Assembly: GCA_947631515.1 (NCBI GenBank)
Contig: CANRLP010000001.1
Span: 223-64,222, forward strand
DNA length: 64,000 nt
From: an uncultured Bacilli bacterium
Lineage (GTDB): Bacteria > Bacillota_I > Bacilli_A > RF39 > UBA660
Reading direction: 5' to 3'
The position numbers were made by a program, and so were the translations under genes. Positions within the stretch are counted from its first letter, which is position 1. Each line of letters begins with the position of its first letter. Of the stretch, positions 1 to 64,000 are shown piece by piece. The notes beneath the pieces are model-generated. The model saw only the letters and a list, made by a program, of their open reading frames with translations. It was not told the DNA's origin and did no database searches.

Positions 1-2328
1 TATAAAATTAAGTTTATCAACATCAAGATTTTTATTAACTATTATTTTATTATCACTAATCAACTTGATTAATTCATTAGGCAATCCATAATCCATCATG
101 TCTTGATTTACAGTATCACACATTCCATTTTCAAAAAACATTGCAATTTTATATGGATTTATATCATCAGGATTTATATTAATCACTTTATTTTTAGTAA
201 CAAAAAGTTTATATATGCATGCAAAGAAATTAAGATAATATGGTATTTTATATTGCATAACATCAGAAATAAATTTAAAAGTGTCATTATAAACTTTGTT
301 ATCGTTTATGCTCATATCACTATTAATATAACTTAATATCCATTTTTTTTCATCACTAATTAATCTAACTAACTTATCTTTATCGTTATTTAAATAATTT
401 TTTTTACTTATGTTATCAATAATATCCTGAATATGTTTTTTCTTATAATATAATATTTCTTTTATGTTAGTAAACGAATGTAACTTATATAATCCCTTCC
501 ATACAAATGATCCGTTTGATGAAAAAGGTCTTATTTCTCCAACCTTGGTTTGAAAGATATTAATATTTTGAGTTTCAAAAGCATATTTCAAAATATTAAA
601 AATTACTTCTAGACTTTCAGCAATATTATTCCTATCATCACTTATTATATTATCAATCAATTTTTTACAATTTAAAATTTCATTACTGTCCATGTTTTTA
701 AAATAGTTGTATAGAACAAGTTTCCACAATTTTGGAACATTTAATGCAATATTTAATTCTTGTTCAGACAAACATAAAGTTTTTTGTAATTGAATAATAT
801 CCTTTTTCCTATTCAATTCATAATCATTCAAGAATTCATCTTCTATCATATCAATTTCATAATCATCTCTAACTACATCAGATATTTCATAGTTAGGATT
901 ATTTAAAAATATATCTGCTTTTTTCGCTCTATCCAAAATATCATATATATTTTTATTTATGGCTAAAATATTACCAATTGGAGATTCACCAAATCTTCCC
1001 GCTCTACCCATAACATTCAGCAAATCAATATTTTCTAATTTAACCGATTTTGCAGTAAAAACGCTTGTTATTATTATGTTTTCTGCATTGCTATTTACAC
1101 CCTCAACAAATGAAGTTGTAACTAATAAACTTGATATAACTTTATCATTAAATAATCTAATTATTTCTTTCTTTATATATCTTGGAATTGGTGACATGTA
1201 TATTCCAATACCTTTTTCTAGCCCTTTAATTACTTCCCATACCTGTAAATTTTCTACAGTATAGTTATTACATAAATGCTTGTAAAAAATATTAAACCTA
1301 GGATTTTTATTCAGTATTCCACAATCATATTCACAATTATTAATAATTTCAGATGCTGTTGACGAATTGGGAATATATACAATATTTTGCTTTCCAATCA
1401 ATCCTTTTAAGATTTTAATAGTTTTAGTTGGTACATTATCATCCGATAAATAAGATGATTTATTGATTTTAAAGAAATTATTAAATTCTTTTTGAGTGCT
1501 TATACAATATAATTCATGATTAATATAATCTGTTTTTCTAATTATGCTTTTAATTCCATATTTGTCAACAAAATTTTTCATTGATGGAGTCAAACAGTAT
1601 GCATATGGAGACAAAAAAATACATTTAGAATTAGAATTTGCTACTAATTCTAGCGATTTTCTGAATTTGTAAGATCTATTATTAACAACATCCGAAACAT
1701 ACCTATTTCTTGCATTCACTATCTTATACATTTCATCCATAACTAATAAATCTATTTTAAAATCATGATAAATTGAATTAAACATTAAAAATCTCTCAGG
1801 AGTAAGTATTAATAAATTTCTACTAAAATAATCAATTCGTGGAATTGTTGAAATTTTATAATCTAAATTAAATTCTTTATTTAATCTTAAAAACTTAATA
1901 TATAATTCTTCAATAAGAGAATTAGTTGGAATTATATATATCACATTATTAAATTCTTGATAATTACAAATCAAAAATTCATTAACCAAACTCGTTTTAC
2001 CAAATGAAGTTGGTGCTGAAATAAGCATTTTATTATTATTTTTAATTTCATCTAACAATGAAAGTTGTTCTATATTTAAATAATTAAATTGCTTCGACTT
2101 AAAGCATCCCATAATAAGTGATAATTTATTTGAATCAGAAAATTGCAAATAATCAAATTTTAAATACTTATCAAATCCAAATAACATTCCATTGTTAATT
2201 ATCATCATGATTAAGTCACGATTTTCTTCCGGATTTAAAAGTAATACATTCAAATCATTTATTATTTTGTTGCTATCATTTGTTATTGAAAATTCGTTAA
2301 GATCATTTAATACTTGTAATCTATCCAT
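1..2328 (-). CDS. SF2 DExH-box helicase, HamB-like (candidate Hachiman defence helicase); N-terminus at 2328, C-terminus runs off the window
   Basis: I translated the whole minus-strand frame from ATG (2326-2328) to position 1 and found no stop (>775 codons). It is absent from the ORF track because no stop lies in the window. Motif I ISAPTSFGKT (~2000-2030), motif II LLVMDEMY (~1715-1740), motif V VTTSFVEGVN (~1100-1130), motif VI MGRAGRFG (~985-1010). The start overlaps the upstream gene by 8 nt. Confidence 0.8.
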   Translation of the reverse strand, partial: MDRLQVLNDLNEFSITNDSNKIINDLNVLLLNPEENRDLIMMIINNGMLFGFDKYLKFDYLQFSDSNKLSLIMGCFKSKQFNYLNIEQLSLLDEIKNNNKMLISAPTSFGKTSLVNEFLICNYQEFNNVIYIIPTNSLIEELYIKFLRLNKEFNLDYKISTIPRIDYFSRNLLILTPERFLMFNSIYHDFKIDLLVMDEMYKIVNARNRYVSDVVNNRSYKFRKSLELVANSNSKCIFLSPYAYCLTPSMKNFVDKYGIKSIIRKTDYINHELYCISTQKEFNNFFKINKSSYLSDDNVPTKTIKILKGLIGKQNIVYIPNSSTASEIINNCEYDCGILNKNPRFNIFYKHLCNNYTVENLQVWEVIKGLEKGIGIYMSPIPRYIKKEIIRLFNDKVISSLLVTTSFVEGVNSNAENIIITSVFTAKSVKLENIDLLNVMGRAGRFGESPIGNILAINKNIYDILDRAKKADIFLNNPNYEISDVVRDDYEIDMIEDEFLNDYELNRKKDIIQLQKTLCLSEQELNIALNVPKLWKLVLYNYFKNMDSNEILNCKKLIDNIISDDRNNIAESLEVIFNILKYAFETQNINIFQTKVGEIRPFSSNGSFVWKGLYKLHSFTNIKEILYYKKKHIQDIIDNISKKNYLNNDKDKLVRLISDEKKWILSYINSDMSINDNKVYNDTFKFISDVMQYKIPYYLNFFACIYKLFVTKNKVININPDDINPYKIAMFFENGMCDTVNQDMMDYGLPNELIKLISDNKIIVNKNLDVDKLNFI

Positions 2329-3217
2329 ATAATTTCACCATATTATTCTTTAATAAAACTGAATCATTGGTTGTTGGTATAAATACTATTTCAATACTAT
2401 AGTTCTTAATAGTAGTTAATCCAATGGTTTTATCAAATGTATCTATTATATCTTTGTAATATTTTTCTATTTCATCAGGTTTTCTATAATTGGATTGGAA
2501 AATTGCAAAATACACAAATTTAAAACTATAATCTAAGTCATTCATTATATCAATAAATTGTTCATTCTTTTGAGCTATTATTAAATTAATCTTATTTAAA
2601 CATTCAATAATACCTTCAGAATATGTTCTTTCCATTGAATCGCTTTTTTTCATTGCAAAACCACAGTAACTATTAATAATTTCTGAATTTAAATGGCCAT
2701 GCTCACCATTAATGTCCGAAATTAAATCGCTTTTAGCAGCTGACAGTGTTGAAACAAATTTTGCTTCTGATAGTACAATTTCTAACTTATCATTGTTTAA
2801 TGAGCAGCCAATACAATCAATTCCTTTAAATTCTAATTTATCTCTATATATACCTTTAGAAGCGTAACAAGCAAGAATTTTTTTAGAACAAACAATTCGA
2901 GTATAAAAATCTAATAATAATTCTCCAAAAACTCCACTGGTATTTACATCTTTTCTCTTTATGTCATTTTTCCATAAAATTTTTGATTTTTCTATTAAAA
3001 ATTCTTCTTCGACTTTGTAATATTTTAGCATACCATAACTATCTGCATAAAATGGTAAATACATATTAAATGTTTTAGTAAAATAAACTATCTCGTTATT
3101 ATAGTCATATGTATAAAGTTTACAATAGTTTCTATTTGATAATTGAATTTCTTTATAAAATAATAATTTTTTATAATTCTTTGTATAATAATTTAATAAT
3201 TCCCCATATACATCCAT
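2321..3217 (-). CDS. HamA-like (DUF1837-like) putative PD-(D/E)xK nuclease partner of the helicase
   Basis: 298-aa ORF directly upstream of the helicase, overlapping it by 8 nt. GGGAG RBS 8 nt before the ATG at 3217. Candidate nuclease triad GID...(x12)...LSEAK. The small-protein-plus-SF2-helicase architecture matches Hachiman. Domain identity not verified. Confidence 0.5.
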   Translation of the reverse strand: MDVYGELLNYYTKNYKKLLFYKEIQLSNRNYCKLYTYDYNNEIVYFTKTFNMYLPFYADSYGMLKYYKVEEEFLIEKSKILWKNDIKRKDVNTSGVFGELLLDFYTRIVCSKKILACYASKGIYRDKLEFKGIDCIGCSLNNDKLEIVLSEAKFVSTLSAAKSDLISDINGEHGHLNSEIINSYCGFAMKKSDSMERTYSEGIIECLNKINLIIAQKNEQFIDIMNDLDYSFKFVYFAIFQSNYRKPDEIEKYYKDIIDTFDKTIGLTTIKNYSIEIVFIPTTNDSVLLKNNMVKLYG

Positions 3218-3375
3218 ATTCGAACTCCCAAATGTAATTTATATATTATATTTTATCACAAATAATTTATATTTAATAATTTTATCTCGAAGAAGGTTAT
3301 TTTACTACGATGTTCTTTTTTACCTCCTGCATTTATGTGATTAGACACAACTATTACATCATTTCTCTTACCATA

Positions 3376-3603
3376 TTAATCTTGTATTCTTTTAGGCCTA
3401 ACATCAAGCTCTAACGTTTCATTATTAGTTCGAGATAATTTATTATCAATTCCTAATTGATTTAGTTGATTATGCATGTATTCACTAATCTTCAAAGTTA
3501 AATCTTTTTCTGTAATCCCGTTAGCTATTGTGCCGGGGTCTTCTCCTCCATGGCCACTGTCAATTACAACCTTTTTAGTTACTCTATCATCCATGTTTAT
3601 CAC
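3376..3603 (-). pseudogene. truncated N-acetylmuramoyl-L-alanine amidase (Amidase_3) fragment, 75 aa
   Basis: VIDSGHGGEDPG motif and following residues align to the N-terminal ~75 aa of CwlD-type amidases (compare the intact paralog at 6816-7475). The frame stops after ...ELDVRPKRIQD, where a ~200-aa catalytic domain should continue. Confidence 0.6.
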
Positions 3604-3739
3604 CTAATATAAAGTATGTTTTTTAGCTATTTGGTGAAAATTTTATAAAGTTAATTTTTAATACTACATTATTACAAGAGATCGATAAACAGTCTTATTA
3701 ACGATACGTCGTTAATTGTTTGCAGTAAAAAAGCAACTA

Positions 3740-4828
3740 TTAACTAGCTGCTTCACTAAGTTCTATTGTAACTGTTTTTAATTCATTATTTCGATAAAAG
3801 GAAATGTTAACCTTATCACCAATATTATGTTTATATAATTGATATTTTAAATAAGCTAAACTACTAACATCATTATCTTCTATTTTAACGATTACATCGC
3901 CATTTTTTAAACCAGCTTTATCTGCAGGGCTATTTTTTTCAACACTTTCTATATATACGCCACTATCAATATCACTATTTAAAATATTCAAATCTGATAA
4001 ATTTATCATAGAAATTCCTAAATAAGGTCTTTCAATTTTTTTACCACTTTCTAAACTTTCTGCATATTTTAAAGCATCTTCAATAGGTATAGCAAATCCC
4101 ATACCTTCAATTGAACTACTGGCTAGTTTCATTGAAGTAATACCAATTATTTGACCATTAGAATTAGCTAAAGGTCCACCACTATTTCCTGAATTTATAG
4201 CAGCATCTGTTTGTAATACACTCATAACCCAATCGCTAACAGAAGAGTTTGTTAAACTTACCTCAACCAAACGATCTTTACCAGATAAAATCCCTCTAGT
4301 AACACTCCAAGAATAAGCACTACTATCTATAGGAGCTCCAACAGCAAATACTGTATCTCCAAGTCGAGTGGTCGAATTATCGCCAATTTCTGCTACACTA
4401 ATAATATTTTTACTATCTACAGCAAGAACTGCAATATCAGCATATTTATCACTACCTACAATTGTTGCTTCAACAGAAGATTGATTGGTAAATACTACTT
4501 TAACACTTGAACCACTTTCTATAACATGGTTATTAGTTAATATATAAGCTTTACTTCCCGCATCTTTATAAACAAAACCTGTTCCTGTAGCATATAAATT
4601 ACTGCCTTTATATGTCTCAACCGTAACAACGGCATCATAAACCTTTTCAACGGCATCCGCAATACCGGTTTCAGTTACTGTTACATCTTTAACTGTTTTA
4701 GTTACATTATTAGTTACTGTAGTTGGGTAATATCTAACAAGAGCAAACATTGCTAAAGCTCCAACGAAAAAAGCAATTAACAAAACTACTCCTGATTTCA
4801 TTTTATTTTCTGATTTATATTCTTTCAT
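3740..4828 (-). CDS. htrA: HtrA/DegP-family serine protease (TM anchor, trypsin domain, PDZ)
   Basis: N-terminal TM helix, GNSGGPL catalytic serine motif, C-terminal PDZ-like region. Likely ATG at 4828 with AAAGGA RBS. The ORF-track start at 4837 is TTG. Confidence 0.8.
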   Translation of the reverse strand: MKEYKSENKMKSGVVLLIAFFVGALAMFALVRYYPTTVTNNVTKTVKDVTVTETGIADAVEKVYDAVVTVETYKGSNLYATGTGFVYKDAGSKAYILTNNHVIESGSSVKVVFTNQSSVEATIVGSDKYADIAVLAVDSKNIISVAEIGDNSTTRLGDTVFAVGAPIDSSAYSWSVTRGILSGKDRLVEVSLTNSSVSDWVMSVLQTDAAINSGNSGGPLANSNGQIIGITSMKLASSSIEGMGFAIPIEDALKYAESLESGKKIERPYLGISMINLSDLNILNSDIDSGVYIESVEKNSPADKAGLKNGDVIVKIEDNDVSSLAYLKYQLYKHNIGDKVNISFYRNNELKTVTIELSEAAS

Positions 4829-4829
4829 C

Positions 4830-5759
4830 TTAATCAATCCTTTCTATATCCATAAAATTAGCAGGGAATCCCATTTTATCCATAACTTTTCCAATGCTAA
4901 TACTTTTTAACATTCCTTCTAACATACTAACCTCATAATCAATTTCTTTAATCATTTCTGAAAAATCATCTTTACGTAACATTTGTTTTAAAATAATTAT
5001 CAACGAAAATAAATCATCTTTACCATAAATATATTCACCATCCATTTTCGGAATACCTAAACGTTCATGATATTTTGTGTCATTAATTTGGCGTTGAACA
5101 CGATGGTCAAATAAAATTTCTTCATGAGCACATAAATTTCGATAATTAGATAATATTGGTAAATAAAGAGCTAAATCATCAGCATCAACATTAAAAAAAT
5201 TGGCAATTTCTTTTTGATCATTTGGTTTCAAAATAATATATAATTCCCCTACTATTCCAAAAGATAATACTTTTACAGCAATCCAAAGAGGAATATAACC
5301 ATAATTCATTTGATAATGCGCTGTGGCTGTATGAATGGAGGCATTAGCTCTTATTTGGCGTTTCATTTTTTTGATCAAATCATTTACCTGCCGATATTTA
5401 TCATTACTTCGATTAAAATTGGCTGGATTTAAATAATTACTTTCTTTAATTCCATAAGTTCGAGATAAATGATAGGAAATAATACTTTTTAAATTATTTT
5501 CAATTATCAATAAATTTTTAAATAAAATATTACGTATATGACGATCAAAATTAAATACCCCATATAATTCTCGAAAAGTTGAACCCGTAATAAAATGCTT
5601 TTCAGCTGGTGATTTCATAAATAAAGAGCGATACCCATTTATAAAGAAATAATTTTCACGTAAAAGTATCTCTTTAGTTAATGTTTCATCTTCGACAATA
5701 AGACCCTTATTTTTTAATATTTCCACCTGTTCATCTAACGTTTTGAATATCTTATTCAT
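4830..5759 (-). CDS. Abi_2 (AbiD/AbiF-like) abortive infection protein
   Basis: N-terminal FKTLDEQVEILKNKGLIVEDE...YFFINGYRSLF and central IPLWIAVKVLSFGIVGELY match the AbiD/AbiF family consensus. The stop abuts the htrA RBS. Confidence 0.7.
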   Translation of the reverse strand: MNKIFKTLDEQVEILKNKGLIVEDETLTKEILLRENYFFINGYRSLFMKSPAEKHFITGSTFRELYGVFNFDRHIRNILFKNLLIIENNLKSIISYHLSRTYGIKESNYLNPANFNRSNDKYRQVNDLIKKMKRQIRANASIHTATAHYQMNYGYIPLWIAVKVLSFGIVGELYIILKPNDQKEIANFFNVDADDLALYLPILSNYRNLCAHEEILFDHRVQRQINDTKYHERLGIPKMDGEYIYGKDDLFSLIIILKQMLRKDDFSEMIKEIDYEVSMLEGMLKSISIGKVMDKMGFPANFMDIERID

Positions 5760-5861
5760 ATGATCACCTTATTGTTTGATTATATCACATCAACTATCTG
5801 TTAGTATATATTTTTTAAATGATGTTTATGTTATAATATTGTGAAAGGATTGTGAAATTTT

Positions 5862-6827
5862 ATGCCTCTAATAACTACTCATAATTATTTTGCAAATGAT
5901 GTTTTTAATATAATTCCTAAAAAGATTAGTCAACAATTCTCTGATAAAAAAGGGGTATATGAATTGTTCGCTCAAGGTTTTGATTTATTTCAATTTTATG
6001 ATTTTTTTCGTCTTAAAAGAGAAAATTTATTAGATTATTGTCACAATCATTATACCGATCTATATTTTTTAAATTATATAAAAAATTTAAAAAAGTTAAA
6101 TTATCTTCAAAATCCTGAATTTTTAGCAGCTTTATATGGTCATTTAACTCACTATGTTCTAGATAGTAATTGCCACCCTTATATTGTTTATAAAACTGGT
6201 ATATGGAATCCTAAATTAAAAGAAACTCACAAATACAATGGATTACACTCTAAAATGGAAATGCAAATTGATGCTTATTTTTATGAACAAAAAAATCATA
6301 AGCCTTTTGAAAACTTTAAAATTCATAAATACTTAATTACCAAAGATAAACTTAGTAAAGAATTAATTAACCATTTGAATACTGTTTACTTAGAAACTTT
6401 CTCTATTAAAAATGGAGGTAAAAAATATAATATTGGCAAACGAAATATGTATTATTCTTACAAATTTTTAATTGAAGATAAAACTGGTATTAAAACTAAT
6501 TTTTATAAATTTATAGATATTTTTACACCTCACACCAACAAATTTCAAAATTATAGTGCTCATATAAAAGAAATTGACCAAAGCATTTTTAATGAAAATC
6601 ATGATTTTTGGTATCATCCATGGCTTGATAACGCAAAGTACAATACATCTTTTTTTGATATTTATAATAAAGCTTTAGAGGAAGCTAAAAATTTAATAAT
6701 TAAAACTGACGAATTTTTACATGATAAAATAACTGAAAAAGAATATTATACTTACTTACAAGATAAATCATATTTAACCGGATTATCATGGAAGAAAAAA
6801 GGTAAAATTAAACATTTAGAATTTTAA
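5862..6827 (+). CDS. zinc-dependent phospholipase C family protein (PF00882-like), cytoplasmic
   Basis: N-terminal MPLITTHNYF and GHLTHYVLDSNCHPY (HY..D...P.H) His/Asp clusters typical of the Zn-PLC / P1-nuclease fold. Convergent with cwlD and overlapping it by 12 nt. Confidence 0.5.
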   Translation: MPLITTHNYFANDVFNIIPKKISQQFSDKKGVYELFAQGFDLFQFYDFFRLKRENLLDYCHNHYTDLYFLNYIKNLKKLNYLQNPEFLAALYGHLTHYVLDSNCHPYIVYKTGIWNPKLKETHKYNGLHSKMEMQIDAYFYEQKNHKPFENFKIHKYLITKDKLSKELINHLNTVYLETFSIKNGGKKYNIGKRNMYYSYKFLIEDKTGIKTNFYKFIDIFTPHTNKFQNYSAHIKEIDQSIFNENHDFWYHPWLDNAKYNTSFFDIYNKALEEAKNLIIKTDEFLHDKITEKEYYTYLQDKSYLTGLSWKKKGKIKHLEF

Positions 6828-7475
6828 ACTTCCAATCGCTCGAGCAATTATTTTGGCTAATTTTTGTTGATAATCTTTAGTTATCAACAACGCTCTTTCG
6901 CGAGGATTTGATAAAAAACCACATTCTATCAACACGCCAGGAATATTTAACTTATCGTACATATAAGTTTTGATAGGTATCTTTTTTATTTCACGATCTG
7001 ATTTTAAAGACTTATTTAAGGCATTTTGAATTTGTTTGGCAATATCTTCATTACTTGTTTTTTTATTGTTATAAAAAACTTGAGGTCCAAAATAACTAGA
7101 ATCTTCTAAATAATTTAAATGAATTGAAAAATAGTAATTAGCTTTACTTTCATTAATTATTTTTATTCGATTGTCAAAATCGCTTTTTTTACGCATATAA
7201 GCATTAGGTTTAGATAAATCATAATCGCCACTACGAGTTAATATAACACTAGCTCCTAATTTACTTAATTCTTTTTCTAGCTCTAAAACTATTGCCAAAT
7301 TAATATCTTTTTCATAAATGTTTTTATACATAGTGCCAGGGTCGAGCCCACCATGACCACTATCTAAAATAATTACTTTTCCTATTAAGGGAAGACTTGC
7401 AAAAACAATTTTATTTGCCAAAAAACAAATTGCTACTAAAAAAAGAATGCATACTTTTATTAAATAGTTTTTCAT
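6816..7475 (-). CDS. cwlD: germination-specific N-acetylmuramoyl-L-alanine amidase CwlD-like
   Basis: Signal/TM N-terminus, ILDSGHGGLDPG motif, position downstream of rpsI as in Bacillus. Confidence 0.8.
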   Translation of the reverse strand: MKNYLIKVCILFLVAICFLANKIVFASLPLIGKVIILDSGHGGLDPGTMYKNIYEKDINLAIVLELEKELSKLGASVILTRSGDYDLSKPNAYMRKKSDFDNRIKIINESKANYYFSIHLNYLEDSSYFGPQVFYNNKKTSNEDIAKQIQNALNKSLKSDREIKKIPIKTYMYDKLNIPGVLIECGFLSNPRERALLITKDYQQKLAKIIARAIGSLKF

Positions 7476-7555
7476 ACTTAATATATATGCATTTCATAGT
7501 TAATATTACTTTTGAAATAATTATCTTTATCAACTTTTAAAAATTTTTGTAACAA

Positions 7556-7583
7556 AAAAAGCCCACAAAAGGCTTTTTGGAAA
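7556..7583. terminator. bidirectional intrinsic terminator (AAAAGCC-CACAAAA-GGCTTTT) downstream of rpsI
   Basis: 7-bp GC-containing stem flanked by an A-run and a T-run. Confidence 0.5.
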
Positions 7584-7599
7584 TATTGAATACGTAATT

Positions 7600-8034
7600 T
7601 TAACGTTTTGAGAATTGTGGTGCACGACGTGCTTTCTTAAGACCTGGTTTTTTACGTTCTTTAACTCTTGGATCACGAGTTACAAATCCTGCAACTTTTA
7701 AACGTTTACGATAAGCATCTTCACTAGTTTGATCAGAATTAGCATCATATTTTAATAATGCTCGAGTAATACCTAGACGAATTGCTCCAGTTTGACCAGA
7801 AAATCCGCCACCTTTAACATTAACAGTAATATCGAATTTATTTTCATTATTAGTTAAAACTAAAGGTTGTTTTAAATCCATTACTAAAGTAGCATAAGGC
7901 ATATATTCGTTAACATCTACACCATTAACTAAAATAATACCTGTACCACTAGTAAGAGTTACTTGAGCACTAGAACGTTTTCTACGTCCAGTAGCACTCC
8001 AACTTTGTTTTGTAGTAGTTTTTGCAGTAGCCAT
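7600..8034 (-). CDS. rpsI: 30S ribosomal protein S9
   Basis: [12 protein letters not shown] ... [13 protein letters not shown]-terminus. Confidence 0.95.
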
Positions 8035-8043
8035 ATTACCCTC

Positions 8044-8493
8044 CTAATCAACTTTCATTTCTATTGGTTTTTGAGCTTCATGTTTATGATTATCATCAGC
8101 ATATACAAATAACTTTTTAGCCATTTGTCTTCCTAAACGATTGTGAGGAAGCATACCTTTGATTGCTCTTTCCAACATTTCTTCAGGATAATTTTCAAGC
8201 ATTAATTTAGCATTACGCTCTCTAAGTCCTCCTGGATAACCACTATGGTTATAATACATCTTATCGTTTAATTTATTACCGGTTAAATTAACCTTAGAAG
8301 CATTTACAATAATTACATAATCTCCACAATCAACATGAGGAGTATAAGTAACTTTGTGTTTACCTCTTAAAACAGTTGCAGCTTTTGTAGCTACCCGACC
8401 TAAAGAAATTCCAGTAGCATCAATTACATACCATTTACGTTCAATATTTTCTTTTTTTTGCATGAATGTTTTCATGAATTTATTTCCTTTCAT
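8044..8493 (-). CDS. rplM: 50S ribosomal protein L13
   Basis: [34 protein letters not shown]. Confidence 0.95.
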
Positions 8494-8595
8494 TAGTCAT
8501 CCATATCTTCGCTTTCCCAAGGCTCAATACTTCATAACAAATAAAATGTACCAGTTAAAATTATATGCAATGAAACATAAAAAGTCAAATAAAAA

Positions 8596-8625
8596 TCACG
8601 ATTTTAACGTGACTTTCGATAATTT
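8596..8625 (-). terminator. intrinsic terminator after truA, in the rplM leader
   Basis: TCACG-TTAAAAT-CGTGA hairpin followed by a T-run on the minus strand. The ~210-nt leader before rplM carries a TATAAT -10. Confidence 0.4.
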
Positions 8626-8704
8626 TCGTCCAATTTTTGATACTCTATAAAGAAATCATCATAAAGATACCTAGGAATATCTAGTAATTTTCTTAAATGG
8701 TAAG

Positions 8705-9436
8705 TCATTTATCTTCATACAAAACTCCCTCTAAATATAAACCATTTGCTTTTGCACAACGTAAACTTTTATGAAAATATGATTCCATAACCATTCTCTT
8801 AATATCATAAATTTCACACTTATTCTCATTATAATCAAGCATCGCTCCTACTAAATTGCGCACCATATATCGATAAAAACCTTTACCATAAAAATGAATT
8901 TCTAAAAAATTAGCTTCACTTTTAAAACTAATATCAAAAATTTCATTATCATAATTTTTTCTTTTGCCCGAAACAAAATTATGAAAATCATGCTTACCAA
9001 TAAATATTTTCGCACATTCCTCTAATTTTTTTAAATTAAGTGGTTTATCATACATCAAATAATAATCATAAAGAAGAGGACTATAATCTCCTGTCCAAAT
9101 TTTATAAACATATTTTTTGCCTAAAGCATTATGTCTGGCATGAAAATCATTATTAACAATCTTACATTCTAAAACATAAATATAAGGAACTACTATCCGA
9201 TTTATCGCTCGTAACAATCTTTCTGGAGGAATTTGATTTTGCATATCGAAATGAGCACATTGAGCTAAAGCATGCACTCCTACATCCGTTCTTCCTGCTC
9301 CTTTTACTTCTACCGAATTTTTATCCAAAATAGTTAATGCTTCTTCTAAACTTTCTTGGACGCTAATCTTATCTTTTTGGCGTTGAAATCCGTAAAATTT
9401 ACTACCATCATAAGAAAATCGAATAAAATATCGCAA
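8705..9436 (-). CDS. truA: tRNA pseudouridine(38-40) synthase
   Basis: YDGS.F.G.Q.Q ... GAGRTD.GVHA motifs. Position upstream of rplM as in Bacillus. Confidence 0.9.
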   Translation of the reverse strand: MRYFIRFSYDGSKFYGFQRQKDKISVQESLEEALTILDKNSVEVKGAGRTDVGVHALAQCAHFDMQNQIPPERLLRAINRIVVPYIYVLECKIVNNDFHARHNALGKKYVYKIWTGDYSPLLYDYYLMYDKPLNLKKLEECAKIFIGKHDFHNFVSGKRKNYDNEIFDISFKSEANFLEIHFYGKGFYRYMVRNLVGAMLDYNENKCEIYDIKRMVMESYFHKSLRCAKANGLYLEGVLYEDK

Positions 9437-9438
9437 AA

Positions 9439-10041
9439 TTACACCTCCCGATAAATAGCTTTAATGAGTTCTTTAATATCTGTATAATCTCCTATCTTTT
9501 TTTTGTTTTGATTAACATATTTTACAAATGATATGATTGGAGGTACTGGCAAATACTTAGAAAACTCCTCACTAAAAAATTCATTTTTATTAAAACTCAT
9601 TATCTTATTACCATTATAAATTAAAATATTATCTGCTAAATCTAATAAAAAATTAACATTAGCATTCAAAAGAATAATAGTTTTATGATATTTACTGCTC
9701 AATTTTTTAAATAACTTTTTAAAAAAATCTAACTCTTTGTCCATAAAATAAGAATCAAAATATTTTAAAACAATTTCTTCTTTATTTTGAATTAAATTTA
9801 TAGCTAATTCCAATTTTTTTATTTCGCTGCTAGCTAAAGAATTAATTGCTTGTTCACAAATACTATCATTTAACATAACAAAGCGAAAACTAGAAATTAA
9901 TCTATTCTCCTCACAATGAAAATTTTTTAAAATATAATCTTTAACATTTTGTTCGGAATCAACTTCAAGATTAACACTATCAAAATTTAATCCATAAACT
10001 GCGTTAATTTTACCTTTTTGAATTTTTTCGTTTATTTCCAT
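9439..10041 (-). CDS. degenerate ABC ATPase-like protein (no intact Walker A), EcfA'-position paralog
   Basis: GKINAVYGLNFDS instead of GxxGxGKS/T. The C-terminal part resembles the ABC signature/D-loop region. Overlaps the upstream gene by 10 nt. Occupies the ecfA'-ecfT position before truA. Confidence 0.5.
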   Translation of the reverse strand: MEINEKIQKGKINAVYGLNFDSVNLEVDSEQNVKDYILKNFHCEENRLISSFRFVMLNDSICEQAINSLASSEIKKLELAINLIQNKEEIVLKYFDSYFMDKELDFFKKLFKKLSSKYHKTIILLNANVNFLLDLADNILIYNGNKIMSFNKNEFFSEEFSKYLPVPPIISFVKYVNQNKKKIGDYTDIKELIKAIYREV

Positions 10042-10748
10042 AAAGCATCAGCTAGCTCCTCTTTATTAAGATAGATTTTGTCAATCAAATTATATAAATT
10101 TAATTGAAGTGATACATCAATATAAAATGGTAATCCTATTCCTAGTCTTTTTAATAACTTTTCCTCTTTTAAAACTTGCATAGTTTTACCTTCGATTGCA
10201 ACATTACCACCGTTTAAAATAATCATGTATGGATAATCTAAAGCTAATTCAATATTTTTAGATATTATTACAGTTGTTATATCATTTTGTTCAAAATATT
10301 CATTAAATCTCTTTCTATCTTCTTGTTTTAAGAAAGTATAAATATCATCTATAAAAAAAAGATTAGCATTTTGATATAATTTAGCACAAATATTTAAAAT
10401 TTTTTGATCATAAAAAGATAAACTATTAGGATTTTGTTGTAACTTTTCTTCATTAAAAAACGAATTAACTAACAATCTTTGTTGTTCATTTAATAATAAA
10501 TATTTTACTTCATCAGCCACTTTTTCTGTATAAAATTTCCGATTATCTAATATTACTGCTACCTCACCTTTAGCTTTAATCGCTGCATTATTCTCTAAAA
10601 TAGCTTTTAACAGAGTTGTCTTACCACTTCCACTAACTCCACAGATAAAAGTATTAATACCTTTAAAAAAATTTAATGATAAGTCATTAATTATTAATTT
10701 ATTATTTTTAAAAATACGCATATTTTCAATTGTTAGAATCTGCTCCAT
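10032..10748 (-). CDS. EcfA-like ABC ATPase with degenerate signature motif
   Basis: Walker A GVSGSGKTT, Walker B LFFIDD. Signature LSGGQ is replaced by LSFYDQK and the H-loop His is missing. C-terminal LGIGLP resembles the EcfA C-terminal extension. Confidence 0.6.
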   Translation of the reverse strand: MEQILTIENMRIFKNNKLIINDLSLNFFKGINTFICGVSGSGKTTLLKAILENNAAIKAKGEVAVILDNRKFYTEKVADEVKYLLLNEQQRLLVNSFFNEEKLQQNPNSLSFYDQKILNICAKLYQNANLFFIDDIYTFLKQEDRKRFNEYFEQNDITTVIISKNIELALDYPYMIILNGGNVAIEGKTMQVLKEEKLLKRLGIGLPFYIDVSLQLNLYNLIDKIYLNKEELADALWK

Positions 10749-10802
10749 GCTATTTCACCACTTCCAAATATTATACAAATTAATTTCATAAAAAAAAAGA
10801 GT

Positions 10803-11111
10803 TTATTCACTCTTTGTTTCTGGTAATTTTATAATTACTTCATCGGGTAAGGAATATAAATATTTTTCTCTAGCATATCTTGCAACATAATCGCTATCTT
10901 GTAATTTAGTTATTTCTGACTGTAAGGATTCTGCATCATGTAATAAATTATTGTATTCATTGTTTAATAAAGTTATTTCGTTTTTATTATGAATTATTTG
11001 ACAAAAATCCTTAAAAACATTAGTAACTATTAACCCTACTAATAAAATAATAGCACAAGACAAAAATGTTAAACGTCGTTTGATAAACTTATTCATTTTC
11101 TTCTTTTTCAT
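10803..11111 (-). CDS. divIC: septum formation initiator DivIC/FtsB family
   Basis: N-terminal TM, coiled coil, YVARYAREKY C-terminal motif. Synteny yabP-yabQ-divIC. Confidence 0.75.
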   Translation of the reverse strand: MKKKKMNKFIKRRLTFLSCAIILLVGLIVTNVFKDFCQIIHNKNEITLLNNEYNNLLHDAESLQSEITKLQDSDYVARYAREKYLYSLPDEVIIKLPETKSE

Positions 11112-11151
11112 TTATATTCCCCTAGTCTATTAGAAGTATAACATGAAAATT

Positions 11152-11457
11152 TTAATCTTTCAATTTTTTACGTTTTATTTTACAAAAATTTCGCAATTTT
11201 TTACTATATAAACTAGCTGCAAAAAAACCTAAAAATAACATTATAATAAAATATATATGAACTACACCATAGTTAATATGATACATTGCTAAAATATACA
11301 AAAGGGCGATATCAAATATAAATACAATTGTTATTAAATAACGCAAAATTACAGGATATTTCCAAACTAATTTATAATTTAATTTACTGACAATATAAAA
11401 AAAATTACCAAAAATAAAAGAAAAAAGTAAAGAAATAATTTGAATTTTATAATCCAT
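11152..11457 (-). CDS. yabQ: spore cortex biosynthesis membrane protein YabQ
   Basis: Small multi-TM protein between yabP and divIC, as in Bacillus. Confidence 0.6.
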   Translation of the reverse strand: MDYKIQIISLLFSFIFGNFFYIVSKLNYKLVWKYPVILRYLITIVFIFDIALLYILAMYHINYGVVHIYFIIMLFLGFFAASLYSKKLRNFCKIKRKKLKD

Positions 11458-11756
11458 TATTTAAATAACTTCGTAAAGAATCCTTCTTTATTTTGATTTA
11501 ATTCTCCATCTAAATAACTAAAACTATCTATTTTTCCTTTTATTTTTACGTTTCCATCATGAGTATCAAGTTTTAAAATTTCTAAATTATGGCCTTTTAA
11601 TAAAATAACTCCCATATTACTTTCCATTAAAAATTCTTCATTATCAAAACTAGTTATTTTTTTAATTCCCGTTAAAAAGATTTCTCTTCGATCATTAATT
11701 CTTAATTCATGACTGCCTAGCATAATGTTGTCCACTTCTTTATCCATTATTAACAC
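11457..11756 (-). CDS. yabP: sporulation protein YabP
   Basis: LRINDRREIFLTGIKKITSFD...ILLKGHNLEI match the YabP family. Confidence 0.75.
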   Translation of the reverse strand: MLIMDKEVDNIMLGSHELRINDRREIFLTGIKKITSFDNEEFLMESNMGVILLKGHNLEILKLDTHDGNVKIKGKIDSFSYLDGELNQNKEGFFTKLFK

Positions 11757-11823
11757 GCTCCCATTACACTATATGAATTAATTTTATATTTATGCAAAAA
11801 AAATAAACCTATTTCTAGATTTA

Positions 11824-12081
11824 TTATTCTGCTTTTTCGTATTCGTCCAAAATGGCTTTTTGGAACATCGCACGTATATCAGTATTAATTGGATGAGCTA
11901 TATCTCTATATTCACCAGTAGCTGTTTTTCTACTAGGCATAGCAATAAATAATCCATTGTCTCCTTCAATAATTCTGATATCATGAATTGCAAAGGCATT
12001 ATCAAGTACTACAGTTGCAATACCTTTCATTCTGTTTCCTTCTTTTTCAAATTTACGAACCGTTACTGATGTAATTTCCAT
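11824..12081 (-). CDS. spoVG: septation protein SpoVG
   Basis: MEITSV..RK......[47 protein letters not shown] is near-identical to the SpoVG consensus. Confidence 0.92.
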
Positions 12082-12155
12082 AAGACACTCCTTCTAAAGT
12101 TTTCTAAGTAACTTAAATATATTGTAATTCATTCTTAAAAACATATCAAGTCTTT

Positions 12156-12368
12156 TTATAAATATTCTACATGTATTTCACCTGTTGCAATATCTGAATA
12201 GTTAAAACTTTTTTCCATCCCATCTTCATTAACTGTAAAAATACTTGGATATACGTTAGAAATATAACCATTTACTTGATAATTTTTATTTCGCATTCCA
12301 TAAACCGAAATTAAAACTCTTTCATGTAAATGATTTTTAATTTCTTCTTTTATTTTATCTAAACTCAT
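12156..12368 (-). CDS. veg: Veg family protein (DUF1021)
   Basis: YPSIFTV...EKSFNYSDI core, position between yabG and spoVG. Confidence 0.75.
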   Translation of the reverse strand: MSLDKIKEEIKNHLHERVLISVYGMRNKNYQVNGYISNVYPSIFTVNEDGMEKSFNYSDIATGEIHVEYL

Positions 12369-12377
12369 ATAACCTCC

Positions 12378-13157
12378 TTATCTTGGATAACCGACATACA
12401 TAAGACCATTACAAATAAGGCCACCCATGCCATCTTTTCCATACTTAGTTTTATCGAGTAACATAATTAAATCAATTTCTCGATTTCTTTCTGTAAGAGA
12501 AATATCAGTTGCAATAATAGCTGGATCTAAACAATGAATATTAACCCTTTTAGGACTTGAAGCAAAATTAGCTCCAGCTTTGATTAATTCTTCGTAATTA
12601 CTTTGACAAGCACCTGCAATAATAACCAACTTTTCATGGCTTTTTTCGTACTTGCGACATTCTTTAACTGCTTTTATAAAATTCTCCGTATTTTTATAAT
12701 TACGAATATCTTCAATATTTCCCTTCTTTTGATAATATGCATCATGACCCGTAATTATAACTATATCAGGTTTATATTCATCTAATAAATCTTTAATTTT
12801 ATATGGTATATCTACTTCATTTAGTCTTTTGCCAATTGCATATACATTGTGTTTTTTATAATATTCTAAACATCTATTTAAGTATTCATTATCACCATCA
12901 ATATGCAGTATTTTCCCTGGTAAATAAAAAAAATCGTTACGATCTAAATCAGTATCATCATTATCACTAACTTCTATTCTTAAATTTTTTTTATCTTCTT
13001 CAGTAGCTATTTTTAAATCCTTAACTTCACTATCGGCATATAAACGGACATCAATACCTTTCAAATAACAAGTTTCCCCTTTAATATTAACAACTTTAAA
13101 CAAAGTATCATTATGATAACTGTTACGAGTTACATAATCCCCTTTTTTAATTTGCAT
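12378..13157 (-). CDS. yabG: sporulation-specific protease YabG (peptidase U57)
   Basis: KPDIVIITGHDAY...VIIAGACQS...LIKAGANFASSP.RVNIH.LDP align closely to B. subtilis YabG. Confidence 0.9.
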   Translation of the reverse strand: MQIKKGDYVTRNSYHNDTLFKVVNIKGETCYLKGIDVRLYADSEVKDLKIATEEDKKNLRIEVSDNDDTDLDRNDFFYLPGKILHIDGDNEYLNRCLEYYKKHNVYAIGKRLNEVDIPYKIKDLLDEYKPDIVIITGHDAYYQKKGNIEDIRNYKNTENFIKAVKECRKYEKSHEKLVIIAGACQSNYEELIKAGANFASSPKRVNIHCLDPAIIATDISLTERNREIDLIMLLDKTKYGKDGMGGLICNGLMYVGYPR

Positions 13158-13205
13158 TTATACTTCACCAATAAATTATATGTTAAAAATCTAATTTTGA
13201 TGACT

Positions 13206-14009
13206 TTAATTGTTATAATAATTCCATAATTTTTTAAAATCTTCCTTATTTATTTCTTCTGCCCGAACATTTTCTGTATAATTCATTTCCTTTAAACCAT
13301 TTAAAATTTTATTCCAATCATAATTATACATATTATTTTTCAATGTTTTTCGTTTATTTTTAAAAGCATCTTTAATAAATTCGAAATAACCTTCTTCATT
13401 TATTACCTTACTTTCTTTATTTTTTTCTAACATTATAACAGCACTATCTACTTTGGGAACGGGAGAAAAATTATTTTTATTAACTAAAAACATTAATTTG
13501 GCTTTATAAAAATAATCCACATAAATAGTAAAAGCGTTATATTCTTTACTACCAGCTTCAGCTGTCAATCGTTCAGCAAATTCTTTTTGAACTAACAAAA
13601 CAATATTTTTAAAATTAACTCCACTTTGAATTAGTTTTAAAATTATTGGAGAAGTTATATAGTACGGTATATTAGCTATAACATATATATTATCGTATTT
13701 AGTTAAATCAAGATCTTTTTGTAAGTCATGTTTCATAAAGTCATCATAAATAAAATGAGTTTTTTCATTTTCCAACTTTTTTAAATAATCTTGCATTCTA
13801 GAATCTATTTCATAACCCCATAAATAACTATCTTTTTTAGTCAAATACTCGGTTAAGGCTCCCATACCAGGTCCAATTTCAATTATTAAATCATTATCAT
13901 TTACTTTTACCAAATTAGCAATATTTTCTAAAATTTCTTTATTTTTCAAAAAATTTTGACCATATTTCTTTATAGCTTTTAATTGTTGCATAAAAAATCC
14001 TCCAATCAA
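13206..14009 (-). CDS. rsmA: 16S rRNA (adenine1518/1519-N6)-dimethyltransferase
   Basis: KKYGQNFL motif, SAM-binding IEIGPGMGALT. Confidence 0.9.
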   Translation of the reverse strand: MIGGFFMQQLKAIKKYGQNFLKNKEILENIANLVKVNDNDLIIEIGPGMGALTEYLTKKDSYLWGYEIDSRMQDYLKKLENEKTHFIYDDFMKHDLQKDLDLTKYDNIYVIANIPYYITSPIILKLIQSGVNFKNIVLLVQKEFAERLTAEAGSKEYNAFTIYVDYFYKAKLMFLVNKNNFSPVPKVDSAVIMLEKNKESKVINEEGYFEFIKDAFKNKRKTLKNNMYNYDWNKILNGLKEMNYTENVRAEEINKEDFKKLWNYYNN

Positions 14010-14020
14010 AAAAAGGCTTA

Positions 14021-14614
14021 TTACCAGCCATTTCTTAATATATCATAAGTAATCGCAGAACGACCCACAGAAGAATACGCATAATCTAAATTATTAGTTA
14101 ATAAATCAATATCATTTCCCAAAACGCCTCGATCAAGTACAATTGCTATAACAGGATTTTCAGATATTGTCGGTTTATTAAAACGAATAATCGTTCCACA
14201 AGCCAAATTACTAGAAGATGCCACTATTCTAACATTTCCATAAGAAATATCTTGATAAGTTTCAACTCCTGATAAAACATTATAATTAGGTAAACAAGCT
14301 AAATGGCCACTACATAAAGGGCAGTCTGCTGTATAGCCAGTTAAATCTCCTGTGTATGTATCTTTAGCACTATATAAATCATTTGCTATATCTTCTTTTA
14401 ACTTCAAAGCCATTGTTGATAAATCTATTGATTTATTATAATTATCATTTAATACTTTCATTTCTACTTTCGTATTACTTGAATCAACTACAACCACAAG
14501 TGTAACGATTAATGCTACTTGAATCAATTTCCAAACATTTTTAATAAGATTTCGACCCACTTGCTTCCACCTCGTATCTATATTCATTTTAGCAAATAAT
14601 ACACTATATGTCAA
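14021..14614 (-). CDS. 3D-domain protein (YabE-like, membrane-anchored)
   Basis: N-terminal TM. C-terminal IAIVLDRGVLGNDIDL resembles 3D/MltA-like domain. Position between tatD and rsmA as for yabE. Confidence 0.5.
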   Translation of the reverse strand: MTYSVLFAKMNIDTRWKQVGRNLIKNVWKLIQVALIVTLVVVVDSSNTKVEMKVLNDNYNKSIDLSTMALKLKEDIANDLYSAKDTYTGDLTGYTADCPLCSGHLACLPNYNVLSGVETYQDISYGNVRIVASSSNLACGTIIRFNKPTISENPVIAIVLDRGVLGNDIDLLTNNLDYAYSSVGRSAITYDILRNGW

Positions 14615-15350
14615 AAAGCTCTGCTACATTTTGATTGGTAATTTTAGCTAATTCTTCTAAAGATACTTCGTATATTTCACCTAAAAACTTGGCTATTTCT
14701 TTTATTTTACTTGGATCATTTCGTTTACCACGGAATGGTACTGGTGTTAAATAAGGAGAATCGGTTTCTAATAAAATATATTTCAAAGGAATCTTCTTTA
14801 TTACTTCTTTTAAATTGCAATTTTTAAAAGTGATAACTCCATTTACTCCTAAATAAAAACCCATTTTTATATAAATTTTCGCCGTTTCTAAACTACCACT
14901 AAAAGAATGGATAACTCCCTTTACTCGATATTTTTTTAATATTTCTATCGTATCCAAAGTAGCTTCACGCGAATGAATAACTACCGGCAAATTATACTTT
15001 TCTGCTAAAGCTAATTGCTTTTCAAATAATTTTATCTGTTGCTCTTTATTTTCTTTTGTATAATGATAATCCAGCCCTATTTCTCCAATAGCCACTATTT
15101 TTTTATTTTTTAAATTTTGTTCTATAAATTGGATATCAGCATCAGTATAATTTTCAACTTCTTCTGGATGAATTCCTAAAGCTCCATATATTCCTTCCTT
15201 ATTCACAAGACTAAGAACTTCTTGATTAGAGGCATTGTTACAACCAGCAACTATATAACGAGTTACCTTATTATCTTTAGCTATGTTTATAATTTCATCA
15301 AGATCTTCATAATATTCTTGAAATAAATGACAATGGGTATCACAAAACAT
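14604..15350 (-). CDS. tatD: TatD-family metal-dependent DNase
   Basis: FCDTHCHL ... GEIGLDY ... HSF motifs. Confidence 0.9.
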   Translation of the reverse strand: MFCDTHCHLFQEYYEDLDEIINIAKDNKVTRYIVAGCNNASNQEVLSLVNKEGIYGALGIHPEEVENYTDADIQFIEQNLKNKKIVAIGEIGLDYHYTKENKEQQIKLFEKQLALAEKYNLPVVIHSREATLDTIEILKKYRVKGVIHSFSGSLETAKIYIKMGFYLGVNGVITFKNCNLKEVIKKIPLKYILLETDSPYLTPVPFRGKRNDPSKIKEIAKFLGEIYEVSLEELAKITNQNVAELFDI

Positions 15351-15371
15351 AAAAGCCTCCTATATTAATTT

Positions 15372-16892
15372 TTATTTTTCTATTTCAATTCTTTGGAACA
15401 ATATTTCTGGTTCATTTAAATCATAAATAGTATTTTCATTAAAGACAAAAATTTCATCTTTTGTATTTAATTGCTTCATAATATTTTCGCTTGTCGTTGG
15501 TAAATATGGATACAAGAAAACAGCACATACTCTTATAGCTTCGAGCAAATTATAAAGTACAGTTTCGAGTCTATCTTTTTTACTTTCCTCTTTAGCTAAA
15601 ATCCAAGGGGTTGTTTCGTCAATATATTTATTACTTCTTCTTAATACTTCAAAAATACAATCTATAGATGCCCCTATTTCTAAATTATTCATTTTTTCTT
15701 CAAGCTTGCTTGATAATTCATTAACTAGTGTTAAAAGTTCTTCATCAACATTGTCTTTAATACTTTTATTTTCAATATGACTATTAAAATATTTTTTCGC
15801 CATTGATATAGTTCTATTTACCAAATTTCCTAAAATATTAACTAAATCGCCATTTATTCTTTCTTCTAATAATTCTTTAGTAAATATACCATCTGAAGCA
15901 AAAGGAATTTCATGTAATAAATAGTATCTTACTGCATCAACACCATATTCATTAACTAAATCATCAGCATAAATAACATTTCCTTTTGACTTACTCATTT
16001 TACCATCTGCCATGATTAACCAAGGATGTCCAAATACTTGTTTAGGTAGAGGTAAATCCAAACTCATTAAAAAGCAAGGCCAATAAATTGTATGAAAGCG
16101 AATAATATCTTTTCCAATCAAATGTAAATCAGCTGGCCACCAAGAATTAAATTCTTCACTACTACCATCTGGATCATAACCAATATTGGTAATGTAATTA
16201 GTAAGAGCATCTAACCATACATAAACAACATGTTTTTTATCAAAATCAACAGGAATTCCCCAATCAAAAGAAGTTCTTGATACACATAAATCTTGTAATC
16301 CTAGTTTAATAAAATTATTAATCATTTCATTTTTTCTTGATTCTGGTTGAATAAATTCCGGATGATTTTCTATATATTCTATTAATTTATCTTGATATTT
16401 ACTTAATTTAAAAAAGTAAGCTTCTTCCTTTTTTTCTTGAACTTCTCTTCCACAATCCGGACACTTTCCTTGAACTAATTGTGATTCTGTCCAAAAAGAT
16501 TCACATGGAGTACAATAAAGTCCTTTATATTCTCCTAAATAAATATCACCTTTATCATACATTTTTTTAAATATCTTTTGAACTATTTTTTCATGATTTT
16601 CATCAGTTGTTCTAACAAATTTATCATAACTGGTATTCATAATATCCCAAATATTTTTAATTTCTTTAGATACTTTATCAACATATTCTTTAGGAGTTAC
16701 TCCCGCTTCTTTTGCTTTTAATTCAATTTTCTCACCATGTTCATCTGTACCAGTTTGAAAATAAACATCAAATCCCATTAATCTTTTATACCGTGCAATA
16801 CTATCAGCTAAAACAATTTCATAAGTATTTCCTATATGAGGTTTGGCAGAAGTATAAGCAATAGCAGTAGTTATATAATATTTTTCTTTCAT
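15372..16892 (-). CDS. metG: methionine--tRNA ligase (short form)
   Basis: PHIGN(HIGH-like), CxxC zinc knuckle CPDCG, KMSKS. Confidence 0.95.
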   Translation of the reverse strand: MKEKYYITTAIAYTSAKPHIGNTYEIVLADSIARYKRLMGFDVYFQTGTDEHGEKIELKAKEAGVTPKEYVDKVSKEIKNIWDIMNTSYDKFVRTTDENHEKIVQKIFKKMYDKGDIYLGEYKGLYCTPCESFWTESQLVQGKCPDCGREVQEKKEEAYFFKLSKYQDKLIEYIENHPEFIQPESRKNEMINNFIKLGLQDLCVSRTSFDWGIPVDFDKKHVVYVWLDALTNYITNIGYDPDGSSEEFNSWWPADLHLIGKDIIRFHTIYWPCFLMSLDLPLPKQVFGHPWLIMADGKMSKSKGNVIYADDLVNEYGVDAVRYYLLHEIPFASDGIFTKELLEERINGDLVNILGNLVNRTISMAKKYFNSHIENKSIKDNVDEELLTLVNELSSKLEEKMNNLEIGASIDCIFEVLRRSNKYIDETTPWILAKEESKKDRLETVLYNLLEAIRVCAVFLYPYLPTTSENIMKQLNTKDEIFVFNENTIYDLNEPEILFQRIEIEK

Positions 16893-16899
16893 TTTCTTT

Positions 16900-17185
16900 C
16901 CTCTTTTCTATTTACCATTATTTTTATTTAATTGCATTACAAACATAGTTCCCATTCTAAAAAATAAAAAAAATCATAAACTAAGGGCGAAAAAACCGCG
17001 GTACCACCTTAATTCATGATTTTATCATGCACTTTAAATTCGTAACGAGAATAACTCGATTTAACTCCAGAACCATCTTCATATTTCATAATCTACTTGT
17101 TTTCATCAACCACAAGCTTTCTATAAGATTATTAAAATATTACTCTTTCTTTCTCCGTTAATTATTTGTATAGTAACACAAAAAA
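16900..17185 (-). promoter_or_regulatory. T-box riboswitch leader of metG
   Basis: Minus-strand AATTAAGGTGGTACCGCGG (revcomp of 16996-17013) matches the T-box consensus AATTAGGGTGGTACCGCG. ~300-nt leader with AGAGA-like and AUG-containing Stem I candidates, and a T-rich tract after the motif. Confidence 0.8.
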
Positions 17186-17194
17186 AATTTACTT

Positions 17195-17719
17195 TCAAGC
17201 AATATCAATTTTATTAATTATAATACTTGAAATTAATTTTAATAAATCCATTTGATAATCCGGAATAGGACTTGATTCTTGATAAAGTAAAATAAGCCCT
17301 AAACAATCAATCGAAGAAATTATAGGCAAGATTAAAAAATAACCAGTTAAATCTTCTTCTTTAAAATTATATGTATCTAAAACACTTTTAGTTACAGATT
17401 CTCGATTATGAATGTATTTAATTAATTTTTCACCTATTTCCTGATTATTTTTAATTTTATCTACTCCTGAATACAAAGCTTTATCTCGATCGGTAATAAT
17501 TATTTTAAAATCATAAGTATTATCTACAATATTAGCCAAATTTTTAACTATTTCACTATAATCTTGCATTTTAGAATATTTTTTTAACACAATATGATCA
17601 TTTTCAACAAATATTTCTAAATTTTCGCCATCTCGTATCCCTAAATTTCTTCGAATTTCTTTCGGTAAAACAATCCTTCCTAATTCATCAATTTTTCTAA
17701 TAACTCCTGTAGATTTCAA
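17195..17719 (-). CDS. spoVT: stage V sporulation protein T (AbrB-N + GAF)
   Basis: MK.TG..R.ID.LGR.V.PKEIRR.L.IR.G..LEIFV aligns to SpoVT. Position after mfd. Confidence 0.85.
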   Translation of the reverse strand: MKSTGVIRKIDELGRIVLPKEIRRNLGIRDGENLEIFVENDHIVLKKYSKMQDYSEIVKNLANIVDNTYDFKIIITDRDKALYSGVDKIKNNQEIGEKLIKYIHNRESVTKSVLDTYNFKEEDLTGYFLILPIISSIDCLGLILLYQESSPIPDYQMDLLKLISSIIINKIDIA

Positions 17720-17785
17720 AAGAAAACCAACTCCTCTGTATTTTAGTTTGAGTAAAGTTAATTTTTTTATTCGAAAAATCAGAAA

Positions 17786-20700
17786 TTATTTAGCATTTTC
17801 TAAATCTTTTAAAATTATTTCTAATAAAGGCACCATGGAATATAAGAAATGTTTATCATTAGGTTTTAAATTTAAAGTAATTATTATTTTCTTATTAACA
17901 TATTTAAATTTAAAGTTAGGATTAATATTATAAGATTCTAAAAATAACTTTTCTCCTTTTATTAAACTTGAATATTTTTCAGGTATTTCTATTTCAATAT
18001 AACGTTCATTTTGAAAAACGTTAGTAATTTCTAAATTCTTGGCTAATTTTTCAAACCATTCTTCATACATATAGATTTCAATTTCTTCTGTAATTTTACC
18101 AAATCTATCTTCTAAAATATGTTTAATTCTTTGCAATGATTCTTTATTTTCTACTTCATTTATAAGTTGATGGATTTCGATTTTTACTTCTTCATCACTA
18201 ACATAGTCATCACTAATATGAGTACTTACATTAACTAAAGATTTAGAATCATTATCTTCATCTTCTACTTCTTCGCCATTAAGTCGCTTAATTTCTTCAT
18301 CAATCATTCGCATATAAAGTGATATACCAACAGAATCTACGAATCCAGCTTGCTCACTACCTAATATGTCTCCTGCTCCTCTTAAAGACAAATCACGCAT
18401 AGCTATTCGATAACCACTACCAAGTTCTGTAAAATCTTTAATAGCTTGCAAACGTTTAATTGCAATGTCATTTAAAACCTTTTTCTTATCATACAATAGA
18501 TAAGCGTAAGCAATCCGATCACTTCTTCCCACTCTACCTCGTAATTGATAAAGTTGACTTAATCCAAAATGATCAGCATCATAAATAATTAAAGTATTAG
18601 CGTTTGGAATATCTATACCTGTTTCGATAATAGTTGTACAAACTAAAATATCAAAATCCTGATTTATAAATGATTCCATTATTGAATCTAGTTCCTTTTT
18701 TGTCATTTGGCCATGAGCAAAACTAACTCTAGCTTCGGGAATTATTAGTCGGATGCGATCACAAAATTCCTCTATAGAAGCAACTTTATTGTACAAAATG
18801 AATATTTGTCCTTTACGAGATAGTTCTTTATAAATTGCATCTTTAATTATTAAATCATTTTCACTAGTAACATAAGTTTGTACCGGGTAGCGATTTATTG
18901 GAGCAGTATCTATAATAGATAAATCTCTTAAACCACTCATTGCCATTTTTAATGTTCGAGGAATAGGAGTAGCAGATAAAGTCAAAACGTTAATATCATT
19001 TTTAAATTGTTTTATTTTTTCTTTATGAGTAACCCCAAATCGTTGTTCTTCATCAACAACTAATAAACCTAAATCCTTACAAACAATATCATTACTTAAC
19101 AATCGATGAGTCCCGAATAAAATATCTATTTTACCCATTTTTAAATCATCTAATATTTTCTTTACTTCCTTGGTTGTAGTAAAGCGATTCAATAAAGCGA
19201 TTTCTATAGGATAAGATTTAAATCTATTCAAAGCTGATGTATATTGTTGCTTAGAAAGAATTGTTGTCGGGCATAAATATAATACCTGCTTGTTATTTAA
19301 AACTGTTTTAAAAATAGCTCTAAATGCCACTTCTGTTTTACCAAAACCTACATCCCCACATAAAAGGCGATCCATTGGAACTTGACTTCGTAAATCATTT
19401 TGAACCTCTTCTATAGCTCGTAATTGATCTTTGGTTTCTTCATAAGGAAATAAAGATGCAAAAATATCTTCCTCAGGATAATCTTTATAAGCAATTCCTT
19501 TAGTATTACTTCGTATGGCATATAACTTCATCAATTCTTCAGAAATATCTCGAATTTTTTTCTGTACTTGGCGTTTTTTAATTTCCCAAGAAGTACTATT
19601 TAACTTATTGATTTTAGGCTTAACTCCATCATTATCAGTATATTTAAATATAGTTGAAATTTTCTCAACAGGAATATATACTTTGTCATTACCAAAATAA
19701 TTAATTTGAATAAAATCCTTTAACATTCCTTTTTGATTTAAAGTAACTACACCATTATAAATACCTATTCCATGACTACGATGAACTACATAATCTCCCA
19801 ATTTTAAATTATTAATAGAATTTAATTTTTTACCTATTTTTAAAGTATTTCGGTATTTTATTTGCTCGTTTTTAACATTTTCAATATCAAATTCTGATAA
19901 AACTATATAATTATCGAATTGAAAACCCTTATTTAACTTATGCATAATAATTGTTATATTATCTTTTTCAGGATTTTCTTTTATAACAGCAGTTGGAAAT
20001 AAATATAAAATTTGCTTCTTTTGACTTTCTTTAGATAAGCAAAAAATTACTTGTTTTTTTTGAGCAAGCCAAATGTTTACTTTTTCTTGTAATAAATCAT
20101 AATTGGAATTAAAATTCTCTATATCTTTGGAATTATATTTACTTATAGGATAATCTTTATTTTGGGTGTTATTTAAACTTTCTAAATAAACAATTTTCTT
20201 AGATTGCAAATCGGCAAAATCAAACATAAAATTAGTTTCTTTAAAATCTTCATTGTTTTCTTTATATTCCAAAATATCATTACTTAATTTTAAATATCCT
20301 GCTTTAATTTGTTGATAATCATAATAAATCAAAATAGGATCATGCAAATATTCTAATAAAGAGCTATGTTTATCACTAACCAATTCTTTAAAAGGATAAA
20401 TAGAAATAGAATCAGTTTCATGTAAAGATAACTGAGTATTCTCATCAAAATACCGGATTGATTCAATTGTATTGCCAAAAAATTCAAACCGCAAAGGGTG
20501 TTCTTCTTCAATTAAAAATACATCTAAAATAAAACCTCGAATCGCATAAGTACCTGTAGAAGTTACAATACTATCTTTCGTATAGCCAAACTCTTCTAAA
20601 ACTTCGACTAATTTGTCTCGATTAAATTCTTGATTTTTCTTAATATTTTCCACTTTTTTTTGAGATAATGGGGCTAAGAATTTCAGATAACCATTTAAAT

Positions 20701-21010
20701 TAGCAATAACAATATAATGACCATTTTCTATTAAACGTAAAGTTTCTAACCGCTTGATTTGTAAATCAGGTGAGGTAGCTAAAGCAACTGAAGATAAAAA
20801 ATCATCCATGGGAAAAAGCAGGACATTGTTTGTATACGTACTAAGTCCTGAAAAAATACGGTTACTTTCATAAAGAGAATTTGTTACTACTAATATATTT
20901 TCTTGATATTTATTAAACATCGCTAAAATATAAAGAAGATTAAGCTCATTAGTTAAACCTGTAACCTGAATATTCTTATCTAATTTGAAATTTTTAGTTA
21001 ACCAGTCCAT
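17786..21010 (-). CDS. mfd: transcription-repair coupling factor
   Basis: GDVGFGKTEVA, DEEQRFGV, TTIIETGIDIPNANT helicase motifs. UvrB-homology N-terminus. 1074 aa. Confidence 0.95.
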   Translation of the reverse strand: MDWLTKNFKLDKNIQVTGLTNELNLLYILAMFNKYQENILVVTNSLYESNRIFSGLSTYTNNVLLFPMDDFLSSVALATSPDLQIKRLETLRLIENGHYIVIANLNGYLKFLAPLSQKKVENIKKNQEFNRDKLVEVLEEFGYTKDSIVTSTGTYAIRGFILDVFLIEEEHPLRFEFFGNTIESIRYFDENTQLSLHETDSISIYPFKELVSDKHSSLLEYLHDPILIYYDYQQIKAGYLKLSNDILEYKENNEDFKETNFMFDFADLQSKKIVYLESLNNTQNKDYPISKYNSKDIENFNSNYDLLQEKVNIWLAQKKQVIFCLSKESQKKQILYLFPTAVIKENPEKDNITIIMHKLNKGFQFDNYIVLSEFDIENVKNEQIKYRNTLKIGKKLNSINNLKLGDYVVHRSHGIGIYNGVVTLNQKGMLKDFIQINYFGNDKVYIPVEKISTIFKYTDNDGVKPKINKLNSTSWEIKKRQVQKKIRDISEELMKLYAIRSNTKGIAYKDYPEEDIFASLFPYEETKDQLRAIEEVQNDLRSQVPMDRLLCGDVGFGKTEVAFRAIFKTVLNNKQVLYLCPTTILSKQQYTSALNRFKSYPIEIALLNRFTTTKEVKKILDDLKMGKIDILFGTHRLLSNDIVCKDLGLLVVDEEQRFGVTHKEKIKQFKNDINVLTLSATPIPRTLKMAMSGLRDLSIIDTAPINRYPVQTYVTSENDLIIKDAIYKELSRKGQIFILYNKVASIEEFCDRIRLIIPEARVSFAHGQMTKKELDSIMESFINQDFDILVCTTIIETGIDIPNANTLIIYDADHFGLSQLYQLRGRVGRSDRIAYAYLLYDKKKVLNDIAIKRLQAIKDFTELGSGYRIAMRDLSLRGAGDILGSEQAGFVDSVGISLYMRMIDEEIKRLNGEEVEDEDNDSKSLVNVSTHISDDYVSDEEVKIEIHQLINEVENKESLQRIKHILEDRFGKITEEIEIYMYEEWFEKLAKNLEITNVFQNERYIEIEIPEKYSSLIKGEKLFLESYNINPNFKFKYVNKKIIITLNLKPNDKHFLYSMVPLLEIILKDLENAK

Positions 21011-21011
21011 A

Positions 21012-21566
21012 TCAACCTCTACTATTATATTTGCTTATAGTTTTATCGAAACCATTTAGGACAAAAGATTCTATAATTTCTCCAAAAAGAGCCATATTAT
21101 CATTTAAATATTGTTGTTCTTTCTTGGAAAATTTACCTAGTACATAATTAATAGTATCTCCATTTTGATCATGAGATATACCAATTTTTAATCGTCCAAA
21201 AGATTGAGTATTTAAGGAATTTATAATTGATTTAATACCATTATGTCCTCCGGAAGAACTATTATTCTTTAATTTAAATTTTTCAAAAGGAAGGTCCATA
21301 TCATCTTGGATTATTAAAATATCTTCAGGTTTAATATTATAAAATTGGACAGCTTTTAAAACTGAATTTCCAGACAAATTCATAAAAGTTTGAGGTTTTA
21401 AAAAAAGAACCTTTTCCTCATTAATTTTTCCCATTTGATATAATCCATCAAACTTCTTTTTCCAATCATTATTATTTAAATATGCATCAAGAACCATAAA
21501 TCCGACATTGTGTCGAGTCATTTCATATTCTTTTCCTGGATTCCCTAGACCAACAATTAGTTTCAA
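21012..21566 (-). CDS. pth: peptidyl-tRNA hydrolase
   Basis: LIVGLGNPG.EY..TRHN.GF. Confidence 0.95.
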   Translation of the reverse strand: MKLIVGLGNPGKEYEMTRHNVGFMVLDAYLNNNDWKKKFDGLYQMGKINEEKVLFLKPQTFMNLSGNSVLKAVQFYNIKPEDILIIQDDMDLPFEKFKLKNNSSSGGHNGIKSIINSLNTQSFGRLKIGISHDQNGDTINYVLGKFSKKEQQYLNDNMALFGEIIESFVLNGFDKTISKYNSRG

Positions 21567-21571
21567 TCATA

Positions 21572-22279
21572 TCACTTCCTAAAAATATTTTTATAACTGG
21601 ATATATTTTCAATAAATAAAGGTGAGCAAATTTTAACACCATTATTTGCCCCTTTAATACATTTTAACAAAACTATATTAGCACTTTTATCGTTTTTTGT
21701 ATAAACAAATTGAATTTTTTTAGCTTTTATGTGATATTTTTCACATAAATATAATATTTCTTCTAATCTTTCAGGAAGATGAACTAAATAAAAACTACCT
21801 TTATTTTTTAAAGTATAACTAACTATACGAAATAAATCTTCTAAACATAAATTTATTTCATGTCGAGCAACAGCTTTAATTGAATTACTATTTATCAACG
21901 ATGAATTTTGGTATTTATAATAAGGTGGATTAGCTACTATAACATTAAAATTATTTCCCGGGAAATAATTTTGGATATTTTTTATATCATCATTAATTAT
22001 ATTTATTTGTTTTTCTTTATGATTTAACAAGATAGATTCTTGAGCTAATAAGCTGATTTCTTTTTGCAATTCAAAAGAAGTTATTTTGTTTTGAAAATAA
22101 TAAGATAATATTAATGAAACGGCACAATTTCCCCCACATAATTCCAGTATCTTATCATTTTTATTCACACTATCCACAAATTCTGCTAATAATATTGAAT
22201 CTAAAGAAAATTTAAAGTATTTCTCATTTTGGGCAATTTTAAAATTTTCATAATCATATAAGTCATTAATTACTTTCAT
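21572..22279 (-). CDS. SAM-dependent N6-adenine methyltransferase (YabB/TrmN6-like)
   Basis: VIVANPPYY (NPPY) motif. Synteny with yaaT and holB. Confidence 0.6.
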   Translation of the reverse strand: MKVINDLYDYENFKIAQNEKYFKFSLDSILLAEFVDSVNKNDKILELCGGNCAVSLILSYYFQNKITSFELQKEISLLAQESILLNHKEKQINIINDDIKNIQNYFPGNNFNVIVANPPYYKYQNSSLINSNSIKAVARHEINLCLEDLFRIVSYTLKNKGSFYLVHLPERLEEILYLCEKYHIKAKKIQFVYTKNDKSANIVLLKCIKGANNGVKICSPLFIENISSYKNIFRK

Positions 22280-23051
22280 TATTTAAATTTATCTCCACAA
22301 TTTCATTACCAGTATCAATTTTTATTTTACGATTTAATATATCAATTGCTGTTACTTTTCCCGATACTCCTTCAAAATTAACATTTGATCCAATACTAGG
22401 AAGTCCTTTACGAGCAATTTCATAACACTCATCTTCATATGCTAGACAACACAATAATCTCCCACAACAACCATTTATTTTGGCTGGATTTAAAGCTAAA
22501 TTTTGATTTTTGGCCATGTTCATTGAAACTGATTCAAGTGTTTTTAAAAAAGAACTACAACATAATTCTTTGCCACAAGAACCAATTCCTCCCACTAAAC
22601 TTGCTTTATCTCGAGCTCCTATTTGCCGTAATTCAATTCGAGTTCGATAAATGCTAGCTAATTTTTTGGTTAACTCTCGAAAATCAACTCGTTCATCAGA
22701 GGTAAAATTTAATAATAATTGTTTTCGATCAAAAGTAAAAGAAGAAGATAAAAAACGCATATCTAAATTTAATTCATTTGCTATTTTTTGAGCATTTTTT
22801 AAAGCTTGATCCGCATCTTTTAAATTTTTTAAATATTGCTTATAATCATCCTTTGTAGTTAAACGAATAATATTCTTTATATTGTCTAAAGAACCTATTT
22901 TGTTTTGCTCAACTTTTTCTACGACTTTACCATATTGTAAACCTTTTTCGGTCTCTACAATAACATTAACATTTAAGTGAATATTTATGTTTGAGGCATT
23001 AAAATAATATACTTTCCCATGATCATTAAATTTAACTCCGTAGATATTCAT
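22266..23051 (-). CDS. ricT: PSP1-domain stage 0 sporulation protein YaaT/RicT
   Basis: YGVKFNDHGKVYYFNA...VIVETEKGLQYGKVV matches the PSP1 C-terminal domain. Downstream of holB. Confidence 0.8.
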   Translation of the reverse strand: MNIYGVKFNDHGKVYYFNASNINIHLNVNVIVETEKGLQYGKVVEKVEQNKIGSLDNIKNIIRLTTKDDYKQYLKNLKDADQALKNAQKIANELNLDMRFLSSSFTFDRKQLLLNFTSDERVDFRELTKKLASIYRTRIELRQIGARDKASLVGGIGSCGKELCCSSFLKTLESVSMNMAKNQNLALNPAKINGCCGRLLCCLAYEDECYEIARKGLPSIGSNVNFEGVSGKVTAIDILNRKIKIDTGNEIVEINLNNESN

Positions 23052-23052
23052 T

Positions 23053-23874
23053 TTAATCCTCCAATCTTAACACAAAATCATCCAATAATAAGTTTATATT
23101 TATATTATAATTCATTTTATCTAATAGTTCATTAACCAATTGAATTCTTTTTAAAATCTCTTTTGGTTGTAATTTTTGTAATTTAGTTAAACTTTCATAA
23201 TCCAAAACCCCATTTAACAGATGCAAATAAAATTGTAATATAATTTGAAACATTTCCATTATTTCCGATTTTTCATACTTTTTTTCGATTATTTTTTTAT
23301 TTACTACAATACTTTTATTTTTTAATATTTCAATATCATATAAATAAGAAATTGCGAAATTGACCAACTCTTCCGACCAATGAAAATCATTTAATATATA
23401 ATTAGCTTTTATAATTTCACAACGACTTTTTATTGTTGATATAACATTTTCTTTATTATTTGTAATTAAAAAACCTACTGTATTTTTTAAAGGTTCTTCG
23501 ATAAATTTTAACATAGTATTAGCCGAAAAAGCATTGAATTTTTCCGCATCATTTATAATATAAACATTATATTTACTTATATAGGGTATATGAGAAAAAG
23601 TCATTTTCAAATTTTCCATTTGTTGTTTTTTAATAGCTTGTCCATCAGGATAAATAACTTCTAAAGTAGGAAGATTATTGGTATCTACTAAATGACATAT
23701 ATTACATTTATTACAATTTTCTTGATAATTATTAGGACAATCCATTATCTTTATTAAATTTAATATATCTAGTAAAGCATTTTCTTTAGCATTTGTTTCC
23801 ACCAAAAAAACATGAGAAAGCTTATTCTCACGGAATTTATCAACCAATTTTTTAATACTATCATTTTGTATCAT
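23053..23874 (-). CDS. holB: DNA polymerase III delta' subunit
   Basis: AAA+ clamp-loader fold with zinc-binding CxxC...C segment. Synteny. Confidence 0.8.
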   Translation of the reverse strand: MIQNDSIKKLVDKFRENKLSHVFLVETNAKENALLDILNLIKIMDCPNNYQENCNKCNICHLVDTNNLPTLEVIYPDGQAIKKQQMENLKMTFSHIPYISKYNVYIINDAEKFNAFSANTMLKFIEEPLKNTVGFLITNNKENVISTIKSRCEIIKANYILNDFHWSEELVNFAISYLYDIEILKNKSIVVNKKIIEKKYEKSEIMEMFQIILQFYLHLLNGVLDYESLTKLQKLQPKEILKRIQLVNELLDKMNYNININLLLDDFVLRLED

Positions 23875-23881
23875 ATAACAC

Positions 23882-24100
23882 CTATCTTACTATGAAAAAC
23901 ATGGCTATTAAAGAAACTAATCCAGGAACTCCCAAAACTGTAATAGTCGAAATTGTAAATAAATTTATTGGAATTACTACGTTGAAAGAATTTACTAATA
24001 AATTCAATCCGTATAATAATAAAAATGCAAAAATAACTTTTTTAACAACATTCAATAGTTTATTAATCATAAGATCACCTATAAAACTATATGTTGACAA
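23882..24100 (-). CDS. bofA: pro-sigma-K processing inhibitor BofA
   Basis: Two-TM 72-aa protein. VIPINLFTISTITVLGVPGLVSLIA aligns to BofA (HVPINLVTTAISGILGIPGIAAL). Position after recR. Confidence 0.7.
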   Translation of the reverse strand: MSTYSFIGDLMINKLLNVVKKVIFAFLLLYGLNLLVNSFNVVIPINLFTISTITVLGVPGLVSLIAMFFIVR

Positions 24101-24109
24101 GCTATCAAT

Positions 24110-24712
24110 TTATTCGGAAATTTGTTTACGATCATCTAAGGCTGTTTTTAAAGTAATCACATCGATATAATCTATATCAGCACCCATTGGTATACCATAA
24201 GCAAGTCTTGATATAACTACTTCTTTGCCTTCAAAAATTTTTTTTATAAATAATGTAGTTGTTTCTCCTTCAATGCTTGGTTTTAAAGCTAATATTAATT
24301 CTGGATGGTCTAATTTTTCTACTCTATTTATTAAACTTGATAAATTAATGTCTTCATAACCTATTCCCTCTGTTGGAGATATTAATCCATTAAGAACATG
24401 ATAAGTTCCTTGAAAGTTACCTACTTTTTCAAAAGTAAAAACACTTTTAGAATCTTCAATAACACATATTAAATTTTTATCCCGATTTTCATCTTTACAA
24501 ATATCACAAATTTCTTGATCTGTTAAATGTCCACAAATACTACAAGGACGCAATTTTTCTTTTGCATCTACCAAAGAATTACTAAAATCTTTTATTTGGT
24601 CATCGGATAGTTCTAATGTTGCTAAAGCTAATCTTTCGGCACTTTTTTCCCCAATACCTGGTAATTTTTTATAAAATTCAATAATAGATTCTAATTTTTT
24701 GGGGTAAATCAT
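24110..24712 (-). CDS. recR: recombination protein RecR
   Basis: LPGIGEKSAERLA HhH, C4 zinc finger, Toprim. Confidence 0.95.
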   Translation of the reverse strand: MIYPKKLESIIEFYKKLPGIGEKSAERLALATLELSDDQIKDFSNSLVDAKEKLRPCSICGHLTDQEICDICKDENRDKNLICVIEDSKSVFTFEKVGNFQGTYHVLNGLISPTEGIGYEDINLSSLINRVEKLDHPELILALKPSIEGETTTLFIKKIFEGKEVVISRLAYGIPMGADIDYIDVITLKTALDDRKQISE

Positions 24713-24714
24713 TG

Positions 24715-25044
24715 CTAAAATAAACCACCTAAACCAGATCCAAGAGAACCCATTTTATCTTCTATTTCTTTATCAACTTTAGTTAAAGCATCCTTAATAG
24801 CTATTTGAATCATGTCTTCAAGCATTTCCACATCGTCTTCTTCATAAGCTCTTTTTGATATTTTAATTGAAACTAATTCTTTTTTACCATTAAATACTAC
24901 ATCCACAAATTCACTTTTGCCTTCAAATAATGTTTTATCAATTTCATCTTTCTTTTTTTGTAAATCTCTTTGCATTTTTTGAGCTTGAGCCATTAAATTT
25001 TGCATATTCATAATTAAATTTCCTTCTTTCTTATTGAATTTCAA
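24715..25044 (-). CDS. ebfC: nucleoid-associated protein YbaB/EbfC
   Basis: ~109 aa with MQ.L..QAQKMQ and C-terminal GLF. Between dnaX and recR. Confidence 0.9.
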   Translation of the reverse strand: MKFNKKEGNLIMNMQNLMAQAQKMQRDLQKKKDEIDKTLFEGKSEFVDVVFNGKKELVSIKISKRAYEEDDVEMLEDMIQIAIKDALTKVDKEIEDKMGSLGSGLGGLF

Positions 25045-26701
25045 CTTTTTCTTGATTGAATATATTTATTATATCACTAGATTTTAATTCTTGGTGATTT
25101 TCTTCATTTGTATTTTTATTTTGGAATGTTTCTTTCAAAGTAGGTTCTTCTTGTATTTTATATTTATAATTATTTTTTAAATTTTCCATATATATATTTT
25201 TTTCTTTTTCCCATTGATTAAGGGATAAAGCTAAAAATTTTTTATTTGTATGAAATAAATTTTCATATTCTTGTTCAATTTGTTTTAAAGAGTAATTGAA
25301 TCTTTCTGCTACAGTTTTTTGGGAACTAGCCACAATATTTATATCATCTGATGCCAAGACAATATTACAATCAATAATAATTGCTTTTAGTTCAGGCGAA
25401 CTTATGTTTGTAATAAAATTTTGCCAATTATCTTTAGCTTTTTGTAAATGATTTTTATCAGCTTGAGCAAAGCAATTATTAATTCGAATAGGAATTAACT
25501 TTTCCAAATATTCAGGATTAATATTAGATGTTTCACGTGAAACATTATCTTTAATAGTTTCAACTTCTTTTTTTGGAACATTCTTTATTGGATTATCTTT
25601 AATTATTTTATCATCAGTTTCTGAGTGAGATATTGGTTTATTTATCATTGATTCTTTTGTAGTCATTTTATCTGCAAATATCATAAAAATTAACAAAAAT
25701 GGATCAATATTTATATTTATTTTATTTAATAAATCATTAAGTTCAAAAACTATATTTTTTATTTCATTATAATTAATATTATCATTTTTATTTTTAAAAT
25801 TTAAAGCTTTTATAAACAACTTATCAACTAATTTTTTTATAAAGGTTTTATAATCAACAGAACTTTGTTGTAGATTTTCAAAAATATTTTGAATTTGTTG
25901 AAAATCATTATTTAAATAAGCATCAATGATAGAATTTATTTGAATTAGTGAAACAGATCCATAATTATTTAAAACTGATTCTAATGTTATTGTAGCTTCA
26001 CTTGTTGATAACTGATTTAAAATACTTAAAGCATCTCTTAATCCACCCTCTGCTAAGTAAGTAATTTCTTTTAGAGCATCATCAGTTATTTCTATTTTTT
26101 CTTTTTGACATACATTTTTTAAATGATTAAAAATATCTTCATCAGTTATTTTTTTGAAATCATATCTTTGACAACGAGATAAAATAGTTATTGGTACACT
26201 TTCAATATTAGTTGTTGCTAAAATAAAAATTACATGTTTAGGTGGTTCTTCTAATGTTAATAACAAAGCATTAAAAGCACTTTGTGAAAGCATATGAACT
26301 TCATCTATAATATATACTTTATATTTACTAAATGAAGGAGTTATTTTAACATTATTAATAAGTTCTCTTATTTCATCAACTCCATTATTAGATGCGGCAT
26401 CTATCTCGATGATATCAGCATTTTGATTTATATTTTGACAATTAATACATGTTCCACATGGAACACCATTTTGTGGATTCTCACAATTAATTGTTTTTGC
26501 AAAAATCTTAGCTGTACTAGTTTTTCCTGTTCCTCTGGGTCCAGTAAAAATATAAGCATGAGATAATTTATTATTAATAATTGCATTTTTTAACATTTTT
26601 ATCGTAAATTTTTGACCAATAATTTCGTCAAAATTAGTTGGACGATATTTTCTATAAAGTACCTTATAATCTGTTTCCATAAGCTTTTTCCTCACCAGCA
26701 T
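25031..26701 (-). CDS. dnaX: DNA polymerase III subunit tau/gamma
   Basis: GPRGTGKTS Walker A, zinc module C..C..C.C, IIDEVHML. Confidence 0.95.
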   Translation of the reverse strand: MLVRKKLMETDYKVLYRKYRPTNFDEIIGQKFTIKMLKNAIINNKLSHAYIFTGPRGTGKTSTAKIFAKTINCENPQNGVPCGTCINCQNINQNADIIEIDAASNNGVDEIRELINNVKITPSFSKYKVYIIDEVHMLSQSAFNALLLTLEEPPKHVIFILATTNIESVPITILSRCQRYDFKKITDEDIFNHLKNVCQKEKIEITDDALKEITYLAEGGLRDALSILNQLSTSEATITLESVLNNYGSVSLIQINSIIDAYLNNDFQQIQNIFENLQQSSVDYKTFIKKLVDKLFIKALNFKNKNDNINYNEIKNIVFELNDLLNKININIDPFLLIFMIFADKMTTKESMINKPISHSETDDKIIKDNPIKNVPKKEVETIKDNVSRETSNINPEYLEKLIPIRINNCFAQADKNHLQKAKDNWQNFITNISSPELKAIIIDCNIVLASDDINIVASSQKTVAERFNYSLKQIEQEYENLFHTNKKFLALSLNQWEKEKNIYMENLKNNYKYKIQEEPTLKETFQNKNTNEENHQELKSSDIINIFNQEKVEIQ

Positions 26702-26725
26702 TTATTATAACATAAAAAGTTATAA

Positions 26726-27151
26726 TTACCTTTTATTTTTAAAAAAAGTTGTTAATATTTGTTGATAATTACTAATAAATTTTTCATTGTCTTTATATAT
26801 CATTTCAGTTTTATCATATTCCTTTTTATTTTCAGGTTTATTCAAATAATAATAGACACATTTTATTCGACTTTGTTTAATAATATTGTTACACATGGAA
26901 CATGGTTTTAATGATACATACATTGAGCAATCACTTAAATTCCATCTTTTTAATTTTTTTGCAGCTTTTTTAATAGCAATTACTTCGGCATGAGCAGTAA
27001 CATCATGCAATTTTTCTCTTTTATTATAAGCCGAAGAGATAATTTTATTTTTATAGATAATTAAAGCAGATATAGGAACTTCTTTTCTTCGTGCGGCTTT
27101 TTGAGCTAATTTTATTAATTTTTTTAGAATTATATTTTCATTCATAATCAT
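26726..27151 (-). CDS. tadA: tRNA-specific adenosine deaminase
   Basis: HAEVIAI...PCSMC zinc motif. The ORF-track N-terminus (to 27292) overlaps the SRP RNA. Likely start is one of the ATGs at 27157, 27151 or 27145. Confidence 0.8.
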   Translation of the reverse strand: MIMNENIILKKLIKLAQKAARRKEVPISALIIYKNKIISSAYNKREKLHDVTAHAEVIAIKKAAKKLKRWNLSDCSMYVSLKPCSMCNNIIKQSRIKCVYYYLNKPENKKEYDKTEMIYKDNEKFISNYQQILTTFFKNKR

Positions 27152-27159
27152 CACCATAA

Positions 27160-27250
27160 AAAAAGTGCACACGAATAGGGATTGATATGGCTGCTGTCTT
27201 CCAACTCTGACCAGATTACAATATATCCGTTGCACTTTGTAATGATAACA
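27160..27250 (-). ncRNA. ffs: signal recognition particle RNA (small 4.5S type)
   Basis: Minus-strand CUGGUCAGAGUUGGAAGACAGCAGCCA matches SRP domain IV (CAGGUCAGGUCCGGAAGGAAGCAGCC). Closing helix AAAGUGCA/UGCACUUU. Position between gyrA and tadA-dnaX, as scr is in Bacillus. Confidence 0.7.
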
Positions 27251-27315
27251 TTTTATTATATTTAATGCAACATGTTTCACGTGGAACATCAATTATAATT
27301 TAATTTATTTTTACT

Positions 27316-27344
27316 AAAAAAAATATGTTTCACGTGAAACATAT
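27316..27344 (-). terminator. gyrA intrinsic terminator (perfect palindrome ATATGTTTCACGTGAAACATAT plus U-run)
   Basis: The hairpin starts 1 nt after the gyrA stop and is followed by 8 T on the minus strand. Confidence 0.7.
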
Positions 27345-29789
27345 TTAATCTATTTCTTCATTTTCTATAGATTCTTCAGTTTTATCAACCAAACTTAAAG
27401 TAGAAACTTGTTGATTATCTTTTAAATTTATTAAACGTACACCTTGAGTTACCCGGCCTAATACATTAATTTGATCTAATGGAACTCTTATAATCATTCC
27501 AGTATCGGTTACTATAATCAAATCATGATTTTCTTTTGCTAGTTTAAATGCTGCCATATCACCATTTTTATCAGTAATATTTAAAGCTTTGACACCTTTA
27601 CTTCCTCTCTTAGTTTGTCGATATTCACGAACATTTGTTTGCTTGCCATAACCTTTTTTCGTTACTATAATCAAAGAATCATTATCAGTAGCTTTTTCGG
27701 CACCAATACAAGTACTTCCTTCTAAAGTTATACCTTTAACTCCACTAGCAGTTCGCCCCATAACTCTTACTTCATCTTCGGAAAATTTAACCATTCTACC
27801 ATTGCTAGATCCTAATAAAATTGAATCATTTCCTGTAGTCTTTTGAACTGATATTAATTCATCATTATCTTTTAAACTAATACAAATTTTACCGCTTGTT
27901 CGAATATTTTCGAATTCGCTAATAGCAGTTCTTTTTACAATTCCTTGTTTTGTTGCAAAAAGTAAATATTTTGCAGAATCTTCTCTTTGAATACTTAAAA
28001 TAGAATTAATTTTTTCTTCTTTATCAATTTGAAGTAAGTTAATAATAGGTAATCCCTTAGATTGACGACTAAATTCAGGAATTTCATAACCTTTTAATCT
28101 ATAAACCTTTCCTTTATTTGTAAAGAACAAAATGTAATCATGAGTAGATAATGATTCTAAATGTTCAACAAAATCTTCTTCATTTGTATTCATACCCTTA
28201 ACACCTACACCACCACGTCTTTGTGATTTAAATGTATCAGCTGTTGTTCTTTTAATATAACCATTATGTGTAAGAGCAATCATTATATCTTGTTCTGGAA
28301 TTAAAGATTCATCTTCAATAAATTCAATTGCTGACATATCAATATTTGTTCTTCTTTCATCAGCGTATTTATTTTTAATTTCAATCAATTCTTCACGTAT
28401 GATGGCCAATACTTTTTCTTCGCTAGCCAAAATACTACGATATTCATCAATAGCCTTCAATAAATCAGCAAGTTCATTTTCAATTTTATCTCTTTCTAAA
28501 CCAGTTAAACGACGTAATCTCATATCTAAAATAGCTGTAGCTTGAATATCATCAAGTCCAAATCTACTCATTAATTGTTCTTTTGCCACTACATCTGTTT
28601 CAGCTTCTCTAATTATTTTAATTACTTCATCTAAATTATCTAAAGCAATTTTCAAGCCTTCTAAAATATGAACACGCTCTTCAGCTTTATTTAAATCATA
28701 TTTTGTACGACGAATAATAATTTCTTTTTGATAATCAATATATTTAACTATTATATCTTTAAGAGGCAATATTTTTGGACTTTTTTGATCAATCATTAAG
28801 AAATTAATACCATAAGTTGTTTGAAGTTGAGTATATTTATATAAATTATTAAGTACTACATTAGCATTAGCATCCTTTTTTATGTAAATAACTACTCGTA
28901 CGGGATTTTCTAAATTTGATTCCTCATGAATGTCACTAATTCCATCAATAATTTTATCACGAACTAATTCGCCAATTCTTGTTTGAAATTCGGCTTTATT
29001 TACTTTATAAGGAAGAGCTGTAACAATAATTCTTGTCTTTCCATTAACTTCTTCTATATTCGCTGTACCTCGAATAGTTATTGAACCTCTACCAGTTTCA
29101 TAAGCTTTCTTAATTCCACTATTTCCTAAAATACTAGCACCTGTTGGAAAATCTGGACCTTTAATATATTGCATAAGCCCATCTGTATCAATATCAGGAT
29201 TATCTATATATGCAACACATCCATCAACAACCTCTCCTAAATTATGAGGTGGAATATTTGTAGCCATTCCAACTGCAATACCCATTGTTCCATTAACTAA
29301 TATATTAGGAAATCTACTTGGTAAAATAGTTGGTTCATTTTCTGTTTCATCAAAGTTTGGAACAAAATCAACAGTATTTTTATTTAAATCTCGAACCATT
29401 TCCAAAGATAGTTTTGATAACCGAGCTTCGGTATAACGCATGGCTGCGGCACCATCACCATCCATATTACCAAAATTTCCGTGACCATCAACTAACATGT
29501 GGCGATAAGTAAAATTTTGGGCCATTCCAACCATTGCTTCATAAATGGAAGAATCACCATGAGGATGATATTTACCCATAACATCTCCAACTACTCTCGC
29601 ACTCTTACGATGAGGTTTATCGGGAGTATATCCTGCTTCAAACATTGAATACAAAATACGACGATGTACCGGTTTTAATCCATCACGTAAATCGGGGATT
29701 GCACGAGCAACAATAACACTCATGGAATAACGAATAAAAGAATTTTTGAATTCTGATACAATATTATTTTCTACAATTTTATCCATCAA
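27345..29789 (-). CDS. gyrA: DNA gyrase subunit A
   Basis: [15 protein letters not shown], active-site YxxT region (MRYTEARL), C-terminal beta-pinwheel repeats. Confidence 0.97.
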
Positions 29790-29798
29790 CTACACCTC

Positions 29799-31718
29799 CT
29801 AAATATCCAAATCCTCAGCTTCATGGCCATGTTCTTCAATATATTGTTTTCTTGGTAAAACATCATCACCCATAAAATCACTAATGATTTTATCAGCTTC
29901 CATCGCATCTTCAACCGTAACTCTTCTTAAAATACGATTACTTATATGCATTGTTGTATCTCTTAAATCTTCTGCTTCCATTTCACCTAAACCTTTAAAA
30001 CGTTGAACAATTGGCTTAGCATTACTTGGTAAAGTAGTTCGATAAGACTCTAATTCTTCTTCTGTTTGAAAATATTTATTAGTTTTACCATAAGTTATAC
30101 GGAATAATGGTGGTTGAGCAACATATACATACCCACCTTCAATAATTGGTCTAAAAAAGCGATAAAATAATGTTAATAACAAAATTTGAATGTGAGAACC
30201 ATCAACATCAGCATCGGTCATGATAATTATTTTATGATATCTTAATTTACTTACGTCAAAATCATCGCCGATACCTGTACCAAAAGCCGTAATCATAGTT
30301 CTAATTTCTTCATTAGATAATGCTCTATCAAGACGAGCCTTTTCTACATTTAAAATTTTACCACGTAAAGGCAATATAGCTTGAGTTTGAGGAATTCTAG
30401 CTAGTTTAGCATTCCCTCCGGCACTATCTCCTTCGACAATAAATATCTCCGAAATAGAAGCATCTTTACTTGTACAATCAGCAAGTTTTCCTAACGTATT
30501 TATAGAATCTAAAACTGTTTTTCTTCTTGTAATTTCCCGAGCTTTTTTAGCAGCAAGACGAGCATGTAAAGCCGTCATAGACTTATCAACAATTAATTTT
30601 GCTTCTTCAGGATTTTCCATTAAAAATCTTTCAAAACCTTCACTAAACACATCGTCAGCTATTTTTCTTACTTCACTATTACCAAGTTTCGTTTTAGTTT
30701 GACCTTCAAATTGAGGATCAGGATGTTTACAAGAAATAATCATTGTAAGACCTTCCCTAACATCTTCTCCTGTTAAAGCATCATCATTATCTTTTAAAAT
30801 TTTGGCATTTTTAGCATAATTATTAATAATTCTAGTTAAAGCTCTTTTTACTCCGTCTTCGTGAGTTCCACCTTCATAAGTATTAATGTTATTAGTAAAA
30901 GAATAAAGATTAGCATTATAAGAGTCATTGTATTGCATAGCAACTTCTATTTCAATACCATCCTCAGTTCCTTCAACATATATAACTTCATCATGAAGTA
31001 CTTTTTTATTTTTATTAAGCATTTTTACATATTCAATAATTCCACCATGATACAAAAATTCATCTTTTTTATCTTCTTCACGTTCATCAATTAAAACAAT
31101 TCGAATTCCTTTATTCAAAAAAGCAAGTTCTTGTAAACGTTTAGCTAATGTATCGTAATTATAAATTGTTGTTTCTGTAAAAATTTCTGGATCAGCTTTA
31201 AAAGTTACGGTTGTTCCAGTTCTATTTTCTTCACAAGTTCCAATTTCTTTCAAAGGTTCAACCGGATGGCCACCATTTTCAAATTTTTGATAAAAAATCT
31301 TACCTTCCCTGTAAATAGTAACTTCAAGCCATGTTGATAAAGCATTAACGACACTAGCTCCAACACCATGTAATCCTCCACTAACTTTATAACCACCGCC
31401 GCCAAATTTTCCACCAGCATGCAAAACGGTAAATATTGTTTCAACAGTAGATAAGCCAGTTTTTTGATTGATTCCTGTTGGCATACCTCTTCCATCATCT
31501 TTAACTGTAATTGTATTGCCTTTACCAACAACGACTTCTATATCGTCACAATATCCTGCTAAAGCTTCATCAATAGCATTATCAACAATTTCCCAAACTA
31601 AATGATGCAATCCTTTTTCACTAGTTGTACCAATATACATTCCCGGACGTTTTCTAACAGCTTCTAAGCCCTCTAATACTTGAATATCACTATCATCATA
31701 ATGTTTATTTTCGTCCAT
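29799..31718 (-). CDS. gyrB: DNA gyrase subunit B
   Basis: GHKL ATPase, Toprim [17 protein letters not shown]. Confidence 0.97.
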
Positions 31719-32812
31719 TATTCTACCTCCTCTAATAAACCATTCGAAATAAAAAACTTTTTATAATTTTTATCTTTTAATAAAAATGATAATTTTTCTA
31801 TTTCCGTTGTTGTTATAAATGTTTGAATATCTTGTTCAATAAATTGCAAAATATTTTTGATTTTTTCAACATCTAATTCACTTAATAAATCATCTAATAT
31901 TAATATGGGAGTAACATTTTTCTCTTTTTTAAAAATACATATTTCACTAAATTTCCAAGCAATTACCGCATTTTTTTGTTGACCTTCAGATCCATAATCT
32001 TTTAAATCATATTCATCTAAATATAAATGAAAATCATCATGATGAATACCAATATTGGTTTTGCCAAATGCTAAATCTCTTTTCAAATTTTTATTATATA
32101 AGTTAATTAATTCCTTTCGAGATTTATTTTGATAATCACTATCATATTGAACTACCAAATCCCCATCTAAAGCTATTTTTTTATAAATATCTTTTAAATA
32201 TAAGTTAAGATTTTTTAAATAATTTTCGCGCATTTGATAAATTTCTAAGCCTGAATCAATTAATTTTTCCGTAATAACTTGTAAATAAGTCGTCATAGCA
32301 TTACCATTTAAATACATTTGTTTTAAATAAGCATTACGAATTTTCAGAAGTTTATTATAATCATTTAATTTTTTTAAATACTCAATATGAAGTTGAGACA
32401 AACCAATATTCAAATATTTTCGACGAATACTGGGAGTATCTTTAATCATTTTTAAATCATTCGGATTAAATAAAACTACATTAATTTTCGAAACATAATC
32501 ACTAATTCTTGTTATCTTATTATTATTAATTTTAACTTTTTTACCATCATTATTAATAATAATCTTGAAAGTAGTTTGAAATTCATCATTTAACATACCT
32601 TCTATTTTAGTCAAATTTGTTCCGGATTTTATTAAGGTTTTATCATTTATTTGGCGAAAACTTCTTGTAATTGCAAGTACATATATTGCTTCTACTAAAT
32701 TTGTTTTACCACTACCATTTTTACCATAAATAATATTTAAATGATTATCAAAGGTAACTGCTAATTGATTATAATTTCGAAAATTTAGTAATTTCAAATT
32801 CTGTATTTGCAT
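31718..32812 (-). CDS. recF: DNA replication and repair protein RecF
   Basis: GKNGSGKTN Walker A, C-terminal signature and Walker B. Confidence 0.95.
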
Positions 32813-32844
32813 TTTTGGCCTCTTTTACGCTCATATAATAAAAT

Positions 32845-32874
32845 AATAGGTATTTATGTACTCCTATACCTATT
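32845..32874 (-). terminator. hairpin after comK-like gene (AATAGGTAT...ATACCTATT, 9-bp stem)
   Basis: Inverted repeat in the 77-nt gap between the comK-like stop and recF start, followed by a T-rich tract on the minus strand. Confidence 0.35.
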
Positions 32875-32889
32875 AAAATTATAACATAT

Positions 32890-33363
32890 TTAAGCATTTT
32901 TTTGTATCTTTTTTTCAAGTTTTCGGCCATTTAAGACAGATTCTAAGCGCGTAGCCCTCATAACTTGATTATCCACAATTCCATATGTGGTATCTAATGA
33001 TAATTTATCGCCATTTTTAAATACTACTATTAAATGATTTTTTTCATAATAGTAGCGATCAATACTACTAAGTCTTAACCACGAGCATTCTGGAAGTCTA
33101 GGAGAAGTTGTGGGAAAAAATATTATACTATTGCTTTCTTCAACTATAATGGGAGCTTTGTAAGAAACTCCAATTAAATTTTCTGTTCCTTTTTTTCTTC
33201 CAGCTAAACTACTTCCAAAATATTCACAACTTTCTTCCATAATTTCATTAGCACACTTATTAACAATGAAATTAGAATCTTCTTCATATACTCGTGTTTT
33301 ATTTCCCATAGCATATAAAGCAACGGTATTATTATTAATTTCATAATTTTCCATCCATTTCAC
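32890..33363 (-). CDS. comK: ComK-family competence transcription factor homolog
   Basis: YEINNNTVAL, FGSSLAGRKKGT, KAPIIVEESNSIIFFPTTSPRLPECSW align to B. subtilis ComK (FGSSYAGRKAGT; KPPIMVDPSNQIFLFPTLSSTRPQCGW). AGGGGG RBS. Confidence 0.75.
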   Translation of the reverse strand: MKWMENYEINNNTVALYAMGNKTRVYEEDSNFIVNKCANEIMEESCEYFGSSLAGRKKGTENLIGVSYKAPIIVEESNSIIFFPTTSPRLPECSWLRLSSIDRYYYEKNHLIVVFKNGDKLSLDTTYGIVDNQVMRATRLESVLNGRKLEKKIQKNA

Positions 33364-33409
33364 CCCCTAACTTTGGAAAATTGTTTATTACCTTAACAGA
33401 TAAATATTA

Positions 33410-33445
33410 AATTTTTTGTCGAAAAAAAAGCTTACTAACAATTTA
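33410..33445 (-). terminator. intrinsic terminator after dnaN
   Basis: CTTACTA-acaatt-TAGTAAG hairpin followed by T8 on the minus strand. Confidence 0.6.
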
Positions 33446-33452
33446 GTAAGTT

Positions 33453-34571
33453 TTATTTATTAAATATTGGTAAAACTAGTTGAATTAAAGATTCATCTGT
33501 TAAAGATTTTATAATTATTGGTTTAACATCCGTATTTAGTAAAATTAATATTTCTTCCTCTTTTATAGCTTTTAATGCTTCTAACATATAGCGAGAACTA
33601 AAGTAAATTTCAATATTAGAACTAGCATCTGTATCTACAGTCAATTTTTCTTCAACTTTTCCAATTTCGCTAGCTGATGAAGAAATTTGCATCTCTTTAT
33701 TTTCAATCTTCATTTTAATTATATTTTTATCTTTTCCTTGAGTTAATAAGGCTGCTCTATCTACACTTGCCATAAATTCATCTTTATTCATTTTTATTAA
33801 AATAGCAAATTCAGTTGGAATTAAATTAGAAGTATTAGGATAAGTTCCAGAAAGAAGATTTGTTTGAAATTTTATATTTTTATATTTAAACAACACTTTA
33901 TTACTAAAAATGTGCATTTCAACATTTTCATCATCCGTAATTATTTTTTCTAATTCCATAATATTTTTACCAGGTATAACAATATTTATATCGTTTGTAA
34001 CTGGGGTTGATAACTTAATATTTTTTTTAGCTAAACGATAAGAATCAGTTGCTATAAATATTAAAATATCTCCGGTAATAGTGACATTTATACCTGTTAA
34101 TAGCGGCCGTAATTCTTGATTAGATATAGCAAAAACAGTTTGATTAATTAATGACTTTAAGACATCTCCTTTTAAAATAATTGGATCTTTATGTTCATCT
34201 ATTCTTAAATTTGGATAATCATTAGCATCTAAACAATTCAAATTATATTGGTTATTTTCTGTATAAATTCTAATTTTTAAACCATCTATAACTTCAAAGT
34301 GAATAATATCACTAGGCATTTTTCTTATTATTTCTAATATATATTTACTTTGAATAACTATTGTTCCTGTACTTTCAATACTTTTAATTTCTTTATTACT
34401 AATAAAGGCATTAATCGTAAGTTCACTATCACTAGCAGTTAAAGATAATCCTTCATTGGTTAAATCAAATTTAATTCCATTTAAGACTGGTATTACATTC
34501 TTAGTCGATACTCCTTTTATTACATGATTTAAATTTTCTAATAAAATGTTTTTATCAATTGTAAATTTCAT
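33453..34571 (-). CDS. dnaN: DNA polymerase III beta sliding clamp
   Basis: 372 aa with three-domain beta-clamp architecture, immediately after dnaA. Confidence 0.95.
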   Translation of the reverse strand: MKFTIDKNILLENLNHVIKGVSTKNVIPVLNGIKFDLTNEGLSLTASDSELTINAFISNKEIKSIESTGTIVIQSKYILEIIRKMPSDIIHFEVIDGLKIRIYTENNQYNLNCLDANDYPNLRIDEHKDPIILKGDVLKSLINQTVFAISNQELRPLLTGINVTITGDILIFIATDSYRLAKKNIKLSTPVTNDINIVIPGKNIMELEKIITDDENVEMHIFSNKVLFKYKNIKFQTNLLSGTYPNTSNLIPTEFAILIKMNKDEFMASVDRAALLTQGKDKNIIKMKIENKEMQISSSASEIGKVEEKLTVDTDASSNIEIYFSSRYMLEALKAIKEEEILILLNTDVKPIIIKSLTDESLIQLVLPIFNK

Positions 34572-34726
34572 TGTTCATTCCTTCTTTCTTTTTATTAATT
34601 TATTTTATTATGTTTATAATGCTGTTGATAAAGTGAATAACTCTATTTTTTCTTTATTTTATCGTATTTTAGCTATTTTTTTATTAGTGCATAAGCAAGT
34701 TTATTTTAAGTTAATTATCAACAATA
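34572..34726. promoter_or_regulatory. dnaA-dnaN intergenic DnaA-box cluster / AT-rich unwinding region (oriC part 2)
   Basis: TGTTGATAA (~34644) and TTATCAACA (~34706) boxes in a very AT-rich 155-bp spacer. Confidence 0.55.
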
Positions 34727-36118
34727 TTAAATTCTATTCTTAATTTCATTAATTTCAAATTCTATTTTTTTATTTTCCTTAATCTCCTTTTCAATTTTTT
34801 CATAAGCATGAATTACTGTTGAATGATCTCTTCCGCCAAATTCAAAACCTATTTTAGGAAAAGTTTCTTCGGTTAGCATTCTTGCTAAATACATGCCAAT
34901 TTGTCGTGGATAAGCAATTTTATTACTCCTTTTCTTACCTTTCAAATCTTCAACTGTTAAATTGTAATAACTTGCTACAGCTTGTTGAATATTTTGAATA
35001 CTATTTTCTGAGTAAATGTTATTACCTATATAGTCTTTAATTGCTTCATTGGCAAATTCTAAATCTATTTTATCTGGTACCATCATAGCTGTATAAGCCA
35101 TTAATCTATTTAAAGTTCCTTCTAGAAATCTTATATCATTAGGACAACAATTAGCAATAAATTCAATAACTGTTTCATCTAATTTGTCTGCTATACTGGT
35201 ATTTTTAATTTTTTGTTTTATGATTCGACAACGTAAATCTAAGTCTGGAGGATAAATATTAACAGGTAATCCCCACATAAAACGGCTTTGTAATCTTTCT
35301 TCTAATAATTTTAAATCCATAGGACTTCGATCAGAACTAATAATAATTTGTTTATTAGCTTGATGTAAAATATTAAAAGTATAAAAGAATTCTTGTTGGG
35401 TTTTTTCGGCCCCTACTAAGTATTGAATATCATCAATAATTAAGACATCAACATTTCGATATTTGTTTTTAAAATTATTGGCATAATCAATGGAATTCGG
35501 CCCTTTTTCAACATAAGCAATTCCCGTAAAATCATTCATAAACATATCACTTGTTGTGTATAAAACTTTTTTATTGGTCGTTTGAGTTATAAAGTTTCCA
35601 ATGGCATGCATTAAATGAGTTTTACCTAATCCACTTTTTCCATATATAAATAAAGGATTATGTAATTTTCCAGGTTGTTCAGCTACTGCCATCGCCGCAA
35701 TTTTAGCCAAACGATTTGTATCACCTACTACAAAGTTATCAAAATTAAGATTTGGCTTTAAATTACTTTCCCAAACTTCATTCTGCTCTTCTTTTTCTTT
35801 GGTTTGTGGATAAGTATCTATAGGAGTATTTTTATTTTCGATTTCATCTTCTAAAACAAATTTAATATCATAATTTATATTGGTTATTTTTAATAAAATA
35901 TCTTCAATTAATGAATAATAATTGTCACTTAAAATATTTCGGTGAATATCCATAGGGACTTGAATAGTTATTAAATTATTTTCAATGCTAATTAATTTTA
36001 AGTCATTAAACCAAGCATAATAAGATGCTGAATTTATCTCATTTTTAATATTTTCTAAAAATTTATTCCATATTTCTTCAACTAACAAATCCATCACCCC
36101 GCTTGTTATTATTACCAA
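34727..36118 (-). CDS. dnaA: chromosomal replication initiator DnaA
   Basis: AAA+ GKSGLGKTHL, box VII, C-terminal DNA-binding signature. Confidence 0.97.
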   Translation of the reverse strand: MVIITSGVMDLLVEEIWNKFLENIKNEINSASYYAWFNDLKLISIENNLITIQVPMDIHRNILSDNYYSLIEDILLKITNINYDIKFVLEDEIENKNTPIDTYPQTKEKEEQNEVWESNLKPNLNFDNFVVGDTNRLAKIAAMAVAEQPGKLHNPLFIYGKSGLGKTHLMHAIGNFITQTTNKKVLYTTSDMFMNDFTGIAYVEKGPNSIDYANNFKNKYRNVDVLIIDDIQYLVGAEKTQQEFFYTFNILHQANKQIIISSDRSPMDLKLLEERLQSRFMWGLPVNIYPPDLDLRCRIIKQKIKNTSIADKLDETVIEFIANCCPNDIRFLEGTLNRLMAYTAMMVPDKIDLEFANEAIKDYIGNNIYSENSIQNIQQAVASYYNLTVEDLKGKKRSNKIAYPRQIGMYLARMLTEETFPKIGFEFGGRDHSTVIHAYEKIEKEIKENKKIEFEINEIKNRI

Positions 36119-36449
36119 TTTAATTGTAGCTCAAACCACTTAAATTGAAAAGTCTAAAATAATTATTCACTCTAATTCACATGTTATCAACAGCAAATTT
36201 TTCCTTATTCTATCTGATTTTAGAATATTTATCAACATTATCCACAAATTTTCAAATAATTTTTATGCACATTGTTTATATAATTTATCAACAATAATGT
36301 TAATATGTTGATAAAGACTAAATTTCCTTTAATTTAATGATTAGATATAAACATTTTTATAAACTAGTGTATTTTTCAAACATCTTCTTGACTTTTTTTA
36401 TGCACTAATATTATAATAAGGAAGCTTAGATTTAAAGGAGGAAGAAAAA
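36119..36449. promoter_or_regulatory. oriC DnaA-box cluster between dnaA and rpmH
   Basis: Perfect TTATCCACA at 36238-36246. TTATCAACA at 36184-36192, 36229-36237 and 36285-36293, and TGTTGATAA at 36306-36314. The coding strand switches here. Confidence 0.75.
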
Positions 36450-36575
36450 ATGTTTAGTACTTATCACCCAAATAAAAGAAAAAAAGCTAAAAAACATGGA
36501 TTTTTTGCACGTAAAGAAACTAAAATTTTAAAAAATAGAAGAAAAAAAGGTCGTAAAAATTTAATAACTAAATAA
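36450..36575 (+). CDS. rpmH: 50S ribosomal protein L34 (41 aa; below ORF-track size cut-off)
   Basis: MFSTYHPNKRKKAKKHGFFARKETKILKNRRKKGRKNLITK. GGAGG RBS at 36436-36440. Confidence 0.9.
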   Translation: MFSTYHPNKRKKAKKHGFFARKETKILKNRRKKGRKNLITK

Positions 36576-36598
36576 CCACTAATTATGTGGTTTTTTTA
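36575..36598 (+). terminator. hairpin plus T-run between rpmH and rnpA (terminator/attenuator)
   Basis: ACCAC-TAATTAT-GTGGT followed by T8. The ORF-track GTG start for rnpA (36587) lies inside this hairpin. Confidence 0.45.
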
Positions 36599-36616
36599 TT
36601 AAAAAGGATGATTTTA

Positions 36617-36943
36617 ATGAAAAAAAAAGAAGTTGTTAAAAAAAAGGAAGAATTTAATAATATAATTAAAACTTGTCCTTATAAAAAAAATAAATATTTT
36701 ACTATATATATAAGGAAAAGAGAAAATGCAATTGCTCGTTTTGGTCTAGCAATAAGTAAAAAAGTTGGAATTGCTGTTGTTCGTAATCGTTTAAAAAGAC
36801 AATTACGAGCTATAATTGATAAAAATAAAGGTATCTTTTCAAATAGTTGTGATTATATTATAATGATTAAGAAAGATTGTGTTAATTCATCTTTCCAAAT
36901 TTTAGAAAAAAATTTAATTAATTTATTAAAGGAGACAAAATGA
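36617..36943 (+). CDS. rnpA: ribonuclease P protein component
   Basis: MKKKEVVKKKEEFNNIIK... matches the RnpA N-terminus (MKK.NRLKKNEDFQKVF). Start chosen at ATG 36617 with AAGGA RBS. Confidence 0.85.
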   Translation: MKKKEVVKKKEEFNNIIKTCPYKKNKYFTIYIRKRENAIARFGLAISKKVGIAVVRNRLKRQLRAIIDKNKGIFSNSCDYIIMIKKDCVNSSFQILEKNLINLLKETK

Positions 36944-37896
36944 AATATAAAAAAATTACCGTGTTAATAGCATTAATTTTATTATTTACGACAGGGTGTG
37001 GAAATTCTAACTATATTCAAGATAATAAAAAGATTGTTACTAATGAAGAAACAGGTCAAAGTTTACAAAATAATATTTTATGTAAACCGACAGAAAAAGA
37101 ATTATATGAGATTTATGAAAAATATAATGATCAATTAAAGACAAAATTGGAAGATTTACCAACATGTCAAGAATTTACTCCTAACAAAATAGCTTATCAT
37201 GGCTTATGGGAATCTTTATTTGTTAAACCATTAGCTTATATAATTTTAAAATTAGGAATGTTAGTAAAAAATTACGGTATATCAGTTATGTTAGTAGGTT
37301 TAGGTATTAGATTGATATTAATGCCATTTTCTAAAAAGAGTATGGATCAATCTGAAAATATGAAAAAAGCTACTCCAGAAATTCAAAAAATTGAAAAAAA
37401 ATATGCAAACAAAACTGATACTGATTCAATGATGATGAAAAGTCAAGAAACAATGTTAGTTTATAAAAAATATAATATAAATCCAGTATCGGGTTGTTTA
37501 ATTGCTTTTATCCAACTTCCTTTATTTTTTGCTTTCCTCCAAGCTATTAATAGAGTACCTGCTATATTTGAAGATAGTTTGTTAGGCATGAAATTAGGAA
37601 TGACTCCATGGATAGGTATTAGCAAAGGAAATTATATTTATATAATTTTAATTATCTTAATAATTTTAACTACGTATTTATCATTTAAGAATTCTATGAA
37701 ACAAACAGGAACAAATAGTGAAATGGAACGTCAAATGCAATTTTCTTTGAAATTTATGATTATTATGATATCAATTGCATCATTTAGTTTACCAACAGCT
37801 ATAGCTTTATACTGGGTGGTTACTAATGGCTTTATTGTAATTCAAAATTACATATTTAAAAAAATGAATGAAAAAAGTTCCAAAAAGAGAGGTTAA
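36940..37896 (+). CDS. yidC: membrane protein insertase YidC/SpoIIIJ (lipoprotein)
   Basis: Lipobox LLFTTGCGNS, multi-TM 60-kDa-IMP domain. Confidence 0.9.
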   Translation: MKYKKITVLIALILLFTTGCGNSNYIQDNKKIVTNEETGQSLQNNILCKPTEKELYEIYEKYNDQLKTKLEDLPTCQEFTPNKIAYHGLWESLFVKPLAYIILKLGMLVKNYGISVMLVGLGIRLILMPFSKKSMDQSENMKKATPEIQKIEKKYANKTDTDSMMMKSQETMLVYKKYNINPVSGCLIAFIQLPLFFAFLQAINRVPAIFEDSLLGMKLGMTPWIGISKGNYIYIILIILIILTTYLSFKNSMKQTGTNSEMERQMQFSLKFMIIMISIASFSLPTAIALYWVVTNGFIVIQNYIFKKMNEKSSKKRG

Positions 37897-37898
37897 TT

Positions 37899-38510
37899 AT
37901 GAAAGAAGTAGAATTAAGTGCTAAATCAAAAGAAGAGGCTTTAAAAAAAGTAGAAGAAGCTTTAAATGCTAGTGTAGATGAAATTATTTATCATATAACT
38001 GAAGAAAAAGGTAAGTTATTTAAGAGTCCAACTTACACTATTAAAGCTATTACATATGATGAAGTAAATAAAATAATTTTGGCATATTTAGAAGAAGTAA
38101 TTAAAAATTTAGGATTACATCCTACTATTGAATCTAAGATAGTTGAAAAAAAATTTGAGATACAAATGACTTCTGATAATAATCCTCTTTTAATTGGTAA
38201 GAATGGTCAAACTTTAAAAGCTTTAGAAGTATTAGCTAGACAATACATATTTAATAAATATAAATATTATATAAACATTAATATAGATATTGAAAATTAT
38301 AAAGAAAAACGTATTAAAAATTTAGAATATTTAGCTAAAAAAACTGCTAAAGAAGTTGTTATTACTCAAATAGAAGTAAAATTAGAAAACATGAATTCTT
38401 TTGAAAGAAGAATTGTTCATAATTCATTAACTGATTTTAAAGGTGTTACAACATTAAGTGAAGGAGAAGAACCTAATCGCCATGTTATAATCAAACCTGT
38501 TGCTAAATAA
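37899..38510 (+). CDS. jag: Jag/KhpB (KH + R3H RNA-binding protein)
   Basis: Jag-N, KH and R3H (NSFERRIVHN) motifs. Synteny. Confidence 0.85.
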   Translation: MKEVELSAKSKEEALKKVEEALNASVDEIIYHITEEKGKLFKSPTYTIKAITYDEVNKIILAYLEEVIKNLGLHPTIESKIVEKKFEIQMTSDNNPLLIGKNGQTLKALEVLARQYIFNKYKYYININIDIENYKEKRIKNLEYLAKKTAKEVVITQIEVKLENMNSFERRIVHNSLTDFKGVTTLSEGEEPNRHVIIKPVAK

Positions 38511-38597
38511 GCAATGGGTTTTTATATTAGTTATCAACAAATTATTTCCCGGGAAATATTTTTGTGTTATAATACCCACGAAAAAGGAAGTGCTAAC

Positions 38598-39953
38598 ATG
38601 AACGATAATGATACTATTGTTGCTATTTCTTCAGCTATGGGAAAAGGAGCAATTTCTATTATTCGATTAAGTGGAGAAAATTCAATTTCTATAGTTAATA
38701 AAATATTTAAAGGCAAAGATTTAAGTAAAGTACAATCTCATACTATTCATTATGGTTTTATAGTTGATGAAGAAAAAGAAATAGATGAAGTTCTTGTATC
38801 TGTAATGCTAGCTCCCAAAACTTATACTACAGAAGATATTGTGGAAATTAATTGTCATGGTGGTATATCTACAACTAATAAAGTTTTAGAATTAGTTATT
38901 AAAAATGGTGCACGTCTGGCTGAACCAGGGGAATTTACTAAAAGGGCATTTTTAAATGGGCGAATTAATTTAGTAGAGGCTGAAGCGGTTGGTGATTTAA
39001 TTGCTGCCAAAAGTGAAAAACAAAGAGCTGTAGCAATTAATGGGGTAAATGGTCGTTTAACTAAATTAATATCCAAGCAAAGAACAATTTTATTAGATTT
39101 ATTAGCTAATATTGCTGTTAATATTGATTATCCTGAATATGATGATGCTCTTGTTGTAACTGAAGAATATTTAAAAGAAAAATTGACAAATATTAAATTA
39201 GATTTAGAAATTTTATTAGAAAATGCGAAAATTGGTAAAATTATTAAATCAGGTATAGATATAGCTATAGTAGGAAGACCAAATGTTGGTAAAAGTAGTT
39301 TATTAAATGCTTTTTTAAATGAAGATAAAGCAATAGTTACCGATATATCAGGTACAACAAGAGATATAATAGAAGCAACAACTAACTTAAACGGAATTGA
39401 AATTAACTTAATAGATACCGCGGGAATAAGAAAAACAGATGATTTAGTAGAAAAAATAGGTGTTGATAAAAGTAAAAAAATAATAGATACTGCTGATTTA
39501 ATTATTTTAGTATTAAATAATAATGAGTTATTAACTAAAGAAGATGAAGAATTATTACAAAAAGTTTCCAAAAAACCTCATATTATTTTTGTTAATAAAA
39601 ATGATTTAGCAAAAAAATTAGAATTACCAAAAAATATAAAAAGTATCATGGGAAATACTCAAGAGTTAAATGGTTTAGAAGCTTTAAAAAAAGAAATTAT
39701 TACTATGTATAATTTAGATAAAATAGATGAAAAAGATAGTACTTACTTATCTAATATTCGTCAAATAAATTTAGTAAAAGAAGCTCTAGAAGAAATAAAT
39801 ATTGCTTTAACTGATCTTTCAAACCATATTCCTATTGATATGTTAGAAATTCATATTCGTTCTTCTTGGGAAAAATTAGGTATTTTAATTGGAGAAAATT
39901 ATGAAGATGAATTAATAGATAAATTATTTAAAAATTTTTGTTTAGGAAAGTAG
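38598..39953 (+). CDS. mnmE: tRNA modification GTPase MnmE
   Basis: GRPNVGKSSLLN, DTAG, C-terminal CLGK. Start at ATG 38598 after AAAGGAAG RBS. The ORF-track start at 38514 runs through the promoter. Confidence 0.93.
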   Translation: MNDNDTIVAISSAMGKGAISIIRLSGENSISIVNKIFKGKDLSKVQSHTIHYGFIVDEEKEIDEVLVSVMLAPKTYTTEDIVEINCHGGISTTNKVLELVIKNGARLAEPGEFTKRAFLNGRINLVEAEAVGDLIAAKSEKQRAVAINGVNGRLTKLISKQRTILLDLLANIAVNIDYPEYDDALVVTEEYLKEKLTNIKLDLEILLENAKIGKIIKSGIDIAIVGRPNVGKSSLLNAFLNEDKAIVTDISGTTRDIIEATTNLNGIEINLIDTAGIRKTDDLVEKIGVDKSKKIIDTADLIILVLNNNELLTKEDEELLQKVSKKPHIIFVNKNDLAKKLELPKNIKSIMGNTQELNGLEALKKEIITMYNLDKIDEKDSTYLSNIRQINLVKEALEEINIALTDLSNHIPIDMLEIHIRSSWEKLGILIGENYEDELIDKLFKNFCLGK

Positions 39954-39961
39954 ATGAAAAT

Positions 39962-41827
39962 ATGAAATATGACATTATAGTTGTTGGTGGTGGCCATGCT
40001 GGTTGTGAAGCTTCTCACATCGCCGGATTTATGGGTAAAAAAACTTTACTTATTACCATGAATAAACAAAATATCGCTGATATGCCTTGTAATCCTTCAA
40101 TTGGAGGAACAGCCAAAGGAATTATAGTTCGAGATATTGATGCCTTAGGGGGATTAATGGGTAAAATAGCTGATAAGTCTCACTTTCAAATGAAAATGTT
40201 AAATAGTAAAAAAGGTCCAGCAGTTCAATCTCTTCGTTGTCAAGCTGATAAAAAATTATATCCTCGCAATATGTTAGCAGCTTTAGAAGAAACATCTAAT
40301 TTAGAAATTATGGAAGGTCTTGTAGAAGATATAATTGTCAAAAATAATAAAATAGAAGGAATAATTTTAAATAATAAAGAAAAAATCTTTTGTGATGCCT
40401 TAATTTTAACCACAGGAACTTATTTAAAAAGTAATATTTTAAGGGGTGCTAAAAACACCAAAGGAGGACCTCATGGTGAGGGAAGAAGTAATTTTTTAAG
40501 TGATAATTTAAGAAAGTTAGGATTTACAATTCAAAGATTAAAAACTGGTACTCCTCCTCGAATAAAAAAAGATTCAATAGATTTTTCAAAATGTCAAGAA
40601 GAGTTAGGTGACCATAAATATTATACATTTTCTCATGATGATGAACCATTTTACGATATTGATAAACAAGAAAAATGTTATTTGGTTTATACTAATGCTA
40701 AAACTCATGAAATCATTTTAAATAATTTAGATAAATCTAGTATGTATGGTGGATATGTAACAGGTATAGGACCTAGATATTGTCCTTCTATCGAAGATAA
40801 AATTGTTCGTTTTAAAGATAAGGAAAGACATCAACTATTTTTAGAGCCGGAAAGTAAAGAGTATGATGAATGGTATTTACAAGGTTTTTCGACTAGTATG
40901 CCTGAAGATATTCAAGAACAAATGGTTCATAGTTTAAGTGGCTTAGAAAATGCAGTAATAACTAAATATGCTTATGCTATTGAATATGACGCTATTGATC
41001 CTTTACAAATGAAACCTTCTTTGGAATCGAAAGTTGTGGAAAATATTTTTACGGCTGGTCAAATTAATGGAACAAGTGGTTATGAAGAAGCTGCCGGACA
41101 AGGTTTAATAGCTGGTATAAATGCAGTTTGTAAATTAAATCAAACTCAACCTCTAATTTTAAAAAGAAATGAATCTTATATAGGAGTTTTAATTGATGAT
41201 TTAGTAACAAAAGGTACAAAAGAACCATATCGCATGTTAACATCAAGAGCGGAATATCGTTTATTACTTCGCCATGACAATGCCATTCTACGTTTGCGGC
41301 CCATTGCCCATAAATATCAAACAATAACTGATAAAATGTATCAAAATTATTTAAATTTGGTAACAGATATTGAAAAGTTAAAAAAATTCTTAACTAATAC
41401 CAAATTAGAATTGACTAATGAAAATAAAAAACTATTTATTCAAAATAATTATCAATTACCTCCTAATAAAATAAGTTTTTTAGATTTATTAAAAAGACCT
41501 GAAATTACAATGGAATTTTTAAATCAGTTTACCAATATAGATTTTCCTATAAATGTAAAAGAAGAAGTAGAAATTGAAATTAAATATGAAGGGTATATAA
41601 AAAAGACGGAAAAAGAAATAAGTAAAATGTTAAAATTAGAAGAAAAACAAATTCCTTCTGATATTGATTATCAAAAAGTTAAAAATTTAGCAAGTGAAGC
41701 TCGTCAAAAACTAGAGCAAATTAGACCTTTATCAATTGGCCAAGCAGCTCGAATTAGTGGTGTTAATCCGGCAGATATCTCTATTTTAGCTGTCTATTTA
41801 AAAAGGGAATATAGTAAAGATGAATAA
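39962..41827 (+). CDS. mnmG: tRNA uridine 5-carboxymethylaminomethyl modification enzyme MnmG
   Basis: MKYDIIVVGGGHAGCEA FAD motif. The ORF-track TTG start at 39938 overlaps mnmE. Confidence 0.95.
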   Translation: MKYDIIVVGGGHAGCEASHIAGFMGKKTLLITMNKQNIADMPCNPSIGGTAKGIIVRDIDALGGLMGKIADKSHFQMKMLNSKKGPAVQSLRCQADKKLYPRNMLAALEETSNLEIMEGLVEDIIVKNNKIEGIILNNKEKIFCDALILTTGTYLKSNILRGAKNTKGGPHGEGRSNFLSDNLRKLGFTIQRLKTGTPPRIKKDSIDFSKCQEELGDHKYYTFSHDDEPFYDIDKQEKCYLVYTNAKTHEIILNNLDKSSMYGGYVTGIGPRYCPSIEDKIVRFKDKERHQLFLEPESKEYDEWYLQGFSTSMPEDIQEQMVHSLSGLENAVITKYAYAIEYDAIDPLQMKPSLESKVVENIFTAGQINGTSGYEEAAGQGLIAGINAVCKLNQTQPLILKRNESYIGVLIDDLVTKGTKEPYRMLTSRAEYRLLLRHDNAILRLRPIAHKYQTITDKMYQNYLNLVTDIEKLKKFLTNTKLELTNENKKLFIQNNYQLPPNKISFLDLLKRPEITMEFLNQFTNIDFPINVKEEVEIEIKYEGYIKKTEKEISKMLKLEEKQIPSDIDYQKVKNLASEARQKLEQIRPLSIGQAARISGVNPADISILAVYLKREYSKDE

Positions 41828-42524
41828 ACAAGAATTTCTTAATGCTTTGAAAAAAATGGCAATAAATATCACAGAAGAACAATTAAATAGTTTAGAAACT
41901 TATAAAAATCTTCTTATTGAATATAATAAACATACTAATTTAACAGCTATTAAAGATGAAGAAAGTATATTTTTAAAACATTTTTATGATTCACTTACTA
42001 TTAATAAATATTTAAAAAATAACGAATTAGTTTTAGATATTGGAACAGGTGCTGGATTTCCTGGCATGGTCTTAGCTATTATAAATCCAAATATCAATTT
42101 TGTATTACTTGATTCTAACAATAAAAAGATTAAATTTTTGGAATATTTAAATAATAATTTAAATTTAAAAAATGTAACTTTTGTTAATCAAAGAGCAGAA
42201 GATTATGTGCATGGAAATCGGGAAAAATTTGATATTGTAACTTCTCGAGCAGTAGCTGATTTGCGCATATTATCAGAATTATCACTTCCTGCTTTAAAAA
42301 TAGGAGGTCTTTTTGTAGCGATGAAAGGCGATATTTCTGAGGAATTAAATAATTCTCGGGAGACTATTAATATTTTAGGAGGAAGCATTCAAAAAATTGA
42401 AAAAATCCTATTACCTTTCGAGAATAGTAATAGAACAATAATAACTATCTCACATAATTTCAAAACAAATGAACTTTATCCAAGAAGCTACGACAAAATT
42501 CTTAAAAAGCCATTGAAAAAATAA
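41820..42524 (+). CDS. rsmG: 16S rRNA (guanine527-N7)-methyltransferase
   Basis: DIGTGAGFPG SAM motif. Overlaps mnmG by 8 nt. Confidence 0.93.
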   Translation: MNKQEFLNALKKMAINITEEQLNSLETYKNLLIEYNKHTNLTAIKDEESIFLKHFYDSLTINKYLKNNELVLDIGTGAGFPGMVLAIINPNINFVLLDSNNKKIKFLEYLNNNLNLKNVTFVNQRAEDYVHGNREKFDIVTSRAVADLRILSELSLPALKIGGLFVAMKGDISEELNNSRETINILGGSIQKIEKILLPFENSNRTIITISHNFKTNELYPRSYDKILKKPLKK

Positions 42525-42568
42525 GTAAAGTACGATATATTAATAGTAGGCTAAAGGGGCTGATTAGT

Positions 42569-43924
42569 ATGAATATGGATAAAAATATTCAAGAAATCCC
42601 AATTGAGGATATAATTCCTAATAGATTTCAACCAAGACTTGCATTCAATGAAGAAGGATTGAATGAACTTTCTGATTCCATAAAACAACATGGAATAATT
42701 CAACCCCTTGTTGTACGTAAACTTGGCGATAAATATGAAATAATTGCTGGAGAAAGAAGATATAAAGCTGCTACTCAAGCCGGATTAACTAAAGTGCCTG
42801 CTATAATTTCTGATATAGATGATAATAAAAGCGCCGAGGTAGCTTTAGTAGAAAATATTCAAAGAAGAAATTTAACAGCTATTGAAGAAGCTAAATCATA
42901 TAAAAATTTATTAGACAGAGGTTATTTAACTCAAGAACAATTAGCAGCAAAGATGGGAGTATCTCAATCTTCAATTGCAAATAAATTAAGACTATTAAAC
43001 TTAGCTCCAGAAGTTCAAGATGCCTTATTAAATGAAAAAATATCAGAACGTCATGCTCGAGCATTGTTAAGTTTAGATGATATGGAAGAGCAAAAAAAAT
43101 GGTTACAAAAAATAATTGATGAACGTATGACTGTTCGGCAATTAGATATGGAATTAAAAAAATATAAAGAAGATCCTGATGACGAAGGAAATGATATACC
43201 TTTAGTTAATATAAATCCCGATATAGATAGCATTTTAAATAGTGCAGAAGATATTAATGTTACTAGAGAAGCACACGATGTAGCTAGTATGTTAATGCCG
43301 GACCAAGCCATGAATCAAAATGAAGTTACTGACCAAAATTTGCCACCAGAATCACCTTCAAAAATGCCTAATAAATTCTTTAATTTTTTAGAAGATGAAC
43401 AAGCAAATATGGATATTGGTGAACCTGATGAGATATTTACGAATTTTACTCCAACTTCTTTAGAAGAATCAGAACCAAAAATTCCAGAAAATACTATGCA
43501 ATCTGTAGAAGTATTAGATGATTTAGATAATATCGATACTGATGATAAGCCTGAAGATACGACACCATCAACACCTCAAGAATTACCGGAAGAACCACAA
43601 AATGTTGAGTCTTTTGAAAATATATTTGAATCGACACCAAACTTAGAAAATAATTCTACGGAAATTGTAAACGAACCAATAAGTCAACCAGTAGTAAAAG
43701 AAAATACTTTTGTAGATCCTATGGATAGTGTTGTAAAATTAGAACCAGATTATGAAGAAAAACAAGAAGAATTAGCTGGCACGGATTTAAAAAGTGCAAT
43801 AAATACTATTAGAGAAACAATTGATGCGCTAAATAAAAAAGGATTTACAATAGAAATGGAAGAAGCCGATTTAGAAGATTTGTATCATATAACAATTAAA
43901 ATCGATAAAAACCAAGAAGAGTAA
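42569..43924 (+). CDS. ParB/Noc-like nucleoid partition/occlusion protein with long acidic disordered insert
   Basis: ParB N-terminal box IAGERRYKAA, HTH (QEQLAAKMGVSQSSIANKLRLL). A ~180-aa D/E/P-rich low-complexity region follows, then a short C-terminal domain. No parA downstream. Confidence 0.8.
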   Translation: MNMDKNIQEIPIEDIIPNRFQPRLAFNEEGLNELSDSIKQHGIIQPLVVRKLGDKYEIIAGERRYKAATQAGLTKVPAIISDIDDNKSAEVALVENIQRRNLTAIEEAKSYKNLLDRGYLTQEQLAAKMGVSQSSIANKLRLLNLAPEVQDALLNEKISERHARALLSLDDMEEQKKWLQKIIDERMTVRQLDMELKKYKEDPDDEGNDIPLVNINPDIDSILNSAEDINVTREAHDVASMLMPDQAMNQNEVTDQNLPPESPSKMPNKFFNFLEDEQANMDIGEPDEIFTNFTPTSLEESEPKIPENTMQSVEVLDDLDNIDTDDKPEDTTPSTPQELPEEPQNVESFENIFESTPNLENNSTEIVNEPISQPVVKENTFVDPMDSVVKLEPDYEEKQEELAGTDLKSAINTIRETIDALNKKGFTIEMEEADLEDLYHITIKIDKNQEE

Positions 43925-43996
43925 TCTTCTTTTTTTGGTAATTGAAAATGGCAAGTAAATGAATTATAATTAAATTAATAATAGAGGAGGATTTAT

Positions 43997-45311
43997 ATGA
44001 AGAAAGCAAAAAATAACCTCCCAACCAGACTAACTCTGGGGGGGTATATCAAATAAGAAAGAAGACCTAGAGTTAGAAAAGTTTACTAAGAACAAAAAAA
44101 GAAAATTTATTTTAATAGGATTAATATTAGGAATAAGCGTAACTATTGGTGGAATATTCTTATATAAAAGTTATGCCTATTATGAAAATGAAAAAGAGTA
44201 TAACGTAATAAAAGGAATAATACCCGATTTTTCGTATGATGTGAAGTTTGCCATAACCGTGGATGATGAAACAAAAGAATCAATCCCAACAGAGCCAAAA
44301 GATGCTAACAAATCAAATTATTATAAAGTAACGGCTACTTGTGATAATGGTATAAAAGCAGAATGGGATTATAATGCCTGGAACTTAAAAGTAGAAGATA
44401 TTCAAAAAGGAACAAAATGTAAATTAGCATTTAATAGTACCTTAACCGAAGCAGATTACAAAAATTACATTGACGCAGGAGTTGCATATAGAAGAAATAC
44501 ATATAGAGGCAAAGATATTACCAGTAAATTAAAAGATGGTAGTTTATTCACAGAAATAGAGAGTGGTCATTTCGACGATATATTTGTTGGAGATTACATA
44601 ACAAGTTCAAGTGGCCAAAAAGATTTAAGTAACAAAACAGTAGTATGGTTAATAGCTGATCTAGATAATTATTTATATACTGGAGACGGAGGTATTGTGT
44701 TAAATAAGCATCATGCGACAATAATACCAGCAATTCCTTTAATGAAAGCTTCAATGAATTCCACGAATACAACTGTAGGAGGATATGCCGGAAGTGAAAT
44801 GGTAGGGTATGAAGTAGACGAAAATGGAAAAGCTACCCAAGAGAAAAAAGAAGAAGGAGGAACATTAGATACAGTATTAAGTAAATATATAGAGCCTGAT
44901 TTTGGAGCTAGTAATCCTAGTGGTGATAAACAAAATCATATAATAGAATATCGAAATATAATAACTGTTCAAGTGGATAAAACAAGAACAAATCGATTTG
45001 GACTTACCGATGGTACAAGCTCTAATTTTGAATGGTATAATAGAAAATTAGATTTCATGAGTGAAATGAATGTGTATGGAGGAATCATTTGGTCATCATC
45101 AGGCAGAGATATCGGCATAGACAATATGCAATATGCCATATTTCAACTAAAGCCAGGTTTTAGAGATTCTTACGGAACTTATAGATTTCATTACTGGTTA
45201 AAAGATGTAGCCAAAATGAATAATTTTGCGTATTCCGACGCCTATGGTGTGTCGGGCGTCTACGGTGCGAATGGCCTTATTGGAGTCCGCCCCAGATTCT
45301 TAATCGGTTAA
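43997..45311 (+). CDS. hypothetical membrane-anchored (type II) secreted protein; reading frame interrupted at an A7 homopolymer (44093-44099)
   Basis: ATG 43997 with GAGGAGG RBS encodes MKKAKNNLPTRLTLGGISNKKEDLELEKFTKNKK in frame 2. The frame-0 ORF opens at 44076, encodes TM helix FILIGLILGISVTIGGIFLY, and continues 44241-45311. Deleting one A in the A7 tract fuses the two. No in-frame ATG exists for the downstream part. Confidence 0.55.
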
Positions 45312-45427
45312 CATTTTCTTTTTGAGCAAATGTTTTTTTTAGTTGTTAAACATTGCTATTTTAATAAAAATAACTTTTTTATAAAACTTAAGCGTGTTAT
45401 AATTAGAATAATGGAAGAGGGTTAAAC

Positions 45428-46963
45428 ATGACTAAGTATGATGCTATATTTATTGGGGCCAATAATAGTAATTTAATAGCGGCATTAAGACTAGCTAAAA
45501 ATGGCTATAAAGTATTAATGTTAGAAAAGAATCATATTCCTGGTGGATGTTCTACTAGTTTTATTAGAGGACGTTTTGAATTTGATGCTTCTTTACAAGA
45601 ATTATATGAATATGGATCAACAGAGGAACCAGGTTTATTATATAAATTATTTCAAAGTTTGGATTTAAATGATCAGATACGTTTTGCAGATATCCCTAAT
45701 GCTTTTCATGTTTATGTTAGTTCTAATCATGAAAATTATAAATTGCCTTTTGGGCTACGTAATTTTATTGATAAGATGGAAGAATATGTAAGTGATAGTA
45801 GAGAGTCTTTAGAAAAGTTCTTTCAATTAGGTTTAGAGTGCCGAAATGCTTTAAAATATATTGGTAAACATAAAGCAAATACTCGTTACGAAGTTTTATT
45901 GAGTGATTATCCACATTTTATGAAAATAGCAAATTTATCAGTTAGTACAGTTTTGAATGCTATAAATATGCCTCGTAAAGCTCAAGAAATATTAGCTGCC
46001 AATTGGAGTTATTTTGGCAGTCCGATTGATACTTTATCTTTTGTCCAATTTTCTTCCACTTTTTATTCATACATTGCTAGGGGAACGAAGATACCTCGTA
46101 AAACTAGTTTTGAGATTAGTTTAGTTTTAGCTGAAAATATAGTTGATAATGGTGGATATATTAAGTACTTATCAACAGTTGAAGAAATTTTATTTGAAAA
46201 TGACAAAGTAAGTGGAGTTAAGCTTAGTAATGGGGATATTTATGAAGCACCATATATTATTTGTGGCGTATCTCCTAATGAAGTTTATGGCAAAATGATA
46301 CCATCTAAATATATTCCTAAAAATGCTCTTAAACTTACTAATTCACGGGTTTTAGGAGGTAGAGGTTTTGCTATTTATTTAGGTTTAAATCAAAGTGCTA
46401 AAGAAATAGGATTGAATGATTATTCTTATATAATTACTAATACTTTGGATAGTCGTAAAGAATATGAAAAAATGGGAACAACGAATGTAGAACATTTTAG
46501 AGTATCAGTTATCAACAATGCAAATATTGCAGCATCTCCTAAAAATACATGTATTATGCAATTTTCTACTTTTTTTACTAATGATTGTTTTATGAAACTA
46601 GCTAATCCAAGTAATTATTATGAATTAAAAGAACAAATTGCCAATCGTTTAATTACTCTTTTTGAAGATATGACAGGAATTATTATTAAACCTTTTATTG
46701 AAGAAATTGAGATTTCTTCTCCAGAGACTTTTGCCAGGTATACTAATCAACCTGAAGGGACAATTTATGGCTTTAAAGCAACAGGTTTAGATAATCTTTT
46801 ACCACGAATGATTAATGAAGAAAATGAACAATTTATTGATAATTTGAAATTTAATAGTGGTTTTGGCACTTATTTAAGTAGTTATGCAACGACATATTTG
46901 ACGGGAAATGAATTAGCCATGAATATCCTAGCTAGTAGAGAAGGGGTGGATGCAAATGAATAA
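45428..46963 (+). CDS. FAD-dependent oxidoreductase, phytoene-desaturase (CrtI)/amine-oxidase family
   Basis: N-terminal dinucleotide-binding DAIFIGANNSNLIAALRLAKNGYKVLMLEKNHIPGG. ~510 aa, typical for the CrtI family. Confidence 0.65.
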   Translation: MTKYDAIFIGANNSNLIAALRLAKNGYKVLMLEKNHIPGGCSTSFIRGRFEFDASLQELYEYGSTEEPGLLYKLFQSLDLNDQIRFADIPNAFHVYVSSNHENYKLPFGLRNFIDKMEEYVSDSRESLEKFFQLGLECRNALKYIGKHKANTRYEVLLSDYPHFMKIANLSVSTVLNAINMPRKAQEILAANWSYFGSPIDTLSFVQFSSTFYSYIARGTKIPRKTSFEISLVLAENIVDNGGYIKYLSTVEEILFENDKVSGVKLSNGDIYEAPYIICGVSPNEVYGKMIPSKYIPKNALKLTNSRVLGGRGFAIYLGLNQSAKEIGLNDYSYIITNTLDSRKEYEKMGTTNVEHFRVSVINNANIAASPKNTCIMQFSTFFTNDCFMKLANPSNYYELKEQIANRLITLFEDMTGIIIKPFIEEIEISSPETFARYTNQPEGTIYGFKATGLDNLLPRMINEENEQFIDNLKFNSGFGTYLSSYATTYLTGNELAMNILASREGVDANE

Positions 46964-48116
46964 AATTGAATTAAAAGGTTTAAATAATGATAAAAATTTT
47001 CAAAATATGGGCAAAGAAAGAGAAAAAATTATTCATAAGTCTTCTTCTAAACCAATTGTAACAGAATATAAAGCTAATGCTTTAGCTAAGAAATTACATC
47101 CAGAAGAGCAATATGTTAAAGTAGAAAAAATTATTAAAGAGAATGATGATGTTAAAACGTTTGTTTTAGTACCAGATAAAAGTGAAAATACTAATTCCTT
47201 AGCTTATTTTCAAGCTGGACAATACATAACTATTATCGTTGAAATTGATGGAGGAATTTATAGAAGACCTTATACTTTAAGTTGTAGTCCTAAACATGCC
47301 TTAAATCACGAATATATGATTACAATTAAACGGGTTAGAGGGGGAATAATTTCTAATTATTTTTTAGACGAAGTGCAAGAAGGTTTTTCTTTTAAAATTT
47401 CTGCTCCTTTAGGAAATTTTTGCTATTCAACAATTAGAGATTGTAAACATGTATTAGCACTAGCTAGTGGAAGAGGAATTATCCCTTTTTTATCTATGGC
47501 TGAAGCTATCTATGATGGTAATTTAAAATGTAATTTAACAATTCTTTATAAAGCTAAGACTAAAGATGATTTGTTATTTCGTGAAAAATTAGATGATATT
47601 ATTTGTAAAATGGAAAATGTAAATGTAGTGTATGTTTTGAGTGAAGAAGATGACAATGAATTTTTGAGTGGCGACATTGATGAAGATTTAATAAGACAAT
47701 ATTCTACGGAAGAAACATCATATTTTGTTAGTGGTTCTCCAGATTTTTATTCTCATATTAATGAAGTTTTAAAAAATTTGGATATTCCGAAAAAGTTTGT
47801 TCGACATGATTTATTTAAGGGAGAAATTGAGTTAAAGAGTAATGAAGAGTATTTACTTACAGTTATAAGTGATGAAAGAGAATATTCTCTTAAATGTCAT
47901 GGTAAAGAAACATTATTACAAGCCATTGAAAAAAGTGGTATTGATATAAAAAGTGGTTGTCATGTTGGAGTTTGTGGTTTATGTCGCAGTAAGTTAATTA
48001 GTGGGAAAGTAAAAACTATTGACGAAAATTTGAGAGCTATTGATAAATCATATAATTATATTCATCCATGTATAACTTATCCGGAAAGTGATGTAATATT
48101 AAAATTACCTAATTAA
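46950..48116 (+). CDS. FNR-type FAD/NAD(P)-binding reductase with C-terminal plant-type 2Fe-2S ferredoxin domain
   Basis: RPYTLS FAD-binding motif, GIIPFLSM NAD motif, C-terminal CHVGVCGLC...C cluster. Overlaps the upstream gene by 14 nt. Confidence 0.65.
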   Translation: MQMNKIELKGLNNDKNFQNMGKEREKIIHKSSSKPIVTEYKANALAKKLHPEEQYVKVEKIIKENDDVKTFVLVPDKSENTNSLAYFQAGQYITIIVEIDGGIYRRPYTLSCSPKHALNHEYMITIKRVRGGIISNYFLDEVQEGFSFKISAPLGNFCYSTIRDCKHVLALASGRGIIPFLSMAEAIYDGNLKCNLTILYKAKTKDDLLFREKLDDIICKMENVNVVYVLSEEDDNEFLSGDIDEDLIRQYSTEETSYFVSGSPDFYSHINEVLKNLDIPKKFVRHDLFKGEIELKSNEEYLLTVISDEREYSLKCHGKETLLQAIEKSGIDIKSGCHVGVCGLCRSKLISGKVKTIDENLRAIDKSYNYIHPCITYPESDVILKLPN

Positions 48117-48130
48117 TTTTTGGCAAATAA

Positions 48131-48162
48131 AAAAAATCGTTTATTAGAAAAACGATTTTTTT
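48131..48162. terminator. bidirectional intrinsic terminator between the reductase gene and rpsD
   Basis: ATCGTTT-attagaa-AAACGAT hairpin flanked by A8 and T7. Confidence 0.6.
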
Positions 48163-48763
48163 ATCTGTTGTAGAATTCAACAATAAGACTTTCATCAATT
48201 TCTTGATTTAATTCACTACGATCAGGAAGTCTAACGTATGAACCAGACATCTTTTTAGCATCAAAGTCAACATAAGCCGGACGACTTAATGTAGCTTCTA
48301 AAGCTTCTTTTATTGCTTTATGATCAAGTGAATTTTCTTTTACACTGATAGTATCTCCTGGTTTAACAGTATATGATGGAATATTTACTTTTTTACCATT
48401 TACTAAAATATGACCATGGTTAACTACTTGTCTAGCTCCCCGTCTAGTTTTAGCAAGTCCCATCCGATAAACTAAATTATCTAAACGACTTTCTAATAAC
48501 TTAAGTAAATTTTCTCCAGCTACACCTTTCATTTTAGAAGCACGATCAAAAACTCTTCTAAATTGTTTTTCGGTTAAACCATACATTAAACGTACTTTTT
48601 GTTTTTCTTGTAATTGGACACCATATTCACTAAGTTTCTTACGACGATCTGCTCCATGAACACCAGGGGCATAAGGACGACGTGCAAGTTCACGACCATT
48701 TTCTAAAAGAGAAAAATTTAATCTTCTTGCTTTTTTATAAGCAGGTCCAGTATATCTTGCCAT
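48161..48763 (-). CDS. rpsD: 30S ribosomal protein S4
   Basis: MARYTGP..K..RR, S4 domain. A 250-nt leader upstream fits S4 autoregulation. Confidence 0.95.
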
Positions 48764-49025
48764 AAAATTACTCCTTTCTAATTTTGCTATAAGTTAAGAT
48801 AAAAATTAATTTAATAGGGAGTTTATACGAATCATTTCCTAAAAGGCAGTTTAGTACTTTGAATTGAATTATAAACACGTTACTAAATATAATTTTCGCT
48901 GCCAACTCATGCACTAATAATTTATCACTATATTCTTATTATGTCAAATATAATTTTATGATATGATAGCTGGATTTTCTTTTATTTTTAAATAAAAAAA
49001 TGATATACTATCTTTGGGTGTCATT

Positions 49026-50120
49026 ATGAACGAAACTGCCAAAAAAATATTACAAAAATTAAATGATAATGGCTTTAAAGCTTATTTAGTTGGGGGCTAT
49101 GTTAGAGATTTATTACTGGGAAGTGAAAGTAATGATATTGATATTTGTACAAATGCACAGGGTAAAGATTTAATTTCTTTGTTTTCTGGTAAAGAAAATG
49201 GTTATGGTTCTTTTAATGTCCAAGTTAATAAGTATAATATTGATATAACGACATTTAGAAAAGAAAATAGTTATCAAAATAGTAAATTAGTAGATTATGT
49301 TTTTATTGATGAATTAGAACAAGATCTTTTACGAAGAGATTTTACAATTAATACAATTTGCATGGATGCTAGGGGAAAAGTATATGATTTTTGGCACGGA
49401 ATAGATGATTTAAATCATAATATAATTAAAGCAGTTGGTGATGCCGATACTCGTTTAAAAGAAGATCCTTTACGAATATTAAGAGCAATTCGCTTTGCTA
49501 CAGTATTAGATTTTGAGCTAGATAAAAACTTAGAAACTGCTATTATTAAAAATAAAAATTTAATTAAAACTATTAGTTATTATCGCGTTAAGGAAGAAGT
49601 ATCTCGAATTTTACTATCGTTAAATTTCCAAAAAGGATTGGATTTATTAAAAAAATATGGTTTAGATAATATATTACAATTATCATATGTTCATGTTATA
49701 TATACCAAAGATTTATATGGTATGTGGGCTCAAATTCAGTATCCCGAAAGTTATCCATTTACAAAACAAGAAAAAGAGATTATATTAAACATACAAGATA
49801 TTATAAAGGATGGTTCTATAACTAATGGTACTTTATATCATCATGGTTTGTATTTATGCTTAGTAGCAGGGGAAATATTGGGAATAGATAAAAATACCAT
49901 ATATAAAATAAATGATAATATTCCTATTCATGAGCGAAAAGATTTAGCAATTTCTTATTTGGAACTAGGTACTATATTAGATATTAAACCTTCTAAAAAA
50001 TTAAAGGAAATAGAGAAGGAAATTATTGATAAAATATTACATGGTCATATTAAAAATACTAAAAATGAAATTAAAAATTATTTATTAGATAATAAAGAAA
50101 GGTGGAATAGTGATGAGTAA
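49026..50120 (+). CDS. cca: CCA-adding tRNA nucleotidyltransferase
   Basis: GGYVRDLLLG...DIDI head motif, HD-less class II bacterial type. Confidence 0.85.
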   Translation: MNETAKKILQKLNDNGFKAYLVGGYVRDLLLGSESNDIDICTNAQGKDLISLFSGKENGYGSFNVQVNKYNIDITTFRKENSYQNSKLVDYVFIDELEQDLLRRDFTINTICMDARGKVYDFWHGIDDLNHNIIKAVGDADTRLKEDPLRILRAIRFATVLDFELDKNLETAIIKNKNLIKTISYYRVKEEVSRILLSLNFQKGLDLLKKYGLDNILQLSYVHVIYTKDLYGMWAQIQYPESYPFTKQEKEIILNIQDIIKDGSITNGTLYHHGLYLCLVAGEILGIDKNTIYKINDNIPIHERKDLAISYLELGTILDIKPSKKLKEIEKEIIDKILHGHIKNTKNEIKNYLLDNKERWNSDE

Positions 50121-50739
50121 AAAATTAATGCAAGAAAAAAATTTAGTAATTCCATCTTACATTTTTTCTATAGTTAATCAACTGCATTTAACAACCAATG
50201 AATTTTTGTTATTAATATATTTTTGGAATAATCCTGATACGTCTTTTGATATTTTGGAAATTTCGCGAGTTTTAAAGTTAAAAGAAGAAGAAATAATGCT
50301 CGATTTTAAGGGCTTATTGAATAAAAAAATAATTACTTTAACTGCTTTAAAGGATAGTAATGGTAAAAGAACAGAAATAGTTAATTTGGATATTTTATAT
50401 GCAATGCTTGAAGAAAATTTTAGAGTGGAAACAAAAAAAGAAGAAAATGATAATATTTATAGTATATTTGAACATGAATTTGGACGTACTTTATCTTCTA
50501 TGGAGTATGAAATTATTAAAAATTGGTTAGAGAAAGGGTTTAATGAAGAGTTAATTTTAGGAGCTTTAAAAGAGGCAGTTTATAACGGAGTGAATAATTT
50601 ACGTTATATTGAAGCAATTTTATATGAATGGAATAAGAAAGGCTATAAAACAATGAAAGAGGTAAATAGTCGAATTACTAAACCTAAAGAAGAAACGGAA
50701 AAGTTGTTTGATTATAATTGGTTAGATGATAACGAGTAG
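50110..50739 (+). CDS. dnaD: replication initiation/membrane attachment protein DnaD
   Basis: DnaD-domain C-terminus (YxxxIxxxW, RYIEAILYEW). Synteny dnaD-nth. Confidence 0.75.
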   Translation: MMSKKLMQEKNLVIPSYIFSIVNQLHLTTNEFLLLIYFWNNPDTSFDILEISRVLKLKEEEIMLDFKGLLNKKIITLTALKDSNGKRTEIVNLDILYAMLEENFRVETKKEENDNIYSIFEHEFGRTLSSMEYEIIKNWLEKGFNEELILGALKEAVYNGVNNLRYIEAILYEWNKKGYKTMKEVNSRITKPKEETEKLFDYNWLDDNE

Positions 50740-51361
50740 AAAAGTTAAGAATTATTTAAATGAATTATTTCCTGATGCTTCTTGTGAGCTTTTATATAAT
50801 AAAGATTATGAATTGTTGATTGCTACGGTTTTAAGTGCACAATGTACCGATAAAAGAGTTAATATGGTTACTAAAGAATTGTTTCAAAAATATGATATTT
50901 TTTCTTTAGCTCAAGCTGATTTGAATGATATCGAAAGAATTATAAGACCAGTAGGTACTTATACGAGAAAAGCTTTGTACATTAAAAGTATAGCTAAAGA
51001 TTTGGTTTTAAATTATAACGGAACTGTTCCCAATAATCGAGCTTATTTGGAAAGTTTACCAGGTGTGGGACGAAAAACTTGTAATGTAGTTTTAGCTAAT
51101 ATTTATAATGTTCCGGCGATAGCTGTTGATACTCATGTTTTACGAGTTTCTAAAAGGTTAGGACTTGCTGATTTAGAAGATAGTGTTTTGGCTGTCGAAA
51201 AAAAATTGATGGCGTTTTTTCCTAAAAAAGATTGGAGTAGATTACATCATCAATTAGTATTATTTGGCCGGTACAAGTGCAAAAGTATTGCACCGATTTG
51301 TCAAGATTGTCATTTCCAAAATTATTGTCAATATTATAATAAGAAAAAAAGTACTAAATAA
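50726..51361 (+). CDS. nth: endonuclease III
   Basis: HhH-GPD, catalytic LPGVGRKT, C-terminal 4Fe-4S Cx6Cx2Cx5C. Confidence 0.92.
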   Translation: MITSRKVKNYLNELFPDASCELLYNKDYELLIATVLSAQCTDKRVNMVTKELFQKYDIFSLAQADLNDIERIIRPVGTYTRKALYIKSIAKDLVLNYNGTVPNNRAYLESLPGVGRKTCNVVLANIYNVPAIAVDTHVLRVSKRLGLADLEDSVLAVEKKLMAFFPKKDWSRLHHQLVLFGRYKCKSIAPICQDCHFQNYCQYYNKKKSTK

Positions 51362-51377
51362 ATATTTAGCACTTTTT

Positions 51378-54062
<2,685 letters not shown>

Positions 54063-54063
54063 A

Positions 54064-54627
54064 TTATTCCTCCTTAAAGTATATTTCATCCACAACTTTT
54101 AAATAATCGAGAGGTGGACGATAACCATATTTAATCAAATATCCCGTATTTTGAATAAATGAATAAGGGATGCTTTTACGATTGTTATTATCTATAAATT
54201 CAATAAAATCAAAACCTTTTAATAAATATACTAAATCATTAATTTTTATAATTAAAAATACAATTCCTTGATGTCTTAATATATTTCTAATATGATTTAT
54301 TTGATGATGATGGATATTGGCTAGAGGAAAAGATGTTTTATTTTGGGTAACTTTAGCTTCAAATTCAATATATTTGCCCCGATAAAGGCCATTATAGTCG
54401 AGGGTTGATTGTTCTTTAAAGTAACCTTTTTCAATTACTTTTCCGTGTAAATTATATGAAACATTAGCAACTCCGATGGGAGTAGGTTTTTTATAAATAT
54501 AAGCTTTATCAATTTCAATATAGTATTCGTTACTTAAATTTAACTCTTCTTCTAAATCCATTCCACGGTTTTTATAGGAAATAGGGGTTTGGTGCACGTC
54601 TTTTTTTATGTTATTTGGATAATTCAT
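54064..54627 (-). CDS. recU: Holliday junction resolvase RecU
   Basis: RecU family length and motifs. recU-ponA operon as in Bacillus. Confidence 0.85.
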   Translation of the reverse strand: MNYPNNIKKDVHQTPISYKNRGMDLEEELNLSNEYYIEIDKAYIYKKPTPIGVANVSYNLHGKVIEKGYFKEQSTLDYNGLYRGKYIEFEAKVTQNKTSFPLANIHHHQINHIRNILRHQGIVFLIIKINDLVYLLKGFDFIEFIDNNNRKSIPYSFIQNTGYLIKYGYRPPLDYLKVVDEIYFKEE

Positions 54628-54968
54628 AAAACCACCTATTAAAATTATACTATATTTTCTTTGATTTTACTATAATTAAGGAAAGAGATTGACAAAAATC
54701 TTTTTGCTATCTTTTGTCGAATTTATTTCAATTATTTTACAATTTAGTAAGATGGTTATTAGAAGGTGAATGTATGTTTAGAATGGAAGTTTTTTTGAAT
54801 GATATGATTGAAAAAATTAATGAGGCCGAATTATTAATAGATAGTAAAAAAATAAAAGTTCAGGAAAAATAAATTTTTATAAAGCATATAATATAAGTAA
54901 TAGTATACTCCATAACTTGACAATTTTACTACTTATTTATTATAATTAGGACGTAAGAAGGTGGTAGA

Positions 54969-55301
54969 ATGTATAGTGAAAAAGTTACTTTAACCAAAGA
55001 AGATATCTTGAATAAAGATTTTAAGGTTGATGCAAGAGGATATCGTCCTCAAGAAGTAGATGATTTTTTAGATACAATTATTGATGATTATACAGCTTAT
55101 ACTACCATTATTAGAAGACAGGAAAATGAAATCCGGGCTTTAACAGAAGATAATATTAAATTAAAACAAGAATATCATAAACTTCGGAGTCGTTTAGAAG
55201 CGGCAGAAGATGCTTCTTCTAATTCAAGTCCTGTTAATAATGTTGATTTGTTAAGAAGAATTAGTCAACTTGAAAAAATTGTATTTGGAAAAAATGAATA
55301 A
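54969..55301 (+). CDS. gpsB: cell-cycle protein GpsB (DivIVA-domain)
   Basis: LTKEDILNKDFKVDARGYRPQEVDDFLD matches the GpsB N-terminus. Followed by rnpB, as in B. subtilis. Confidence 0.88.
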   Translation: MYSEKVTLTKEDILNKDFKVDARGYRPQEVDDFLDTIIDDYTAYTTIIRRQENEIRALTEDNIKLKQEYHKLRSRLEAAEDASSNSSPVNNVDLLRRISQLEKIVFGKNE

Positions 55302-55650
55302 TTTGTAGGCAAATGCTGCATTTTTAAAAAAATGTAGAGGAAAGTCCATGCTCACACAGTCTGTGATGATTGTAGTGTTCGTGCTTAGGGAAAAAATAAC
55401 CTAAGGCAAAAAATTTTTTTGACGGCGGAAAATTTACCTTAAATGGTAATAGTATCCATAAAGTGCCAAAGAGACGAGCTTGCTTGGAAACGAGCAAGGA
55501 TGGAACGTGGTAAACCCCGCGAGTGAGAAACCCAAAATTTGGTAGGGGAGTTTTTGCTGATAAGAAGAATGAAGCAAAAAAGAGTAATCTAGATAAATAT
55601 TTGCCACACGAATTTTTCGTGTACAGAACATGGCTTATTCAGGTTATTTA
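55300..55650 (+). ncRNA. rnpB: RNase P RNA, type B
   Basis: GAGGAAAGTCCATGCTCACAC...GTGTTCGTGC and AGTGCCA..GACGA....GGAACG.GGTAAACCCC.CGAG.GAGAAACCCAAA.TTGGTAGGGGA plus ACAGAACATGGCTTA match the B. subtilis M1 RNA. T-run at 55650-55659. Confidence 0.88.
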
Positions 55651-55683
55651 TTTTTTTTATTTACAAAAAAGGAGTGAAAAATC

Positions 55684-56154
55684 TTGAACGAAATTGGTGA
55701 ACTCTTTCGAGTGACCAGGGAGGATGCTGGAGTATCAATTAATGAAGCCAGCAAAGATTTGGATATAAAAGAGGTTATTTTAGAAAATATCGAGGAAGGT
55801 AACATAGGGTGCTTTAAAGATATTTTTATATTAAAAGATTATATTTATGATTATGCTAAATATTTGGGAATAAATCCTGATAAAATTATTGATGACTTTA
55901 ATGAGTATATGTTTGAATATACTTCTAAAATACCAGTCAAAGAAATTGAACGTCAAATAGAAGAACAAGAAGCTAGACAAGAAAAAAAAGAAATATCTTC
56001 TCCATATACAGTTCAATCTAAAAAGAAAAATCGCAATTTTTATATTATTCTTTATTCTGTAATTATTTTTCTTTTAGTTTTAGTTGTTTTTTGGAGTGTT
56101 AAACAAATAACAGTTAATCAAGCGACAACTTCAGTAATTAGTTATGTAAAATAG
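55684..56154 (+). CDS. rodZ: RodZ-like XRE-HTH membrane protein (YmfM-like)
   Basis: N-terminal HTH, single TM near the C-terminus. Position before pgsA. TTG start with GGAG RBS. Confidence 0.6.
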   Translation: MNEIGELFRVTREDAGVSINEASKDLDIKEVILENIEEGNIGCFKDIFILKDYIYDYAKYLGINPDKIIDDFNEYMFEYTSKIPVKEIERQIEEQEARQEKKEISSPYTVQSKKKNRNFYIILYSVIIFLLVLVVFWSVKQITVNQATTSVISYVK

Positions 56155-56165
56155 GAGTGATACTA

Positions 56166-56759
56166 ATGAATTTACCTAATAAAATAACCATATCAAGAAT
56201 AATTTTATCGATTATAACTTTAATACTTTTAGTTATTCCGTGGTATCAATTTGGTATACCAACAAAAACTTTTGTTATTGCCGGAAAAATTGTTGTGAAT
56301 GTTAAATATTTAATTGCCGGTTTTTTCTTTATAATTGCTTCTGTAACTGATTTTTTAGATGGTTACTTAGCAAGAAGTCGTAATATGGTAACCGATTTTG
56401 GAAAAGTTATGGATGCGATTGCTGATAAGATTTTGGTTAATGGAGTTTTAATTATTTTGGCTTGCCAAGGCTTTATTAGTGTGTTAGTACCTCTTATTAT
56501 TATTACGCGAGATACATTTGTGGATTCAATTAAAATGGCTAGTGGTAATAAGGGTAAAGTAGTAGCAGCAAGTTATTTAGGCAAAGCAAAAACTATGTGT
56601 ATGATGATCGGTGTTTCTTTGATGTTATTTTATAATTTACCATTTGAACTTATTGGAATACCTGTAGCTGATATTTTAATTATTGTAGCTTGTATATTAT
56701 CTGTTGTATCAGGATGTCAATATTATTATAATGCTAAGGATTTAATTTTTTCCAAATAG
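56166..56759 (+). CDS. pgsA: CDP-diacylglycerol--glycerol-3-phosphate 3-phosphatidyltransferase
   Basis: MNLPNKITISRI, DFLDGYLARSRN CDP-alcohol phosphatidyltransferase motif. Confidence 0.92.
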   Translation: MNLPNKITISRIILSIITLILLVIPWYQFGIPTKTFVIAGKIVVNVKYLIAGFFFIIASVTDFLDGYLARSRNMVTDFGKVMDAIADKILVNGVLIILACQGFISVLVPLIIITRDTFVDSIKMASGNKGKVVAASYLGKAKTMCMMIGVSLMLFYNLPFELIGIPVADILIIVACILSVVSGCQYYYNAKDLIFSK

Positions 56760-56854
56760 ACAAAATTTGAAAATTATTAAGAAAAAGTAAACAAAAAAAG
56801 AAAATTTATAGTTTACTTTTTATTTTTTTGGAAAAAAATAGATTCAAATTTTAA

Positions 56855-56868
56855 CAAACATATGTTTG
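56855..56868. promoter_or_regulatory. candidate LexA (Cheo/SOS-box-like) operator CAAACATATGTTTG upstream of recA
   Basis: Perfect 14-nt palindrome of form AAAC-N4-GTTT (Bacillus consensus GAAC-N4-GTTC). Lies 10 nt upstream of the TTGACA -35 at 56878-56883. Confidence 0.4.
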
Positions 56869-56933
56869 ATAAAAGTGTTGACAAACAATTTTTAATATAA
56901 TAAAATGAAGATGTACTGAAAGCGAGGATAAAC

Positions 56934-57986
56934 ATGAAATTATCAAAAGATACTAAAGACAAAGATAAAGATAAAGCGTTAGAGCAAGTGCTTGCCGATA
57001 TTGAAAAACAATTCGGTAAAGGTGCAATTATGAAACTTGGAGAAGAAGAACACATGGAGATCGATGTTACTAGTAGTGGTTCTTTAACTCTAGATGTAGC
57101 TTTAGGAGTAGGTGGTTACCCTAAAGGTCGAATTATTGAAATATATGGTCCTGAATCTTCAGGAAAAACGACATTTGCCTTACATGCTATTGCAGAAGTG
57201 CAAAAAGAAGGCGGACGGGCAGCATTTATAGATGCCGAACATGCTTTTGACCCTGTATATGCTAAAAATTTGGGGGTTAATATTAATGAATTATTATTTT
57301 CTCAACCAGATACCGGAGAACAAGCTTTAGAAATATGCGAAGCCCTAGTTAGAAGTGAAGCAGTTAATATTGTAGTAATCGATTCTGTTGCGGCCTTAGT
57401 TCCTCAAGCGGAAATTGATGGAGAAATGGGAGATTCTCATGTTGGTTTACAAGCCAGATTGATGAGTCAAGCCTTGCGTAAGTTATCAGGAACAATTAAC
57501 AAAACAAAAACTACAGCAATATTTATTAATCAATTAAGAGAAAAAGTTGGTGTAATGTTTGGTAATCCTGAAACCACACCAGGAGGTCGGGCTTTAAAAT
57601 TTTATTCTACAATTCGGTTAGATATCCGTCGGGCTGAACAAATTAAACAAGGAGATCAAGTAATTGGAAATCGGACCAATATCAAAGTTGTTAAAAATAA
57701 AGTCGCTCCACCATTTAAATCAGCTACAGTTGATATTATGTATGGAGAAGGTATTAGCCATGAAGGTGAAATAATTGATATTGCTAGTGAGTTAAATATT
57801 ATGGAAAAAAGTGGAGCATGGTATTCCTATAATGGCGAAAAAATTGGCCAAGGTAAAGAAAATACTAAAATATTTTTAAAAGAAAATCCACTAATTCGGG
57901 ATGAAATTGAACAAAAAGTACGTGAACATTATGGTTTTAACTCTAATAAAAGTCAAACAACAGTTAAGGAAGAAGAAAAAGAATAA
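56934..57986 (+). CDS. recA: recombinase RecA
   Basis: GPESSGKTT Walker A, L1/L2 loops, [16 protein letters not shown]-terminus. Confidence 0.97.
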
Positions 57987-58109
57987 TTTTTCTTTTTTTT
58001 GATACAAAAAATATTATTGATAAATTTTTGATAAAACTTTATAATTAATATAAGATAGATTTGTGTAATATGAATTTGTTGATATATAGAAAAATAATGG
58101 AGGGATAAA

Positions 58110-59666
58110 ATGAGTTTAAACTTAATGTCCATTATTTTAACTTTAATTATAGGTGCTTTTATTGGAGCAATAATTGTTTTGTTGATAGAATATATTAAAG
58201 GAAATAACGCTGAAAAAAAAGCCGAAAAATTATTATTAGATGCTAAAAAAGATGCTGATAAATATAAAAGAGATTCTTTATTAGAGTTAAAAGAAGAATC
58301 TTACAAATTAAAACAAGATGCTGATCAAGAAATAAAACAAAAAAAAGAAGAATTAAAAGATTCGGAATCTCGAATTAATCAAAGAGAAATGAACTTAGAT
58401 AAACGGGAAGAAATGTTACAAAAAAGAGATTCATTACTTGATGAAAGAGATAATAATTTATTAACAAAGCAAAAAGAACTATCTGAAAAAGAAGTTAAAA
58501 TGGACGAAATGTTAAAAAAAGAGATGCAACAATTAGAAGAAATTGCTAAGTTTTCTCGCGATAAAGCGCATGATATGATAATGAAACGTGTTGAAAATGA
58601 AATGGCTTTAGAAGTGGCCAGCTATATTAAAGAACGAGAAAGAGAAGCCAAGTTAGTAGCAAATGAAAATGCTAAAGATTTAATTGTTACTAGTATGCAA
58701 CGTTATTCGGAAGATGTTGCAAGTGAACAAACTGTAAGTACAATTACTCTACCTAGTGATGAAATGAAAGGCCGTTTAATTGGTAGAGAAGGAAGAAATA
58801 TTAGAACTATTGAATCTGTTACAGGAGTTGATTTAATTATTGATGATACTCCGGAAGCTATTGTAATTTCTAGTTTTGATCCTTATCGAAGAGAGATTGC
58901 TAAAAATACTATTGAAACTTTAATAAAAGATGGGCGAATTCATCCATCAAGAATTGAAGAAGTTTATGATAAAGTTTCTAAGGATATCAATGAAAAAATA
59001 ACGGAAATGGGAACAGATACTTTATTTAATTTAGGTATTACAAATGTTGATCCAGAATTAGTTCATTTAATCGGTAAATTGCATTTTAGAACGAGCTATG
59101 GTCAAAATGCTTTACAACATTCTATTGAAGTAGCTAATTTAACCGGTCTTATGGCTTCTGAACTAGGAGAAAATGTAATGCTAGCTAAAAGAGCAGGTTT
59201 ATTGCATGATATTGGTAAAGCTATAGATTTTGAAATCGAAGGCTCTCATGTCGAAATAGGAGTTGAGATTGCTAAAAAATATCATGAAGATGAAGTAGTT
59301 ATTAATGCTATAGCATCTCATCATGGTGATGAAAAACAAGGTACGGTAATTGCTACTTTGGTCCAAATCGCTGATACTTTATCAGCTGCCAGACCAGGCG
59401 CTAGAAATGATTCTTTAGAAAATTATATTAAACGTTTAGAACAATTAGAAGAAATTGGAAATTCTTTTGAAGGCGTTGAAAAAACGTTTGCAATGCAAGC
59501 GGGAAGAGAAGTAAGAGTTATGGTAAAACCAGATGAAGTAGATGATTCAAAAAGTTATAAAATAGCTCGAGACATAAAAGAAAAAATTGAATCAGAAATG
59601 CAATATCCAGGAACAATTAAAATTACAGTTATAAGAGAAACTAGAGCTCAAGAGGAAGCAAAATAG
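58110..59666 (+). CDS. rny: ribonuclease Y
   Basis: N-terminal TM, coiled coil, KH, HD domain (HHGD). Confidence 0.95.
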   Translation: MSLNLMSIILTLIIGAFIGAIIVLLIEYIKGNNAEKKAEKLLLDAKKDADKYKRDSLLELKEESYKLKQDADQEIKQKKEELKDSESRINQREMNLDKREEMLQKRDSLLDERDNNLLTKQKELSEKEVKMDEMLKKEMQQLEEIAKFSRDKAHDMIMKRVENEMALEVASYIKEREREAKLVANENAKDLIVTSMQRYSEDVASEQTVSTITLPSDEMKGRLIGREGRNIRTIESVTGVDLIIDDTPEAIVISSFDPYRREIAKNTIETLIKDGRIHPSRIEEVYDKVSKDINEKITEMGTDTLFNLGITNVDPELVHLIGKLHFRTSYGQNALQHSIEVANLTGLMASELGENVMLAKRAGLLHDIGKAIDFEIEGSHVEIGVEIAKKYHEDEVVINAIASHHGDEKQGTVIATLVQIADTLSAARPGARNDSLENYIKRLEQLEEIGNSFEGVEKTFAMQAGREVRVMVKPDEVDDSKSYKIARDIKEKIESEMQYPGTIKITVIRETRAQEEAK

Positions 59667-59674
59667 TTTCTTTT

Positions 59675-59712
59675 TTTATACTAAAATAAAAAATCCAATC
59701 AAATTAAAGATT
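59675..59712. terminator. bidirectional terminator between rny and rnjA (convergent)
   Basis: CCAATC-aaattaaa-GATTG hairpin flanked by A and T runs. Confidence 0.4.
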
Positions 59713-59719
59713 GAATTTT

Positions 59720-61396
59720 TTAATCATTTTTTTTAACTTCCATAATTACTGGTAAAACAATTGGATGCCGACCAGTTAGTTCACTTATATATGGGTGAAG
59801 TTCTAAAATAATTTGATTTTTTAAATCAGTATAATTATAGTTATTATTTTCTAAAGTATTATTAACAATATAAGTTATTTTTCTTTCAATTTTATTAATT
59901 AATTCACCATTTTCATTAACCATTACAAATCCTCTAGTAGTTACATTTGGTTTGATAAGTAATTTTTTAGTAAAAGGGTTAATATTTAAAATAACTAATA
60001 AAATACCATCATTACTCATTAATTTGCGATCTTTAATAACTACTGAACCAATATCACCGATTCGTGAACCATCAACATATACATCACCAGCTTGAACGCT
60101 TGGCCCCATATGAGCACCATTTTTATCTAAAATAACTGAATCGCCATTTTTGCAAATAAATATATTTTCTTTAGGTATTCCACACATAACTCCTAATTCA
60201 GCATGTTTTTTAAGCATCCGATATTCACCATGACAAGGCATAAAATATTCCGGATTAATTAAACGCAACATTAATTTTTGTTCTTCTTGTTTACCATGTC
60301 CAGAGGCATGAATATCACTAAATTCACTATTGGTAAAAACATGAACGCCTTTTAAATATAATTTATTAATTACCCGATTAACACTACTAGCATTTCCCGG
60401 AATAGGGTTTGAAGAAAATACTACTAAATCATCTGGCATTAAGGTAATTTGTTTATGAACACCATTAGCTATACGAGAAAGTGCTGCTAAAGGTTCACCT
60501 TGACTACCTGTACATAAAATACATACTTCATTTTTCTTTAAAGTTTTAGCTTTATTATAATCAATTATTATTGTTTTATCTTCTAAAAGACCATTATTCA
60601 TAGCTAGTTCAATAGTAGTTTCCATGGAACGACCAAAAACAACAATTTTACGATTATGTTTTCGACAAGTTTCTACGATATGTTTAATCCGATAAATATT
60701 TGAAGCAAAAGTAGCAATAATTATCCGAGCTGGATGTTTACTAACAATACTTTCTAAAGCTTCATCAACCATACTTTCACTAGTAGAAAAACCAGGAGAT
60801 AAAGCGTTGGTAGAATCACTCATTAATATTTTAACTCCCCGTTTACTAATTTCGGCCATTTTATGAAGATTAGCCATTGGACCAATTGGAGTTAAATCAA
60901 ATTTAAAATCTCCTGTTTCAAAAATAGTTCCATTAGGAGTATGAATAGCTATAGCATAAGAATCAGGAATAGAGTGCGTAGTTTTAACAAATTCAATTTC
61001 AAAATGATTGGTTTTAATTACAGTTTCTTCATTAATAATTTCAATATCTTGATATTTTATATTTTGATCAATTAATTTTTTATTTATTAAATCGGCCGCA
61101 ATTTTAGCAGCGTATATCTTAGGTATTTTGATACTTTGAAGAATGTAAGGTATACCTCCAATATGGTCTTCATGACCATGGGTAATAACTAAACCAACTA
61201 TTTTCTCTTCATTTTGTTTTAAATAAGTAATATCTTGAATAACGGCATCGACACCTAGTAAATCTTCAGTAGGGAACATTACACCAGCATCAATGATTAA
61301 AATTTCGTTTTTGTGAGTTACCACATACATATTTTTTCCGACTTCGCCTAAACCGCCTAAAGCGATAATAGACGTACTTGTATTATCTTCTTTCAT
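59720..61396 (-). CDS. rnjA: ribonuclease J (beta-CASP metallo-beta-lactamase)
   Basis: HGHEDHIGG motif, beta-CASP, 558 aa. Confidence 0.93.
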   Translation of the reverse strand: MKEDNTSTSIIALGGLGEVGKNMYVVTHKNEILIIDAGVMFPTEDLLGVDAVIQDITYLKQNEEKIVGLVITHGHEDHIGGIPYILQSIKIPKIYAAKIAADLINKKLIDQNIKYQDIEIINEETVIKTNHFEIEFVKTTHSIPDSYAIAIHTPNGTIFETGDFKFDLTPIGPMANLHKMAEISKRGVKILMSDSTNALSPGFSTSESMVDEALESIVSKHPARIIIATFASNIYRIKHIVETCRKHNRKIVVFGRSMETTIELAMNNGLLEDKTIIIDYNKAKTLKKNEVCILCTGSQGEPLAALSRIANGVHKQITLMPDDLVVFSSNPIPGNASSVNRVINKLYLKGVHVFTNSEFSDIHASGHGKQEEQKLMLRLINPEYFMPCHGEYRMLKKHAELGVMCGIPKENIFICKNGDSVILDKNGAHMGPSVQAGDVYVDGSRIGDIGSVVIKDRKLMSNDGILLVILNINPFTKKLLIKPNVTTRGFVMVNENGELINKIERKITYIVNNTLENNNYNYTDLKNQIILELHPYISELTGRHPIVLPVIMEVKKND

Positions 61397-61503
61397 CTAA
61401 ATTTTCCTTTCAAAATAAAAAAATAAAGTTTTTTCTTAACGAAGTTATTATAGCGCAAAATATTTGGATTGTCCACTATTTCATGATATACTACTATAAG
61501 TAG

Positions 61504-61941
61504 GTGAAAAAAATGATACAAAATAAAAAGGGATTTACATTAGTAGAACTTATGGCAGTAATTGTAATTTTAGCGATTATTATTACCGTTGCTTCTTCTA
61601 GTATTTTTGCCACAGTCAATAGAGCTAAAAAAGGAACAGCTGAAGAGATGCGTGGTAGTCTATCGGATATTGCAATCACCTATGTTTTGGATAATTATCA
61701 CTTAAAAAAATGCTCTGATAGTTTTTCCAAAGAAATGATTCAAGGTAAAACAACTAATTTAGCAACTAATGGTAATTGTGCTAAAAAAATTACAGTTGAT
61801 ACTTTAATAAAAGAAGGTTTATTTGAAGATAAAAAGGGATATTGTAAGAATACTGATTTTGTAATTGTCTATCGTTATTCTAATGGTGATGATAGTGAAT
61901 ATAAAGCTTATGCATCTGATACTGTGTGTACTAATTTTTAA
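61504..61941 (+). CDS. type IV prepilin / competence pseudopilin (ComGC-like), stand-alone
   Basis: Class III signal KKG|FTLVELMAVIVILAIIITVA, followed by a Cys-containing C-terminal globular domain. Confidence 0.75.
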   Translation: MKKMIQNKKGFTLVELMAVIVILAIIITVASSSIFATVNRAKKGTAEEMRGSLSDIAITYVLDNYHLKKCSDSFSKEMIQGKTTNLATNGNCAKKITVDTLIKEGLFEDKKGYCKNTDFVIVYRYSNGDDSEYKAYASDTVCTNF

Positions 61942-61959
61942 AAATTAAGGAGGATTTAT

Positions 61960-62946
61960 ATGGTAATCTTTGATAAATTAAAAAAAATAGTAAATAAAAA
62001 AAATGAAAACGAAGATTTAGCAAAAACAGAAGAGATTTATGACAAAGGTCTTTCCAAAACTCGAGAAGAATTTGTTTCTAAATTAAGTTTATTAGGAATT
62101 AAATATACTAAAATCAGTGAAGAATATTTTGAAGAATTGGAAGATTTATTAATTTCGGCTGATATTGGTGTCAATACAGTATTTTCATTTATGGAACGTT
62201 TAAGAAAAAGAGTTAGTACAGAAAAAATTCAAGATACTAAAATGTTAAATGAAATTATTGTCGATGAATTATTTATTATTTATGTTAATAATGAATCTTT
62301 AACGACAAAGATTAATATGAATGAAAATGGCCCAACAGTCATTTTGATGGTAGGGGTAAATGGAGTTGGTAAAACAACAACAATTGGTAAATTAGCTCAT
62401 AAATATCAACAAATGAATAAAAAAGTAATGATGATTGCTGGTGATACTTTTAGAGCAGGGGCTTTAGAGCAATTAAAGATTTGGGCTGATAAAACTAATT
62501 CGTTATTTTATGGCAAAGAAAATATTGATCCTGCAGGAGTAATTTTTGATGGACTTGAATCAGCCCTTAATGAGAAAGCTGACATCATTTTAATAGATAC
62601 TGCCGGCCGATTACAAAATAAAGTTAATTTAATGAAAGAATTAGAAAAAATAAATAAAGTTATTGATCGAGTTATTCCCGGAGCACCTCATGAAACTCTT
62701 TTAGTAATTGATGCTTCAACTGGTCAAAATGGAATAATGCAAGCTGTATCGTTTAAAGAAATTACTAATATTACCGGAATAGTATTAACTAAGTTAGATG
62801 GAACTGCTAAAGGTGGTATAGTTTTAGCTATAAAAGAAGAAGTTGATATTCCTGTTAAATTTATTGGTTTAGGAGAAAAAATGGAAGATTTACAAACTTT
62901 TGATATTGAAGAATATATTTATGGTTTATTTAAGGACTTGATGTAA
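61960..62946 (+). CDS. ftsY: signal recognition particle receptor FtsY
   Basis: SRP GTPase GVNGVGKTTT, DTAGR. Confidence 0.95.
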   Translation: MVIFDKLKKIVNKKNENEDLAKTEEIYDKGLSKTREEFVSKLSLLGIKYTKISEEYFEELEDLLISADIGVNTVFSFMERLRKRVSTEKIQDTKMLNEIIVDELFIIYVNNESLTTKINMNENGPTVILMVGVNGVGKTTTIGKLAHKYQQMNKKVMMIAGDTFRAGALEQLKIWADKTNSLFYGKENIDPAGVIFDGLESALNEKADIILIDTAGRLQNKVNLMKELEKINKVIDRVIPGAPHETLLVIDASTGQNGIMQAVSFKEITNITGIVLTKLDGTAKGGIVLAIKEEVDIPVKFIGLGEKMEDLQTFDIEEYIYGLFKDLM

Positions 62947-62947
62947 A

Positions 62948-63256
62948 ATGGATAAAGCCGAAAAATGTATATATTATAATGATTTATATGATTTATATGG
63001 TAATCTCTTAACTGAACGAGAAAAAGAAATATTTGTCTTATTTTATGAAGAAGATTTATCTTTACAAGAGATTGCTGATGCTAAAAAAGTAAGTAAAAGC
63101 GCTATTGGAAAAGCCATTCAAACTATTACTAACAAATTAGAAACTTATGAAGAAAAATTACACTTTTTAGCCAAGATAGTTAAAGTTAATCAAGAATTAA
63201 AAACTATAAATAATTGTAATATTGAAGAAAAAATAAATGCTATATTGAAAGATTAG
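62948..63256 (+). CDS. ylxM: YlxM/UPF0122 HTH protein (SRP operon)
   Basis: LTEREKEIFVLFYEEDLSLQEIAD matches the YlxM family. Immediately upstream of ffh. Confidence 0.85.
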   Translation: MDKAEKCIYYNDLYDLYGNLLTEREKEIFVLFYEEDLSLQEIADAKKVSKSAIGKAIQTITNKLETYEEKLHFLAKIVKVNQELKTINNCNIEEKINAILKD

Positions 63257-63265
63257 GTGAACTTT

Positions 63266-64000
63266 ATGTTTGAATATATGGGAGATCGAATAAGTAATGC
63301 AATAAAAAATATTCGGGGATTAGGTCGTATAACTGAAGAAAATATAGGAGACGCTTTAAGAGAAATTCGTATGGCTCTTTTAGAAGCAGATGTTAACTAT
63401 ACTGTTGTCAAAGAATTTATTAATCATGTTAAAGAAAAGGCTTTGGGTGCTGAAGTAGAAAAAAGTTTAAAACCTGATGAACTATTTATTAAGATTGTAA
63501 AAGATGAATTGGTAGAATTATTAGGTGGCGATTATGTTCCTTTAGAAACAAAGAAAAATCCTACTATTTTAATGTTAGTAGGTTTACAAGGTAGTGGTAA
63601 AACAACTACATCCGCTAAATTGGCTAATTTCTTGCGAAAAAAGCATGCCAAAAATCCTTTATTAATTGCTTGTGATATTTATCGACCAGCGGCCATAACT
63701 CAATTAGAAACATTAGGTAAAGAATTAAATATCTCTGTATTTGCTGAAGGAACAACTAGTCCCGTTCAAATTGTTAATGATGCCTTAAAATTTGCCAAAG
63801 AAAATCATCATGACTACCTTATTATAGATACTGCTGGACGTTTACAAATTGATGAAGCATTAATGCAAGAATTAAAAGATATTAGTGAAAGTGTTCATCC
63901 TGATGAAACTATTTTAGTAATTGATGCAATGATGGGTCAAGATGCCATTCACGTTATTAATGGATTTAACGAAGCTTTAACTTTAACAGGAGCCATTTTA
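63266..64000 (+). CDS. ffh: signal recognition particle protein Ffh (5' part; runs off window)
   Basis: ATG 63266 with AGGTGA RBS, GLQGSGKTTT, DTAGR. No stop before 64000. Confidence 0.93.
   Translation, partial: MFEYMGDRISNAIKNIRGLGRITEENIGDALREIRMALLEADVNYTVVKEFINHVKEKALGAEVEKSLKPDELFIKIVKDELVELLGGDYVPLETKKNPTILMLVGLQGSGKTTTSAKLANFLRKKHAKNPLLIACDIYRPAAITQLETLGKELNISVFAEGTTSPVQIVNDALKFAKENHHDYLIIDTAGRLQIDEALMQELKDISESVHPDETILVIDAMMGQDAIHVINGFNEALTLTGAIL

Follow-up and report, generated by a model that had tools for sequence, protein, structure and literature searches.

A short GC-rich, adenine-poor stretch ends a gene in an AT-rich genome

Why should a gene in an AT-rich bacterial genome end in a short stretch of GC-rich, adenine-poor sequence? 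This question is raised by a 64,000-nt stretch of DNA from an uncultured Bacilli bacterium (GCA_947631515.1 CANRLP010000001.1:223-64222; hereafter the window), in which a first-pass annotation had flagged the last ~80 nt of a gene for a hypothetical surface protein as a sharp GC spike. The spike is real. The GC content of the window is 27.0% (81-nt windows: mean 0.270, sd 0.063) and that of the flagged stretch, 45231-45311, is 0.531. The highest 81-nt value of all 64 kb lies at 45228-45308 (0.568, ~+4.7 sd), followed by 0.519 within the RNase P RNA gene, and the best sub-segment, 45228-45295, reaches 0.62. The open reading frame and its C-terminal peptide, ...FAYSDAYGVSGVYGANGLIGVRPRFLIG*, match the earlier description, as does the scarcity of GCC/GTG/TCG-type codons elsewhere: the nine codons listed then make up 12 of the 22 tail codons, compared with 3.0% of 17,820 long-ORF codons in the window (binomial P = 3e-13).

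The encoded protein does not account for the spike, since identical residues written with the codon usage of the window would give 2.9 G/C-ending codons and 14 of 22 are observed. Conversely, A-ending codons number 1 where 6.3 are expected on the same basis. GC3 is 0.61 in the tail vs 0.20 in the gene body, where adenine is also far more frequent (~0.40, vs 0.13/0.22/0.09 at the three codon positions of the tail).

The spike covers a hypervariable patch in a large protein family

The window protein has 398 homologues, some of which are flagged as PF19789/DUF6273 in precomputed annotations. The protein itself has no Pfam match at E<=1 and no NCBIfam match, and the gathering threshold of DUF6273 is not reached, the family member at locus L032, described below, scoring 14.9 bits vs a cut-off of 23.5. 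The window protein is related to DUF6273 without being a scored member, and the fold that carries its variable part is predicted to be a C-type lectin.

An alignment of 34 homologues shows a well-conserved body and a hypervariable patch of ~17 residues (~331-348) that lies directly under the GC spike. The adjoining C-terminal G-V-R-P-R-F-L-I is invariant or nearly so, with G348, R350 and P351 the same in all sequences and V349 in at least 90% of them. Pairwise comparison of the six closest proteins gives identities of 0.67 for the body, 0.28 for the variable patch and 1.00 for VRPRFLI, and the 17-residue window with the lowest identity of the whole protein (0.22) starts at residue 331. Hypervariability is confined to a short 3' stretch with conserved flanks.

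The first-pass annotation had reasoned that the same GC-rich tail, if present within a conserved domain in equally AT-rich relatives, would indicate protein-level constraint only. AT-rich relatives do carry the GC-rich tail, but the protein encoded there is hypervariable rather than conserved. Since the GC-rich part is the hypervariable part, constraint on the protein as the sole cause is excluded. A structured RNA within the gene was another earlier suggestion, but the segment has no match in Rfam, and the folding energies of its two strands are like those of shuffled sequences (z = 0.02 and -0.42). The Rfam families present in the window (RNase P, T-box and SRP RNA) all lie elsewhere, and a permissive local scan gave one sub-threshold chance match. 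Codons for glycine, alanine, valine, arginine and proline are by necessity GC-rich at their first two positions, and GVRPRFLI at the C terminus is indeed invariant. Set against the excess of synonymous G/C (14/22 vs 2.9 expected), the placement of the variation and folding z scores of about 0, however, an origin in protein constraint or RNA structure alone is hardly credible.

Relatives of the gene are numerous. We found 133 of them in species-representative genomes, nearly all from a few 'uncultured Bacilli/Tenericutes' gut MAGs with many paralogues each, and the GC content of their tails ranges from 0.33 to 0.69 in loci or genomes of 0.25-0.32. Within one MAG, the tails share a common nucleotide scaffold that extends to synonymous sites, and their differences fall on bases one and two of NNY codons spaced at regular intervals. 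In the MAG CANPZX, all 27 variable regions (VRs) of standard architecture are distinct, and 20 of the 27 fit one scaffold at <=3 mismatches. A is absent from all 38 positions that are conserved in the CANPZX VRs but occupies 42 of 129 in the adjacent body, and the variable columns are distributed over the three codon positions as 11/10/4 in the VR vs 12/6/30 in the body. An A-free scaffold together with variability inverted by codon position is the mark that adenine-specific mutagenesis leaves when the template carries AAY codons, and this footprint is present among the paralogues of a single genome.

Complete DGR cassettes adjoin members of the family

In four relatives (L032, L024, L081 and L082), a family member adjoins the full cassette of a diversity-generating retroelement (DGR), made of the target, a GC hairpin, an Avd-like ORF, the template repeat (TR) and a reverse transcriptase (RT). 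In L032, a strong GC-rich hairpin (MFE -23.2, z -4.25) directly follows the stop codon of the target. The Avd-like ORF encodes 187 aa and matches PHROG 3206, 'Avd protein of DGR' (E 1.9e-7; PHROG matches of Avd-like ORFs among the cassettes have E 1.9e-7 and 7.5e-6). The TR, found with an A-tolerant scan 1.3 kb downstream of the family member, belongs to an array of three tandem units, each comprising a TR and a conserved spacer of ~125 nt. The RT has 395 aa (Pfam RVT_1, 57.6 bits vs a cut-off of 29.6; PHROG RT, 3e-67). The cassette of L082/L083 stands in a genome of 29% GC and has two TR units; these two entries are one DGR locus seen in two samples, and their VRs are identical. Truncated or degenerate cassettes occur in L029, L036, L057, L039, L051 and L062. 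The clade motif of the RT reads IGSQISQ..YMDD.

Comparison of TRs with their VRs places nearly all differences at template adenines: 10 of 12 in L032 (Fisher p 3.6e-6), 2/2 in L024 (p 0.02), 20/20 in L081 (p 4e-17) and 16/16 in L082 (p 2e-11), or 48 of 50 when the four pairs are pooled. In each of the four, TR and VR are the same through GGTGT(T/C)CG(C/T)CC(C) and diverge directly after. The CANPZX scaffold, which had been inferred without any TR, offered a blind comparison with the real TR of L082. Twenty of its 25 variable columns are A in that TR, while none of the 43 conserved columns is an A and 41 of them agree with the TR (p 6e-13). Some 21 VRs of CANPZX can be aligned to the L082 TR with at most 4-6 non-A mismatches. 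This establishes the family as one of DGR targets, and the window segment has its VR architecture and composition.

Large multigene families with shared flanking scaffolds round a variable core are also what would be seen if tails were shuffled between paralogues by homologous recombination without reverse transcription, in the style of antigenic variation in mycoplasmas or Borrelia. Such gene conversion would not place the variation at positions that are A in real TRs (48/50) while leaving no A at the conserved ones (0/38), nor would it call for an RT, an Avd and a TR next to family members. Moreover, the 27 VRs of one genome are each unique rather than mosaics, and the window holds a single family copy. 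We regard gene conversion as very improbable.

The first-pass annotation had also considered an att site and a cassette recombined from a donor of higher GC, and had noted that the spike lies at the left edge of the accessory redox gene pair. The segment has no direct or inverted repeat in the window, A-tolerant matching included, and there is no tRNA; no tRNA or tmRNA fragment was found either. A phage or plasmid origin fares no better: the segment has no phage DNA match, the cassettes of the relatives lie among chromosomal housekeeping genes (rpsB/tsf and rpsP/der/lexA neighbours), and neither the cassette spacer nor the target family was found in IMG/VR. A link to the redox pair finds no support: the genes downstream of the target gene are unrelated oxidoreductase genes whose synteny is not conserved in relatives, where the cassette-adjacent copies precede Avd, TR and RT instead. 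A one-off acquisition of the 3' segment from a donor of higher GC, or an integration site at the edge of an accessory island, would fit the locally foreign composition, and a related cassette does exist in a Firmicute of 47% GC (L081). The same GC-rich tail is however found in hundreds of homologues from genomes of 25-32% GC, and with no repeat, tRNA, phage match or conserved synteny with the redox genes at the locus, such an event seems very improbable as well.

Adenine-specific retrohoming would explain the composition of the spike

On the established model of DGRs, the RT and its Avd-like partner would copy a short TR RNA into cDNA, during which the RT would misread template adenines as any base. 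The cDNA would then replace the homologous last ~70-95 nt of the target gene, and the part rewritten in this way would be the ligand-binding face of a C-type-lectin-fold domain in a membrane-anchored protein.

This model gives a mechanistic account of a sharp compositional anomaly. The VR would be GC-rich because its template is adenine-poor and GC-rich, to which A-to-N mutagenesis adds. The TRs are indeed GC-rich islands (~0.52-0.55 in genomes of 0.29-0.30 GC) with adenine only at varied positions, and the scaffold uses A-free codons because constant positions must be encoded without adenine. Conversion of AAY in the TR to NNY in the VR raises GC further, from 0.52-0.53 to 0.62-0.66: in L032, the TR has a GC content of 0.53 and the VR of 0.62 (locus 0.30), and in L082 the values are 0.52 and 0.66 (locus 0.29). 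The VR would never drift to the AT bias of the genome because the TR keeps overwriting it. Paralogues that no longer fit the scaffold have AT-richer and A-richer tails (GC 0.32-0.47, A 0.19-0.28), as expected once homing stops. From these composition data and the established DGR mechanism, we infer that VR composition tracks the TR through repeated overwriting. The nucleotide-level origin proposed by the first-pass annotation can thus be kept as a composition imposed by recombination-like retrohoming, but not in the form of an att site, a structured RNA or a phage or plasmid cassette.

The window copy has the architecture of a DGR target

The gene in the window and the elements in and around it are the following.

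43942..43970, + strand: promoter-like site TTGAAA-17-TATAAT, an 11/12 match to consensus only, just before the RBS and ATG 43997
43997..45311, + strand: very probable DGR target gene, with an N-terminal membrane anchor, a C-type-lectin-like body (predicted) and the probable VR at its 3' end
44038..44044, + strand: G7 tract near the 5' end of the coding sequence; putative phase switch by strand slippage, in the OFF state in the assembly
45225..45230, + strand: conserved F-A codons (TTT GCG) that open the VR, the same F-A anchor as in relatives and TRs
45231..45281, + strand: variable VR codons (Y S D A Y G V S G V Y G A N G L I); 13/14 non-scaffold codons are NNY
45282..45293, + strand: GGAGTCCGCCCC, GC-rich conserved 3' end of the VR coding G-V-R-P, IMH-like; endpoint of TR/VR homology in relatives
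45294..45311, + strand: invariant tail R-F-L-I-G and stop codon; RPRFL is invariant in 34 sequences
45310..45336, + strand: weak AT-rich hairpin (AACATTT...AAATGTT) with a run of T after it, terminator-like (MFE -4.4, z -0.96)

The first-pass label of a hypothetical surface-protein gene is broadly right, since the protein has an N-terminal membrane anchor, which is encoded in frame upstream of the GTG listed as its start, at a place without a start codon. The start itself had to be revised: the true start is ATG 43997, and the gene as assembled is frame-shifted at the G7. At its other end, a terminator scan makes no call at 45310-45336.

The VR of the window copy shares a 23-codon F-A...G-V-R-P architecture with the L081 TR and with the CANPZX VR scaffold. 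Counted back from the R codon of RPRF, the F-A anchor lies 21 codons upstream, both in relatives and in the TRs of L032, L081 and L082. The 5' limit of template homology is likely at or slightly upstream of 45225-45230, and the AAT AAT at 45219-45224 may be unmutated template codons. At the other end, the GC run GGAGTCCGCCCC sits where TR/VR homology stops in relatives, with only the weak AT hairpin downstream.

Several observations count against the assignment. For the window copy itself, the adenine evidence consists of its composition (13% A in its VR vs 41% in the gene body, 13/14 NNY and 14/22 G/C-ending codons), and the adenine footprint comes from lineages other than that of the window, with no more than 46-50% identity in housekeeping proteins. 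One variable codon, GTG, is not NNY. On a 78-nt measure, the window tail (GC 0.54, A 0.17) falls between the 'fresh' and 'decayed' classes of CANPZX. The gene is frame-shifted as assembled, and it lacks the strong hairpin seen after cassette-adjacent VRs. Weighing these points against the architecture, the position of the spike and the behavior of the family, we conclude that the GC spike is very probably the VR of a DGR target gene.

The retroelement that would have written the window copy lies outside the window

If the spike is a VR, a retroelement should have written it. No TR, Avd, RT or spacer was found in the 64-kb window by blastn-short, an A-tolerant scan, tblastn and a spacer probe, and the window has only one family member. 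Nor did we find a TR matching the window VR: a pattern scan of metagenomes gave one chance match on a contig of 70% GC, a viral scan gave none, and the closest real TR tested, that of L082, has 19 non-A mismatches to the window VR. With no TR, Avd or RT in the window, the copy either is a distant target that is served in trans or has been orphaned of late. Non-phage DGRs whose targets lie more than 100 kb away from the RT have been documented (PMC5758913). In CANPZX, most scaffold-matching VRs are remote; they have no GC hairpin after the stop codon and are followed by ordinary terminators, like that of the window. We infer that the window copy was written in trans by a DGR encoded elsewhere in the same genome. 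Whether such an element is still present and active is about an even call, which we tip slightly towards active.

The other outcome, itself a sub-case of the DGR reading, is a fossil VR, written in the past by a retroelement that has since been lost or inactivated and not yet decayed. Several features would suit a fossil: the 64 kb contain no cassette, degenerate cassettes are common in relatives (L039, L051 and L062), many paralogues have decayed, AT-richer tails and the window tail is intermediate on the 78-nt measure, no GC hairpin follows the VR, and the gene is out of frame at the G7. However, the core at 45228-45295 retains a GC content of 0.62 and 13% A against the 27% GC of the genome, close to VRs that match the scaffold. 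At least 20 remote CANPZX copies without a hairpin still fit the common scaffold, and the frame-shift occurs in a tract that resembles a reversible switch rather than decay. We therefore consider orphaning a serious but minority possibility, roughly one chance in three.

A distinct member among known DGR systems

The proposed mechanism is that of the DGRs of Bordetella phage BPP-1, Legionella and Treponema. The BPP-1 DGR (Mtd, Avd, TR and bRT) is the reference system and is phage-borne with a single adjacent target. The cassettes of the relatives share with it a target with a 3' VR, an Avd-like accessory protein, a TR followed by a conserved spacer, and an RT. Differences from TR to VR are likewise adenine-specific, with AAY template codons that cannot become stops, and the VR ends in a GC-rich 3' element followed, in cassette-adjacent copies, by a hairpin that the window copy lacks. 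Unlike BPP-1, the element of the relatives is chromosomal, carries its TR units in tandem as sets of two or three and has many remote targets.

The DGR of Treponema denticola is cellular and has remote targets, and its target TvpA, from a spirochaete, is a lipoprotein with a C-lectin of the FGE type. The TvpA targets have no detectable sequence similarity to the window protein, which instead combines an N-terminal membrane anchor with a C-lectin domain that appears DUF6273-like, in AT-rich Bacilli. Whereas the survey that covers cellular DGRs with remote targets gives a maximum of seven non-adjacent targets, a single MAG here has at least 20 scaffold-matching VRs; if these are served in trans, they would rank with the largest trans-served target sets of any one genome.

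Domains of the DUF6273 family have been described as C-lectin-like DGR targets in gut phages (PMC10743442). The window protein resembles the DUF6273 targets of gut Firmicutes phages (tentaclins; Faecalibacterium prophage) in its predicted C-lectin-like variable domain and its G-V-R-P-type C-terminal motif. It differs from tentaclin-type phage receptor-binding proteins in being cellular and membrane-anchored, with a family-specific N-terminal half. Thiohalocapsa PB-PSB1 provides a cellular case with 15 DGR targets at nine loci, including incomplete loci and candidate remote targets in trans (PMC10907252). In contrast to the expanded surface-anchored lectin-like family described here from small AT-rich genomes, the Thiohalocapsa targets are intracellular sensors of the STAND-NTPase/conflict-system type in a genome of ~8 Mb.

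The DGR mechanism, the link of DUF6273-like C-lectins to DGRs, and the existence of remote and multiple targets are therefore already known. What is new is the target family (membrane-anchored, cellular and present in dozens of copies), the lineage of small AT-rich uncultured Bacilli that carries it, and the tandem TR arrays. Where the genome is AT-rich, a brief adenine-poor rise in GC at the 3' end of a gene with a GVRP-type tail can be used as a signature of DGR targets, even when the retroelement is distant or missing from the contig. In this case it marks a hypothetical protein as a programmed-hypervariable, ligand-binding surface protein that probably contacts the host, phages or other cells, in an uncultured gut lineage.

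Poly-G tracts may switch the lectin-like paralogues

The frame-shift of the window gene lies at a G homopolymer. The frame that starts at ATG 43997 enters the G7 and stops at 44054-44056, and the frame of the body is open from 44034. With G6 or G9 at the tract, the two join into a single ORF of 437 or 438 aa; with the assembled G7, the gene is OFF. This G7 is the sole G/C run of six or more in the 64 kb, and a 1-nt homopolymer error in it may be present.

The tract recurs in the family. A poly-G tract occupies the equivalent place in 54 of 83 paralogue 5' regions, at the frame junction between an ATG-led anchor and the body, and the same frame logic is reproduced in 38 testable paralogues. The tract is thus placed so that its length sets the frame between start codon and body, a pattern that suggests putative slipped-strand phase variation. 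This arrangement is like that of the poly-G contingency loci of Campylobacter, Neisseria, Helicobacter and Mycoplasma, where a 5' coding G tract sets the frame and is repeated across a surface-protein family, with the difference from Campylobacter-type contingency loci that variation in tract length is here putative. The literature that we searched contained no paper coupling DGR targets with homopolymer switches, and this probable coupling would be new.

Taken together with the trans-served VRs, the tracts raise the prospect of a two-layer system, in which dozens of lectin-like paralogues would be turned ON and OFF by poly-G tracts and their 3' VRs would be rewritten in trans by chromosomal DGR cassettes with tandem TRs. 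One or a few cassettes would provide this service, in hosts that are small AT-rich uncultured gut Bacilli. We hold this for plausible, if a little short of an even chance, in both its parts. If true, it would combine the choice of the expressed paralogue with variation of the binding face, and the coupling of poly-G switches to many trans targets would extend the known roles of cellular DGRs. It would also explain why assemblies fragment at genes of this family: many paralogue contigs break at the poly-G tract, and the nearly constant G10 of the MAG sequences may have been produced by poly-G trimming or by the assembly itself.

A poly-G tract at the start of the target gene

The true start of the target gene combines a promoter-like site, a ribosome-binding site and an ATG at window position 43997. 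A G7 tract puts this ATG out of frame with the body of the gene, and a single ORF of 437 or 438 aa is regained if the tract is G6 or G9. This tract is the only run of G or C of at least 6 nt in the 64 kb. At the loci of relatives (L001-L079), 54 of the 83 paralogues carry poly-G at the equivalent 5' coding site.

Window 44038-44044: G7 tract, within 43997-44056, in the 5' part of the target gene
L028 9903: poly-G in a paralogue
L036 9905: poly-G in a paralogue
L065 1350 and 2662: poly-G in paralogues

Among the paralogues the tract is G10 in most and G9, G8 or G6 in some, and the ATG-led anchor and the body are fused in frame at certain tract lengths only. There are two readings of the window's G7, a phase-variation switch and a homopolymer error in the assembly; the uniformity of G10 among the paralogues may itself be a trimming or assembly artefact. 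In many cases at L001-L079, contig starts or ends coincide with the tract, which is probably why the assemblies of these MAGs break at target-family genes.

The window protein also contains an insertion of ~17 residues (VGYEVDENGKATQEKKEEGG) at residues ~189-205 of its 356-aa ORF (around 44805-44860) and a second, short one, SNPSGDKQ. Both are shared with its three closest homologues and absent from the rest of the family.

Template units and decayed cassettes in relatives

Described DGRs usually have a single TR. Two relatives' loci with a full cassette carry tandem arrays of template units, each consisting of its own TR variant followed by a common conserved spacer of ~125 nt.

L032 11672-12510: array of three template units
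L082 9490-10000: array of two template units

The TR variants differ in length and codons, and the separate units may be used for VRs of different length classes. At a third full cassette (L024 11640-11740), TR and VR are nearly identical, with only 2 differences, both at A. This TR is poor in adenines and lacks AAY runs; its sequence looks as if it had been copied back from the VR, and such a template would offer little diversifying capacity. Degenerate cassette remnants adjoin paralogues at three further loci.

L039 5-347: cassette remnant
L062 6453-6740: cassette remnant
L051 8543-9339: cassette remnant

They consist of Avd fragments whose fusion partner is either the C-terminal piece of an RT or a bare gene end reading '...ARPRFLIN*'; this suggests that cassettes were repeatedly duplicated and decayed inside one genome.

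A metagenome scan with the window's VR scaffold pattern returned one match only, at 98-124 of L080, a contig of 64-75% GC; we rejected it as a chance match.

Genomic surroundings of the target gene

Window 45428-48116: two overlapping genes 3' of the target gene
Window 39938-43924: mnmG, rsmG and parB
Window 55301-55641, + strand: RNase P RNA class B
Window 16980-17164, - strand: T-box leader
Window 27156-27241, - strand: small SRP RNA

Of the overlapping genes, the first encodes an FAD amine-oxidase/phytoene-desaturase-like protein, the second an FNR-type FAD/NAD-binding protein that carries a 2Fe-2S domain. The analysis found nothing that ties this pair to the VR; in another relative (L017), a homologue of the amine-oxidase-like gene sits ~9 kb from a paralogue. 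The three RNAs, all above the Rfam gathering threshold, together with mnmG, rsmG and parB, point to a Bacilli-type chromosome in the vicinity of its replication origin.

Follow-up and report, generated by a model that had tools for sequence, protein, structure and literature searches.

We propose that two overlapping genes from an uncultured Bacilli bacterium encode the subunits of one two-component flavoenzyme, for which saturation of lipid C=C bonds is the most likely activity. We give this explanation as a whole a probability of roughly 50%. The window, by which we mean the whole stretch of DNA analysed, covers 64,000 nt (GCA_947631515.1, contig CANRLP010000001.1, positions 223 to 64,222, forward strand) and its GC content is 27%. 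The first gene (45428-46963, + strand) encodes a 511-aa CrtI-superfamily flavoenzyme subunit, the proposed substrate-transforming component. The second gene (46950-48116, + strand) encodes a 388-aa FNR-type NAD(P)H oxidoreductase with a C-terminal plant-type [2Fe-2S] domain, the proposed electron-donor subunit. An earlier note on this DNA had listed these two open reading frames together with one upstream (44241-45311, 356 aa), and all three were confirmed on the + strand.

The flavoenzyme and reductase genes form a conserved unit

We compared 80 genome loci, drawn from Clostridia, Bacilli, Asgard archaea and one Thermodesulfobacteriota MAG; in 78 of them, the flavoenzyme gene is followed directly by the reductase gene on the same strand. 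Of the two exceptions, one sequence (L028) ends 74 nt past the gene; in the other (L081), a contig of 4.2 kb, the match is truncated. All individually examined relatives have the same order, flavoenzyme then reductase, and the junction is mostly -4 to +4 nt. In the window, the reported 14-nt overlap was confirmed; an alternative in-frame ATG at 46956, which is better spaced from a GAAGGGG Shine-Dalgarno sequence than the start at 46950, would give an overlap of 8 nt. Single-polypeptide fusions were found in both domain orders (P0350, P0372 and P0383; and P0270), and an LHP motif of the reductase is kept in their linker region. In metagenome-derived sequences, such a fusion could in principle result from an artefactual frameshift. 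The identity matrices of the two proteins are correlated with r = 0.78 (none of 999 Mantel permutations was as high), with a Spearman correlation of only 0.22. Three loci (L033, L060 and L074) carry two pairs each.

Thus, adjacency, coupling, fusion and co-divergence, by which we defined a two-component system operationally, were all observed, and they strongly support the two-component redox idea of the earlier note. This comparison shows that the two genes form an obligate, co-inherited and translationally coupled unit. A dedicated two-component system is very probable.

The flavoenzyme subunit has a CrtI-type fold and an unusual FAD fingerprint

Assignment of the 511-aa protein to the CrtI/amine-oxidase family was borne out by profile searches. 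The protein matches Pfam Amino_oxidase and NAD_binding_8, and its top NCBIfam matches are to models of carotenoid isomerase and CrtD. For the former, TIGR02730, the score was 96.1 bits over residues 4-464, below its cut-off of 586.9, and the crtI_fam model TIGR02734 gave 31.9 bits against a cut-off of 238.1. The fold is of the CrtI/CrtD type, with FAD-binding, substrate-binding and helical parts, and the closest solved fold is that of a carotenoid desaturase, 4REP. Database names include "phytoene desaturase family protein" and "prolycopene isomerase". These names and the CrtI/CrtD fold would suit an enzyme of C30 or C40 carotenoid biosynthesis or isomerisation. However, the scores are far under every carotenoid equivalog cut-off, and neither phytoene or dehydrosqualene synthase nor any other carotenoid-pathway family was found among recurrent neighbours in 60 loci or in the housekeeping flanks of the window. 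A carotenoid function is extremely unlikely. Compared with CrtI/CrtD desaturases (4REP, gamma-carotenoid desaturase; 4DGK, CrtI), the identity is only 18-19%; furthermore, the window pair lacks a carotenoid gene context, its hosts are anaerobic and it has an FNR-[2Fe-2S] partner. We know of no dedicated FNR-[2Fe-2S] partner for any CrtI-family enzyme.

The N-terminal GxGxxG motif is absent from the window flavoenzyme, which has GANNSN where the family has GAGNGG. Among 34 other aligned family members, GAG is present in 33 and the third glycine in 31. Two conserved C-terminal glycines are also lost (G477S and G485S). Because two GxGxxG glycines and two C-terminal glycines are missing, FAD binding by the window flavoenzyme is only putative. 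These substitutions, together with a frameshift in the adjoining upstream gene (ORF1), could mean that in this genome the pair is a relic, whose flavoenzyme is decaying or has lost flavin binding. However, its reading frame is intact and of full length, the protein departs at 9 of 119 conserved columns, which is not more than in other members, and the motifs of the partner reductase are intact. Moreover, an orthologue with 63% identity (P0002) shares GANNSN, and GGNNSN occurs in a strain variant (P0001); therefore, the motif seems to be a maintained lineage feature. We regard decay as unlikely.

The reductase subunit resembles known electron donors

The 388-aa protein contains, in this order, PF00970 FAD_binding_6 (57-159), PF00175 NAD_binding_1 (171-270) and PF00111 Fer2 (308-378), all above cut-off, in agreement with its initial description as an FNR-like protein with a C-terminal plant-type [2Fe-2S] domain. 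In an alignment with 59 partner sequences, the flavin motif RxY(S/T) is present as RRPYTLS, the GxGxxP core is intact (G174-x-G176-x-x-P179), and the four cluster cysteines (C337, C342, C345 and C374) and an N-terminal extension with the LHP motif are conserved. The window reductase departs from the GGSGI of the family by G173S and S175R.

The top NCBIfam matches are PaaE, GbcB and Hcr (131-147 bits), each at less than half of the curated cut-off: for example, PaaE TIGR02160 gave 146.6 bits against 420.8 and Hcr PRK10684 gave 131 bits against 383. Domain order and cofactor motifs are identical to those of PaaE, GbcB and Hcr. However, their acceptors (di-iron PaaAC, Rieske GbcA and hybrid-cluster protein, respectively) are absent here, and the proposed acceptor is a flavoprotein. 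No paa genes were found in the window or among recurrent neighbours, and no hcp adjoins the reductase gene in either; in the window, its neighbours are the CrtI-like gene and rpsD. The earlier note had considered that the reductase might be PyrK or AsrB beside its known partner, or that the pair might belong to a known pathway. Neither proved to be the case. PyrK was rejected (45 and 23 bits against cut-offs of 224 and 270, with no pyrD adjacent), as was AsrB, which is absent from the NCBIfam families listed at E <= 0.01 and has no asrAC adjacent; no known pathway is encoded near the pair.

In a rival reading as a desaturase, the CrtI-like subunit would catalyse oxidation of a C-C bond in the manner of CrtI, CrtD and UfaD, and its partner would pass the electrons to NAD(P)+ or another acceptor. 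The nearest solved fold, 4REP, is that of a desaturase, and UfaD, a phytoene-desaturase-like protein of the same superfamily, desaturates a fatty acyl chain (PMC7380195). However, the hosts are anaerobic whereas known CrtI and UfaD use O2 or quinones, FNR-Fer2 proteins of the same architecture (PaaE, Hcr and GbcB) are all donors, and uphill flow via [2Fe-2S] to NAD(P)+ would probably be thermodynamically unfavourable. Desaturation is very unlikely.

The pair is a probable transcription unit within a conserved rpsD block

In the window, the pair appears to be its own transcription unit. A consensus match to an extended -10 promoter element, TGTTATAAT, lies at 45395-45403 (+ strand), followed on its 3' side by a candidate ribosome-binding site, GGAAGAGGG, at about 45413-45421 (+ strand); both were read from the sequence. 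Downstream, a predicted hairpin terminator (48122-48169) is shared with the convergent rpsD gene (48161-48763, - strand). The hairpin has a folding energy of -11.9 kcal/mol (z = -3.58; 0 of 200 shuffles fold equally well) and is flanked by an A-run before and a T-run after it, which bears out the terminator claimed earlier between the pair and rpsD.

The synteny block pair-rpsD-cca-dnaD-nth has rpsD as its conserved anchor. Relatives at 50-63% identity have the same pair in the same position, convergent with rpsD-cca-dnaD-nth, and this order was found in loci L001, L005, L086, L088 and L090. The flanks of the pair in the window are housekeeping genes, and neither a compositional anomaly nor flanking repeats were detected. 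Because of the shared synteny and ordinary composition, the pair is not considered an inserted island; it appears to have descended vertically together with the rpsD block, close to the replication origin. Thus, the earlier view of an accessory insertion does not hold, since the redox pair adjoins rpsD in all close relatives examined, and the description "three non-core genes" fits at most ORF1, which is variable, and not the pair.

ORF1 (43997-45311, + strand) is a variable gene that does not belong to the redox pair; it encodes a membrane-anchored, DUF6273-related protein and is interrupted by a frameshift. Upstream of the start called initially at 44241, the frame contains no stop codon as far as about 44035, but no start codon either. 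A GAGGAGG ribosome-binding site followed by an ATG at 43997 introduces a different frame, which opens with MKKAKNNLPTRLTLGG, and the two frames meet at a G7 homopolymer (44038-44044, + strand), the frameshift point and the sole run of seven or more G or C bases in the 64-kb window. The boundaries 44241-45311 are thus those of a truncated call. When fused across the G7 tract, the N-terminus aligns with full-length homologues (P0130, P0142 and P0162); there are 386 homologues, with lengths of about 380 aa, and some contain PF19789. ORF1 itself had no match in Pfam or NCBIfam profile searches, and its AF2 model (pLDDT 79) had no fold match in the PDB. ORF1 was not found upstream of the pair in the relatives examined. 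Given the N-terminal membrane anchor visible in the sequence, the previous label "surface protein" is plausible. The TATAAT-to-ribosome-binding-site layout of the pair recurs upstream of ORF1 (direct repeat D2).

The family is large, with at least 1,473 clusters at 50% identity (E <= 1e-30) and more than 2,000 clusters at 90% identity. The hosts are Clostridia, Bacilli and Treponema from gut, rumen and digesters; Asgard archaea and one Thermodesulfobacteriota MAG were also found. The pair is widely conserved across anaerobic Firmicutes.

Neighbouring genes in related loci point to lipids

None of the lipid genes described below adjoins the pair in the window. The earlier statement that no substrate clue is encoded nearby is therefore correct for this window, but related loci do give lipid-type clues. 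We tallied the immediate neighbours in 60 loci and found YegS/DAGK lipid kinases in 6, YhhN in 4 and GDSL lipases in 2. GntR-FCD regulators stand beside the pair in 7 loci, two of them matching FadR_C, and TetR regulators in 4 loci by Pfam or 10 by clustering. In L070, DegV/FakB and FakA flank the pair at distances of 14 and 44 nt; in L035, DegV is two genes away. FadH-like OYE reductases adjoin the pair in L015 and are nearby in L084. The lipid-type neighbours represent about three to four independent lineages, and the YegS-pair-YhhN loci are mutually 56-88% identical. From these neighbours in other genomes, exogenous or membrane fatty acids and lipids are the most likely substrate class.

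Other neighbours are mixed and include rhamnosidase, fucosidase, amylase and GFO/IDH/MocA genes. The pair might instead be an ene-reductase acting on an unsaturated non-lipid compound from the diet, for instance a plant aglycone set free by glycosidases, and be substrate-inducible via adjacent TetR, GntR, LysR or MarR regulators. Rhamnosidase (2-3 loci), fucosidase, alpha-amylase and GFO/IDH/MocA genes adjoin the pair in some Clostridia, regulators often stand beside it, and the double pairs in L033, L060 and L074 suggest substrate diversification. However, the glycosidase-type neighbours are sporadic, the pairs of reduced-genome Bacilli lie amid housekeeping genes with neither regulator nor glycosidase, and all characterised members of the CrtI-fold clade use long hydrophobic chains. 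This alternative seems rather unlikely.

In five Bacilli loci (L005, L006, L007, L009 and L086), the gene directly upstream of the pair encodes a 165-aa rubrerythrin/ferritin-like protein, and such a gene is near the pair in L001 and L029. This arrangement raises the question of an oxidative-stress module, in which the reductase would feed the di-iron protein and the flavoenzyme would be an oxidase consuming O2 or peroxide. However, the window and most Clostridia and archaeal loci lack this gene, although the pair itself is near-universal, and the adjacency may reflect common ancestry of gene order. We give this idea very little weight.

A proposed route from NAD(P)H to a lipid double bond

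Judged from the domain families, NAD(P)H would reduce the FAD of the FNR module, whose [2Fe-2S] cluster would relay the electrons to the FAD of the CrtI-fold subunit; there, the reduced flavin would act on a hydrophobic substrate at a C=C bond. The likeliest chemistry would be net two-electron saturation of a lipid double bond, in an unsaturated fatty acyl or isoprenoid chain. UfaD, which acts on fatty acyl chains (PMC7380195), and hydroxyarchaeol synthase, a CrtI-family hydratase (bioRxiv 10.1101/2025.10.20.683597), are precedents for members of the superfamily that act on acyl or isoprenoid double bonds. With the substrate deduced from neighbouring genes, it is about an even bet that the pair acts on a hydrophobic or lipid substrate at a C=C bond; that the pair is a net reductase of fatty-acid double bonds specifically is a tentative proposal.

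Carotenoid isomerase (CRTISO) and its sister, retinol saturase (RetSat), employ reduced FAD to isomerise or saturate a C=C bond that already exists, and CRTISO requires reduced FAD with no net redox change. The CRTISO model TIGR02730 is the best curated profile match of the flavoenzyme, although its score of 96 is well short of 587; RetSat is likened to the flavoenzyme as a mechanistic analogue only. The eukaryotic and cyanobacterial CRTISO/RetSat enzymes have no fused or adjacent reductase, whereas the pair has one. The linoleate isomerase PAI of P. acnes (2B9W) is clearly farther from the flavoenzyme than 4REP is; neither PAI nor UfaD (Rhodobacter) has a reductase partner, and UfaD requires O2. 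As an alternative to NAD(P)H-driven saturation, the reduced flavin would isomerise or hydrate a lipid C=C bond, with the partner only priming or re-reducing the FAD. The full-length match to an isomerase model, the shared fold of PAI and the hydratase activity of hydroxyarchaeol synthase are consistent with such redox-neutral chemistry. However, a reductase that is coupled 1:1 and sometimes fused suggests stoichiometric electron flow, and known isomerases and hydratases with this fold lack a dedicated partner. We consider a redox-neutral reaction fairly unlikely.

For net saturation, a further comparison is available. 2,4-Dienoyl-CoA reductase FadH is an NADPH-FAD-[Fe-S]-flavin ene-reductase. 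The proposed logic of the pair is similar: pyridine nucleotide to flavin, Fe-S, second flavin and C=C reduction. However, the folds are unrelated: FadH is one polypeptide with an OYE TIM barrel and 4Fe-4S, whereas in the pair the chain would be spread over two proteins, with 2Fe-2S and a CrtI-fold catalytic subunit.

Rumen and gut anaerobes have long been known to biohydrogenate linoleate, CLA, vaccenate or oleate. More speculatively, the family could account for this activity as the anaerobic reductase of lipid double bonds that has been missing so far, a soluble "saturase" that uses NAD(P)H to hydrogenate unsaturated fatty acids. It might act on exogenous acids before or during their FakA/FakB-dependent incorporation into membrane lipids and, in fatty-acid-scavenging Bacilli with small genomes, such as the source of this window, serve as a housekeeping enzyme of membrane tuning.

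Significance

Both superfamilies are well known, but a CrtI-fold enzyme tied to its own NAD(P)H/[2Fe-2S] reductase is apparently undescribed: we found no paper on a CrtI-like/FNR-[2Fe-2S] pair. The earlier judgement that such pairs are poorly characterised was apt, since no curated cut-off was reached and no close solved structure exists. Anaerobic saturation and isomerisation of lipid C=C bonds shape dietary fat, milk-fat composition and bacterial membrane homeostasis. To our knowledge, this enzymology has been assigned to genes only in part. The pair is a concrete two-gene candidate, which can be directly expressed and tested. If the substrate is of another kind, the pair would nonetheless establish a new class of flavin ene-transforming enzymes from the microbiome.

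Gene organization of the pair

The three ORFs described in an earlier note are present on the + strand of the window: ORF1 (44241-45311), the flavoenzyme gene (45428-46963) and the reductase gene (46950-48116). Pfam searches upheld the proposed domain assignments, a CrtI-like flavoenzyme (511 aa; Amino_oxidase and NAD_binding_8) and an FNR-like reductase (388 aa; FAD_binding_6, NAD_binding_1 and a C-terminal Fer2). The 14-nt overlap of the pair genes was also found in the sequence; with an alternative reductase start at the second ATG (46956), which has better Shine-Dalgarno spacing, the overlap is 8 nt. The flavoenzyme gene is preceded by an extended -10 element (TGTTATAAT, at 45395-45403) and by a ribosome-binding site, which suggest that the pair is transcribed as a unit of its own. 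As proposed, its terminator is shared with the convergent rpsD gene (hairpin at 48122-48169, -11.9 kcal/mol, z = -3.6, flanked by A- and T-runs). No Rfam family reached the threshold in the pair region and no riboswitch or other RNA clue was found 5′ of the pair, where the intergenic fold was no better than those of shuffled sequences. In the rpsD leader (48829-48916, - strand), we observed a sub-threshold Rfam match to rli22 (27 bits, E = 0.28), which may be an S4-binding autoregulatory leader outside the curated models.

Conservation of the two-gene unit

We scanned for relatives with one genome per species, confirmed 257 and analysed the best 80. A homologue of the window reductase was encoded directly 3′ of the flavoenzyme gene on the same strand at 78 of these 80 loci, as expected of the dedicated two-component system that had been proposed. 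Of the two exceptions, one locus ends 74 nt past the flavoenzyme gene and the other lies on a short contig, where the match is truncated. The spacing at the gene junction lies mostly between -4 and +4 nt. Moreover, a profile search among 1.84 billion representatives gave at least 1,473 clusters with E ≤ 1e-30, and these include single polypeptides in which both parts are fused, in either order, as Pfam and linker inspection confirmed. The identity matrices of the two proteins from 63 loci were correlated (Pearson 0.78, reached by 0 of 999 Mantel permutations; Spearman only 0.22). Three loci (L033, L060 and L074) carry two pairs. At the level of sequence and gene order, the pair genes are evidently an obligate unit.

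Among the best 80 of the 257 relatives, the hosts include many Clostridia (Oscillospiraceae, Acutalibacteraceae, Christensenellaceae and Lachnospiraceae), Bacilli (Erysipelotrichaceae, Anaeroplasmataceae-like MAGs and Limosilactobacillus avium), one Thermodesulfobacteriota MAG and six Promethearchaeota MAGs; Treponema was found in the protein search. In the Asgard (Promethearchaeota) MAG loci L031, L033, L039, L048 and L050, the pair proteins are 37-40% identical to the Bacilli protein, and L033 carries two tandem copies of the pair (1359-7089). If these contigs are taken at face value, the presence of the pair in them suggests inter-domain transfer. We searched databases for the names of family members and, likewise, for cultured hosts; the names were only generic, for example "NAD(P)/FAD-dependent oxidoreductase".

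The rpsD block and the surrounding region

The pair and ORF1 had been regarded as an accessory insertion between noc and rpsD. For the pair, we rejected a mobile or accessory island, since the GC content is flat, there are no direct or inverted flanking repeats of note and the synteny with rpsD is conserved. In every relative examined (loci L001, L005, L086, L088 and L090), the pair is followed by convergent rpsD and then by cca, dnaD and nth, often with the genes for PBP1A and RecU next; the pair orthologues in this block are 50-63% identical. The 5′ flank is variable and consists of RluA and rubrerythrin-like genes, of another unrelated gene or, in the window, of noc and ORF1. Only ORF1 behaves as a variable gene, and its relative in L001 is located elsewhere. 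The ORFs, the overlap, the terminator and the two-component idea of the earlier note stand, whereas the insertion of the pair and the limits of ORF1 do not.

The remainder of the window contains housekeeping genes (yidC, dnaX, mfd, metG, pgsA, recA, rny, rnj and ftsY). At about 25000-42500, dnaX and ORFs of the sizes of gyrA, gyrB, recF, dnaN and dnaA lie on the - strand, followed by yidC, mnmE, mnmG, rsmG and noc on the + strand; Pfam confirmation in this gene order covers yidC and dnaX only. This order suggests a replication origin at about 36.1-36.9 kb, some 9 kb away from the pair. The Noc/ParB-like protein (42569-43924, 451 aa) scored 306 bits against the Noc cut-off of 315; its ParB HTH domain, which ends at about residue 200, is separated from the C-terminus by a long acidic insert of low complexity. 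The PBP1A homologue (51378-54095, - strand, 905 aa) ends in a long low-complexity tail rich in Asn, Ser and Thr, with a stretch of poly-Asn.

Frameshift in ORF1

The reading frame of ORF1 is open upstream of 44241 to about 44035 and has no start codon there. An ATG at 43997, behind a strong ribosome-binding site, starts a short frame with its stop codon at 44054. This frame and that of ORF1 join at a run of seven G (44038-44044), which is the sole G or C homopolymer of at least seven bases in the 64-kb window (27% GC). When the frames are conceptually fused, the N-terminus (MKKAKNNLPTRLTLGG/ISNKK...) matches full-length homologues in the alignment and is followed by a hydrophobic membrane anchor. 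The frameshift may reflect slipped-strand phase variation of a surface protein, decay into a pseudogene, or an error in the assembly.

Searches detected 386 homologues of ORF1, about 380 aa in length; several of them often lie on the same contig, and the motifs WDYNAWN and GVRPRFLIG are invariant in the family. PF19789 (DUF6273) is present in a few homologues; the window copy had no match in Pfam or NCBIfam, and no paralogue was found elsewhere in the window. Because the ORF1 model (pLDDT 79) had no fold match among PDB structures, the fold of this family may be undescribed.

Cofactor motifs and relation to known families

AF2 modelled the flavoenzyme with confidence (pLDDT 90.7). All four cluster cysteines are retained in the reductase, as are its RxYT flavin motif and GxGxxP core, and its N-terminus carries a conserved extension that includes an LHP motif. 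In the window flavoenzyme, the FAD fingerprint (residues 10-15, 45455-45472) is GANNSN instead of the family sequence GAGNGG, and G477S and G485S are also present. GANNSN is not an error: it is shared by the orthologue P0002 (63% identical), P0004 and P0009 carry GAGNSN, and GGNNSN is present in a strain variant with 99% identity. These intermediates indicate that, in one sub-lineage of Bacilli, the canonical glycines were lost step by step. The window flavoenzyme departs from the family at 9 of 119 conserved columns, which is not more than in other members.

The flavoenzyme shares the CrtI fold but falls below every curated threshold and lacks a carotenoid gene context. Its best NCBIfam match was TIGR02730, the carotenoid isomerase model, with 96 bits across residues 4-464 (cut-off 587); CrtD models were also among the best matches, and crtI_fam gave 32 bits (cut-off 238). 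Similarly, the reductase shares the architecture of PaaE and Hcr, but its best scores, against PaaE (147 bits), GbcB (144 bits) and Hcr (131 bits), are under half of the cut-offs, and the partner genes of PaaE and Hcr are absent. PyrK and AsrB were excluded by the NCBIfam profile search, in which AsrB was missing from the families listed at E ≤ 0.01. The isoprene reductase of Acetobacterium is a different, glutamate-synthase-like protein of 901 aa, and the SpiR cholesterol enzyme has no bearing on the pair. A link of the pair to Roseburia hominis, a known vaccenate former, was dropped, as the locus under this name comes from a MAG bin and its protein cluster has 7 members, each on only 1-2 contigs. 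Our literature search found no description of the pair. The parts are familiar, and their hard-wired combination seems to be undescribed.

Neighbouring genes in other genomes

When the flanks were clustered and annotated with Pfam, no universal third gene emerged. The commonest families among 116 immediate neighbours were GntR-FCD regulators (7, two of them matching FadR_C), YegS/DAG-kinase-like lipid kinases (6), YhhN proteins of the lysoplasmalogenase family (4), rubrerythrin/ferritin-like proteins (4, each from Bacilli), TetR regulators (4 by Pfam and 10 by clustering) and GDSL lipases (2). Glycosidases (rhamnosidase, fucosidase and amylase) were also found. In the window, none of these genes adjoins the pair. 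In a Faecalimonas MAG (L070:5061-11441), genes for PPDK, DegV/FakB, the pair, FakA and an SDR follow one another on one strand; here the pair sits between the fatty-acid kinase genes DegV/FakB and FakA, at distances of 14 and 44 nt, with the SDR/enoyl-reductase-family gene next. DegV is two genes from the pair in L035, and a FadH-like OYE reductase is encoded directly 3′ of the pair in L015 and nearby in L084. Because the YegS-pair-YhhN loci form one subclade (56-88% identity), the lipid signal comes from roughly three or four independent lineages. In L035, from an uncultured gut bacterium, a convergent heliorhodopsin gene (8748-9428) lies directly 3′ of the pair.

In several divergent Bacilli, a 165-aa rubrerythrin/ferritin/COQ7-like di-iron protein is encoded 44-258 nt 5′ of the pair (L005:7186-7743, L006:5403-5894, L007:3259-3747, L009:3885-4385 and L086:1122-1637; about 75 nt in L006, L007 and L009). 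We looked for a rubrerythrin-like gene in the window and it was absent. The di-iron protein may be a lineage-specific third component.

Proposed reaction

The conserved unit combines the cofactor motifs of an NAD(P)H-FAD-[2Fe-2S] donor with a CrtI-fold acceptor. Electrons would pass from the [2Fe-2S] cluster of the reductase to the FAD of the acceptor, which would then work on a C=C double bond in a hydrophobic chain. Enzymes of the same superfamily as the flavoenzyme provide precedents on acyl or isoprenoid double bonds, namely UfaD (PMC7380195), PAI (PMC2885616) and hydroxyarchaeol synthase (bioRxiv 10.1101/2025.10.20.683597). The main rival to net saturation is isomerisation or hydration by the reduced flavin. 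We favour net saturation because the reductase is stoichiometric, coupled and sometimes fused, because reductases of the FNR-Fer2 architecture are donors, and because the hosts are anaerobes and lack the O2 or quinone acceptors used by CrtI-type desaturases. A Butyrivibrio CLA reductase gene (Fukuda 2007) is said to be the one sequenced CLA reductase. According to reviews, genes have been assigned only partially to the biohydrogenation reductases of rumen and gut (PMC4478896, PMC13365329). From its context, a link of the pair family to lipid double-bond chemistry is plausible. The pair represents a large enzyme family of gut anaerobes that is uncharacterised and lends itself readily to testing.
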